Assembly: GCF_963676685.1 (NCBI RefSeq)
Contig: NC_092348.1
Span: 46,872,001 to 46,936,000 of the forward strand
DNA length: 64,000 nt
Reading direction: 5' to 3'
Source of the DNA: Mytilus edulis
Taxonomy: Eukaryota
Shown: positions 1 through 64,000 of the stretch, in pieces
Layout of the letters: each line of letters begins with the position of its first letter
How positions within the stretch are numbered: the stretch's first letter is position 1
Position numbers and translations under genes: made by a program
Notes under the pieces: model-generated
Database searches by the model: none
What the model saw: only the letters and a program-made list of their open reading frames with translations
What the model was told of the DNA's origin: nothing

Positions 1-230
1 TGATTCAGGTATCTTACATTACAAACATATATTGATACCACGGTAATACATTGATAATACTGCCTTGTTAAAAATACCTTATTGTCAAAGAATGCAGCAA
101 AGGTTCTATCGTCGACGGCCAAAGCAAAAATCGTGATGATAACGCATGCAATTCCGGAAATTGACCGTCTCCAAAAATATTAAATTCTAAAATAGGGTTA
201 TCGTCCTTTTCGCGCCAGACGACTATTTAA

Positions 231-665
231 GGTGGCACGGTAGTATTTCCTGGCCCATAGGGATAATGATAGCCTTTTTAGAATTTTCACCACTTTCTAA
301 CACTGCAAAAAAATCTACATTCACACTTAACTGAAGTACTTTCATTTTACTATTCAGAAATGAATTTGAATATGTATCATGACCGTTTACTTTTTTTGCT
401 ATTTTTAGAAACCTAAGGCCACTAGTAGTTTTAGGTCTTTTATGGTGCAGTGAATACAAAATTTAAACAATTCTCAAAAATTCATTTTCATCTGTATGTA
501 AAATTATTTCATATTTTTCTACACCTGATTCATCCCTCAGTTTGGGAAAGTATGTTCAGTTGATACTGTATTTTTTGTCCAATCACACTGTTTAGATACA
601 TTTACCGAAGTAGGGTACACAAAAGAGCAACCTAAATTCTGGAATGCAAATACTACCGTGCCACC
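231..665. mobile_element. Kolobok-like MITE
   Basis: 18 bp perfect TIR ggtggcacggtagtattt / aaatactaccgtgccacc; flanks ttaa / tgaa (degenerate TTAA); GG..CC ends. Confidence 0.72.
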
Positions 666-680
666 TGAAAAGTCTACCTC

Positions 681-1157
681 ATTTATTAAATAAGAAATCG
701 TTATTTTGAAAAGTTGGCTAAAAATATAAATTTACCCCCGAATTTTGTAAAACTATTATTTGGTGTTATTTTAATGCTAAAAAAAATTATGATAAATAAA
801 TAATTATATGATGTAATGCCATTTAATCGGTCCGTTTTCATTGCAATTTGGTAACTGTTAATTGTATATATCAGTCTGAGTACTCTTTAACTATCATTTA
901 AGTTGAACATATTTAGACTCGTCCAATTCAGGGGAATTAGGTTTCTGCAAATTCTTTTTATGTACTTTTCTTATATTTTTGACGGTTTGTAAGTCAGTAA
1001 AAGTTCAATGATTAAGTTAATATTGACATTAAAAGACCTCCTCACAAAAAGGGCTGTTCAAATCCCATCGCCTTCGGGCTCGGGGATCTAAACACCCCTT
1101 TTTGTTCGGAGGTCTTTTAATATCAATATTAACTTATCACTGAACTTTTACTATTAC
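681..1157. mobile_element. Interspersed repeat ending in a roughly 70 bp-arm hairpin (996-1152)
   Basis: Second copy at 62430-62844; arms agtaaaagttcaatg...aatccc / gggatc...tgaacttttact. Confidence 0.85.
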
Positions 1158-4100
1158 TTATGTTTTAGTTTTAACGTCTTTGATAGCATTTTATTGCATT
1201 CGGTTATTATTGTATGTCTATTGAAATATGAAATATGGTCATTTTCTGTTTTCAACTGTTTTGTCTGTTAACTAATATGTTAACACTGCTGATGAGTTCC
1301 ATTGCATATGATAATTTTTTTACCAGTGTAAAAGGGACAAAACTCATAATGAAAGAAAAAAACACGCTTAACTAATTTATCGCATTTTGATTTCATACAC
1401 TTATTTAAGAAAGAACGATAATCGTATGTCCAATTTAATCATAAAATGTATAGATGATCAGAGTTGTTTACCTTTGAACAATTCGGATAAAATAATGAAA
1501 TCAAATAAATTGTCGTATATACTTATCTTTCATTTTTAAGTTGAAGCGATCTTAATAAGCAAATACACTGTACAGATCATTTCAAAAAAATGATTTAAAC
1601 ATAGTACTGTTCACCTAAATTTAAGACATAATTTCTCAGAAAAAAAAGGTTTATAGAACTTGCATGATAATGTGGACCTGTTCAACTAATAGTGAATTTA
1701 GGTATTGTGTCCAGCGAACTACATCACTACCATTTTAGAGTATGTTTATAGAATATTTTCACCGTTGCTTGATTTTTTTGTTTAAATAAAATTGAGAATG
1801 TAAATGGGGAATGTGTCAAAGAGACAACAACCCGACCAAAGAGCAGAAAACACTTTTTATAAATTATATTTGCAACGAGATTGAAAATAATTGCATTTTA
1901 ACATATCGCAATTGTAGAAAATGTTACCTTTAAAACTGTCGCAATCATCTTTTATTAAATAGTATTTCGAATTTATTTTGGTTTTCGATTAAGATATTCT
2001 ACATGTATCGAATGCTTTCAGCATAGTTTAAAACAACCTACATATAAGCGGTCGGTCCTTTATAAAAGTATTTATGATACATTTTTTATACGGCAATTGT
2101 TCGGGGTTCAACCAAAGATATTATCTACAAAAAAATACTGAGAGGCTATTACAAAAAAATTAGCGCACAGAAAGATATATATTTTTGGGGGTTTTCTATA
2201 AGAGAAAAGAATTTGAATGGTACTACAATTTAAAACTTTAATTCATTTTACGAAAGCAATCAACACGAGACAATAAACATTTAACAAACACAAATAAATC
2301 GTTTAGAAGTACTTTTTTACAACGACACTTTAATATTCATAATTTAACATTTATATAGGTACTTATAATTGATATCATGACACAATAAAACGGTTAAAAT
2401 CGTATGTTAAGCAGACATTTTTGTTTATAGCAATCAATAGTATATGACAATGTTGACTGTTGAAAACAAACCAAGGTACATGTGAAACAAACATAACTAA
2501 ATTTCACAAACAATAAAAGAAAATTCAAAAGAGTCAAAAGATGTTATGATAGTTTTATCCATATATTAGTTAATTATCGACGATTACATGCTTGTAATAA
2601 TGTTGAGAAAAGATGCAATAACATAATTGAATTATTAGAATAATTTGATATAATGTTTTACAAGTATACTAAATGCAGTAAATTATTCATTTTTTATTGG
2701 AATATTTCAAAACATTTGACAACGATACGCCATGTCCGTGTAGTACGAGCGCTTCGATTAACAAGCCTCTGATGTAAATACAAATATCTATATAATAATA
2801 ATTACGGTTTTCTATTTATGAATCTGATTTTCATTTTTCGTCTACATTTTTTTTAATTCGCAAAGTTTAACAGATTATGTTAAGTAAATAAATGATAACG
2901 AAAACGCAAACATTAACTTAAGTAATATGCAGATTAAAAATTCCTAAATTGCACGAGTAATAAAACAGTACCGGAATCGAGACATATGCTTTACAACTGT
3001 TACAAGAGATACTAATGAGCCGAGTTAGTACAACTTATTAAAGGTTTATGGGTGTATTTCCATAAATAGTTTAACAAAAAACTTACAATAAACACAAATC
3101 TCGATGAGCAATAACAGGCTAGAAAAAGGGAAAACCATTATGAATATGTTTTCTTAAAATGCAATGTTACTTGTTTTGTGCTACACAAATGATAAAAGTG
3201 AAAGAATGAGTAGTTTTGGTGAACAAAAATTAATTATAAATACATATTATCCATTTATTTTGAAAATGAATGTATGTCAAGCTCTTACAGGTGACATGCA
3301 GCATTATCATGTTTCAAATATTTCTATATTCAAAACATAGGCAATCGAAGATTAATCAACTGATTGTCAACATATTATGTAACAAATTTACGACACACCT
3401 TTTATATAAGGATAACCAAGGGTTATATAAAACTAACACTATGATTTACATAATATTTGTCTTCAATGTATGATGCTAATGTTAGATCGGTACAATGCTA
3501 GATTTTGTTTTGCCCTTAAACTAAACTGTACAAAATATTCGACTTAAATTTCAATCTTATTATATCGACATATTCGAAGATGGTGTTTTAATGACCTTGA
3601 CAGGCTATAAAGCCCACGCACGGTCGGTATCGCCATAATTATCACACTTCTTGGTAATTTGTGTTATGATTCCTCTTGAGGATATCGATATTTGTCCCAC
3701 TTAAGATGAAGAACAAGACTTTATGACAATATTCTATAGATTAAGGGTAATATCGCTTTAAACAAAAGTTTAAATAAATATTAAAAAGACTCAGTTTTAA
3801 GATTTAAAAAAAATATATTATGAAAATATTTTAAAAATACTCTTCGATAAAGCATATTTATTTGATAATCCGTTTAACAAGAGCAAATTAATCAACCAAT
3901 TTACATGTGGCTGCGAAATCACCTTTATAACCAAAAATATGCAGATCAGACATATTTTGACTTTATTTAATGACTACGTTAGTTTGTGATTAATTGTAAT
4001 TGATATATTCAAATGAGACTGAAAAATGTTTTTTTTTAATCAGATTAACAACATTTTTACCTGGCGTAGCCGTGCGTAAATTACATTTCAGCATTTCTCT

Positions 4101-5080
4101 TCGAAAAATGACTTGTTTAATGGATAAAACGTCTTATTCGTAAACTTTCTCTTTTTTCTTCGCAATAGGCTTTTGAAAAATAATATATCTACTGTGTATG
4201 TGTAAAATTTAGTGAAAACAGAGGAATTACCGATTCTTACCTTTCAAACCTTTACTTTCATTGATAAAACATAGTACTGACCCGTCCAGTGTCAAGTTTG
4301 AAGGTCATTAAAATTACTGTACACATTCATGCACGTTCTGATTTATTCAATAGTCATATATAAAAAGCATAAAGGTATAACGGTAAACTAATAACAACTG
4401 AATCCAATTGCATAAATTGCATACGATTCAATAACAATGGCCAGTCCATATCATAACAAGTAATAGGGATAAACGGGGTTGGAAGAGTATGTCAGATATT
4501 TTAAGTTCATTATTTAACAATAACGAATAAAAATTTATTAACCAAAAGTTTTGCTATAATATCAAAAATATGTCGTTCTGTATTGGTATAGTTTTTGGAT
4601 CTTTCATTTGCGTAACGGTAATTAGGGCAAATAGAAAAGTTTGGGTTTTAAAAGTCTACATAATTATTGATTTTGTACAAAACATTTGCCCTTTTAAAAC
4701 ATTAAATGATTCACAAGTGATAAGCGACTCATTTCTTAAAACACTGCAACGAATTTCATTCTTATTGATAAAGTGGTATTGGCATCAAGTGCGTTGGAAC
4801 GAACAGTGGTATAGCAAACATCGAATTCCCTCACAAAATGATATAACACACTATAGTGTATGGTACACCATGTGTGATATTGCTTGCAACTGAGACGCAC
4901 GTGACATGTTTCAATTTATCATCATTAATTTTTAATAACATTGATCTGTTTGGTACATATTGTACTCTATATAATTAGGTTCTACCAGGATGTAAAACAT
5001 CATTTGATAAAAAAATCACTTTACCTGTTACCTTTTCAACTTGTTCGAACAGATTTTTCGCATTCTATAAACATGATAAA

Positions 5081-5141
5081 ATGACAATTGATTATAGTGA
5101 ACTATGTTTATTTTATACTTCATTTACCTCTTTTTTTTTTG
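5081..5141 (+). other. Paralogous leader exon MTIDYSELCLFYTSFTSFFF(G): alternative first exon or relic of a duplicate gene
   Basis: Same 61 nt length, aaaATGAC start and G|GTAAGTTTA donor as exon 1; upstream cactttacctgttac motif shared with about 14565. Confidence 0.6.
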
Positions 5142-6643
5142 GTAAGTTTACAGATTTAATCTTTAATTTTGCTTAATGCTAAAGGTACTTAATAAATGAC
5201 TGCACAGTAATGCGTTTATTACAAGTAAATTAAACTTGAAAGAGTCTAAAGCCGAAATGGAACCATTGCGTAATAATAATTTCGAAATAATGACTGAATA
5301 TTTTCTTTCTTACAAAAATGTATATGGTGAAAACCAAAGCAATCCCCAGAGTGACTTGAATTCGATACAATGATAGGAAAATACTTTGTAGTTTTAGCGG
5401 TTTATTTTATAAGGTTTTTTAGCACCAAGCACAATGTTCATGTAAAATTATAATACAGTTTTGTTTTTCTTCTCGATTGCTGTTCTTTGTTTTAATATTT
5501 CTTGATGACAGCTCAGTAAGTAGTAAAAAGACGCCTGTATTTGTAAACAAGTGATGTTTATCTATGATCTTTGTTCGGAAGTCACTTCTTCGTATTATAC
5601 TTGAAAATATACAGTTTATAGGTGAAAGTGAAAAAAGTAACTGTAATAACAATGCTTGAATACGTTCGTTTATTTTGAATATATTCTGCATAAATGTATG
5701 AATAAATTTCAAATAGAAAAATGGTTCAATTTCTATTCTGGTTCAACAATGAAATATGGAAACAGTAACTAATTGATTGCATTGTTGAGAGTGTTTTCTG
5801 TCATTAACATGATTTGAATTTATCCTGTAAAATAAACACTGAAACAGATCCATCTAAGTTCACTCTGCATAACACGCATAAGTAAGTTAAACCTTGGTTT
5901 TGTTTTTCCATTTGTATGTAGCATCAATTTGTCAGCTCCTGCATATGGAGTATAAAACAATCAGTAGGTACGATAGTACTGACCCTGAAAATCCTATCAA
6001 CAATTCCTTAATGGAGGTTTTACCTTCGAAAATTGAAAAACTCCATATTGAGTTGGTTAATAATGAGTGCAACACATGGAGCAGTATATTTAGACTTCAG
6101 GAGCTTATGAGTATATAGGCTTATGTTGCTTTATGTACACTGTTACTTGTCTTTTTTGTTTTTACTATGGCTAAGTCACTTTTGTCTTCCACTGTTGAAA
6201 ATGTAATACAATATTTCTGGGGTATCTTCAGATTCCTTCTTTTTTAGAATGGGATGATATTACAATGCAGTGATCTTACATATTGCAGAGGGGTAATGCG
6301 ATCCCGCTCCATATTTGCATTTGCTTTTACCTTTCAATGTTTTGATTGGATTGCCAATAATCTGTTTAATGTAAATAAAATGCGCAATTATGTGTTGTCG
6401 GTCGTACTTTCATGAAGTGTGTTTCTCTTAATATGCACTAGGTTTGAAAAATTGGTTATAGGCGAAATCCTAGGCATGAATTGTATGTGTGAGTTGGTAC
6501 AGGCACATGATAAACAAAGTCAGTAATTTAATCTTTCTTTGTGGACTACATGTATTTCAAATCTCATATTTCGGTTCATATACAAGATAACAGAACGGAT
6601 ATTCTGTTTCCATAAAGCTAATTAATTGTACTACTGGTGTGGT

Positions 6644-6990
6644 GTACTTCACTCTGTGTTGACTATGTAAGCGACTCTGGCTCTTTAGATCATTTAATGT
6701 CATATTTATATAATACTGTTGTGTTTAACATTGACTATGTGAAAAAAGTAGCCAGGGTGAGAGACAATAGTGCACGACCCGAAGGTACTTCACTCTGTGT
6801 TGACTATGTAAGCGACTCTGGCTCTTTAGATCATTTAATGTCATATTTATATAATAATGTTGTGTTTAACATTGACTATGTGAAAAAAGTAGCCAGGGTG
6901 AGAGACAATAGTGCACGACCCGAAGGTGAGTGCACTATTGTCTCAAACCCTGGCTACTATTTTCCATAGTCAATGTTAAACAAAACATTA
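6644..6990. repeat. 141 bp tandem duplication followed by a roughly 60 bp-arm hairpin (6857-6990)
   Basis: Units start at 6644 and 6785; arms ...gagacaatagtgcac / gtgcactattgtctc...; loop gacccgaaggtga. Confidence 0.92.
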
Positions 6991-7538
6991 ATATCATTAT
7001 TATACTGACGGTTTACTATTTTGAATAGTGACAATAGTGTATTTCAATGTAAAAAAAAGCCTTTAAACCCCCGGATACAAAAACAAATAAATAAAAAAAA
7101 CGTAGACAAGTATGCTTTTATTCTTTTTTAATGCTGAACATATTTTATACATGTTCATAAATAACATTCAAAGATACTTATAAATTAATTTCTAGTACAA
7201 AAAAGTCCCAATGAATTTGACTTCATCATTCTTCAATAGAAAAAACAGAGCACGCATGAAAAAAAGACCAACCGCCAGTCAATTCAGTCTTCTAAAAAAA
7301 TCAAAGCAAACAAATTCTTAAAACTAGTTTGAACACTTACCATATGACATGTACCATGCTTACCTCACTAAACCTAATCACCATACTAAACCCAATATAA
7401 ACCCTGATATTTCAAAATACGATGGTATGAATTTTCTTCCTGGTTTTGAAAGAACGATTCTTTTTATAGACATGAACGCGGCTGTCAAAGAAAGCACCCA
7501 TAATCGTAAGTTTACCTTACGTTTACGTTACGTTTCGA

Positions 7539-10500
7539 ATGTTATTTCGAATAGACAGAAAATATATAACAGTCATTCCTATAATTTTATTCTAAAATCC
7601 ATTTTTAAACCGGAGTAAATCATAAAAAACGTTGATGACGCCACTGCCACATGACAAAATTATGTCTATAAAATAAAATATTGCAGAAGATAAAACTTTT
7701 TTTAAATACACTGATCTTCCCTTATTAATGCAGCCTTATCATTTGCATCGATATATTCCATGCTTGAATATGTAGATAAAGAAAAATCATATCAAGAAGT
7801 ATCAATTGTAAATTTACTCGTTAATTATATATATAGAATTAAAACGAATAATTTCAGATATCATAAAGAAAGTGCATAAATAGGTATGTATTCGTTAATA
7901 TCATAGGTTTAGACAAGATACTTGTGTGTTTCCATTTATGGGTTTACATTTTTTTTAAAGAAAAGAAGACATAGCCATATATTGCCTCAATCCAGTTGAA
8001 AATAATGAAACCCATACTGTAAGACATAGGCAGCCGAAAATTAAAGGTGATTTCACATGTTGACGAATAATCTCATTCTACGTTCTCTTTCAACTGTACA
8101 GTTAGTAAGTTCAGAGTTCGAAATAAGTATATTTCAGGTCTGTACAGAACAGGAGCTGAATACTATCAAAAACACCTCAAAAATAGATGATTTTGCTTTT
8201 TGTGTGTTTTCGCTATGAAATGTTGGAACTATTTTTTTTAATAAAATGGTAGGTTAACCTGAGTTTTAAGGCTTGATTAACCTTATATGCCGGTTGTATG
8301 GTTCCGTTATATAGACAAAAAAGTAAGATTATGGATCGGATGTTCGATTTTTCAAATATTTTGGCTTCCAGGAATAATTTGACAGGCATTTAGACATTTA
8401 TTTTTTAAATGAGAATCTGACACAGTAATATGGGAATCGTTCATGAAACCAGTACCACTGGGTCGATGCCTCGGTACGATTGTTTGTCTCTGAGGGTATC
8501 TCCAGCCATGTGACTAGTACTTCGGTACTAATATGAAAATACGGATTTTGTTATATGGTATTGCTGGCATCTCATTTTGTAAATAATTAAAAATTCGTTG
8601 CGGTATTTCCCTCATGTATATCTCTTTTCCTTGTCCGGGTTCGGCCTATGTTCCCTTTTTTTCTTTTCTTTTTCAATTGAATTTAATTTGGGAATTTAAA
8701 TTATTATGTCTCTTAGCACCACTGAACATGCTGAAGATACATTTATTATAAAAATGTGTATCTCTTCCAGTAAAATTGGAATTATTTCTGTTTCCTCCTA
8801 CTTAGGCGATACCTCGACTTGAAGAAGTTAGATCCCGAGGGTACCACCAGCCCTGTAGTTAGAACTTCAGTACTGCATAAAAAAACGCATATTGTTTTAT
8901 TGAAATCATTGATAATTTTACATACAAACAGATAACTATTACTAGAAACATTTACTGATGAATAATATATTAATAACGCTGATGAAAAAGTATTATAATG
9001 CAACATTGTTTGTAAATTTCATTTTGATTGGATAACAACAATATTTTTATGGCATCAATTCACAATTTGATGCTTTAAAAACGTACGCGCAAGCGCAGCC
9101 GACGTATGAAAGATTTTAAAATGAGGTTTTCTGTGAGTTACATTAGAATAAATATAACAATATTGTATTTTACACTTGTACGGCATCAATTGGTGATTTG
9201 ATGGTTGCAAGTACGCGTTTACTGGATCCGCTAACACGTCATAAGTAAACATAATTTTCGAACATCAAATTAAAAATTGATTCCGTTTGAGCTTAAAATA
9301 CAATACAGTTATTTCCAAAAGAAAGTATATATTTAGTTCTTGTATAAAAACCAAATAATTACCCAAATAATCTAAAAATGATTTCAAATTCCATTCGCCA
9401 GTATCGATTTTGAATACAGTCATTTGAATAAAACAAATATATAACATGCATTTATCATGTTTGGTATTGACTATAGTTTTGATTTGCTTCAAACATGAAA
9501 GGCGTAGCATTAATTATTATACTGAAACTGATCTAAAATATCTTCACATATCTATGTCTGTATTCGCTATTGGAACGTCGACAAAATTCTGAAAAAAATT
9601 ATTGTGTTTTTTCTTGATCAGTACATAATAACCGATTGAGACCAAAGTTTAGGTTCTGGTGTATACGAATAATATAAAGAATTATTTTCATTTATCACTT
9701 TCCAAGAATCTTAAACATTTAACACCATGTTGAATCAGATTGTTTTTCCAAATAATTTTTTTCAAATTTCCTTAAGCATAATATCGACTTAAAATGGACT
9801 ATTGCTTTGTGATTATTATGAAGAAATGGGAAGTGCAATATATTCTATGAGCCCTTTCGAACAAAATCTATTTTAGGGCATGTTGATCATAATGATCATC
9901 GTTCAGTCATACATCAAAATACATCAACTACTCACTTTCAAAAATCTGACATCTAGTAATTGGACTTTTTTAAATTCATAATTAATGAATTTATTATTAT
10001 TCAACTAAAAGAATGACTGTAATATTTTTCCTGTCTATGAAGAAATTACATCACAAATATGGTGCACACTGAATAACCCGCATAGCGTGTCATTTCAAAG
10101 TGTACACCACATTTTTATGTTATTTCGAATAGACAGAAAATATATAACAGTCATTCCTATAATTAAATTCTAAAATCCATTTTTAAACCGGAGTAAATCA
10201 TAAAAAACGTTGATGACGTAACTGTCTATGTCTATGGGCTGATAAACTAAACGTTGTTAGCCAAGCAGAAGATGCATTACATCCAAAATAAAAAATATTG
10301 CAGAAGATAAAACTTTTTTTAAATACACTGATCTTCCCTTATTAATGCAGCCTTATCATTTGCATCGATATACTACCATGCTTGAATGTGTAGATAAAAA
10401 AAATCATATCAAAAAGTATCAATTGTAAATTTACTCGTTAATTATATATATCGAATTAAAACGAATAATTTCAGATATCATAAAGAAAGTGCATGAATAG

Positions 10501-10822
10501 GTACGTATTCGTTAATATCATAGGTTTCGACAAGATACTTGTGTGCTTCCATTTATGTGTTTACATTTTTTTTTACAGAAAAGAAGACATAGCCATATAT
10601 TGCCTCAATCCAGTTGAAAATTATGAAACCTATACTGTAAGACATAGGCAGCCGAAAATTAAAGGTGATTTCACATGTTGACAAATAATCTCATTCTACG
10701 TTCTCTTTCAACTGTATAGTTCGAAATAAGTATATTTCAGGTCTGTACAGAACAGGAGCTGAATACTATCAAAAACACCTAAAGAATAGATGATTTTGCT
10801 TTTTGTGTGTTTTCGCTATGAA
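7539..10822 (+). repeat. Local duplication of about 0.7 kb (7539-8219 and 10117-10822); the second copy begins inside a hairpin element (10009-10158)
   Basis: Long near-identical blocks such as aaatacactgatcttcccttattaatgcagcc in both copies. Confidence 0.92.
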
Positions 10823-12888
10823 TGTACTGATTTTGAGTCACGGATAAATACATAAATACCCCATATCCTTTAGTTTTTATTTTTTTGTTATCAATAACAG
10901 AAATTACACATAGAAACCAGTTAAAATATTCTAAAATTATTACTATTCTATGTCATGTGCAGCTTTTGAACCGATACCTGCATCTTGAGATTATCGTGTG
11001 TTAAGGATTTCATTTTTTTATAGAACAGTTCTTTGGAAAATGACATGTTTTTGAATGATCTCTCTGTAAAATGAACAGATTGTCACTACACATATATATT
11101 CAGGTGATACATTTAAAAGATACAATAAGTTTTTATGATATGATAAATTGATCTGATATTTGAAATTTAACATTGATTTTTTTATTAAAAATTTACAAAA
11201 GATACTGAATTTGCCCGATGTATCATTCTTTATTTTCCTCTTAATCTCTTCCCTTGTACACTTACGTTTACCAAAACAGTTTAGAAACTAAAACATCAAT
11301 ACATATTGTCGTAATGGTTATTTCTAAAAGATCTCAATGCATAAGAATAGATAAAAATTTTAAAAAATCCCTCTTCTATTTTTATGCTAATGCCATATTA
11401 TTTAAGGTTTATTCAAAAGAAGAAAAAATATTCTGAGGGGGTAATATAAACCAGAATTGATGTTAAAACAGGCAAATCAATTGTAAAAACGTAAAATAAC
11501 AAACAGGTTTTTTTTTTTTTAAATTACAGAGAAACAAACTGGAATTTTGCACAGCATCAACCCTACCGAAACCATGATTGTCAAAAGATTATAATGAGGG
11601 TAAGAGATGTCTAACCTTGAGTACTTTTTGGAGTCTGTCTATATAATTTCGAGGGTTTGATGTTGGTGTTGTCATTCATTTTTTAAGGAGAAATTGAGGA
11701 GGGTATTGTATTGTTACTACTCACTTCGTTTCATGAAATTATCATCAAAGCAAACAGCCGTAAACATGACCATACTAAAGCAATCATGACCTACAAGTTT
11801 AACAACTGTGCAGTTTTCTTTACATTTAACATACAGTGTTTCAGAGTTTTCGTTTATGTTGACTTTTTCTGTACAAATTGGAATTAAGTAGGATTTAGAA
11901 TCCTCCTAGTACAAATACAAATTCCAATAACTACTTGTTGAAATTGTGATATTTATTTTTGCATTGGGAGAATTCTGAATTGAACAAAATAGTAGGATCC
12001 AATTCTACTCAAACATTTACATTTTTTATAAGTTCATGTAAAGCACTAAATAGTCCTCACTATAATGACGACGGGTAATATAAAAACAACACATTTTATA
12101 AATTTATTGCGTACGAATTGCTTTTTTTCCTTCATCAGGAACGCTCAAATCTGAATATTTGAAATCCATGGCTTTATGAGAAAGTAATCTAATTGCTAAT
12201 CGACGTCTTTTCCCTTATTGTAATTAATTTTACTTTTTTTTTTATTAATTATATCAGGAAAGAATAAATTCTGATTGTTCTTTTTTATCTTTATATTATT
12301 ATTTTGACCGTTAACTGTTAAAATAGTTCTCATTTGTAAAACAAACCCAAACGTAGTAGTTAATATGTTGTTGAAATAAATACAGAAAAAAAACAATATG
12401 AAAGTTTTTGTTTTGTTTTGTTTTGTTTATATCTTTTAACCAATCTAAATAAGGTGTTGGTAACCAGATGCAAATTTGTTGCAGTGCTTTTTTTAACACA
12501 AGAGTCTGGGACCGTCTCGAGGATAAGGTACAAAAATGTATGCAGCGTCACATGACAATTGCTGAGGAAAATTTAATTTTTCCTGTGTGTTTTAAGAAAT
12601 ATTTTGTTAACATAATTATTGTTATTTGTATAACCGTTTAAACGTGGTTTAAAGTTTTAGAAAAGCTTCTTTGGAAAATTATATAAATATTGAACATACC
12701 GCAGTGATATCTCTTCACTGACGTTAATGTGGCAAATATTCCTTGTGAATTTAACAAAACTTGTTTTAAATTCATAGGATTACGCCTATGTATACTATGG
12801 ACTCTCGAGTTGAGTGTAACAGTCCCCGATGAGAAAAGCACACCTTACATTGAATAACAGTGTAGTCTATTTTAAGCAAGGAACAGAG

Positions 12889-13337
12889 ATAGAATGAAAT
12901 TCAAAACAGTGTGGCTGTGGCCATTGATTGACACATTAAATTCATCCATTGACTGGGACAATTTACGTGAACGTGTGTCTTTAACAACCACTGTTCAAGA
13001 CGTACCTACGATAGACATTTTAACTGTGGGGTCACCAAAGGTTTCTTGACGCCTTTAATTATAAAACAATTCGAAAAATTAATCAGGAATAACCTTTATG
13101 TTTTGGTTTATACAATTGATATAAATCAAAACATCGTGTCATTCCTGATTAATTTTTCGAATTACTTTATAAAGGTGTTGAGGACCTTTGGTGACCCCAT
13201 AGTTTAAGTGTCTTTAAAAAGATCATAGTGAGCAGTGGTCGTTACATACAAACGTTCACCTAAATTGTCCAAGTCAATGGATGAATTTAATGTGTCAATC
13301 AATGGCCACAGCCAAACTGTTTTGAATTTCATTCTAT
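12889..13337. mobile_element. Fold-back MITE, 449 bp, almost entirely palindromic
   Basis: atagaatgaaattcaaaacag... / ...ctgttttgaatttcattctat; arms about 210 bp; second copy at 52542-52990. Confidence 0.93.
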
Positions 13338-14174
13338 TTTCTACCTGGGACGCATTTTAAAGCGTGTTTACTTATGACTCGACACATTATGTCGTGTGGT
13401 TTTGTGATATGTTATGCGACATTATGGACAGGATACAAAAGTGACGATAGAAATTGAATAGAATAAGTTTCAATTAAATAAAATAGATACTCGCGAAAAA
13501 AAGCTGTTTTTTTTTTTTTTTAACTCTCTAGATAAAGTAAAGCATTGAACAGATTCGGATGCATTTTTATTCAGTATTTCAATTGTATAATGTTGCATGT
13601 TACTTTTGACGAATATATATGACATTGCTGTGATCATTTGAAATAAAATGTGAAGTAATACTGCGTTTTATGATTATATATATACATTAAAAAAGCAAGT
13701 TAAGTTTGTAAATTGTGAAATTAATTTTATTAGTCTGAAGTCAAGAACGTGAAGAAATGTGACTTAAATAATAACTTATAAAATGAAGCAATGACAAATT
13801 CACTCTATGTAAAATTTTTAACAGATTGCAATGTCTACCTCCACGCATGTGTTCTTCAGACCAAATAAACACCTTTCTTTTGTTCAATTTATTATCCCTA
13901 ATAGAGCGATAAATTTTACTATCAAAATATCTGCATAATTAACCTGATAACATAGGTCGAGATTTTGATTTTTTTCTAATTCTGCTTATAAAGAATGTAT
14001 TGTCTAATAAGACAAAAAAAATAAAGCCAATTCTAGTCTAGTATAACATGAATTTCTAAAAAATATCTAGAATAAGTTCTATTTCTTACAGTTTTTCCGA
14101 AACAAAAAATGATTTAATTGATGACCTAAACGACATAGCGGTAGCAACTTGTGGTTATTGTCATATTGACTTTA

Positions 14175-15315
14175 ACCAAATTGAAAATAACGATTACGAA
14201 AAAAGTAAACAAATCTTTTTAGGTTTAATTATCATTGAGTTGATTTTTATAAGGTTTTAAGTTTTGAATACAAAAGATTTGTTGCAATCCTTTTCATACT
14301 TTTCAATAACTTGTGTTATCTTAATATTTATTTTTTGTAAGATTATATTGGACATGACTGCGTTCCCTCAAATAGCAGAATAAACATGGTATATTATGTT
14401 CAACGTTGACCTTGTTGCTTATTTTGTAAAACGTCATGTTCGATATTGTTTGTTATCAGTGAATGTATGACATATGTCAATTTCAAGAATCCTTACCTAT
14501 TAGTACATTCTATATCTTTTGTACTCAACTGATCGAAGATGTAAAATATAATTTTATCAGTATGCACTTTACCTGTTACTTTTCGACTTGTTTGACGGAC
14601 TATTCATATTCTTAAAAATGACTTTTCATTACGGAGTAGCAATTTGTGTATCCTACTGCATTTTCATCCTTAAGTTAGGTAAGTTTAGACATTTCGTTTG
14701 TGTAATCGCAACCTGACCAAAATTTACTGAATTTAAACATTAAAAAAAAGTGTAATTAATATACCGAATTTTTCAGACATAAGTATGTACAGCATTTAAA
14801 AAAAAAATGCATCAATTGAGGTTTTAATCATTAAATTTAAATTTAGTTGCGATTATATTATTGTTTGCCTTTAACATAAGATGGGCCTTGGTGTTCAAGG
14901 GGTTAACGTAGTTCTACTACAGTAATCACTAGCCAGTCCACACCAAATTGAAAACAAAGATAACGAAAAAAGTAAAAAAATCTTATCAGATTTAATGATC
15001 CTTGAATAGATTTTTAAAAAAGTTGTATGTTTTGAATACAAAAGGTTTGTTGCAATCCTTTTCATACTTTTCATTTAGTTGTGTTGTCGTAATATATTTT
15101 TTTTTGTATATTTATATTGGACATGACTGCGTTCCCTCAAATAGCAGATTAAACATGTTATATTTTCTTCAACATTGACGTTTTGCTTATGTTGTAAAAC
15201 GTCCTGTTCTATATTGTTTGTCATCAGTGAATATATGACATATTTCAATGTACACAAAGTTGCCTTGCCTATTGGTATATCCTATATCATTTATACTTAA
15301 TTGATAAAAAATGTC
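14175..15315 (+). repeat. Local duplication of the presumptive promoter (14175-14540) into intron 1 (14942-15315)
   Basis: Collinear similarity, e.g. tttgttgcaatccttttcatacttttca and tatattggacatgactgcgttccctcaaatagcaga in both copies. Confidence 0.9.
14618..14678 (+). CDS. Exon 1, signal peptide MTFHYGVAICVSYCIFILKL(G)
   Basis: aaaATG start, hydrophobic 20 codons, G|GTAAGT donor, phase 1, in frame with GLTEC of exon 2. Confidence 0.8.
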
Positions 15316-18300
15316 ACAAAAGACTCAGACCTTAGTCAAATTTTAATTCATTAATGAGATACCTTTCCTGAAACTATAGTCGTTTACCTATCAAGAGTAG
15401 AGGTACAAAAATATCAAATGCATTACAGCTCGTTTTTCAAAAAAAACTAAGATTGAAAAGATCGATGGTAAAACAATATTTTACAAAACACTACAATAGT
15501 TTATTGACCTCTAGGCGGTTAGTATGTCAATTTACACCCCAATATATTTAACATTCTTAAATAACTGTATTTCTTAAAAGATTATGTATTTTCGATTTTT
15601 CTTTGTACTTTTCAACAGGACTGACAGAATGTATGACAATTAATACAGCAGAATACATATATCCCAACACCTGTAACAACATAAACTGTAGTTATGTGAC
15701 AGCAATTGATCGGGTAACCATTTATTCTGTTAAGGACACAAATGGCATACTTTTTGAAAGTACCATCAACCAACAAATATCTGCCAAAAAGTGTCTTCTC
15801 GGTTCAATTCACCCTTGTAATGTTATTGGAATTTGTTGGTGTGATCCAGCGGGTTTTTCAACACGCATCTGTTATAACCATACAAGTGGCGGAGAAGGTC
15901 AATTAACGCTGCAGTGCGCAACTAACGTTCAAAATACGAATAAATTAGTAACTATAGCAGGTAATTGCTTTTTTATGATATCAATAAACAACATAATTAC
16001 ATTTAATTCAATACTTTTACGACTTTCATAATTGAAATATTAGCTACCCTAAAATTATCATCATTATGCAATCATTCCTAAATATATAAACACCATTCAT
16101 CTTTATTATACATATAAAATGGAAACAAACTTAAAAAAAAACAAGCTGATATATAATTAAAATTTAACAAAAGAACACACAATAGAGAATGGAAATGGGG
16201 AATGTGTCCACAACAACCAGAAAAAAATATAAAAAACAGCTAAGACGACCAATGAGTCTTCAATACAGCGAGAAAATCCTGCACAGGAGGTGAGCTTCAT
16301 CTGGCCAATAAACAAAAATATTTATTATTTTTTCTGAATTAAAAATGTTGGTATATTTAGATCGTTTACGTCGTTTCCGTGGCCGTTCAAAGTTATATGT
16401 AAGTGCATAATATATTACTAGCATCGTTGGCTGGCTCCTCTCTTTAATGTTTGTATGTGTACAAATTTTTAGTTTTTCAAATTGTTTGTCCTCAATCATT
16501 ACGAGAGAGACGTGTATTGTCGATATACGCATTTGGTGTCGTTTATTTGATTCTGTTTATGTTATTACTACACTGGGAAATACTTTTGATGGTAACTTTC
16601 GATCCTTGAGGATACCAAAATCCCAGTAGCCAGGACGTAAAATATTTTGTAAACATCGGCCGAGCTCCGATTCCTAGTTCAAATTTGGCTATTTGTATGA
16701 CTTTTTAACTTGACCAGCACGTCAAAGATTGTTTTTGAATAGTTTGTCCTTAAGCATCAATAAAGAGACATTAACTGTCAAAATGCACATCTAATGCAGT
16801 AAAATTGGTACCGTTAACATTATTACATATAAAAATAAGGAACATGAGATATGATTGCAATGAGAAAGCTCTCTAAAAGAGGCCAAATGACACAGACATT
16901 AAAACAACTATATGTCATCGTTCAGCCTTCAACAGCAGTCATCTATAAAAGTCGAATTGGAAAATGTAACATAATTCAAACGATAAAACTAACGACCAAA
17001 TTTAAAATAATGAACAAAAACAATTATGACATACAGCAACAAACGGCATCAACTGAATAAAAGACTATTGAATTGTGACAGGTACATACATAATGTGGCA
17101 GTGTTATACTAGTTTGCGTTGAATGCTACAAACCTTCATATAACCTGTGACAGTGCTGTCACAGTATAAGAATAAAATATTCAAAAATAGTTGATTAGGC
17201 TAAATAATCAGATGAATACAAAGACGAAATACATCTAACAGAAACATAGAGTTGTCGTGGCAGCCTACTTATGCATCCAAACAACAGATCTGATAGTACC
17301 AACAGTTACTGACAGCTAGTTTAAAGCCAATAACAATTAAAAACTCTAAAACTAAAATATCAATTAGTACACACCCAACATCTAATGGATTAAGTGTATA
17401 GTCGTCATTAAAAGTAAGTGAAAAACATGACATTGTGTGTTGTCTAGATACAGGTACCGACATATTACCGAGCCATAGATATGAATATGTATATTAAATG
17501 ATAAATAGTATTTAGTTCATTCAAAAATCAATAATATTACCATTGAAAACAATTTGCCCTGGTCGTTTCTTAAATCCCAAACTCGGCAAACAACATCTTT
17601 TCAAAAAATTAGAATCTGCTATCCCGTTTGAAATAAGTTATCTATTGTTACAAATAAACTTCCAAACAAAATCAAAATGCGAACGAGTTGTGATTTATAA
17701 ACACCGTAAAATGGTACCAAAGGAACATTATTGATGAAAAAAGGGAGATTAACAAAAGGGAAAGAATAATTATTACTCATATTATTGCATTGAGCTAAGA
17801 GATATTTGAAACTTTCAAACAAAGACAAATTTTCACAAAATTTCTGACTTTGGTTGTTTTAAATACTTTTGGATACTGTCCCATAAGCATATTCTAATGA
17901 AAACAAATCGATTGAACAATAAAAAAAAATGATCTTTTAACATCATAAATAAGCATTTCCGTCTAAGTGACAGTGTTTCGAGAAAAAGAATTAAACATCT
18001 GGCAATAATCATATAGCGAACAGAAAGTCGGGTATACATTTTAACAGTCAAACGTGTTACATTTGATTAATTTGTATGAAAAACCTTACAAGAGTGTTTG
18101 ATTTATCATGTCGCTTTACATTTCGTGTATTTAACATGTTTGATATTTTCAGGCTACTTGTTATTATGAAAGCAATAACATTCAATAGTTCCCAAAACAT
18201 GACATATGTTGGTCAAGTTGTTCCTTATGCGTTTTATTAAAAGAGTAGTTGTATTTAAATGGAGAACGCATTTGCATTGCTATAAATATTAGGTATCTGT

Positions 18301-21300
18301 CGTCATATATACAACAGTAATTTCATAAAATTGTACCAATTCTTTATTGCGTCGTATATTTTTTCCAGAATTTACTGCATCTATGATATTTTTTTTCTGA
18401 CTTTTAATAACGTCTTAACACTAAAATTTATTTGATATACACATGATACACTGGTTAATATTTTGGTATTCATTTCTTGTTTTTGGCTCCTTTGCAGCAA
18501 GTGCAAATCCTTTAAGATTTGTACTTTGTGTCTGAAGTCCTTTTTTAATTTGGTTTTAGCGGGTTTTATGTCGATATGAAAATCCTTGTTCGAATGTTTT
18601 TATACTTTGTTTTATTGGTGTGCTGTGGCAACACTGTCTTTGGTCGGTGGAAAGTCTGACGCAGGGAAACATGATGAACCGTGCCACCTTCTGTATTTGC
18701 CAAACCGAAGTCTGAAAACTGTAATTCAGTGGTTGTCGTTTGGTGCAATATAATAGGATGTTTTTCTCCTTGACTTTGTTTTACATTTGTCATGTCTGAA
18801 AATTCTACAGCTTGCTATGCGGTATATGTTTGGTTTACTGTTATACTAGTAAGCAAAACAATTCAAATGATAGTATAAATAATTCTTTATAAATGTGATG
18901 CATCCGAATTGCTTTCCAAAATGCATACGTTACAAACCCATGAAACCAAATATTTGAAAGCTAAGTATGCCAAATTATGTTTTAGCTCTCGGTTTTATGC
19001 TTAATCATATCTTCAATGTTCTGAATATTTGAATGTTTTAATTTGAAATCATACCTACCATATCTCATCATTTTTATCTAATTGTTGAAGCGAAATAGCA
19101 ACAATGCTATTTATAGATTTTGAAATAAGTAAATCGGTTACTGAAACCAAAACTGTTCTTTTAAAAGCACGTGTGAGAGTAAAATGATGTTGTCCATACG
19201 AAGTGTATACTTCGTGCTTTATACGTTTTTTTCTACAAGCGTCTATGATGGTTCTCTTGTAGACGAAACGTGTGTCTGGCGTACAAATATTTTAAGCCCG
19301 GTATACGTATATATGATTAAATTATAAAAAAAAAACTTTCGAAAGAAGCAATGAACAGCAAACAATCAATTGATTGGTGTTTTATTAAGTAAGTCATGAT
19401 TTTTTTTCATGAATCAATACATCATACATTATAGTTCCATTATCATATGAATATAAGATGTGATATATTTGCCAATGAAACAACTCTCAAAAAACAGACC
19501 AAATGATATAGGCATAACAACTCATGTTTATTTTATATGAAACAGTTTGACAACTCATTTGTTTAAGGTTATATTCATATGGTTCATGCTATATTTTTAT
19601 AGCTATTCCATCAAATGTTCATCCACATAATATGAACTACAATGTAAGTGAAGGCGGAAGATTCGGTCCGTTGATATGCAATGCTTCCTGTGGTCCTCCA
19701 TGCACCTTTCGATGGGTTGGACCTGCATCTATCATACACTCCAGTGAGTTAGTCATCAATAATGCAACACAGAAAGATAATGGAACATATCAATGTGAAG
19801 CTACGAATACAATGGGTACATCAAAAGGACATATTGTTCTCATAGTTAACTGTAAGTTCATATTACTTTTAGACAATAGTATAATATTTTTAAATTGTGT
19901 AGATATGAATGAAATAGATTTTGGAGTAGGTGAATTGCAATGAGACTGTATGGTGAATTGGCATTGTCGTCCTACAATAAAATTGCATATTAACATGATT
20001 AACGACAAGAATTTGTAACATCTTTCATTTCTTGTGTTATAATTAATCAATATAACACAGTCTTCCAATATAGTTTGTGTATCTTCTTTGTATGATTATA
20101 TGTCAAATCGGCTGTGTGAGTTTACCCCCACTAGTCATATTATAGTCAACTATATTTGTTTGTAGCTAGGTAGTTATCGTTAACTTGCCGGGCGGATATG
20201 ATATATCGAAAGGTTTTATTTGTTCAGACACATTATGTCACAAATACAGTTTTAAATTATATATATGAATGGATACTAGAGGTCCATTGCATCATTTTGT
20301 CTTACATAAACAGTGCATTATTTGTTTATCACATGGTGAAATACTTGTAATAACATAATATAGTATATCTGGATAATCAGTTTTTTATAGCTGTTGCAGG
20401 TGGATCATCATTACTGTTTCCTTAGATAGAATTTCCTTATAATTTGCTAAACATTAAGATTGTATTATGGGTTTTTTAAAACATAATATCAAGTATGTGT
20501 CACTGTACTATTTTTCAAGCTACAAATCGTGCAAAAATCAAAAAAGTACTCATTGCAGATCGAATTACTAATTTAAAAAAATTCAAACAGATAGTCTTGG
20601 ATCTACTATTAAGCATTTAATAATTGTTCAAATGCACCAAGTGTAGAATTTAGAAATGCTAACAAATCGAAGAAAATCCTTTGAGCCTGACTCACAGCAT
20701 TTGATGATTATTGTGCATATACTTTAAAATTAAGTGAAGCAAGTTTTTTTTCTTAAAGTAAAAAGAAATTGGTGAATATTGTATTGCTTAATGGAAGAGA
20801 TGCATTGTACATGTATTATCCATTTCTGTTGACAAAAAAATAAACAAGTCAGTAGAGAAAACTATCATATCAGTGGATTGTACAAAAAAAAGAGTATAGC
20901 ATTTTACTTATTGTGTCCACAAACCATTTTCCCTGGCTTTTATTTCCTATCAGGATTTTCTTGATAGAGGGTTGCTACTCACAAGGAAGCTATTAAACCA
21001 AGAGTTCCAAATGCCATCACGAGTTTTTTTTACCGTCATGGAATAACAGTCTCACAGATGGTATCGGATATGTTTCTTATGTCGTAACTATCTTACCCTT
21101 CCATTTTCACGAATGTGACCAACCGAATACAGCTATTTAACCGGATTAAAAAGAACATAAGCAACACGACCGGTGCCACATATGTAGCAGATTCTGCATA
21201 CCCTATCACAGCACCTGAGATAACCCCCGTTTTTGGTGGGGTTCGTGTTGCAGAGTCTTTATTTTTCTATGTTGTGTCTTGTGTACTATTATTTGTCTAT

Positions 21301-24300
21301 TTTCATTTTTATTTTTTAGCCATGGCGTTGTCAGTTCATTTTCAATCTATAAGTTTGGCTGTCCCTCTGGTATCTTTCGTCCCTCTTTTGTAAAAAATAT
21401 AATATCTTTACCTTTTTGGAAGAAAAGCATAGTTCTTAACAGGAGTATCACAAAATCCAATTCTATTGGCGTTTGTTTTTGTAGTGGTTCAGTGTTTCTG
21501 TTATCCCGTTTTATTTCCTCTTATAAGAGAGATGCTTCCTCGGTTTTTGTTTATTACTCGGATTTGTTTTAGTTAAATCGATTTATTACTATTGCGAAAG
21601 CGATAAACTACTATCGCCTTTATTCATGAAACTAAAATCAAGTCTAGTGATGGCAAACATTGATCCCTCGTAAGCCACTAGATATATAAAAAAATCTGTT
21701 TTGCATTTTTTCTACATTTTTTACCATAAATGATATCCAGGTTGATGGTATGTTACAGAGTCAAAATTTGAACTGAAGTCTTGATGATGCAAGTAAAACA
21801 TATTAAATTAGCTTTAAGTCAATACCTTAGTCAAAGATAAAAATATTATAATTACTTCTGAACATAAGTATTAAAAAACTATTAGTATGTGTGTTTTTTT
21901 TACTGAAACATTTCTATATACAGATGGACCTAAACAAGTGATACTGTCTCCAAATAAAACGTCCTACATGGAATATGAAGATCGTGATGTCCCAGATATT
22001 ACGTGTACAGCAGACTGTCAGCCAGATTGTACTTTAATGTGGGATAAACCAACTGGTCAAGTTATATCAACTGAAATCTTAAGTTTGACGGAGATCAAGA
22101 GGAACCAGGCGGGGACATATCTATGTAATGCTAGTAATTTTGTTGGAAATATGGTATCTGCTGATGTAACCATCAGTGTTCTTTGTACGTATTCTTACAA
22201 ATGTGTTATCATTGATGATAAGTTACAAGAATTCCAAACTGACGCACAATTTACAGATAACTTAACCGCCGATTAATATATGTCTAATGAATGTCAACCC
22301 ATTGCGTGATTTTTCACCAAATTTGAAAAACAAAATGCCCAAACTAGCGGCACATCTGTGTTTGCCTTTATATAGGGATAGTTCGCTTCCTAGTGGTGTT
22401 CAAACAAAGTCGATAACCCCGCGATCAAATATAGCAATATGATTCATAGATCGGGATTCGAAAACCCATAATGTTACATTTTCTTAAATTATTTCTTCTA
22501 CTTTCAACACACCTTTGCAATTTATATAATCCATATCCGAATCAATAGAATCCAAGCAACATCAACATGATACCAAATAAAACTTATTTGTATTGGTGCT
22601 TATTTGAAGATGGTGTGTATATCGAATGGAACTAATAGTTGTGCATCGTTATGCGCGTGGTACGAAGCGTTAGAGTTCAAACTTTATTCGTACGTTTTGG
22701 TCAATCAGAAAACCTGTTTTATGTTTTGATGTTTCTCGTTCGGAAACAAGATTATAATCATAGCAATACATTTCCCCCCTAATATGTCTTTTCTGACAAA
22801 AATAGCCTATTCAATAAAAAGTCACAGTTTCAACAAAGTATTAAACAGACATTAATTATCCAACGTCGCATTTGCTGAAGTCTTTTTAACAAAATACATG
22901 TATTTAAACGGTTTCTTTTGTCTTTGATGACACAATAAACAATAATTCCAGATGGACCAAATATAGTAGAACTTTCTCCAAATACCACAAAATACATCAA
23001 AAATGAAGGAGAACATGTTCCTTATATAAACTGCTCTTCGGAATGTAACCCAGTTTGTGTATTGAATTGGATAGGACCAAAGGGACAAATTTTGCCGTCT
23101 AACGAGTTAAGTTTACAGAACATCAATAGAAGTCAAGACGGGATATATAAATGCAATGCAACTAATAAAGTCAGCAGCATGTTGTCGACAGACATAGATG
23201 TAATAGTAAATTGTGAGTATATGTATATCTCATATGCAATTGTCATTAAATAGTTTTGTTAATTGGTCACTAATAACACAGTAGTTGTTTCTGAACTGTC
23301 CATTAGCCCATCCAGAATACCCGACAAACGCTATATCTGAACTGTCCATTAGCCCATCCAGAATACCCGACAAACGCTATAAATCCTATAATTAAACAGG
23401 AATTTTCCGGCAAAACAAACAGTACTACCCTCGTGTTTAATACCTTATATCAAAGAAAGATAGTAGTTATCAAAAGTACCAGGATTATAATTTAGTAAGC
23501 CAGACGCGCGTTTCGTCTACATAAGACTCATCAGTGACGCTCATATCAAAATATTTATAAAGCCAAACAAGTTCAAAGTTGAAGAGCATTGAGGATCCAA
23601 AATTCCAAAAAGTTGTGCCAAATACGGCTAAGGTAATCTATGCCTGGGATAAGAAAATCCTTAGTTTTTCGTAAAATTCAATGTTTTGTAAACAGGAAAT
23701 TTATGAAAATGACCACATTATTGATATTCATGTCAACACCGAAATGTTGACTACTGGGCTGGTGATACTCTCAGGGACGAAACGTCCACCAGCAGTGGCA
23801 TCGACCCAGTGGTGTAAATAGTTATCAAAGGTACCAGGATTATAATTTAGTACGCCCGACGCGCGTTTCGTCTACATAAGACTCATCAGTGATGCTCATA
23901 TCAAAATATTTATAAAGCCAAACAAGTTCAAAGTTGAAGAGCATTGAGGATCCAAAATTCCCAAAAGTTGTGCCAAATACGGCTAAGGTAATCTATGCCT
24001 GGGATAAGAAAATCCTTAGTTTTTCGTAAAATTCAATGTTTTGTAAACAGGAAATTTAGAAAGTGATGATGTATATCAGTTTAAAAAAAAAAGAAATATC
24101 GGTTCAATCTACCATGAGTGACTATTTTCATGATTGTTCTGAAACTATCAATGTTTCAAACAATTAATACAAGCTGAATGAATTATCTGGTGAACTGCTA
24201 AAAATCATTAGTTCACATGATCACGGTTTCAATTCTGTAACATTGACAAAGCATTTGCCAAATGCTAAAAGAATTAAAAAAAATATAAATATGCTGGAAT

Positions 24301-27300
24301 GAACAGTTCACGTGAATTTTATATTTTTGGGTAAAAGTCAACACTTAGGATTGTTCTTCATATTTTTACTTTTATGCGACTTCAGTTTCTAACAGTATAA
24401 ACAACATTGAAAGTCTCTTTTAACCGTCTTTATGTATTGAATCTTTCATTTGGTAATATGCTATGAATCATGTCAAAAGTAAAAATGTTTAAAAAAAACG
24501 TAACAAATTATCTTAACATATTTAGTATCTCACCATAATAGACGAGATTTGCCTGTCATATCTATGTAATGCGTCATGACTACGTTAGATAAATAACCAA
24601 ATAGAACATGAAGTCGGTTAAGCCAGAAGATTTTCCGTCAGATATGTCTTCTATAGACCAGTAAACTTTCTTTGGAGAGGCATGTGAGAATGTGACCTGT
24701 TTAACCATTCTGTTAGATCGTAACCCTCTTATTTCTTTTCACTCTTAGTGTCGACTAGAAAATTAATAAATAGAATGTAAAGGAAAAACATATAAGTCAA
24801 GAAGAATGATACACATGGTTAATTGATGATTGATTGTTGATGTTTGACACCCCTTGCAATTCTATTGACTATATCATCCCGGTCATTTTGTGTTGATTGA
24901 GGAAGCCTGAGTGCATTGAGAAAAATTTCAACCTCCTTCCAGAACAATGGCAATCGTAAAAATTTAACGAGGAGATCAAATGCACCTGCTACGTTTGATG
25001 TTCGAACTGAAACCTTAGTGTTGAGTGACAAGTTAACTGTTTATTCTAGAAAGGAAATATTTGTTATACAGGATTTACTTTTATTTATGTTTATGTTAGA
25101 GCCATTTAACCAAGAATCATTCTATTCCTCAGTAATTTTTGTGTTGCACTCCTGACATGGCACAACTTTTTTCCAAACTCATATGTATCAAAACGGTTCA
25201 ATAGAAAAGCTTCATGTGATATAGTTTACAAATTACATAGATCGTGCATCTGCCGATTCCCCTATACACTTGGTAGCAGAGAACTATATTGCAATCACAT
25301 ACCATATCGTATTTAAGAATTTTACTGTAAGCAAATTGAAAGATATTAACTTTCTTACAACAATTAAACCATCTTACACTAAATCTCTGTTGCTGAGTTT
25401 CATTTGAGAGGGTAAGCGCTATAAACCCATGTTTAATCCATCATTTTCTACATTTGAAAATGCCTGTAGCAAGTCAGATATATGACAGTTCTTGTCCATT
25501 CATTTTTATGTGTTTTGTTATTTGATTTTGCCATGTGATTATGGACTTTCCGATTAGATTTTCCTCTAAGTTCAGTATTTTTGTGATATTACTTTTTTTT
25601 ATACAGCAACATGATCGACCTTATGTAGCTATAGGCTCCATTAATTCTACTGATTCAATCATACTATTTTTAAATTTATACAGATGGACCATCTTGTATT
25701 GTACTCTCTCCAAACGAAACGGAATATAAAGTAAAGGAAAACGATTCGTTACAACATAGTATTTCATGCACCGCAACCTGTCAACCCCCTTGTGTGGGAA
25801 CATGGACCATACATACTGGCGAATTTGTATCCTACGATATCTTAAGTTTTCCTGCCATCAAAAGGAACCAAACTGGGTTATATAGATGTAATGTCAGTAA
25901 TAGTGTTAGCAGCATGATATCTACCGATGTTTCGGTTATAGTTACATGTAAGTGTACATAATAAAATTGAGAATGGAAATGGGGAATGTGTCAAAGAGAC
26001 AACAACCCGACCAAATAAAAAACAACAGCAGAGGGTCACCAACAGGTCTTCAATGTAGCGAGAAATTCCCGCACCCGGAGGCGTCCTTCAGCTGGCCCCT
26101 AAACAAATATATACTAGTCCAGTGATAATGAACGCCATACTAATTTCCAAATTGTACACAAGAAACTAAAATTAAAATAATACAAGACTAACAAAGGCTA
26201 GAGGCTCCTGACTTGGGACAGGCGCAAAAATGCGGCGGGGTTAAACATGTTTGTTAGATCTCAACCCTCCCCCTATACCTCTAACCAATGTAGAAAAGTA
26301 AACGCATAACAATACGCACATTAAAATTCAGTTCAAGAGAAGTCCGAGTCTGATGTCAGAAGATGTAACCAAAGAAAATAAACAAAATGACAATAATACA
26401 TAAATAACAACAGACTTCTAGCAGTTAACTGACATGCCAGCTCCAGACTTCAATTAAACTGACTGAAAGATTATGATTTCATCATATGAACATCAGGCAC
26501 AATCCTTCCCGTTAGGGGTTTAGTATCATACCATCATAACATATATGAGAAGAACATAACCCGTGTCATGCCAACAACTGTTTTTAGAATAAATGTGTTT
26601 AGTTCCGATGCAAAGACCTTATCAGTGACTCAATATTAACGCCAAAATATGCAATCTTTAATGACTTGACAACAGTATCGTAATTATATCCCTTCTTAAT
26701 AAGTCTATTCAAAGGTTTTGTAAGTTTCTGAGGTGAATACTGACACCTTTGTGCTTTATAAAGAATATTTCCATAAAAAATTGGATGTGAAATACCTGAA
26801 CGTATTAGAAGTCTGCATGTTGAGCTATATTTACGAATGATGTCTCCGAATAGATTGATGTCAGTGAAAGTAAAATATTAGTACTGATGTTTATTCGATC
26901 CAATTTTACGCTATATAATTTTTCATCAAATATCTAGAACTGATTACACAATTTTATATATTCCATAAATGTTCTTTTCTTCAGTCTTTATAATTTACCA
27001 TGTATCGAATATCCCGTATCGCATAGCTAAACCCGTATCATATTGTTTGATTATGTTCGTGTGGATCAATCTTTAGTGTGTAACGTGTCTGGGGTCCGTA
27101 CCCGAGTTGATTCTCGAGATTTGAGACTTGTGTTTATATTTCTTTTGTTTATAATTCCTCTTTAACTCTCTCGGCTCATTAAAGCTCCTCCAGCTCAATT
27201 ATTATGCAGCCCAACTGGTTTACTGACTCTATATGTCAATTAAATAGCAAGATCTACTTGCACACTACCTTTGTAGCTCTTAGCTCAACAGACTCACTAG

Positions 27301-30300
27301 CGCTGTAGCTCAACTGGCTCACTATAGTGTTGCTCTTTCAGCTATATATATCTTAAGAAACGAAGCTCTCTTAGCTCTCTGGCTCTTCCGTTTCTCTCGA
27401 TGCAGCTCACTTATAGCTTCATGTAATTCTTCTGCTAAGTTTCAGTCATTGGAAAGACTTGAACAGTGAATCCAATGTTTGGAACAATAAACAGGTATTT
27501 ATTTTATCACTTATACGTGTGATCTGATCGTAATACAGACCCTGACTGACTGCTGATGGCTGTTTATATACCCCTGGATGATTGGGATATACCACTATTG
27601 GACAATACCATTATCCTATATTGCCTAGTAACGAGGGTGTGTCAACCCTGGATGAGTCCACCTTTATTGGACTGTGACATATTAAGCATATCTTAGTAAC
27701 AAGGGATGTCAAGTAATGAAACGATAATATATTATCTCAAGGAATATATTACGGTACCCGATGACCATAAAAATACCAATTATATTGCTATGACATCTCA
27801 CGCTGAAGATTCGTTATACAAGTTCACTCATTTGCCAGTTTATAAAATAGCAATAGAGCATAACTACTTGAATTGGAATATAAGTTATAATATATTTGTT
27901 TGCACAAAAGGGGTCATTTTTTCTCATAGAACAATATATCTATCTGGTATGAAATGGTAAAAACATGTCCAAGAATTTAGTAATATTCCTGGACTTAAAC
28001 CATGTTAACACATTTACTTTAACAGTTTAATATTATTCAAAATAAGTGAACCCCTCTTTAAGAAAAATTTGTTTAGAACATGATGTAAGTCTCCTCTTTT
28101 CGTGTACAAAATTCTAAGTGTTCAAAGGTTTTGTATAGAAGAACTATACAAATCCTTGGTATTTTTATTTTCTTTTCTACATCAGTAAAATGACCCCTTG
28201 TCTGAGGGAGGGTTGCTCTCAACCTGATAATAACAAACAGAGGTCAAAGTACGGCCTTTTACACAGGGCTTTGATGCAGACCAAACAGCAAGCTATAAAG
28301 GACCCCAAAATTATTAGCCTACACAATTCGAACAGGAAAACCAACGATCTAAGTTATATATCCAAACGGGAAAATACCAATGAACAACATCAACAAACGA
28401 TAACTGCTGAACGACATGCTTCTGAATCAATCAGGACAGGTGCATAAACATGCACCGGCTATGGATAGTTTTGTTTCGCCAGCATACAATATAATTGCAG
28501 TTGAAGGCAAATCCTTCAGAAGTTCTTTGTACTTTATTCTAACAACGATCATTTTGTTTAGGGAATATAAGTACGGGGAAAAGAAACCAATTTTTTGTTC
28601 TTCTGACACGGAAATACCCGCTGTTATAACTTTTTATCGGAGCACTCCAGGTTTCATGCTGAAACAAATATTCTCACAGATATTTACACAGTGTGGTGGG
28701 GTGCTTTTATGTTTAAAATCGTTATATACAGGTTAGACTGTGATAAATTTAACAAATGTTGATATCTTTTTATAATATTTACAAAAAAACGGTGCGGGAA
28801 ATGGACATGATTACAATTCCGGATGCGGGAAGCGGGAATATAAAAAAAATAAAAAAAATTCTGTTTTGAAAAAAATAGGTTCGAGCGGGTCCGTCGAACA
28901 AGAGATCAAATTGGTGTGGCCTAACTACTTGAATTGGAAAGTAAAATATAGTCCGAAATAATGCAAGTTATCAAATGATTAACCTCACTGTAACTTTAAT
29001 AAAATGTAATTTATTAATATTATGAAGTTAAAGGTAAGTATTAAGACGGATAAAGAAATTGTAACTGTACCTTTTAATTCTAATGTTCTGCTGTTAGGGT
29101 TCAAATACGAAAGGGGACAGTAAATACTGACTTTGCCTTTTTAATGCATAGTCGTTCCAAAGCCATTCGTCACAGTTCTCAGTTAAACTATTATTCAGCA
29201 GAGGACTATAAGTTATAACTTATTATACAGTTGTATGTATTTTTAAATACAAGTATGGAATGAGAATGAATCAGCCATGTATGCACATAGAAGGTCGTCT
29301 AAAAGAAGACTAGCGAAATAGAAACTTGGACAGACATTGGAAAAAAAGATTTTGTTGGAAAACAACATAGCGTTTCCCTTGAACATCTAGGAACGGATCC
29401 TGAACTGTTGTGAAGTTCTGTCTTTAACATGACAATAACATGTTGTTTAACCTACACGGCACATCTGAGTATCTTTTGTAATGTTTCATTTCAGAATAGG
29501 CCAAAAGTACCACTTTTCGATTGCAGTAATGGATGGAAGAAGCTCAGAGTAACACATTTACGCACGCCTATCTAATCTTCATATTTTTTAATTTTTATAG
29601 TGTGTGATATGGGAATCTCGGCAGAAAGGTTAATTATTAAAAGACATTGAACTGTATACTCTCTTTACGGATATTTGAAGTGGAATCTTTATATAGTCGG
29701 CATGCTTCCCCAACAGACTAAATTGTTTTTAATTTATTACATTTTTTGTATACATTTAAAATATGGATATACATATCTAGAAAAGTGGGTATATGTTTAC
29801 ATTAATTATATATCCATGTTATAAAACGCTCCTTTATTTATATTTTTGAAAACGTAGATAGTGCAGTAATCAAAGACCTTACTATCGACGGTGAAAATTT
29901 TACAATTCCTGAAAATGTAGAAACACGAATTGCTTGTGAAATTGATGGTGTTCCTAAGCCTATTGGACGCTTGTTTTATAATGACGAAGAGAAACTAAGT
30001 TCTGGAAATCCAATTGTTTACGATATGGTTCCTTTGTGTAATGATACTGGGAATTATACATGTGCAGCTGAGAATTCCATAGGAAAGGCCAATCAAACTA
30101 AAGAACTGTTTGTATTGTGTAAGTATTGAATCGGTTGATGCCTGAATAATAATGAGTACGTGTTTTAAAGTTATATTGATGGTGCTGTTATTTAGCAGTT
30201 GATCTATTCATATCGAGGCAGAAGACATTAAGATAGTAACTAACGGACGAAATTAATAATTTATCAAAATATCGTCAGAAAAATCTAGTTTAACCGTTTT

Positions 30301-33300
30301 GACAATTGTATTCTTTATTAATGAGCAATTTAAATTCTGTTGGTTGCTTTATAATGATAAAAGTACTATGCAACAAAGAATTAATTGTAACTTTTTATTT
30401 TTTTAAATTTAGTATACGACTACGGATTAGTTTTAATTTTATAAAATTCTTTCCGTTACGTACTGTTCTATTGCAATATGAATGCTTCGTGTATCTGGTT
30501 TGTTTTAAACATTTAAGTTCCTTCTCAAACAAACTTTGATATGTGTATACTGTTTTAGGTTCACCTAGACCAGTCGCTAGACTACAATCAAGAATTGCAG
30601 TCGGCAATGATAGTATTTTGGAAATAAATGTGATATTTTTGTCTTACCCTAAGCCAAAGATATCTTGGACTTTTATTAAAAATGGTTCCAATGAAATAGT
30701 GAGATCAAATAATACAATTGGCATATATCAACATGTATCATCAATTTATATTACTGATATGAAGACATCTCAGTATGGAATGTACGTTCTGAAAGTAACA
30801 AATGGAATTCCAAATGATCTAAAGCACACATTTGAGGTCTTGTCACAACGTAAGTAATAACAGTGGTAGGCATACAGAGCTGATTCGTCTCATCTTGACT
30901 ACGTTTTAAAGCTTTACCTAAATTCACAGTTTAACAGCTTTATGTGTTTTATTTGAAATATAAACAATAATTCTAAAAAGATAAAAAATATATATATATA
31001 TCTATAAACACCAGATGGTAGCCTTACATTTATGCGACAAGCATACAAATAAAGAAGTCTAGCTAGTTAAAAAACAGGTTTGTTCCATGCACCATTTATA
31101 CACAAGGAAAGGCCATTTCCAAGTCAGGAATATAACAGTTGTTTTCTATTTTGTCTGGTGTGTTTGATTTTTTTATTTAATCATTTGAACTTTCCGTTTT
31201 TAATTTTCCTTGAATTTGGATAAAATGGACACGCATTCCAAAAACAAAACTAAAATTGGTTGAACAAAATAAAGGTTACATAATGTTATATTAATTCGTA
31301 CTGGTAGGATATTTCTTTGGATATTGGCCCAATATATTTTGCTTACATCTTGCTGTTAACTTTTATAAAATATAGTGTATACACATGGTGTCAAAAGCAG
31401 ATGTCTTAGTGTGAAAAATACCTTATTCATGAAATTGAAAAATAAACTGTTTTGTATATCAGATGGATCCAATGTTATGATTATAAATAAACTCATCATA
31501 GAGACCATGCAGTCGTTTTTTCCCCCTTTTCATGCAAACAGAGAACCGTATCACAACCGGTAAATACATAGATCACAATATGTGCGTGTGATCCTCATCG
31601 CTAGTGCATTTAAATTGATAGCTATTTATCCAAAGCTTTACACACAATCCATAGTTCGTCTAACCTATATAACGGAATAGCGAAACAGTAATGACAGCAT
31701 CATCAGTAACGACTGTTCGAATAATGACTTGTTTAAGTTCGTGTTTCACCGTATCAGACACATGCACCATGATTCTAGTGTCAGCTGTTTAATGTGAATA
31801 TGGTGCTTAACTTGAAATACATCACGTGGTGGTTAAGATAGAATATCATGAACATGTGTTGCTACAACTACCATATGCATCAAAGACTTCATCCACTCTT
31901 GTAACAGTTTAATATTTTTTTTATAATACTTGTTATGAATCACCTTAAAACTTTAACAACAGTGGATGTAGTCTCGGATGCGTACATAGACAATACCGGT
32001 AGTCTGAAGGCTGCTACAAGAAACAAGAGCTACATTTAGGGGAAAGGGAATACATAGACGAATCCTGGGAACTGTAACAACAGTGAATATAGTCTAGGAT
32101 GCGTACATAAACAATACCGGTAGTCTAAAGGCTGCTACTATAAACAAGGGCTACATTTAGGGGAAAGGGAATACATAGACGAATCCTGGGAACTGTAACA
32201 ACAGTGAATATAGTCTAGGATGCGTACATAAACAATACCGGTAGTCTAAAGGCTGCTACTATAAACAAGGGCTACATTTAGGGCAAAGGGAATACATAGA
32301 CGAATCTAGGAACTGCAACAACAGTGGATGTAGTCTAGGATGCGTTCATAGACAATACCCACAGGCACTCGTCTCAGAAACAAAATTTTCCTATATACCT
32401 TTATATAACACAGATATTTAGGAATAATTTTTTTTCTGAGACGAATGCCTGTGACAATACCGGTAGTTTGAATGCTGCTACAAATAACAAGAGCTACATT
32501 TAGGGGAAAGGGAATACATAGACGAATACTGGGTCATAACAAATTTCTTAAAATTTGAAAAATTTTATGAGAGATGACGACATTAAGAAAGAACTTTTTA
32601 GTTTTTATTCACAGGAGCTTGTCCAATTGATTTCGAGGAAAAGTTAGTTGTAGCAACAAATGCTCAGGTTGTTCTGTGTTATCTACCAGATAATGGCATT
32701 TCAAGTAAAACCTCGTGTTAAAAAGAAGATGCTTACACTAGAATCAAGATACATGTGTCTGGTGCAGTGATACACAGACTTAACTGGGTCATGACTCGAA
32801 CAGTCGATACTGATGTTGCTGTCATTGCTATTTTGTAATTCCGTGACATAGGGACAGTAGAAATTTGGCTTGCATTTGGAAGTGGGAAAAGCTTTAGATA
32901 TATATCTATCCATGACCTTTCAAAGGCACGTTTATTTGAAAGGGAACTTCGTTGTTGACATGGATGGCGTTTGAAGATGTGACTTTATGATTTAGAATGG
33001 TGATTGATCATCTAACATCACCAAATATGGATTTGATAATGTCATTGACAAAACGATACGTGGTTTTGTAGTCAGATCGAACAAACTTATCAGATGGGGT
33101 TTACGAAGCAAGAAAACATGTTTTTCAAAGAGGAAAGACTTATTGATGCTATTTGAACGAATCGGTCTATTTTTTCAGCATGTAAAACATGCAATGTACC
33201 ATTGCGGGTGTGGATGAGTATAACAAGCTTGGAATTGCTTCATATCCTTACTAGTCCAGAAGCTAATAAATGGCGAAGGAAAAATATAATCCATTGAATT

Positions 33301-36300
33301 TCTTTTGGACAACTCTTTGTGAGGCCTCTTCACCTTATCAGGAGATTGTACATTATTGATGTTAGAAACAATACCACGGTCTTTGTAAATGAGGAAAATC
33401 AGCTCTCCGATTGTTGATAAACATGTATTTGCGGCCATAAATCAGTACTTTTAAAGATGTTTTAGTACTTAAGTGATTTATCTTATTTAAATGAATCTAT
33501 CCAAAACTCTACATCGCAGATATTGACTGAGGACTCATCTTTGAAATTTGCGCCATATTGGTTTTATTTACCGGAAGTGTTTACTTTGTATTTGAGCATT
33601 AACTATAGAATAGAATAAGTGGTTTAGAGGATAAAAGCCAAAAGTTTAATGACCAGTACATAAAAAAAATGTGTTCCTTACATTTTGATAAAAAGTTTAA
33701 TATCAAAATGAAATAATGATATTTCTATGTCTGCCATTTTAAATATTACCGGAAGTGAGGGTTTTTAAGACATATGTCTTATACGTTGTATCCCTTAGAA
33801 GCATCAAAGAAAGATTCCTACAGAATTTGATTGTAGTAGCAATACGTTAAAACACATTTCAATCGCCCTCCCTAAAAAAAGGCTTATTTTAGTACAATGT
33901 CCGCCATGTTGCATTTTACCTGAAGTAGGGTTTTTAAAGACATCTAATCTATAATATATATCCAAAAGTAGTACATAACAAAGGTTTGTACAAAATATTA
34001 TTATAACAGCATGATAAAAACATCTTTTCACACACTGGCCTCTAATATTTAGCTGATTTAAGTACGATGTCCGCCATTTTGGATTTTACCGGAAGTTAGA
34101 CATTTTTTTAAAGTGCCTCCCTATCTGAAATAAAAGAGTAATAGTTGAGGAAGGTCTATGCCAAATTTCATGCTTGAAGCAGGATGTGCACAATTTTTCA
34201 CAAAGCTGCCGTACTATTTCAGGTTTCCTGCTACAATCGTAATACTTGTCTTTACTATTTTTGTTCCGTTCTATATTAATCGAAATGTCTGATATATGTC
34301 CGATGAAGGTTTTTAGTCAGGATTTAAATTCATTAACATGATCTCCCCATCAATGCGGCACCTAATTTTATAAATCGTGAAAAATTGGAGTCATTGTATG
34401 GATGCTGCATTGTCGATTCAGATCTTGAAATCCGTTTTATTTCTCCAAAAAGTATGAACCCGTAAAAAAACATACACATGTACAAGCACCTATTACCAAT
34501 ATCATTTCAACTGATCGGGCGGAGCTTACATTTTAATTTACATGAGAACAGTTAACTCGAAGATGTGTGTGATACGGATGATGAACGTTTTAGTTAAAGT
34601 TGATTTCTAATCACCTAAGTGTCACAAAACCGATTTACAATTTAACTGAGTGTATGATTTGTGACGAATAACTGGACACTTCATTCATGAGTTCATCCCG
34701 AAAATTCTGTTCATAGATGGACTGGTCTTAGATTTTACACCGCACAGTCAAGTGAAATAAATTAAGTTATACCTTAAATTTCAAAGGCCTTGGAAACAGA
34801 AGAAAATAATTATACCGACTTGACAATTTTTACCTTCTCTCATAAAGAGTCTATTTCTTGTGTTCCTATTTCTTTATAATTTCTAATGGATGAGCCTGTG
34901 TGTGTATGAGTGTGCTCTTGTCTATTTTCATTGTTTATTAACAGATATGGTAATTATAATAGAAAAATAAACACAATGCATTTATGGTGAACAATTGTAC
35001 GTTATCGTTGGTATCTTATTATCTTAAAGGTGCTTACTGGGGTTGAAATGCACAGTTGTGCTAATCAGTCTTTCTCATCGTCATGTCTTTTTCAACATAT
35101 TGATTGCATTGCTTCGCTTGAAAATGAAAAGATCGAAATATGCAATTTGAATATCATCCAAAAAATATGTGTATACATACATGAACTGTATGGACCATGT
35201 GAATGTATGTCTTCGTAAAATATGAAATATAAGGTAAAAGGAATACAATCACAAGTATTGTCTTTTAACATACGTTTAACTAACCTGACGTGTTTCTGTT
35301 TTAACGAAAAGTTTTCATTATGTATATATATATTTGTGCGTGCTGTAATTTTTCATATCATTATATAGATTCACCGACGATTCTGAGATTGGAAATTTTA
35401 AACGGTAATATTGTTGATGAACAACAATCTGTTGACTTTCTGTGTGAAGTAAATGGTTACCCGGTACCAGACATAAGTTGGATATTGTCTAGCACTAACA
35501 CAGTTTTAAAAAAAGATGAACATGTTTTCAAAAGCAACTATTTAATCCCGAAAGCTAATTGTCTACATACTGGATCTTATCGTTGTCAAGGCATTAACGT
35601 AATTGATGGAGAATTAGTAAATGCATTCAGCGAAATTGATTTGTTTGTTCTCTGTGAGTACATATTATAATTATAGTGTTTAAGCACTGCATGTTCACTA
35701 TAAAATTTATATACATTAAAGGACTTCTTATGAGATCATTTCAGTAACCAAAACGTTCATTGTTACATGTGATGCAATTTAGGCGTATTGCATACCTTAA
35801 ATATTTCGCCATAAACAACTTATGTATATTTCTATACCGCCTAGTCGTTTTGATTTGAGAAAATGTTTCATACTTTGAAATGAGGTTATGATAAAGTTGA
35901 ATATGAGATGTGTTTTTTTATGTTATAAAGAGGAACATCGTTGGATACAGACATACAAATCTAGCTATTGTTTTCGAATTAAAATCACGCTACCGGATTT
36001 TCCGAACACATTTTAATAGTCTTTGCTCAATGTATCAATATTGTAATTAAATTTTTTTCGCGGAATTTTGATGCCTTATATTACTGGCTTGAACTAATGC
36101 CGTTGTCCATTGATACAATTGTAGGGTCTATTTTTTTCAAAACCAAGTTGTCACTTACAGCCCTGCATATGAATATATATACATTATATATTATGTAAAC
36201 TGACTGAATAAATAGCCAACGATAAATCTCAAGGGGCGATGGATCATATAAATATGATACAGTACACTACAAAATATATTATATAACCAGTCTAAAAGGG

Positions 36301-39300
36301 TACAACATCACCAAAAATAAACAGCTGCGCAATGAGCGCATGATACGCCCGACGTCTTGTGTGGAAGTTTTATGCAATAATCATAAATAGTTTCTGAGAA
36401 AGTTTTAAGCAATAACCATTTATTGTTTTTGAGACACGGCTGGACATGTGAAACCTCCCGACCCTGTTTTTTTTTTTACAAATATCACTAAAATAAAATT
36501 TTGAATCGAACCAAAAAGTATACAGATCTTTAGATTAATATAACAAAGAAGTGTGTACAGTTTCAAGCAATAATCATGAATCGTTTTTGAGGTACGGCAC
36601 GACATGTAAAAAAAACCTCCCCCTTTTTTACAAAATACTCAATTACTCGAAAAATGAAATTTTGAGTCATCACCAAAAAGTATACAGATCTTCAGATTAA
36701 TATAACAAAGAAGTTTGTAAAGTTTTAAGCAATAATCATGAATCGTTTTTGAGGTACGGCGCGACATGTAAAAAAAACCCTCCCCCTTTTTTACAAAATA
36801 CTCAATAACTCAAAAATGAAATTTTGAATCATCACCAAAAAGTATACAGATCTTTAGATTAATATAACAAAGAAGTTTGTAAAGTTTTAAGCAATAATCA
36901 TAAATCGCTTTTGAGATACGGCGCGACATGTAAAAAACCCCTTCCCCTTTTTTACAAAATACTCAATAACTCAAAAATGAAATTTCGAATCATCACCAAA
37001 AAGTATACAGATATTAAGATTAATATAATTAAGAAGTGAGTAAAATTTTAAGCAATTATCAAGAATAGTTTTTTAGATACGGTGCGACATGTGAAAAAAA
37101 AACACACCACTGTTTTAGTTACAAAGTGCCGTAACTCAAAAAGTTTATTTCTTATTTTCACCAAAAAGTATACAGATCATTTGACCATCATAAAAAACAA
37201 CTACATTAAGTTTCATGAAATTTAGATAAGTCGTTCTCAAGTTACGGTGCGACATGTTTACGCCGGACAGACAGACGAACAGACGGACAGACAGAAGGAC
37301 AGACGGACGGACGGACAGACTGACGGACACCGGACATTTGTATACCATAATACGTCCCGGCAAAATCTAGACGTATAAAAATAACAATAAAATGAACAAA
37401 TGTAACGCAGATATTTCAGAAAACAGATATCCGTCTTCAGTATGACCCCGATGTAAAATGAATCATGCCAATCTATCCTAATTATAACACTATCACAATC
37501 TTGAATTTATACACCAAAAAAAACCAGTTTTAGCGAACACTGGTACAATTTTTAAATTTCCAAACACGACACAAAGACTGCACAGATATGCAAAAATAAA
37601 AACAGTTCTTTGCGATATGAATTGGCACAACTCTAAAATTCCAAAGGTGAAGACAGTTAGGATATTACAACAACTGCGTGGGAAAACAGTCCAAATAAAC
37701 AGCTCTGACTGATCTTAGTTGGTGTAATATTGACCTTTTTTGCTCTGATGTTTAATAATCGAAGAATGCAAAAGACACCCATACTACCATAAGTTGTTTA
37801 ATTTTTCCTCTAAAGAACTGTAAAAGATGTAAAATCCGTTTTTTGATTCAGGCAGTACACGTATAGATCAAAGATACTCAGAGGAAATTGAAGATATTGC
37901 AGTTATGGAAAGTGGTGATTTGAATATTAGAGTATTTATCCTAGCTTACCCTGAACCTATAATCATTTGGACTATGAGACGTTCTGACACAGGACAATAT
38001 TATACAGTAAACTATACTAATTCATTTAACAGGGTCGAACATATTTCAACTGTGAATATAACCGAAGTTTCAACAAAAGACTATGGCGTTTATACAATTA
38101 TTGCATTTAACAAAATAGGGCCTCCATATGTTAAATCCTTCACAGTGAAGCCACTAGGTAAGTACGTGAAATAGGTATTTAATCCTCTACCACCTAATGA
38201 AAATATATAACCTATTCTCATATGCACAACACAATCTATCTTAGGTTATAAACAATCCTTTTTTATGTCATAAGACTGCTAATCTTGCCTGTTATTGTTT
38301 CCTGTTATTAACTGGCTGTGGATGTTTTGATTCGAGCAAAATTGATGGCGTTTATTCAGGAAGAAAAATCTGTAAATGACTTGGTATATTATAAAAAGTA
38401 TGTTATATTTTTTTCCAATTAACTTGGCAACTCTGAAATATAGAACAAAAGCACAGTTACGTGTTGCTCCTTGGTATTGAATACAAGATCGATATATATG
38501 GTCAAATTTTTTTTCTGTTACTTATTGAACAATTCTCTATTACTTTATATTTTAGCAATGAAAATCTTTGGACACCAAACCGCATTTTATATATGTTTTA
38601 TCAGGACGTATTAACCCAAAAGTACATATTGGCCGATGACAAAATCCGATTGTCAATATTATATGACAGGTTAATATATAACGTAGTGACTGATTGAAAG
38701 TTCAAGTAAAAGTTTAAATAATGTGTTAGGAAAATGACGTCCAATGTTCTTTCTGCGTATTTTCAAATTGTATTTTGCAAGAATTATAACATGTTATTGA
38801 CAATATCAATATTCTTAAGAACGTCATAGGTTGTTGAATTAGCTTTCTTGTATTTCGAAGCACCTGAGATCACCCTCAGATTTTGGTGGGGTTCGTGTTG
38901 CTTAATCTTTAGTTTTCTATGTTGTTTCTTGTTTACTATTATTTGTCTGTTTGTCTTTTTAATTTCTAGCCATGGCTTTGTCAGTTTATTTTCGATTTAC
39001 GAGTTTGACTATTCCTCTGGTAACTTTCGCCTCTCTTGTTTTCTTAGCATCTACATTTAACATAAAATTCCTGAGATATCCAGTGAAAAACTTTCAAATT
39101 TTCTTTTTGTCTGCAGCGGCGCTTCCAGCACCGTGGTTGTTGTGTGTGACGTCATAGGGTCATAATTCTAAACTTAGCAGGATTATTTCATATTGACCAC
39201 CAATAAATATATAAATGGAAACATAGCGTTCAAATACGTAAGAATAGAAACAAGGTTCCGGATACGTAAAATAACCTTTGAAATGCGTGATCGTAATGTC

Positions 39301-42300
39301 ATATGAAAATAGTAAAATGCTACACCATATGTAAAATAGGTATATATTTTGGCACGACCAGACAAAACAATAGTATGTTATTTTTTCAGGTTCAAATAAC
39401 AAATCGGAGAATAATATATTCAAGAGTATTGGTGCAAGCGTAGGCGCATCCTTTTTTATATTAATAGTGGCAGGTCTGACGGTATTTGTTTTAAAGACTA
39501 TGAAAAGAAGGGCATACATTAAAAAAGGTAACATGACTTCATGTCAGTTGATATTAATGAAGATTAAAGTTTTCTGAATTAATAAAGTTCTTGTGAGATT
39601 TCTTCATTGCATTAACATTTCACAGTTTTCATAAAAGAGAACACACTATTCTTGTAGTAATGATTTTTTGTTAAACAAATTAGTATATAAGGTTAGTCTT
39701 TCCATTCAAAAAAGGGGTTGGCGAGGAGTTGGAATATTACAAGAAATATATATACAGTTACCTAGTGTAAAAATCATGAACGCTACCTAATCCAGTTAAA
39801 GTTTGTTATAAGAAATACGTTTGACATATTTAAAAGAAATAAAAGTCCAAATATAAAATGTTCTGCTTTTATAAAAACTAAACCGGAACAAACTGATGTT
39901 TAGGTATGTTGTATGGAGTTTTTTCTATCACTATATTCGTTAAATTTGTCATGGATTCAATTATTAAGCTTATAAGGTTGACTCACATTTCTGTCTTAGT
40001 GTTCAAATCATGTTTATTTCAACTTTTTTATTTTTAACAAAGACTTATTTTGATTTGATTAGTCATTTTGAAGAAAAAACTTTAAATTCTATTTTTGATT
40101 ATTAAATTAATTAAAAAATGTATATCAAATATTTAGAAAACAGCAAGTTGTATCAATCAACACAACCGGATACAAGGTACGTATAACCTAATATATTCAA
40201 ATAAAATGAATTGTTGCGTTGATTTTCAAATTTGTCTATTTTTCATGTAACGGTGATATAAAACTCTTAAAAGAATAAAACAGTGCAGTTGTATGACTTT
40301 TCTACATTAATATCCTGATTATATTTTGAAATCGTGTTTAACTCCATCATGTTCATAGTTGACCTTTTTTAAGAATTATCTATAACAAGATAACTGTGCA
40401 ACTTCGACGTAAAGTTAAAAAAACAAAAGATACAGTAAGAAGTTAATTCTAATTTTTATTTTCCTTGTTTACCTTCAACTTAGTTTTAATGGTGTTACTA
40501 TTCACCTGCATAGCGCAAAGAAATAACTATTTAAATAAGACAACAAGTGTTGAAGTCAAGCGATATCCAATGCTAATGAGTTAGTAAACCTATTGCTTTT
40601 ATGGTAAACATTCTCATTGTGTGAAATTCAAATTTTCTCGAATCCTTGTTCTAGTCTTTTTGAACAAACTAATGTTGATAAGTCATGTTTCCTGTTCCTG
40701 TTATTATGTTTCAAGTTGTGAAGATTCGACTTAAATACTGAAACGAGCATCCCATGAAAACATGATTCAAAATACTAGCAATAGTTATTCCATATTAGCA
40801 TAGTATTTAAAATCAAATAAAAATATTGTTTTTGTAAATATTAAGTTTTCATTATTTTAAGCTCATCTGATTACGACGAAATTGGAAGAATAAAGGACGA
40901 ACACAGTTACCAAGATTTGACTAAAGACAACAAAGGTTTGAGCAAAGTTGTCACCTGTCATCACTTTGCGTCCATTATTGGACCGTTGTTGATGATTATT
41001 TTTTATCATCTTCAGTAAAAACATTAGCCTTTCTGCAAACAAAATACCCAAAAAACACACATTCATCTTATTTTATCAATTTGAAAATGGGTGTTGATTA
41101 TTGAACCTGCACACAAACAATGAAAAAATGTCAAAGTTCAAGGTCTTTAAACTTTAGTTTGCACTTGTACTTGTTACTATAAAAATATATACCTTCAGAC
41201 TGAAACTATCAAACCGAAACTCACTGTTTCAACATCCACGAATTGAAGTTGTCAAGCAACTCCTGATAAGGTGCACTTTTCCTAAATGACGGTGTTCTCC
41301 AACTTTTTTCTCTGGATTATTATCTTGAAAATTGCTACAAAAGAATTAAAATTGAAAACTGGCAAATCATATATACAAACGAGGATCTGTATATAAATTT
41401 ACATGAATAAGCATTATTCATGAGTTTAGAGGTTTTAAAATGTGTATTCCTTAAATAGGGATTATAAAGGTAATAACATACACGGTACTAATTTTTCTCC
41501 ACCATATGCGCATTTCGACAATCAATGTCTCTTCAGTGATGCTTGAGGCCGAAATATATGAAAATCCAAAGCTTATTAAATAGATGAAAACCTATAAACC
41601 AAAGAGGACAAAAAAAGTAAAGCCAAAGCCAGGAAAGGAATCAGAGCATAACGGAGATACATTCCTTAATTTTAATTAATTTTCAAAATTTCTTAATAGC
41701 AAATTCTAATAAAACAAATTCCAAAATACTACAGTTCTGGCTACTGGGCTGGTGTTATTACCCTCGGGGACTATCACCCCAGCATCAGAGGCATCGAACA
41801 ACGTCATTCCATAAATTACATTAAAAAAGGCACGAGAAGAAACTTCATAAAGTGTAATCAGAAAATATATTTAAAAAAACGTTGCTTTACTAACTATATA
41901 CCAAAGTAGATAAAAAATATATATATATATACATTCCTTTATAAAAATTGAATTATATGAATATCATCCCCTTTCAAAGTTATATTTAAAAATTGGTCTT
42001 TGGTTGTAAAACAGACAAACTTGCACGACCTCTGCCACTTTACCGTATGTTTTCTTTTATATGTCTTGCTTAATCATAATATAAAATCCTTTTCTGTAAA
42101 TTATTCCAAAAAAATAAAGACTCCTTTTCTTAAAATAGAAAATGTTCATGGTGTATGATAAGTGTTTAAGAAAGAACATGTGAGAATGTGTATTGCTCCA
42201 TACGAAATAACATTTTAAATAGTGCACATTTATAATTTTGTTAAAAAAAAACAGAAAAAAAGAAAAAGATTTACGACACACATATAACGTGTTAAATAAT

Positions 42301-43350
42301 CACGGTTCGGTTAATATATATACGAACTATTCTTTAAAATCATCATTCGGGACTGTGATTTAATTGTTTCGTCCATGAAAATAATTTTTTTCAGAGGGTG
42401 TATTAGGTTTTCCTGATATGTCTTTTTTATCATGTTGTTTGTGTATTCTATAATTTTTTACAGTGACTTATCATCTTATTCTATCAATACCCCTCAAAAA
42501 CAACAGATAACAATCAACATCTTTTACCTATAATGTAGGTTGCAATTCTGTAAATATAGACAATGCAATTTCCCACAGAAACTCCCTTTGCGGTCAAAAA
42601 TCTGTGACACTTGTACAATGAAGTTTCGTGAAAAATAATATCCCAGAACGGAAATTTTATATGTAGTACTATTTTAATCAAAGGCCAAAATATAGGGCCA
42701 TTTTTTTTTACCTCCTAAGAATTAGAATTTAAGCGCTACCCTTTTTTTTATATGCAGGATACACTCCCAAGTGATGTCTCTGTTAAATGAAATACAGAGA
42801 TCATAAATGGAACCAGTACGTTAACAAATTAACATATCATCTCCCAAAAAGAGGCGTGGTTTGAAAACAGCTGTATTTTCAAAGTGTAATTTCTAACAAT
42901 TAAGAAGCATTAAATTAATGAAAACCGACAATATGCTTAATTTCTTAAAATGAATAACTGCACGGCCCCTATAATGGCATCTATCGTGGTGCCTATGTCA
43001 GATGTATATCCAGTTGTCATAGGAAAATGTAGAATCTGTTTATGCACGATTATTAGCAAGCCTTTTTTTGGAGATAATGCTGCAAATACATATGTAAATA
43101 CAATGATGTTGCATAAGTCATTTTTAGATGACATTTCTACGATACGAGTTTTTGAGAATTTGTAAATATCAGTGATTCGAACGAAACTAAAAAGATACTA
43201 CTTGTCGAAATACGCATCATCATCATTTAAAAGAAGCTATTTTTGGAAGTTTTATTATGATATCACAGCTTTAATTTTTTTCTAAATCAATTTTCAGATT
43301 CAAGACAGCAACTTGAGACACCACCTGTATATACAAATATGAATATTTGA
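14618..43350 (+). CDS. Multi-exon type I transmembrane immunoglobulin-superfamily receptor (9 Ig-like domains, TM, short Tyr-motif tail; CEACAM/nephrin/hemicentin-like annotation class), whole gene span
   Basis: Twelve exons joined by hand: 14618-14678, 15619-15960, 19603-19851, 21924-22184, 22952-23212, 25684-25947, 29858-30118, 30559-30849, 35369-35653, 37852-38157, 39390-39527, 43298-43350. All have AG/GT boundaries and phase-1 introns, forming a continuous 2772 nt frame (923 aa + stop). Extra cytoplasmic micro-exons are possible. Confidence 0.88.
15619..15960 (+). CDS. Exon 2, Cys-rich divergent N-terminal (V-like) Ig domain
   Basis: ttttcaacag| acceptor and G|GTAATT donor; 342 nt open frame with NINCSY and QLTLQCAT strands and 8 Cys after the predicted signal cleavage. 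Confidence 0.8.
19603..19851 (+). CDS. Exon 3, Ig domain (CxxxCxPxCxxxW ... DNGTYQC)
   Basis: tttttatag| ... T|GTAAGT; 249 nt; LICNASCGPPCTFRW and KDNGTYQCEATN. Confidence 0.93.
20930..21389 (+). mobile_element. 3' fragment of the same Penelope-like family
   Basis: Matches 48530-48990 and the reverse complement of 59539-59856. Other fragments at about 5790-6245, 38858-39037, 45803-45950 (-), 11430-11570 (-) and 15390-15500 (-). Confidence 0.85.
21924..22184 (+). CDS. Exon 4, Ig domain
   Basis: tatacag| ... T|GTACGT; 261 nt; ITCTADCQPDCTLMW and QAGTYLCNASN. Confidence 0.93.
22952..23212 (+). CDS. Exon 5, Ig domain
   Basis: ttccag| ... T|GTGAGT; 261 nt; INCSSECNPVCVLNW and QDGIYKCNATN. Confidence 0.93.
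23290..23381. repeat. 46 bp perfect tandem duplication
   Basis: tctgaactgtccattagcccatccagaatacccgacaaacgctata x2. Confidence 0.95.
23497..23540 (-). ncRNA. Minimal type I hammerhead ribozyme
   Basis: gcgtca-CTGATGA-gtc ttatgta gac-GAAA-cgcgcg-TC-tggc; palindromic stem III ACGCGCGT; cleavage 23503/23502. Confidence 0.88.
23852..23895 (-). ncRNA. Minimal type I hammerhead ribozyme (core intact, stem I weakened)
   Basis: gcatca-CTGATGA-gtc...gac-GAAA-cgcgcg-TC-gggcgt; two stem I mismatches. Confidence 0.75.
24820..25040 (-). mobile_element. Degenerate tRNA-derived SINE (CORE/V-like)
   Basis: Minus strand gttcgaac head remnant, cactcaggcttcctc core, aaatgaccgggatgatata..caaacatcaacaatcaatc tail. 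Confidence 0.45.
25684..25947 (+). CDS. Exon 6, Ig domain (frame absent from the ORF track)
   Basis: tatacag| ... T|GTAAGT; 264 nt; YGPSCIVLSPNETEY, ISCTATCQPPCVGTW, QTGLYRCNVSN. Confidence 0.92.
25961..26845 (-). mobile_element. 5'-truncated 3' end of a probable Penelope-like (Naiad-type) retroelement (family B): ORF C-terminus plus 3' UTR carrying the twister
   Basis: Uninterrupted frame 26844-26599 (DIIRKYSSTCRLLIRSGISHPIFYGNILYK...LIKKGYNY...HRN*) resembling PLE RT C-terminal regions from memory. The same 3' end recurs at about 1785-1850, 16183-16320, 46156-46525 and 50710-50870. Confidence 0.7.
26196..26286 (-). ncRNA. Twister ribozyme, P5-open permutation, intact core
   Basis: Minus strand reads ggttagaggt-ata-GGGG-GAGGG-ttgagatctaacaaacatgtt-TAA-CCCC-GC-Cgcatttttgc G-CCTG-TCCCAAGT-CAGG-a-gcctctagcc. 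P2, P3, P4, P5, pseudoknots T1 and T2, the catalytic GA and the U/A cleavage step (26243/26242) all match the twister consensus. Confidence 0.8.
27079..27679 (-). mobile_element. Possible solo LTR
   Basis: TGTAAC...GTGACA ends, TATA-like ggggtatataaa followed by AATAAA on the minus strand; no clean target duplication. Confidence 0.45.
29858..30118 (+). CDS. Exon 7, Ig domain with an extra Cys before the DxGxYxC motif (absent from the ORF track)
   Basis: acgtag| ... T|GTAAGT; 261 nt; IACEIDGVPKP and PLCNDTGNYTCAAENSIG. Confidence 0.92.
30559..30849 (+). CDS. Exon 8, I-set-like Ig domain lacking the canonical disulfide
   Basis: tgttttag| ... C|GTAAGT; 291 nt; FLSYPKPKISW and QYGMYVLKVTNG. Confidence 0.92.
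31955..32532. repeat. 121 bp tandem repeat x4
   Basis: Units start at about 31955, 32076, 32197 and 32317. Confidence 0.95.
32360..32453. mobile_element. 94 bp hAT/P-type MITE with 8 bp target duplication
   Basis: cacaggcactcgtctcagaaa / tttctgagacgaatgcctgtg; acaatacc duplicated at 32352-32359 and 32454-32461; three neighbouring units show the empty site. Confidence 0.93.
35369..35653 (+). CDS. Exon 9, Ig domain with an extra Cys
   Basis: tatatag| ... T|GTGAGT; 285 nt; FLCEVNGYPVPDISW and ANCLHTGSYRCQG. Confidence 0.92.
36319..37378 (-). mobile_element. Helentron-associated (HINE/DINE-1/MgE-like) element with an internal ~162 bp satellite array
   Basis: Short gcgc-aatga-gcgc hairpin and atacg(c/t)cc subterminal repeats, five aagtatacaga anchors spaced 161-165 bp, (GACA/GACG)n tract at 37265-37330, A-run insertion site. 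Confidence 0.82.
37852..38157 (+). CDS. Exon 10, I-set-like Ig domain lacking the canonical disulfide
   Basis: tttgattcag| ... G|GTAAGT; 306 nt; ILAYPEPIIIW and DYGVYTIIAFNKIG. Confidence 0.92.
39390..39527 (+). CDS. Exon 11, transmembrane helix and basic stop-transfer segment
   Basis: ttttttcag| ... G|GTAACA; IGASVGASFFILIVAGLTVFVL followed by KTMKRRAYIKK. Confidence 0.88.
40137..40176 (+). CDS. Candidate cytoplasmic micro-exon (ENSKLYQSTQPDT from 40137, or ASCINQHNRIQ from the AG at 40142-40143)
   Basis: AG|GTACGT donor with two possible acceptors. Only the 33 nt form joins the last exon in frame without a further exon. Confidence 0.4.
41500..41542 (-). ncRNA. Minimal type I hammerhead of a second retrozyme-like family (element about 41462-41800)
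   Basis: gcatca-CTGAAGA-gaca ttgat tgtc-GAAA-tgcgca-TA-tggtg; palindromic stem III ATGCGCAT. Decayed relatives at about 8450-8880, 16495-16635 and 43180-43225. Confidence 0.8.
43298..43350 (+). CDS. Terminal coding exon DSRQQLETPPVYTNMNI*
   Basis: Pyrimidine-rich ttttcag| acceptor, phase 1 compatible with the TM exon, Tyr motif before TGA, ATTAAA at 43352. Confidence 0.65.
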
Positions 43351-43652
43351 AATTAAAGTTGAAGTTTAAAATACCTACTCTTCTTTTTAATTCAAGCTAG
43401 CATTTACTTTTAAATTGATAGATTCTTTTTTATGTATTATAATTCTGGATTTCCCAAGACGTAGTGTTATGTTTTGCCTGCATTTGTATCTTATAAATGG
43501 ATGCATTACTTTTTTATTTAAACTACTGATTCCCTGAACTCAAATAATCGAACCATTCAGAAATATTAAAAACAAAATGACGAAAATTGAGGAAGTTGAA
43601 TCCTGTCCTTTAATTAATTGAGGCCATCACGAGTAGGTTGATTGTTATGGAA

Positions 43653-43860
43653 TACTGTGGATTTATTTATTTTCGTGGGTTCCAATTTTCGTGCATAGAG
43701 GAAAAAAATAATCGTGGTTTTTAAATTAAGTAGTTTTGGCAAAGTCTACATACATTTCTTTAGAAAATTTGTAATTCGTTGAACATTTTAATTCGTGGTT
43801 CCCTTGTACCCACGAAATCCACGAAATTGATATCCAACAAATATCAATGAATCCACAGTA
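43653..43860. mobile_element. Tc1/mariner-type MITE
   Basis: TA-CTGTGGATT ... AATCCACAG-TA termini; it interrupts the Penelope 3' copy, which rejoins across it. Confidence 0.8.
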
Positions 43861-46155
43861 TTCGTTTCACAGGTAATGGCGGATATGTTCCACATTTCGT
43901 AACTTCAATTCCGTCCCTCTTCACGGGATGTGACCTACGGAATTTTACTTATTTTCGGGTTTGTACTTACACGAGCAGCACGAAGAGCCACATGAAAAGC
44001 ACCTGAGGTTTCTTCCAGTTTTGGTAGGGTTTGTGTTGTTCAGTGTTTAGTTTTCTCTGACGTGTTTTGTGTACTGTTTTTTTTTTTTTCATTTAAGCCT
44101 TGACGTTGTCTTTTAATTTTTGAATTGTGAATTTGAATGTCTATTTGGTATCTTTTACCTCTCTTTTATCAACCACTGGGTCAATGTCGCTGATGGTGGA
44201 TTCTTTGTACCCGCGGAAATCATCCTTTGAAGTGGTTCATATTCATGAATTAGGGCAGATCAAAGAGAATACTGGCTCGGCCATAATTCAGAATAAATAA
44301 GAACAGAAGCAGACGTGAATATTGGGTTGTCTGATATTATATGTGTCCCCTCATCACCAAACATGACAAATATACCTACATGTTTTTTGGCACATTCAGA
44401 TCATCATACTTACAACAACAAAAATCTACGTTCACAGTTGTGTTCATCTCTACTAAAAGACATTTTGAATTTTAATGACAATGAACAACATGGTTTCATT
44501 TTGAAATGTAAAACAAATATTCCAAACCTATAAAAGTTTAATTGCAGATAATCAATTTACTAGTTATTTAACTAAAAAGTCTTATTTTATTAGAAGCTAC
44601 GATGATCATGATGATCGAAATCAACAAATTTGTGTACGGACTAGTAACAGTGTTTCGGGATTGCTATATGTCAGCGAAACGAAAATAGGACTGTATACAC
44701 GTATGTGCGCCCATAGATCAGAAATTAGAAACAATGCAAGCGTCGACATTGATTAAAAGAATCTTAACCAGCCTGATCATTCAATCCTTTCTATGCAATT
44801 TTGCATAATCGACAAAATATACCCCAGAACTTTAAATCCTTATCTTGCAAAACCTCTATGTAGACAAAAGGAAAAACCTCTATCCAAACCAATACCAACT
44901 TACCGCTATTATCTCTGATATTGCAAGTCGCACTCGAAAAGAAAAAATATTCTTTACAAAACATTAATGTAAGGCCATGATGCGATCAACTTGAGCAATA
45001 TCCTCCGTAATAAACACGTTCATTGGAAATTACCTGCCTATTTTAAGATCTTAGGGTACCAATCATTTCGTATACATATATTAAACCAATTTTAATCAAA
45101 ATATTTTCAATTACAAACACGTGTTGCAAAATATCTAAATATTGCCATTAACTCATATCAGCAAAATATTTAATCCAAAGCCGTCAATTGGAAATACAAC
45201 TTCAAAAGACTTATGAATTCACTCGAGGATTATACCAGGCAATAGGTTAAACGAGAGAAAGAAAACGTACATAATCTGTCCAAATGGAAGAAGGTATAGT
45301 TGATACAAATCAAAACTACAAGCTGAAGTGGTCTATAAATACACATGCTACATCAATTTTTGAAGATAGTGATGCTACAACACAACTGTCCTACCTCAAA
45401 TACAGATGTGTTGTTGTTAGTCCCAAACAAAATCGCATTACATAAACTGCTTGAATGTTGAATAAGGTAATTACATTTACTTTGAAAACTTTGCATATAC
45501 ACAAACTACACAACAATGAAATCCTATGTAACGTAACCATAAGTTTGTTCTATATTCATTTGGAATTTCAACTAAAGATACGGACGTGAATCTGTATTTG
45601 ATACCCATAATACATATTAAGCGTCAGTACAAACAACGTTATATTCCTGGGTCTTCAACGTGCTCCTAGAAAGCTTTTTTGAGATGGTACCATCAATTTT
45701 ATCAGCATTTAAAGACGTGGTACTACATATTCTAGAGGTGTTGAGAATCAGAAGTGGATACTAAAACAATCCAAAGATCTTTTAGAGTACATACGATCTA
45801 AAAGAGAAACGCAAGATACCAGAGAGACATTCAAACTCATAAGTCAAAATCTAACTGACAACGCCATAGCAAAAAATAACCCAGACAAGCCATAGTCCAT
45901 TAACACAACAGGGAAAACTACAGACTGAGCAACACACCCTAACCAAAATCTTATCTCTGTCTCTTTCGTCTTGAAAAAAGTATTAACATATTTGACTTTT
46001 CTACACTTTACACAAGTATTCTTTATTCTAAATTTTAAGAAATAATGAAAAAATGGTTCTTTGTTTCATAAAATAATATGACCAACGTAGATTCAAATAT
46101 CACGTCTTAGGAAGGGATACATCGTACTTTCTAAAAACATTCTCTCTTCTCTAAA

Positions 46156-46525
46156 TTCTAACATCGGACTAGGACTTATCTTGAACTGAATTTTACTGTG
46201 CGTAGTGTTATGCGTTTACTTTTCTACATTGGCTAGAGGTATAGGGGGAAGGTTGAGATCTCAAAAAACAAGCTAACCTCGCCGCATTTTTGCGCCTGTC
46301 CCAAGTCAGGAGCCTCTGTTTTTTGTGTATAATTTGAAGTTTAGTATGACGTCCATTATCACTGAACTGATACATATATTTGTTTAGGGGCCAGCTGAAG
46401 GATGCCTCCTGGTGCGGGAGTTCCTCGCCGAATTGAAGACGTATTGGTGACCTTCTGCTGTTGTCTGTTCTATGATCGGCTTATCTTTTCTTTGACACAT
46501 TCCCCATTTCCATTCTTAATTTTAT
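46156..46525 (+). mobile_element. Family B 3' fragment with mutated twister (46231-46317), nested in the decayed Penelope RT
   Basis: Reverse complement of about 25961-26360; GAGGG changed to GAAGG; 12 nt palindrome ttgagatctcaa. Confidence 0.85.
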
Positions 46526-46746
46526 CTGTAATTGAAATTATCAAGATGCTGGATTCCTTAATTTGTTACATTTAAAGGACTAGTTTTCAACAAACATTTG
46601 TCATTATTCCTATAGGAACCATCTGTGTACCTCTGCTATGCCGCCATGTTCCTCTACTCATATGAGATCGACTTCATACTGAAAGTTCTTAGGAACAAAA
46701 AAAATATAGTCAACAGAGTCTTTTTAACTTCAGTTTCCGTTATATA

Positions 46747-48252
46747 TGTTCCAGACCATATGAGTATTTGGACCGTACGCGTATGGTCCTGTACGAGCTG
46801 ACAATACATGTTATTTGATCGTCAATTTAAAGAAACATTCATTACAATCTTTTTTAGTTTTACAAATTGTTATTATTACAATTAAATGAATAAAATGAAC
46901 AAACGAACAATTATCTTAGATGCTCATAAAAAATAACCAGATTGTTATTGGCAGGAAATGGCCACAGCATTTATTAACAGATATGATATATGTACTATTA
47001 TATGAAATGCAATTTGTGATATGATATATGTACTATTATATGAAATACAATTTGTGATATGACATATGTACTATTATATGAAATGCAATTTGTGATATGA
47101 TATATGTACTATTAAACGAAATGCAATTTGTGATACATGTAGATCTATGAATTAAAACTAACTGATAAAAATGCATATGTGTCTGTGAAAATGTTATATG
47201 ATGATCGCCGAATATGTTTGAGGTGGCAGACCATATATGAAAAGGGAAAGTTCAAGATAAGCTATTAACCCTGGAATTCAGAGGCTAATGCTATCATACG
47301 ATTACAATAAGTCTGTAAACTGCAAATATGTTATCTAAGCGCAGCGAAATCTGCCAAATTGTCGGTGCTGCGACAATTTTAGCCTACAGTTAAAAATTTT
47401 CACAGAACCGTCAACCGCCAATAAAATTCACCTTAGAGATAGTTAATCCATCGGTAAAAACAAACCTACCATTAAATTTTCACTCCCCACCTTTTCAAAG
47501 CCAAATTAGCTCCTCCCGGTCGTTGTCTTGCTTCCAAAATTTTAGAAGATAAATCTATGGCTAAAAATGCTTCTGCTTTTCCTAAATGTCGACGTCAAAA
47601 AGAGGATTATGGGTAAATCAATCACTTGCAAAGATCGATGATCCAACTAGAAACCAAATACTATTACTTGATGAAGTAGTATAACGACGGACAGTGGTAT
47701 GAGCACAACCGATAACTGATTTAAAATTAAGATTTTAAATCCTATTAAAACTAAAAATTTGTTTTATTGTATATCTGAATCCTATTTTGGTACTCTCGCT
47801 CAAGGTGACACTTGCTATCACAAGTTACGCAATATTTTTTTGAATTTACATGTTTGCAGTTCATGCACGTTCATTTGCATTTTTTTGTAAAGTTGCTAAT
47901 ATTCTATAATATTCTGAAACAATTGTCCTCCCACATTATGTTTACTTCCGATATCTTCAATTTCAGTGATCATGTTTTCAATAAATGTATTTTTGATCGA
48001 CATGCTAAATACAAGAGATTAACAGATTTGATTAGCGTGAATTTTTTAAATAGCTAAAATTTAAAGTTTTTACTTTAATAATTACAATCGAACTTTTTAT
48101 ATATTTATTTGAGAGTTAAGTTATGTTTAATTATTTTATGCCTTTGTATCTAATAAACTTGACAACCTTCTAAATATTATTCATAACGTACGCGTACGGT
48201 CCGACCGTATGAGTATTTTGAAAAAATCCAAATATTCATACGGACTTGAACA
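46747..48252. mobile_element. Non-autonomous TIR DNA transposon, 1.5 kb, TA flanks
   Basis: 26 bp TIRs tgttccagaccatatgagtatttgga / tccaaatattcatacggacttgaaca (4 mismatches); RT sequence resumes after it. Confidence 0.82.
46980..47134. repeat. 38 bp minisatellite x4
   Basis: Unit gatatgatatatgtactattatatgaaatgcaatttgt. Confidence 0.95.
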
Positions 48253-51069
48253 TATACATATACATGAGGTTCACTCACCAAATAACTCAAAATTGAGTGA
48301 CTATATTAAACGTATATATTCCATGTTGACATAAAGGATACGACAAATACAGTTTAGTCTCCCATGCATCTTAATTAACATCTAGAAATCGATCATCAGT
48401 ACCGATTGAAACCAAAATTATACAACAAAAGGGATGATTTCGGCTTCCCGATTGTGTATTTTTTATTTCTATGTAGAAACATTCCAGCAGTGCCTGCATA
48501 CGGGATATACATCGCGCCTTTGATACAATATTCTGGGCTTGTATTTCTTATTTTGATTTCCTTCATATATGGTTGCTGTTCACAAGTGCCAATTGAACCA
48601 AGTGGTGAGGGTGAAGTCATGCCTTTGTAAATTTTACGGACGCCATCACCAGTTGGTTTACCGCTTTGGCATAACCGTTTCACAGATGATAGCGGATATG
48701 TTCCAATTGTCGTAACTATTAACGCAATCAACCTTGTCCTTAATGAAATCTACATAATAAGACTTATTACCGGGTTTGTATTAATAAAAAAACACAACGG
48801 GTGCAACATGTAACGTACGAACTTTTGGAGTACTTGAGATCACCTTCAGATTTTAGTGGGATGCGTTGTTCAGCCGTTGGTTTTTTATGTTGTTTTTTGG
48901 TGTACTTTTGTTTGTCTGTTTGATCTTTTCCTTTCGTTTATGTTTTACTTATGTGTTTTAACGTCACTTGGAATATTTCGCCTTTCTCTTGAATTAAAAC
49001 GGAAATGTAAATAATGAAAAGAGTAGAAAATTATAACTCTAAATGAATGAACATGTTGCACAGTTTATTAAAAACTTTCATATCCCATATTCTTTTTCTT
49101 GTTTGAAAATCTTTTTCTGTATATTTGTGTTATTTAGATGATTATTTACATTGTTGGTGGTAAATAAAGTTCGGTTTGGTAGGTTTACATATATTATGTT
49201 TAATTCTTTTCTGGTGTTGCTCAGATACTAGTAGCTCATTTCTACTATGCACGATTTTTTTTTATAAGTTTTAAGTGGCTTCGAACTAGCTGTCAGTAAC
49301 TGCAAGTACTCTCAGATAATTAATTAGTGAATTTTGGTTGTTATGAGATAAAAGTACCCAGCCATGTCCACTGTGTGTTTTTTTTAGATGTTTTTCTATT
49401 TGTATCAATCTGACGAGTTTAGCCTTTTTCAACTGATTTCTATAGTTCCTTCTTATGGTGTACTGTTACACCACTGTTCCAGGTTAAGGGAGAGTTGGTA
49501 TCCCGCTAACATGTTTAACACTGTCACATTCTGTATGTATGTGCTTGTCCCAAATCAGGAGCCTTAATTCAGTTGTTGTCGTTGGTTGATGTCTTACATA
49601 ATTTGTTTTCGGTTAAGGACGTTAGTTTTCTTGTTTGAATTCTTTATCATTTTGGAGCCTTTTGTAGCCGACTTGTTAACTTGCTTATGCTCATTGTTGA
49701 AGGCCGAACGATGTATATTTCTGTTTGTATTTGCATCATTTTCTGTATTATAAGCTTGAGAACTTACGGTCTTCAAAACCAATCAAAATTGGTGAAGATT
49801 GCCTAGTTCTAGAACCCCGTTTTTGTAAAGTTTTAACACATCGTTTAGTTAACTTGGCAAACACATTTATCCCTATAATAATGGACACACTTTCTGTGTC
49901 CGAGCTCACCTGAATTATAGGTACGGCCGTTGCAGACGATTCTTGTAGTTCAAAGCTCGGAACCTTTACAATTCTTAGTTCCATAAACCATAGCCTAGGC
50001 AAACCACCTTTGACCCTTTCTACTCAAAACCATTACCAGGTAAGTGATAGCCCCGATTTTATATATTTATGACCAGACCAAGTGACCTACACCATTTCAC
50101 TACGAATGCTGCAACTTTCTCCATGTTTGCACTGGTAGATTTACGTACAACGGGTCCCTGTTCTGTTTTCTCGATCTTGTGCATGTATCTATGATAAACA
50201 TTGATATTCATGACTGATTGCAAACAATGTAAATAGTCATCGTCACCAATTGTAACTGCTGATGTTATATTTTATCGTATTTAGATTTAGAAACCAATGT
50301 CCTACTCTGTTAAGCTACCAAGTTATCTGCAAGTCACCATTGCTGGTTCACAATAAGCAGATAACATTATTGAAATGTCTGTTACCAAGGTTGGTTTTGT
50401 TATTATGAATGATACGATAAGAAAAAAGCACACATACACACAACTATTATTATCGACGTGAAGCTGAAAGAAAAAAGATTAAGGAACATATAGTAGCCTA
50501 AAATAATAAACATGTAAAATTGCTCGGACTTGCAGACCTGAGCATAAAAGATACCTTCTATTATAGGCAGAACAAAAAACGAAACTCATTATACTCAACA
50601 AATCTGCAATAATGAATTTCATAGTTGTTCGTTTTTTCATACATAAAAGCATCAAAAACTCGATAAAGACCCATTTGTGAGCAACGACGTAATATATAAA
50701 TCAGAATGAAAACAAGAATGTGTCTAAGAGATAACAAATCAACCAAGAAGCAGACAAATAGTGAGAAAATCCAACACCCGGAGGCATGCATCAGCTCGCT
50801 CCTAAAAATATTGGATACTACATCTGCCAAAATGGATGTCACACTAAACATGCTAAACTATCAAACATATAAATTAAAGAACACATGTATAGACCCAAGG
50901 AACCCATGAGCCATTAAAATAAATTCGAATAAGTTCTCAAACTGTTAAATGACTTAGATCATTTAACATCATTGTTTAGAACTTTTGTAGATGATAAGGC
51001 ATCCGGTATTTTGCAATCTTGAGATGACGATAAGTTTTAGTAAATGATTCAATAAAGCAAATGCCATAT

Positions 51070-51565
51070 TATAAAAAAGAAGATGTGGTATGATTGCCAA
51101 TGAGATAACTGTCCACAAGAGACCAAAAATGACACAGACATTTACAACTATAGGTCACCGTACAGCCTTCAACAATGAGCAAAGCCCATACCGCATAGTC
51201 AGCTATAAAAGGTACCGATATGACAAGGTAAAACAATTCAAACGAGAAAAGTAACGGCCTTATTTAAATAAAAATATGAACGAAAACTAAATATGTAACA
51301 CAAAAACAAACGACAACCACTGATTTACAGGCTCCTGACTTGGGACAGACACATACATAAATAATGTGGCGGGGTTAAACATGTTTGCGGGATCCCAACC
51401 TTCCCCCTAACCTGGGACAATGGTATAACAGTACAACATAAGAACGAACTATAAAAATCAGTTGAAAAAGGCTTAACTCATCAGATGGACAAACATACAA
51501 ATGGAATTGGTAGGGTTCTTGTACATCCCGACAACAAAAAGACACTAGGAACAGATCTGAGAATG
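51070..51565 (-). mobile_element. Interspersed repeat family A with near-intact twister at 51317-51423
   Basis: Inverted near-copy of about 53970-54460; minus strand GGGG-GAAGG-ttgggatcccgcaaacatgtt-TAA-CCCC-GCC...G-TCTG-TCCCAAGT-CAGG. Confidence 0.85.
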
Positions 51566-52541
51566 AATTAGTTTATGAAGCGAAAATCTCAAATTCATCC
51601 AATGTAGTGAAGCATGACTATATACACATGCATCTAATCTTCTTTGTCTTCTGTAAAGATGGTGCATATACAAAGGAATAGATACTTTGCAATTGTGGTT
51701 TATTAAGATGTTAACATTATCACAATTGTATAGCATTTCTAATGTCTTTCGTCTCTTGTATATTTTGGTTGTTGTACTTTTAAAATAAGTTCCAATGATA
51801 AAGATTTTAAAACCACCATTACTTTTCAAAGGCACTTTCTTACATATTGTTATTGATAGAATTGTGCATTGAATGACTTTCAAAGCTTTTAACCTGTCAA
51901 TTTAAAGGAATGTACAGTCATGCTATTGAAATCAAGTATTTAGTGAAACACTAAAAAAATATGACATTTTAAGGAATTTTTACTTAAGTAAAAATATCAC
52001 ACAAACAATGTTGACAACCGTGAGACAAGACATAAAAAGTCTTTGCATGGATATTGATCATATGTTATAAAAATATTTTGAAGTGGTTTTGTATTATGAC
52101 ACTTGAGTATGTAGAATATAACAATTTAAAGATACTTCTGAATGGTCTCCAGATACTATAAAATTATGTCTAGCAAATATTCTTATTTATAGCAACCATG
52201 ACATTTCACTTGACTTTTGAAAATAAATGATAATAACACTTGAGGTGCATGTGAAACACATATAAGAGATATCCCGTTAAGTAATAAAAGTCTTGTTATA
52301 AAATTGCAAAATCATGAAACCAAATATAGTTTTAAATCTTATTTTCAATTCATTTCTTGTTTAAATCTAAAATCCGCTGAAATAACCTTCTATTTTATGT
52401 CACTATTTCAAATTTTCAGTTCCTGTTATAATGTTTTTGATACAGTTAAACATTAAAACTGTCATTTTTAAATTCATTGAAGGCACAAGGATAAAGTCAA
52501 TATAAAACTTGGCATACATTTGTGCCATGTAAAATATCTTT

Positions 52542-52990
52542 ATAGAATGAAATTCAAAACAGTGTGGCTGTGGCCATTGATTGACACATTAAATTCATCC
52601 ATTGACAGGGACAATTTACGTGAACGTTTGTCTGTAACGACCACTGTTCACGACGTACCTACGATAGACATTTAAACTGTGGGGTCACCAAAGGTTTCTT
52701 AACGCCTTTAATTATAAAATAATTCGAAAAATTAATCAGGAATAACCTTTATGTTTTGATTTATATAATTAGTATAAATCAAAACATCGTGTTATTTCTG
52801 ATTAATTTTTCGAATTACTTTATTAAGGTGTTGTGAACCTTTGGTGACCCCATAGTTTAAGTGTCTTTAAAAAGTACATAGTGAGCAGTTGTCGTTACAT
52901 ACAAACGTTCACCTAAATTTTCCCAGCCAATGGATGAATTTAATGTGTCAATCAATAGCCACAGCCACACTGTTTTGAATTTCATTCTAT
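52542..52990. mobile_element. Fold-back MITE, second copy
   Basis: Same length, ends and orientation as 12889-13337, with different flanks. Confidence 0.93.
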
Positions 52991-53169
52991 CTGATTATGT
53001 ACTATCACGATATTGCACGAACATAGCAAAAGGGTCATTATCTTATCAATCAATTTCTGACTATATATCAGAAATGACAGACTAAAAATCGTCAGTGAAT
53101 ATATATATATGATGATAATTTTGTCATCGCTAGCAACATATAGACAGTCCTTGGATGATGTAAACTTCT

Positions 53170-53410
53170 CACAAACACCATACACCATTACACCATTCAC
53201 CATACACCATGACACTATGCACCCTGTGCCGTTACACAATAAACGTTACATCTTTGCTTCATACACCTTCCACATAACACTGATTTTTTACAGAGATATT
53301 GCTGTCATACACATTATACCATTATCCCCTTTCACCATACACCATAGCACCATAGCACCATACATCTTCTACCTTTGCACCATATGCCATACATTATTAC
53401 ACCATACAGG
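53170..53410. repeat. Degenerate (CACCATA)n low-complexity repeat
   Basis: Repeated caccata/caccatt; accounts for ORFs 52982-53239 and 53109-53537. Confidence 0.75.
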
Positions 53411-53812
53411 TTTTTGTTTAAAGATTTATCCCATACAAGAGCTATTTATAAAGGAATATGCCATTAAGGCATTACGTTGGTCTTGGTTATACTATATTCA
53501 AAACCCTATTATTTTGATTTCAAACAGGCTAATATAGTTTAACCTTGTTTGGTCTGCTGTTCGTTCTTATGATTTTGATAGCTTTAAAGGTTTAATATTT
53601 CTTTTTATGTTTTTATTATCTATTATCTTACGGATTTTCGTTGCATTTTGATGCATTTGTGAGGCATATTATTTCTTAAAAAACTTTGATTAGACATTTC
53701 TGCCAAAAAAGATATATCAGAAGCAAGACATGCAAGATGTATATTCTAACAAAATATAACTATGGCCTTCTATCTAACTGATATTGCTTTAATCAATAAT
53801 TATCAAAAAAAA

Positions 53813-54460
53813 TGCACAAGGTCATGTTTTTCTCTGACTGTTTATGACGTCTTTACACTGAACCCATTGGATGTTGGATGTGAACGCATTGATAATTTAG
53901 TCTTAGATGCATGATTTTTTTATTAGCTGTTAGTGGCTTTGAACTAGCTGTCAGATAACTGCGAGTAGTCTCAGATCTGTTCCTAGTGTCTTGTTGTTGT
54001 CGGGATGTACAAGTCACCGTCTACGTCCACTTGTATATTTGTCCATCTGATGAGTTCAGCCTTTTTCAACTGATCTTTATAGTTCGTTCTTATGTTGTAC
54101 TGTTATACCACTGTCCCAGGTTAGGGGAGGCTTGGGATCCCGCTAACATGTTTAAACCCGCCACATTATGTATGTATGTGCCTGTCCCAAGTCAGGAGCC
54201 TGTAATTCAGTGGTTGTCGTTTGTTTATGTGTTACATATTTGTTTTTCGTTCATTTTGTTATATAAATAAGGCCGTTAGTTTTCTCGTTTGAATTGCTTT
54301 ACATTGTCATATCGGGGCCTTTTATAACTGACCATGCGGTATGGGCTTTGCGCATTGTTGAAGACCGTAAAGTGACCTATAGTTGTTAATTTCTGTGTCA
54401 TTTTGGTCTCTTGTGGACAGTTGTCTCATTGACAATCATACCACATCTTCTTTTTTATAT
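53813..54460 (+). mobile_element. Interspersed repeat family A with mutated twister at 54108-54213
   Basis: ccactgtcccagg...gggatccc...aacatgtttaa...cctgtcccaagtcagg...cagtgg. Older copies at about 16828-17463 (-), 18590-18830 (+), 28230-28450 (-), 49265-49710 (+) and 55870-56100 (+). Confidence 0.85.
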
Positions 54461-54904
54461 ATAGTGTTCCTTTATTTGTCTTTATTAATAATACTTTTAC
54501 TGTTAAGACTGTTTTGGTGATATACATTTGACGTGGCTCTGTTTTGGTGCGTCCCGGTTTTGTGTTGTTTGTCTTATCTTTCATTTTTGCATGTGTGCTT
54601 TGCTTTGTCCGTGTGACTTTTTGTGATTCTTTGATATATATGACGTGACTCTGTACTTATCTTATCTTATATCTCTGCCTAGACGACGTTTACATTCTGA
54701 CGTCAAACGCACGATTCTACGTGAGAGTTAATTTTAATCTAGACATTCAGTCCGGGTATTTAAAAATTTTCAATGCTTTATGGGTGGATTTCACATACAA
54801 AAAATTTAAAAAAAATAAGAAAGCAATGAATGAGGTTGTTGAATTTAATATACTCTTTTTTATTCTTCTTTGTTAAACTTTTGTTTGTTTTTATAATGAT
54901 AAAG

Positions 54905-55195
54905 ATTAAAACACAAGGTTGACTGTAGTATCCCTTTATTTTACCTTTATATGTATTATTTCTGTTTGTTTTGTTTACGCATCGTTGTCAATATAATGTA
55001 ATTTAATGCGACTTTCATACAAGTGATAGGTTTAAGCTAACTATAAAATCACCCTTTTCTACATTAGAAAATGCCTGTACCAAGTCAGGAATATGACAAT
55101 AGTTATCAATTCGTTTGATTTTGCAATTTGATTAGGGACCTTCCGTTTTGAATTTTCCTCGGAGTTCAGTTTTTAGGTGATTTTACTTTTTTTTT
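54905..55195 (+). mobile_element. Interspersed repeat family C with degenerate twister-like core (also about 25385-25545 and 31020-31215)
   Basis: tcata...AGGT...ACC-cttttct acatt agaaaatG-CCTG-TACCAAGT-CAGG-aatatga; three mutually similar copies in the window. Confidence 0.65.
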
Positions 55196-56142
55196 TAAAG
55201 GTGTTTCACATGACAAGGAATTGCATTTGAATCTAACCCATCGATACTACTGGCTTAAAATTATGATTTCTCTTAAAACACTTTTAAGCAATTGTTTTTA
55301 TAAGTACACATCAATACCGGCCTCAATCTTTTTAGATTATTTTGATTGGTCCAGCAGTTAACAAATAAATGTTCATCTTAAAATTGGAAGATTGAAGATT
55401 AATGGCCTATTATATGGATGTTTAAAATCGGTTACCCACTTTGCGTACGTGTAGGTTTTTAAGGTTTATGAACCTTTTCATGGGATGTTTGATTATATGA
55501 TTATGTGATTACTTGGACGTATTTAATTGGTCATATGATTACTAATCTAAATATTTCTTGATTATTTGATAATCACAGTCTGTTTTCTGATAAATTTATT
55601 CATGAGTTTTGAAAAAAGTAAGAAGATATTTATGATAACTTCATAGGAATACCTATGTATGTTTCAAACATATGACGATGAAAACAAATTGTTGTGAATA
55701 GGAAAATCAGTTTGGCAAGTAAGACGTCATTATTCTTTAAAGATTTAAATCTTATGTTTGAACGCGCCCGTAACGCAGGGTTTTATATTTGGAGATAACT
55801 TACTAACTTCTTTAATAAAGCGTGTTATAGTAATATTAGATCTACACTCAGTGTGTTTTGTTGTTTATACACAGCCACGTTCACTCTGTGTTTTTGATAG
55901 ATGTGTTTCTATTTGTATCCATCTGCTGAGTTTAGCCTTTTTAAACTAATTTTTATACTTCGTTCTTATGTTGTACTATTATACCACTGTCCAAATTATA
56001 GGGAGGATTGGAATCTACCTAACATGTTCAACCCCGCCACATTATGTGAGCATGTTACTGTCCAGAGTCAGGAGCCTGTAATTCGGTGACCGTCGTTTGT
56101 TGCTGTGATGCATTTTTGAATGTTGTTACTTTTTGTACATAA

Positions 56143-56713
56143 TAGATATCAAAGATACCAGGCTTATGATTTGATACACCAGACGCGCGTTTGTCTATAT
56201 AAAACTCATCAGTGACGTTCATATCAAAACATTGAGAAAGCCAAACAAGTATAAAGTTGAAAAGCATTGAGGACCTTAAATCCCAAAAAGTTTAGCCAAA
56301 TAAGGCTTAGGCAATTTATGCCTTGAATAAGAAAATCCTTAGTATTTCGAATAATTCATGCTTTTGCAAACAGTTAATTTAAGTTAAAAAATTACCATAT
56401 AATGGTTATTCATGTTAACACAGAAGTCCTGACTACTGTGCTGGTTATACCCTCAGGCAATAAACGTTCACCAGCAGTGGCATCGACCAAGCGGTGTAAA
56501 TAGTTAACAAATGTACCAGGCTTATTATTTGATACGTCAGACACGCGTTTCGTCCACTTACGACTCATCAGTGACGCGTTTAGATAATAAAAGTTAGAAA
56601 GCCAATCAAGTATAAAGTTGAAAAGCATTAAGGACACACAATTTCAAAAAGTTGTGCACATTGCGCCAAATACGGCTAAGGTAATATATGCCTGGGATAA
56701 AAAAAATTCTTAG
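56143..56713 (-). mobile_element. Older retrozyme-like tandem, period about 358 bp
   Basis: Collinear with 23464-24057. The hammerhead near 56182 has lost the G of GAAA; the one near 56540 is intact. Confidence 0.85.
56534..56577 (-). ncRNA. Minimal type I hammerhead ribozyme
   Basis: gcgtca-CTGATGA-gtc gtaagtg gac-GAAA-cgcgtg-TC-tgacgt; 6 bp stem I. Confidence 0.85.
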
Positions 56714-59538
56714 CACGGTCTTCAAGAATGAGAAATCCAAATACCGTATACTAATAGTCAGGTATAAAATTCACCGATTTGGAAATAATAAAAAAAGCTA
56801 CAAACATTGAACAACTGCCGGCTGACTTGGGAAAGGCCCGTAATGTATTCGGCGGAGTACAGTTTTCATTTGGAAATTTTTTTAAATCTTATTCTAGAAG
56901 TTCTAATAATTTTTAATTTGAATTGAGTTTCAAAGTTCAACACGGATTAAACAAATTGCAATGTTATCACAAACACGGTCAAAGTAAAACATTATCACGA
57001 TAACAGTAAGTGTTGTTGAATTTGTTAATTTATTTGAATTTGGAAGGTTCTGAACTAAGTTTGACCATAAAGTGTGTTTGATATCGGTACGGAAACATAT
57101 CTGCTATTAAAGGGGAGCAATTTGCGCCCATGGAAATACCAATTACATAAGACGACAAATTTTATTCTACTAACGTTCATAAATGTTGTCAGAATATGTA
57201 AGTCTTTACTCATGTCATCACACCTCCGGTACTAGTATATCAATCATATGAACCTCAGTCTTTTATTGATAAAAAAGGCTTTATTAATGTTGCAGCAACT
57301 AAAAAAGCGATCACATTTATCAAACGAACATCTTATTATATAAGAAAATGTTTACCACTCCAAACTGGTTAATTCTACTTTTTTTCAAATGTTGTATTAG
57401 AAAAATCATCCTGGGAGAAACAATAGCATATGTATTTTTTACTGGTTGAGGAATAGTTGTGTATAATTCTAATGTAAGAATGATTTTATCATCTTCCTCC
57501 TCAAATCTTCAAACTAAAGTGTTCCTAAGAGAGAAGTCATTTGATTTTCTTGGGTGGAGTGGGGCAGGGATCAATACCCCAAGTTAATCTTTTTTATTTA
57601 CCCAGAGCAGTAAGTTAGTTTATTATCATGACCAATCACAAACACAATATTTTTTTCGGCATATGGAAAATTTCCTTTACACTTTGTGTTGTTTTTCTTA
57701 ACTGTTATTATAATTCTAGTGTATATGGAATTACCTTATTTGTTACTTGTACATGTATTTGATAAGCCACATTGGTATATATCTTGCTTCTCGCCTGACT
57801 ATTTAAAGGACTATGAGAGCTTTGATCGTCATTTTTCGTCTTTTATAGAACAGGTTGACAAGATATGTAAATGATTAAAGCAATGACAAAAAGAGTTCAG
57901 GCACATGCAATGCACAAAAACATCCCTATCTCACCACATGTTCTCTAACAGTCGGCTCTGAATGGCGAAAACACAATAAAAGCAATCAAATCCAGGGACC
58001 CAGACACAGGTCGAAATGATAAATTAAAAACCAAAATTCACAACTAGACGCATCAATTACCATGCAACATTTAGCTCTCTGTAATAATTTCATATTCTTC
58101 ATTACAAAAATCAATATTTTGAGCTATTCACAACAATTTATTTCTTCGAATGTTTTCAAACTTACTATGGTTAATAATTTGTTAGTCATTATTTTGTAAG
58201 TATTAGTTGATAAATTTTGAAACTGACCGATTTTATATTGTGTGTGCTTTTATAGAAGTGCTGATGTCTGTGTTTTTCTTCTTTTTTTTTGTATTAAAGA
58301 TTTTCCTGATTGTTAACTGTTAAAATATGTGGTTATTTCAATTTTAAACTTAATATGAACATGTTGATATTATATTTTTTTTAATTTGCAGATATGAACA
58401 ATTTAAATGCTATTGCCATATAGTTAAATCATGAGTAAAATTTGTTTATTAAGATCGTCTATTATAAAACTAATACATAGGTCCATTAAACAATAAAAGT
58501 TATATTTAAGCAAACACCTAACATTATATAATATCTCGTTGCGATTTTCCGCACATTTATTTTGTCATAAAGCATTTATTATCATATGGTTATAATGATT
58601 CTCGTTCTCGTGTACTTGGACATCGAAAGCTTTCATATTTTTGAAGTAATTTATGCATTGGATAACAAAAAAACCTTAGTATTTCGAATAAATCGCATAA
58701 AGTAAAGTTATAAAAATGACCAAATAATTGAAGCTTTATCTCTAAAAGTGCTTAGAATATATAAAAGGTCAAACTTTATATAGTAGTCATTTGTGTGTAT
58801 CATTTGAGAGTTTATGTAGTGAGTATAATATGCGAGTTTATGTAATTTGTATTATCTGTAACTGTAATTACAAACCTGCTCGTGCATTTTTCATTGTTAT
58901 TCAACGCAAATTTATTTTCTAAGATACCTCGGACGATCTTATTTCACAAAGCATTTCTATTATCTACTTATTGTACCTCGAACTTATTTACCCGATGTAG
59001 CTCTTTAAGTTGAAGTTCAATTCAATAAAAGTTAATCAGGCATGACTAATTAGATACGCCCTCTTAAAATCAGGGGGCCCGAAATAGGATTGGGAAAAAC
59101 ACCCAGCAAAATACCTTAATTTACCATTTCAAGAATTTGTTTGATACAAATTTTTGCTTAAATATCTTCGATCAATAATCAGGCGGTATTTTGTGGAAAT
59201 AAATAACCTGTCCCGAACCGGGAGATGTTGACTGCAATAGGAATTAATTTATAAAAAAGTCCATATCTCATTTACTTATAGTGGCCGTTATTGTTTGTAA
59301 ATTCATGACGTTTTGTATATGACATTCGTCTATCGTGGAGAAAAAAGGAAGAGGGCTTTATAACTTACGAGTTCGATCATTATTGTTCAAATCTATTCTA
59401 TTACGGCATACGTTTTACCTCTAGCGAACGCTCTGTCTTATTGTAAAAAGTGCCACTCTAAATTTGTGAACATTTGCTTCAAATTGATCCACTTTGAATC
59501 TAGTCGTGAATACGCATGACATATTTGCCACTGGACAC

Positions 59539-59856
59539 AAAAGAGGGACGAAAGATACCAAAGGGACAGTCAAACTCATAAATCTAAAACAAACTGACAA
59601 CGCCATGGCTAAAAATAAAAAAGACAAACAGAAAAACAATAGTACACACGACACAACATAGAAAACTAAAGAATAAACAACACGAACCCTACCAAAAACT
59701 AGGGGTGATCTCAGGTGCTCCGGAAGGGTAAGCAGATCCTGCTCCACATGTGGCACCCGTCGTGTTGCTTAAGTGATTACAAATCCGGTAAATAGTCTAA
59801 TTCGGTAGGTCATATTCATTAAAGGGAAGGGGATTGTAGTTACCACGTAAGGAACA
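59539..59856 (-). mobile_element. Well-preserved 3' UTR fragment of the same Penelope-like family
   Basis: Reverse complement aligns to 21070-21389; this explains the recurrent spurious ORF ...LAMALSV...LVSFVPLL. Confidence 0.88.
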
Positions 59857-61084
59857 AAGGAGCAATAAATTAATCAGCTTCATTTAGTGATTTTTATATA
59901 TTTTATTTTTATTTACATTTGAATTTTTAGGCGTAAATCTTGCATTCCTTCCATCATTTCTCTCTTTGCATTTAATCTTTTTTTTTAATATTAAAAAAAC
60001 GTTGTCGTAGTACACATCAGGGGTTACATTGTATAATTTCCAGCAAAACTAACAGGGAAGGGACTACATCAGAAAAACAATCTTCATTGAGTGGCAATAA
60101 CTCATATATTGAAGCATACAATGACGGCTCCCTCGTCTAGGTGACAACATTTGCTGTTTGAAGTTTATTTATATCTCAGACTGGTATAATAGTTGTCATA
60201 AAAGGGGAAAAAATGATAAAAAAGGTTGACAACAATTTATAAAAAAGATTCAACTTATTTTGAGCGTTTTATTTTTTTTTTAATATTGTCTTGCTAATCG
60301 GTTTTGTTTTATTTTTTTTCATCTACTATTGTTCTAGCAAAAGTCACAAAAATGTTGTTAAAATCAGCCATGCGACTTATAATTAGTTAAAAAGATTAAG
60401 CTGACTTTACTTGTTGTTTACACATTTCAATCATTCAACTCGTGTGTAGATCATCTTTTCCTCTAATGTTTTTTTTTAAGGTTAAGATAGCTTGGAATTC
60501 TCACTGCACCAGGCATCTGATATACATTCCTATTATATTTTGATCGGACAAAGCTGCGTATTTATATAACCAATAAGCCAAACGAACGCATCCATTTAGC
60601 AAGGGTGAGGTCTAGAGATGTAAATAATTCTATACCCAAGCAAATATTGGTTTTGAATAAAAGGAGATAAAGGTATACATTAATGCGACAGCAACCCAAA
60701 GACACAGATAAATAAAAATATTTAGAGTCTTTTTTTTTTATAGAACATTCCGTGTACAGAATAATAAGCTCAAAACCGACTCATGACTAAATAATAGTTA
60801 TACGGAGTTAATTCAATATTTTCCGTCAAATATTGTATATCCGAAAAGGCACATTTGATTTACTATAATTATTTACCGTGAAAGATAATAATCCCAACAC
60901 TTCACTGTATAATAAAACGGTAAAATAAATAATGATAATGGATGACGACCAGCGGCGAATAAAATTAATATTCAGGACGATTACGTAAAATATAATAAGA
61001 GCATTAACCCCGTTTTTTACTAGACTGACAAGCTGAGTCTTTTTTTTATCGTGTAAGTTCACAAGATATTAGTTCGAATGAAGA

Positions 61085-61275
61085 AAAGTCACCCGACCAG
61101 GACACATTTCCGACGCTTAGCCGGCCAGTCTGTGCTCTTACTTTATGATGCCACGTGTTAAGCGTTGAAATAGAATACCAATTTAACTAACGTCTTTGTT
61201 TGACCCGTTCGGGATTCGAACAAATTTAATTACCTCCCGCTCTCGAGGCGAACGCCCCCACACGAGACCAACCAG
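61085..61275 (-). mobile_element. tRNA-derived SINE (Meta-like), degenerate
   Basis: Minus strand has B-box gttcgaatcc, then ggtcaaacaaagac...aaattggtatt...aagagcacagactgg. Confidence 0.6.
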
Positions 61276-62429
61276 GAGAGCAGTAGTGATCGGTAGTACA
61301 GAATATCATACCAAAAACTAAAGTACAATACACAATACAGTTTCACAGAATTCTCACAGTTACTAAAGCGAGCTAAAAGTATCTAACCTAAATTGGATGC
61401 GTGAAATGATATTGTAAACTACACGTAAACATGGATGATCGACTTCAGGGTAGATTTTATGAATCAAATTAAAAACTCTTGCACCTTTTGTACGAACTAC
61501 CTATTGTATTTAAAATTTATGTGTTATAGTCATTCACAGGCATGAAATATTTGCTACTGGACTTAAAGCAAACAACAATCAATCAATTTGATTAATATCT
61601 CTGTTACAGTACTAGTACTTGGCACACAAAGACAAGATCTTGTAAAATGCTATAATTTACAATTTTCATTTAAATTTTTATGTTGTTTTGGTTTTTTTTG
61701 TTGTTTTTTTTTGGGGGGGGGGGAGGGGGGGTCTCTTCAGTTTATCACATAAATGGCTGCTTATTCAAAAGTTTTAGATATTTTTTTACTATTGTTCTTG
61801 TCTAATGTTTAAATACGATTTATAACATATGATTTTTTTTGTCAGGCAAGGATAAAACTAAGAAAGATAAAAGTTTTTTTCATGTGTTTTTGCTTCATTT
61901 AGACACGAAAAGTGAATAACGGACGACTAAATTAAAGTGTTTGTTTTCATATAGTATATTGAACTTGCGAATATATCTCACCCAACACGTTTTGATCGGG
62001 ACAGTGAAACCTAGTTCAATACGTTTTTATTCATTGAAGTTTGAATGCATAGTTCTTATTTAAAAAAAAAAACACAAATAAAGCAAGATCTATTAATTGA
62101 TTGGACTGAATAGACAACACTAATTATTTTGCATTCGCATGTATCTTAATGTAGGAAAATTACCAAATCAGAAACAAAAGGAACATTTGCCGGATGAATA
62201 TTGTGAAGGACCTTATGCATCTAGGAATGTCCGCTTAAAAGTTCTTAAACAAGCTGTTTAAAAAGTTAATTGTTGGAAGAGTTTACTTACTGTTTTCTAA
62301 GGTCTGAAGAGATTCTATTTCATGATTACTGACAGATCAAAAACATCAAGTATATATAGCATGAAGTTGTTGGGCATAATATTCATTGGTCAGTTATAAA
62401 TGAGGTCTGTACGGGGGTTTTGATTGCTG

Positions 62430-62844
62430 ATTTATTAAATAAGAAATCGTTATTTTGAAAAGTTGGCTAAAAAATATAAATTTACCCCCTAATTTTGTAA
62501 AACTATCATTTGGTGTTATTTAGATGCTATTTTTTTATCATAAATAAATAATTATATGATGTAATGCCATTAAATTGGTCCGTTTTCATTTCAATTTGGT
62601 AACTGTTAATTGTGTATACCAGTCTGAGTACTGTTTAACTATCATTTAAGTTAAACATATTTAGACTCGTCCAGTTCAGGGGAATTAGGTTTCTGCAAGT
62701 GCTTTTTATGTACTTTTCATATATTTTTGACGGTTTGTAAGTCAGTAAAAGTTCAATGATTCGGGCTCGGGGATCTGAACAACCCTTTTCGTTCGGAGGC
62801 CTTTTAATATCAATATTAACTTATCATTGAACTTTTACTATTAC
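62430..62844. mobile_element. Copy of the 681-1157 element with most of the left hairpin arm deleted
   Basis: Collinear; about 61 nt (1014-1074 equivalent) missing at a tt microhomology. Confidence 0.88.
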
Positions 62845-64000
62845 ATAAAACATATCAAACATACCCAGTATTCATACCTCCCGGCATAATATTATCGTGC
62901 TATGGTAATGTTTTCTTGTCTTAATGTTTTGCCTTTGTAATTTGTCTATCGAGTTCTGCATACCATTATATTTTTAACACAGTTGTGTTAACATAGTTGT
63001 TTGTTTTATGATGTCAAAAATGATAAAATAATGTTAACTGTAATGCCCTAATTGTAGATATTGTTACCTATTATGGCTGTTTGTTTTGTTCACAAATGGT
63101 TAAATACTAGTAACCGACATTTTTTTTTTTTTTAATTAAACACATTATTTTCAGAACTTTATTAAATAGTAATGCTCATCAGCCAGTTATATATAGAATA
63201 CTATTACGTCGAACTATAAAATACTACATGAAGATATATTCAACAAAAATGAACAACAAAATACCTGTGTATATCTTACCTATATATCAATGTAGCAATA
63301 TATCATTGATTACAAATAAAAAAAAATTAACTTGAGGTAATAAGTAAACGTGCATGCAGATGTTTTAATAGAAACATTGGAATCAACGAATTATGTTTTT
63401 AATAAATTAAGAAAAATCATGAAATGTGTCTAAATTAACAGCTTTTTACAACTAAATGACGAAGCAACCATACGTTCGCTAAAAAATAAGAAAAAAAACG
63501 TACATTACAGCAAATTATAACTCATTTCACACATAAAATGTAAAGGTCTAATTTATGCAGAAAAAAAATAAGCAAAAAAAATGTATGATATACATAAACA
63601 ATGAACTACTTCTGAATAACAGCATATTAACTTGTAACAGACACAAACACAAACGGTTTTTACACTTCATGTGCCTTTCTAATTAAAGAAGAAAAGAGGT
63701 TATAAAAATGTCATTCGGAAAAAATGTTTGTAACTATAATAATAACACATTTCAAAGCAATGTGACCTGTGTTCCTTTACCACTTTATCTTGCGTACATT
63801 TCTGAAAAAAAAGATACAAATTACAGTGATAAGTACTTCACCGTCACGTAAACGAAATCATTTTTTTTCAATCCTAATGAAAAAAACTAAATCTGAAACG
63901 TACCATCACATTTAAATATTTTGTGAACAGTTATAACAGGCACACCTCTATTTTGACATATATCTTAAAACATTCAACCCATATTAAATTTTAAGTGCTA

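Follow-up and report, generated by a model that had tools for sequence, protein, structure and literature searches.

Several Naiad families of Mytilus edulis almost certainly share a genuine conserved RNA fold in the 3' UTR (pseudo-LTR), a P5-permuted twister-type fold without P1. In the motif families, helices P2 to P5, the two pseudoknots and the catalytic residues (G and A) have all been kept. Judged from sequence, the motif is likely a self-cleaving ribozyme of Naiads, in the slot where other Penelope-like elements carry a hammerhead. It is not a canonical twister, as it has no P1 and scores under the Rfam gathering cut-off. The window analysed here is the whole 64,000-nucleotide stretch of M. 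edulis DNA. A structure descriptor run over both of its strands returned one match and no other, the family B copy at 26196, which the earlier note had singled out as the only intact one. The parts of this copy and of its element are as follows.

26196..26286, minus strand: family B twister-like motif, alone in the window in being intact; matches positions 1-58 of the 58 in Rfam Twister-P5 at 23.1 bits
26286-26278 with 26204-26196, minus strand: P5
26273-26270 with 26240-26237, minus strand: P2
26269, minus strand: general-base G
26267-26265 with 26217-26215, minus strand: T1
26264-26244, minus strand: double-palindrome linker, with a private mutation at 26255 in the first palindrome
between 26243 (U) and 26242 (A), minus strand: predicted cut
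26236-26235 with 26212-26211, minus strand: T2
26234-26223, minus strand: P3
26222-26219 with 26210-26207, minus strand: P4
25960..26844, minus strand: family B Naiad copy, 5'-truncated; relatives have the same 3' end (about 25960) and ragged 5' ends
26599..26844, minus strand: end of the family B Naiad RT ORF, last 81 codons plus stop; C-terminus identical to that of the 1,002-aa GIY-YIG-RT ORF of locus L056
26483..26547, minus strand: SECIS-like hairpin between the stop codon and the twister (RF00031, 32.3 bits; gathering 35)

Ten copies in the window were detected at E<1e-4 by a motif covariance model to which the 26196 copy had contributed: the seven that the earlier note had assigned to families A, B and C, each found where it had been placed, and three more. 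The 16-nt core with up to two mismatches gave eight window matches, compared to 0.01 expected from shuffles. The other copies, with one associated hairpin, were:

46231..46317, plus strand: family B remnant with a G-to-A change in T1 and damage to P2 and the second palindrome (covariance model)
51317..51423, minus strand: family A motif with one of its T1 pairs broken (AGG facing CCC), within the truncated A copy 51070-51562
54108..54213, plus strand: family A motif retaining the catalytic G and AA, with a shortened P2 and a broken third T1 pair
53836..53902, plus strand: SECIS-like hairpin of the 53813-54459 A copy, AAA loop mutated
55010..55098, plus strand: family C (Naiad_Mgal-type) remnant, in a copy spanning about 54763-55195
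25386..25500, plus strand: family C2 remnant, of the type with a short first palindrome; mutations in L4 and P4
31029..31150, plus strand: family C remnant, strongly decayed (29.1 bits, covariance model)
49465..49580, plus strand: family A remnant, newly found (67.7 bits, covariance model)
55978..56094, plus strand: family A remnant, newly found (56.0 bits, covariance model)
17045..17162, minus strand: A-like decayed remnant, newly found (26.5 bits, E 5.5e-5, covariance model)

The 54108..54213 motif sits within the truncated family A copy 53813-54459, and the stretch of locus L077 homologous to the 53836..53902 hairpin scored 25.5 bits with RF00031. In the 55010 remnant, a T at 55027 replaces the general-base G, and the second palindrome and the cleavage site are deleted. 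Throughout the genome, the exact core CCTGT(C/A)CCAAGTCAGG was counted 37,548 times and the reversed-sequence control zero times, in agreement with the earlier surmise of a very large number of motifs. The catalytic core was unchanged in at least 9,806 genomic copies (7,338 A/B plus 2,468 C/D exact matches); it was also kept in family E and was lost in several window remnants. Families D and E are further carriers of the motif beyond A, B and C.

The chain of the fold is opened in P5, and both P2 and P4 are present, P2 having 4 bp in A, B and E and only 3 bp plus a bulge in C and D. Another P2 register in C and D, using the AC of T2, fails in D, Bpla and Mphi and was dropped for that reason. 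Both L4 pseudoknots are present (2 bp; A-A plus 3 bp). The motif was recognized by eye in five published bivalve Naiad consensuses (Mgal, Bpla, Mphi, Scon and Mmer). At family level, these consensuses and the five mussel families show no variation in the general-base G, in the two adenines at the cut or in those of L4. Mphi, Scon and Mmer have U-U as their third T1 pair; the clam consensuses have P2 as GTGC/GCAC or GAGT/GCTC, T2 as CC/GG and P4 as ACCG/CGGT. The common 16-mer described previously was confirmed, and the families have more than this in common (GA-NNN-TT, AA and P2).

Ten of the 18 named pairs changed on both sides among 17 copies of seven subfamilies. In this set, which was picked by a descriptor demanding the pairs, 95% of cells paired, compared to 29-46% with the partners slid, the cells being copies and not events. 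Changes on both sides of pairs across families agree with the earlier proposal that the fold was under selection. The P3, P5, T1 and T2 pairings proposed there hold at family level, except that the T2 change it called compensatory (GC/GT vs AC/GT) is one-sided, from G-U to A-U. GGG/CCC as T1 of family A likewise stands for the family, and the window copies of A have AGG (51317) and GGC (54108). T1 occurs as GGG/CCC, GGT/ACC and AGG/CCT, with two independent changes. When loci were selected by the L4 side only, CCT was paired with AGG in 23 of 30 loci and with no other partner (7 not parsed), ACC with GGT in 9 of 22 (1 other, 12 not parsed) and CCC with GGG in 14 of 37 (3 other, 20 not parsed). 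MAFFT left P2 of C/D out of register with A/B/E, and therefore only the outer P2 pair was counted; RNAalifold recovered P3, P4 and P5 and not P2. A rare P4 (CCCG/CGGG, 9 matches) and a rare T2 (AAGC, 503 matches) were rejected as new families, being mostly mutated copies of the main families.

The best Rfam match of the B copy was Twister-P5 over the whole model (23.1 bits, E 0.0035, 141-nt stretch), as was that of the E copy (21.8 bits, E 0.0079, 151-nt stretch), both short of the gathering cut-off of 37.6. Rfam scans of the whole window gave no twister at gathering level or at E<=5, and those of 461-501-nt stretches (the B and A tails) gave none at E<=1, listing SECIS only and no canonical hammerhead. 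Natural twisters are reported to tolerate P1/P2 imperfections, a G-U pair within the 2-bp pseudoknot and a C in position -1 (PMC11662667).

On the evidence of their sequences, A, B, C, D and E are the 3' UTRs/pseudo-LTRs of Naiad-type Penelope-like retroelements. In B the motif lies 377-378 nt 3' of the stop codon; in A, C, D and E it follows the RT. The earlier guess of a 5' extension into Penelope-type RT ORFs proved correct, with the motif in the 3' UTR of RT-encoding elements. RT linkage was observed in all 10 chosen long loci of family B, 14 of 25 loci of A, 3 of 30 of E, 1 clear case in 25 of C and 1 of 12 of D. The 1,002-aa GIY-YIG-RT ORF of L056 (family B) displays by eye an N-terminal GIY-YIG, a Zn-finger-like motif, a CxC linker, a DKA motif and a C-terminal RT, while only the RT part was reached for the ORFs of A, C, D and E. 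Pfam gave no match to the Naiad ORF below E 0.05, and NCBIfam none. Four in-frame TGA codons occur at Cys-like sites in both L056 and L058. The latter is a partial tandem whose 967-bp pLTRs are 99.5% identical, with an intact motif in each. Further Naiad features observed were a fixed 3' end with 5' truncation and partial tandems forming pseudo-LTRs. For family C, both the tail and the end of the RT match those of the published Naiad_Mgal.

Outside the motif, blastn found no similarity between the flanks of A, B and C, which the earlier note had described as different repeats; their reverse transcriptases are homologous (41-66% identical), and the families are therefore relatives, not unrelated repeats. 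The simplest explanation for sharing of the motif is that the families inherited it from a common ancestor inside the Naiad clade, purifying selection having maintained the fold. Naiad family H, in the same window, thrives without the motif. An RT tree (10 rows; a second family C copy was dropped, having no match) placed C, D and the twister-less H against A, B and E with support of 100/100; because it is unrooted, loss, replacement and transfer are indistinguishable in it. A short-word search of the Naiad supplement, in which line breaks and variants can hide matches, found the motif only in the five bivalve consensuses; Naiad_Pmar has a different motif, and the Naiad_Mcor consensus stops before the site.

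The fold probably cleaves itself in some form, although two indirect tests lent no support to cleavage in vivo. Three RNA-seq runs, covering B on both strands, showed no pile-up of read starts or ends, and among 100 unselected copies none had a 5' truncation point 3 nt or less from the predicted cut. A one-strand drop in depth at the predicted cut (ratios of 0.64-0.70 vs 0.86-0.91 between neighbouring 34-nt bins) was not counted, because the strand ratio swings equally elsewhere and strandedness is unconfirmed. Most RNA reads differ from the 26196 copy at 26255.

The P1 helix beside the cleavage site had no cis pairing in A-E, its strands giving U-U, U-U and G-G. Its place is taken by two palindromes that vary in sequence and keep their symmetry (8+8 in E1, 10+10 in B and Mmer, 12+11 in Scon); the earlier note had remarked on neither feature. 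The palindromes exceeded letter shuffles in five of seven representative copies (P 0.0003-0.015), and the D copy (P 0.38) and the E2 copy (P 0.14) were not significant. The centre of palindrome 1 was AT or TA in 95 among the first 100 of 2,069 E1 matches (49/46) and in 99 among the first 100 of 1,509 D matches (84/15). By nearest-neighbour folding, in which pseudoknots are not scored, the twister-compatible secondary structure lay 3.0-11.1 kcal/mol above the monomer optimum. The predicted P2 probability was 0-0.21 in A-D monomers, and P2 was predicted to form in E1 and E2. A cofolding gain of 8-17 kcal/mol for dimers was left uncounted, being without a control.

The chance that cleavage depends on a dimer formed by palindrome pairing appears even. 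The palindromes of two copies would pair into two side-by-side helices bridging two cores, by which the monomer would leave its predicted inactive GGUU hairpin, and efficient cutting would therefore occur mainly in tandem transcripts. Cleavage would fall between (U/C) and AA; two cuts in a pLTR-ORF-pLTR transcript would release a unit-length RNA with a 5'-OH and a 2',3'-cyclic phosphate, which could be circularised or used for template jumps. Such release would explain genomic 3' ends 135-420 nt past the predicted cut. More tentatively, we propose a natural dimeric twister, with two P1-less cores and two self-complementary helices, switched on only in tandem transcripts, present in about ten thousand intact copies per mussel genome and occupying a slot exchangeable with another structured module in Naiads.

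An active twister might instead cut as a monomer, with the palindromes as tiny hairpins or neutral spacers whose symmetry comes from DNA template-switch repair, not from selection on RNA pairing. Tested twisters can dispense with P1, P2 is predicted in the E1 and E2 monomers, and an AT-to-TA switch at a palindrome centre can come from hairpin-templated repair. We consider this reading somewhat doubtful; the two palindromes, their sequences different and their lengths roughly matched, recur at 41% RT identity and in clams, and as hairpins they would have just 2-3 pairs around a 4-nt loop. A twister-derived, non-catalytic structure that the Naiad RT or endonuclease uses as a signal for recognition or dimerisation would suit the absence of a cutting footprint from reads and truncation points, the missing P1 and the predicted misfolding of the monomer; it is unlikely, however, as the helices vary around a general-base G, a cut-site AA and L4 adenines that do not, and a binding signal would hardly be expected to preserve just the catalytic residues. 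An ordinary repeat or SINE domain resembling a twister by chance, for which the Rfam scores under the cut-off might speak, is highly improbable: all helices and both pseudoknots vary in step, covariation that appears largely to refute chance likeness, and the block lies between unrelated flanks in the 3' UTRs of RT-encoding elements, a position that rules out a SINE domain as its identity.

The self-cleaving reading bears on the role of ribozymes in Penelope-like elements. Craig et al., 2021 (PMC8557442) took the absence of canonical hammerheads from Naiads to mean that these elements do not need a ribozyme, which is perhaps a mere parasite. A twister-type fold in the same slot, in at least five mussel families and five bivalve consensuses, suggests instead that some self-cleaving RNA, whatever its class, is required in the slot, and makes this role testable. 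If true, this would be a twister architecture without P1, possibly the first to work as a dimer. The core-intact copies, at least 9,806 in one genome and many of them in transcribed sequence, could cut host RNAs if active.

Compared to the type-P5 twister (RF02684, clan CL00120), the mussel motif has the same block order, P2, GAGGG and UAA strands, GC before P3, P4 with loop U-CCC-AA-G-Y, both pseudoknots, and catalytic G and A, but it lacks P1, has a 20-24-nt linker with two palindromes, and combines a long P3 with a closed P5. The retrotransposon twister of S. mansoni, of which 813 variants were counted, shares the defective P1, the attached retrotransposon and the many genomic copies. It is P1-type and sits at the 5' end, where the target-site duplication adjoins the cut and forms P1, whereas the mussel motif is P5-type, lies in the 3' UTR/pLTR of a Penelope-like element and shows no truncation at the cut; the S. 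mansoni paper mentions no palindrome or dimer. Our elements share with the Naiads of PMC8557442 the GIY-YIG with Zn-finger-like motif, CxC, DKA, RT, 5' truncation and partial tandems. In its accessible text and supplement, Naiads are reported without a canonical hammerhead, "twister" has no occurrence, and the selenoprotein Naiads are those of clams and spiders and not of mussels. Four TGA codons and a SECIS-like hairpin are further features of mussel family B. Our literature search found no paper tying Naiads or mussels to twisters; PMC11662667 states that bivalve twisters were added to its survey, and its supplement may list some of the mussel motif sequences. A parallel in position is the palindromic-loop type I hammerhead of canonical Penelope-like pLTRs, whose terminal helix is likewise reduced to a palindrome and for which dimer cutting was shown, and proposed in tandem transcripts (reviewed in PMC6765202); the mussel motif, whose dimer cutting is only predicted, would represent another ribozyme class with two palindromes in place of one.

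The 16-nt core CCTG-T(C/A)CCAAGT-CAGG was present at every position named for it in the earlier note, and the window held eight core matches at ≤2 mismatches versus 0.01 expected. A covariance model of the motif, with 17 copies as input, recovered 10 window copies at E<1e-4; these included all the copies previously listed and three that the list lacked. The descriptor used here required P2, P3, P4, both pseudoknots (the 3-bp T1 and the 2-bp T2), GA and AA, and did not require P1; its single match in the window was the family B motif at 26196-26286 (-), in agreement with the claim that only this copy is intact. The descriptor was satisfied by 51 of 182 distinct copies. The predicted very large genomic number was borne out by 37,548 exact core matches in the 1.37-Gb genome, and the reversed control gave 0. 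Tracing of decayed copies led to two additional families, D (GCGG/CCC, T1 GGT/ACC) and E (P2 GGGA/TCCC or GGGT/ACCC, T1 AGG/CCT, P3 TGCA/TGCA; 3,298 exact core matches in the genome). The whole catalytic core was matched exactly 7,338 times in A plus B and 2,468 times in C plus D, with E left out of the count. A core match with two mismatches at window 56821-56836 (-), in a different context and missed by the covariance model, is perhaps another decayed family.

On the element strand, the 5' half of the motif consists of the P5 5' arm, the P2 3' arm, G A, the T1 strand (3 nt) and a 20-24-nt linker, and the 3' half of U or C, A A, the P2 5' arm, T2 (2 nt), hairpin P3, P4 and the P5 3' arm; the P4 loop (L4) is U-NCY-AA-GU. 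PMC11662667 is the source of the labels P1-P5, general base and general acid; its PK2 is T1 and its PK1 is T2. The best Rfam match was the type-P5 twister, which has the identical block order and matched over all 58 positions, at 23.1 bits for one B copy and 21.8 bits for one E copy, both under the cut-off of 37.6. P1 of the twister class is absent from the Naiad motif and cannot form in cis. Because the cut-off was missed and P1 is absent, the motif was classed as twister-like rather than as a twister member.

Among 17 copies from seven subfamilies, all descriptor-passing and so selected, 10 of 18 pairs showed changes in both partners; 95% of cells (which tally copies, not events) paired, versus 29-46% with slid partners. 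In an unselected test of T1, with loci chosen by the L4 side only, CCT occurred with AGG in 23/30 loci (7 not parsed), ACC with GGT in 9/22 (1 other, 12 not parsed) and CCC with GGG in 14/37 (3 other, 20 not parsed). The motif also ends five bivalve consensuses, read by eye in the PMC8557442 supplement: Naiad_Mgal (which is family C), Naiad_Bpla, Naiad_Mphi, Naiad_Scon and Naiad_Mmer. These contribute P4 CCCG/CGGG and ACCG/CGGT, P2 GTGC/GCAC and GAGT/GCTC, T2 CC/GG, and also new arms in P3 and P5, with GA, AA and the L4 adenines unchanged. The helices differ while these residues stay, and therefore the fold is conserved, not the letters. Pairings that vary among families and bivalve consensuses with the fold kept point to selection on the fold, as the earlier note had proposed.

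The copies had common 3' ends and ragged 5' ends. A SECIS-like hairpin and 81 codons, the end of a long ORF, lay upstream of the 26196 motif, and the family B core lay 377-378 nt past the stop in 10/10 loci selected for long open frames among 150 matches. Two family B loci showed the following:

L056:1745-4753, 1,002-aa ORF in which four TGA codons fall at cysteine-like sites
L058, partial tandem with a 967-bp pseudo-LTR (pLTR) 99.5% identical to the 3' end, motif in both

The L056 ORF, given no name by Pfam or NCBIfam, contained an N-terminal Zn-finger-like motif and GIY-YIG, then CxC, DKA and RT motifs, which PMC8557442 describes as Naiad marks. The four TGA codons in L056 and L058, with the SECIS-like hairpin, make family B a candidate selenoprotein Naiad of a mussel; those described in PMC8557442 are from clams and spiders. 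The suggested extension of A and C into RT ORFs was found in 14/25 loci for A and clearly in 1/25 for C, and RT was reached upstream of the E motif in 3/30 loci and of the D motif in 1/12. The RT of family A, which has its own SECIS-like hairpin, was related to that of B (66% identity); RT identities ranged from 41% (C versus A, B and E) to 80% (A-E), and the UTR flanks had no similarity except A-E downstream. At L051:1599-4976, an RT-RNase H-like ORF from another retroelement lay upstream and ran on in frame into a truncated family B copy. At L175:1228-1806, a 207-bp unit in 2.8 head-to-tail copies, 99% alike and each with a family C motif, is a retrozyme-like twister tandem. The family A word CTGATGAG at window 54046-54055 (+) is half a hammerhead core, ~60 nt upstream of the twister, with GAAA not following.

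Other repeats in the window were as follows:

59537-59860 (-), family H tail, Naiad-like, twister motif absent
21137-21391, 38853-39037, 44019-44168 and 45800-45876, H-like pieces
23497-23540, 23850-23895, 56176-56218 and 56534-56577 (all -), type I hammerhead matches, sub-cut-off at 20-32 bits
12889-13337 and 52542-52990, two copies of a ~450-bp MITE-like element with 155-bp terminal inverted repeats
36399-37257 (~162-bp unit), 31944-32533 (~121 bp) and 46942-47169 (~38 bp), tandem arrays

The hammerhead matches sit in 355-361-bp tandem repeats and fit the mussel retrozymes described in PMC7229834. Together with the agreement between family C and Naiad_Mgal, these repeats suggest that the DNA comes from a Mytilus mussel. 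An RT end was found just upstream of the family H tail in 19/25 loci. Family H has a different conserved, putatively structured motif that includes a CCACATGTGG palindrome and a CTGAGA word, and H-like motifs also occur in the published Naiad_Pmar tail and in the family preceding it there. In an unrooted RT tree, H joined C and D, apart from A, B and E (100/100); H lacks the twister motif, so the history of the module must include at least one loss, replacement or move.

In every family the linker contained two palindromes: TGAGATCTCA plus AAACATGTTT in B, GGGATCCC plus (A)AACATGTT(T) in A, TAGCTAGCTA or TAGCGCTA plus AACC-A-GGTT in C, TGGCATGCCA plus AACC-A-GGTT in D, and TGGATCCA plus AAACGTTT in E1. 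The published clam consensuses had TGGAGCGCTCCA or GGTGCGCACC, with AAACC(A)GGTTT. The palindromes exceeded letter shuffles in 5/7 representative copies (P 0.0003-0.015) and were not significant in the copies representing D and E2, both of which have one palindrome damaged. The palindrome centre was AT 49, TA 46 and other 5 in E1 (first 100 of 2,069 matches), and AT 84, TA 15 and other 1 in D (first 100 of 1,509). Judged from these sequences, the centres represent two separate double changes with symmetry kept and intermediates almost absent. In the predicted monomer fold, the partner of the T1 strand and its UU is either the AA/P2 strand or the second palindrome; this fold lies 3.0-11.1 kcal/mol under the twister-compatible one (pseudoknots unscored).

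The structure, position and conservation of the motif are matters of observation, and the twister-type fold is almost certainly real. By analogy with natural twisters, the motif probably self-cleaves; that the predicted cleavage depends on a dimer has an even chance. The cut would fall at (U/C)|AA by twister chemistry, which we infer because natural twisters accept P1 and P2 defects, a G-U in the short pseudoknot and any -1 base; according to PMC11662667, they are intolerant of losing the catalytic A or G. From a pLTR-ORF-pLTR transcript, two cuts would release a unit-length RNA able to circularise. The genomic 3' ends lie 135-420 nt past the predicted site, and therefore the cut would not directly set the 3' end. 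Three RNA-seq runs with 9,557-12,232 reads each on B, both strands, gave no site with many molecule starts or ends, a weak test with fragmented libraries and mostly read-through transcripts. Among 100 unselected copies, 0 were truncated at the predicted cut or up to 3 nt from it, unlike Perere-3 in S. mansoni as described in PMC8501958.

Naiads are described in the text of PMC8557442 as without canonical hammerheads, and the word 'twister' has zero occurrences in its text or supplement. No paper tying Naiads or mussels to twisters was found in a search that covered PMC11662667 without its supplement, and no description of a palindrome-bridged twister was found, including in the available portions of 10.64898/2026.07.22.740005 and PMC10085705. 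Bivalves are among the new twister hosts in PMC11662667. Naiad tails carry a real, structurally conserved and very abundant twister-like fold, and their sequences suggest a new host element for a known ribozyme class, with putative activity and dimer dependence. The two palindromes would pair between two motif copies, freeing the core, and being of roughly similar length they would suit a pair of adjacent helices. In PMC6765202 the same logic, with dimer cutting via a palindromic stem, is set out for hammerheads carried by other Penelope-like elements.
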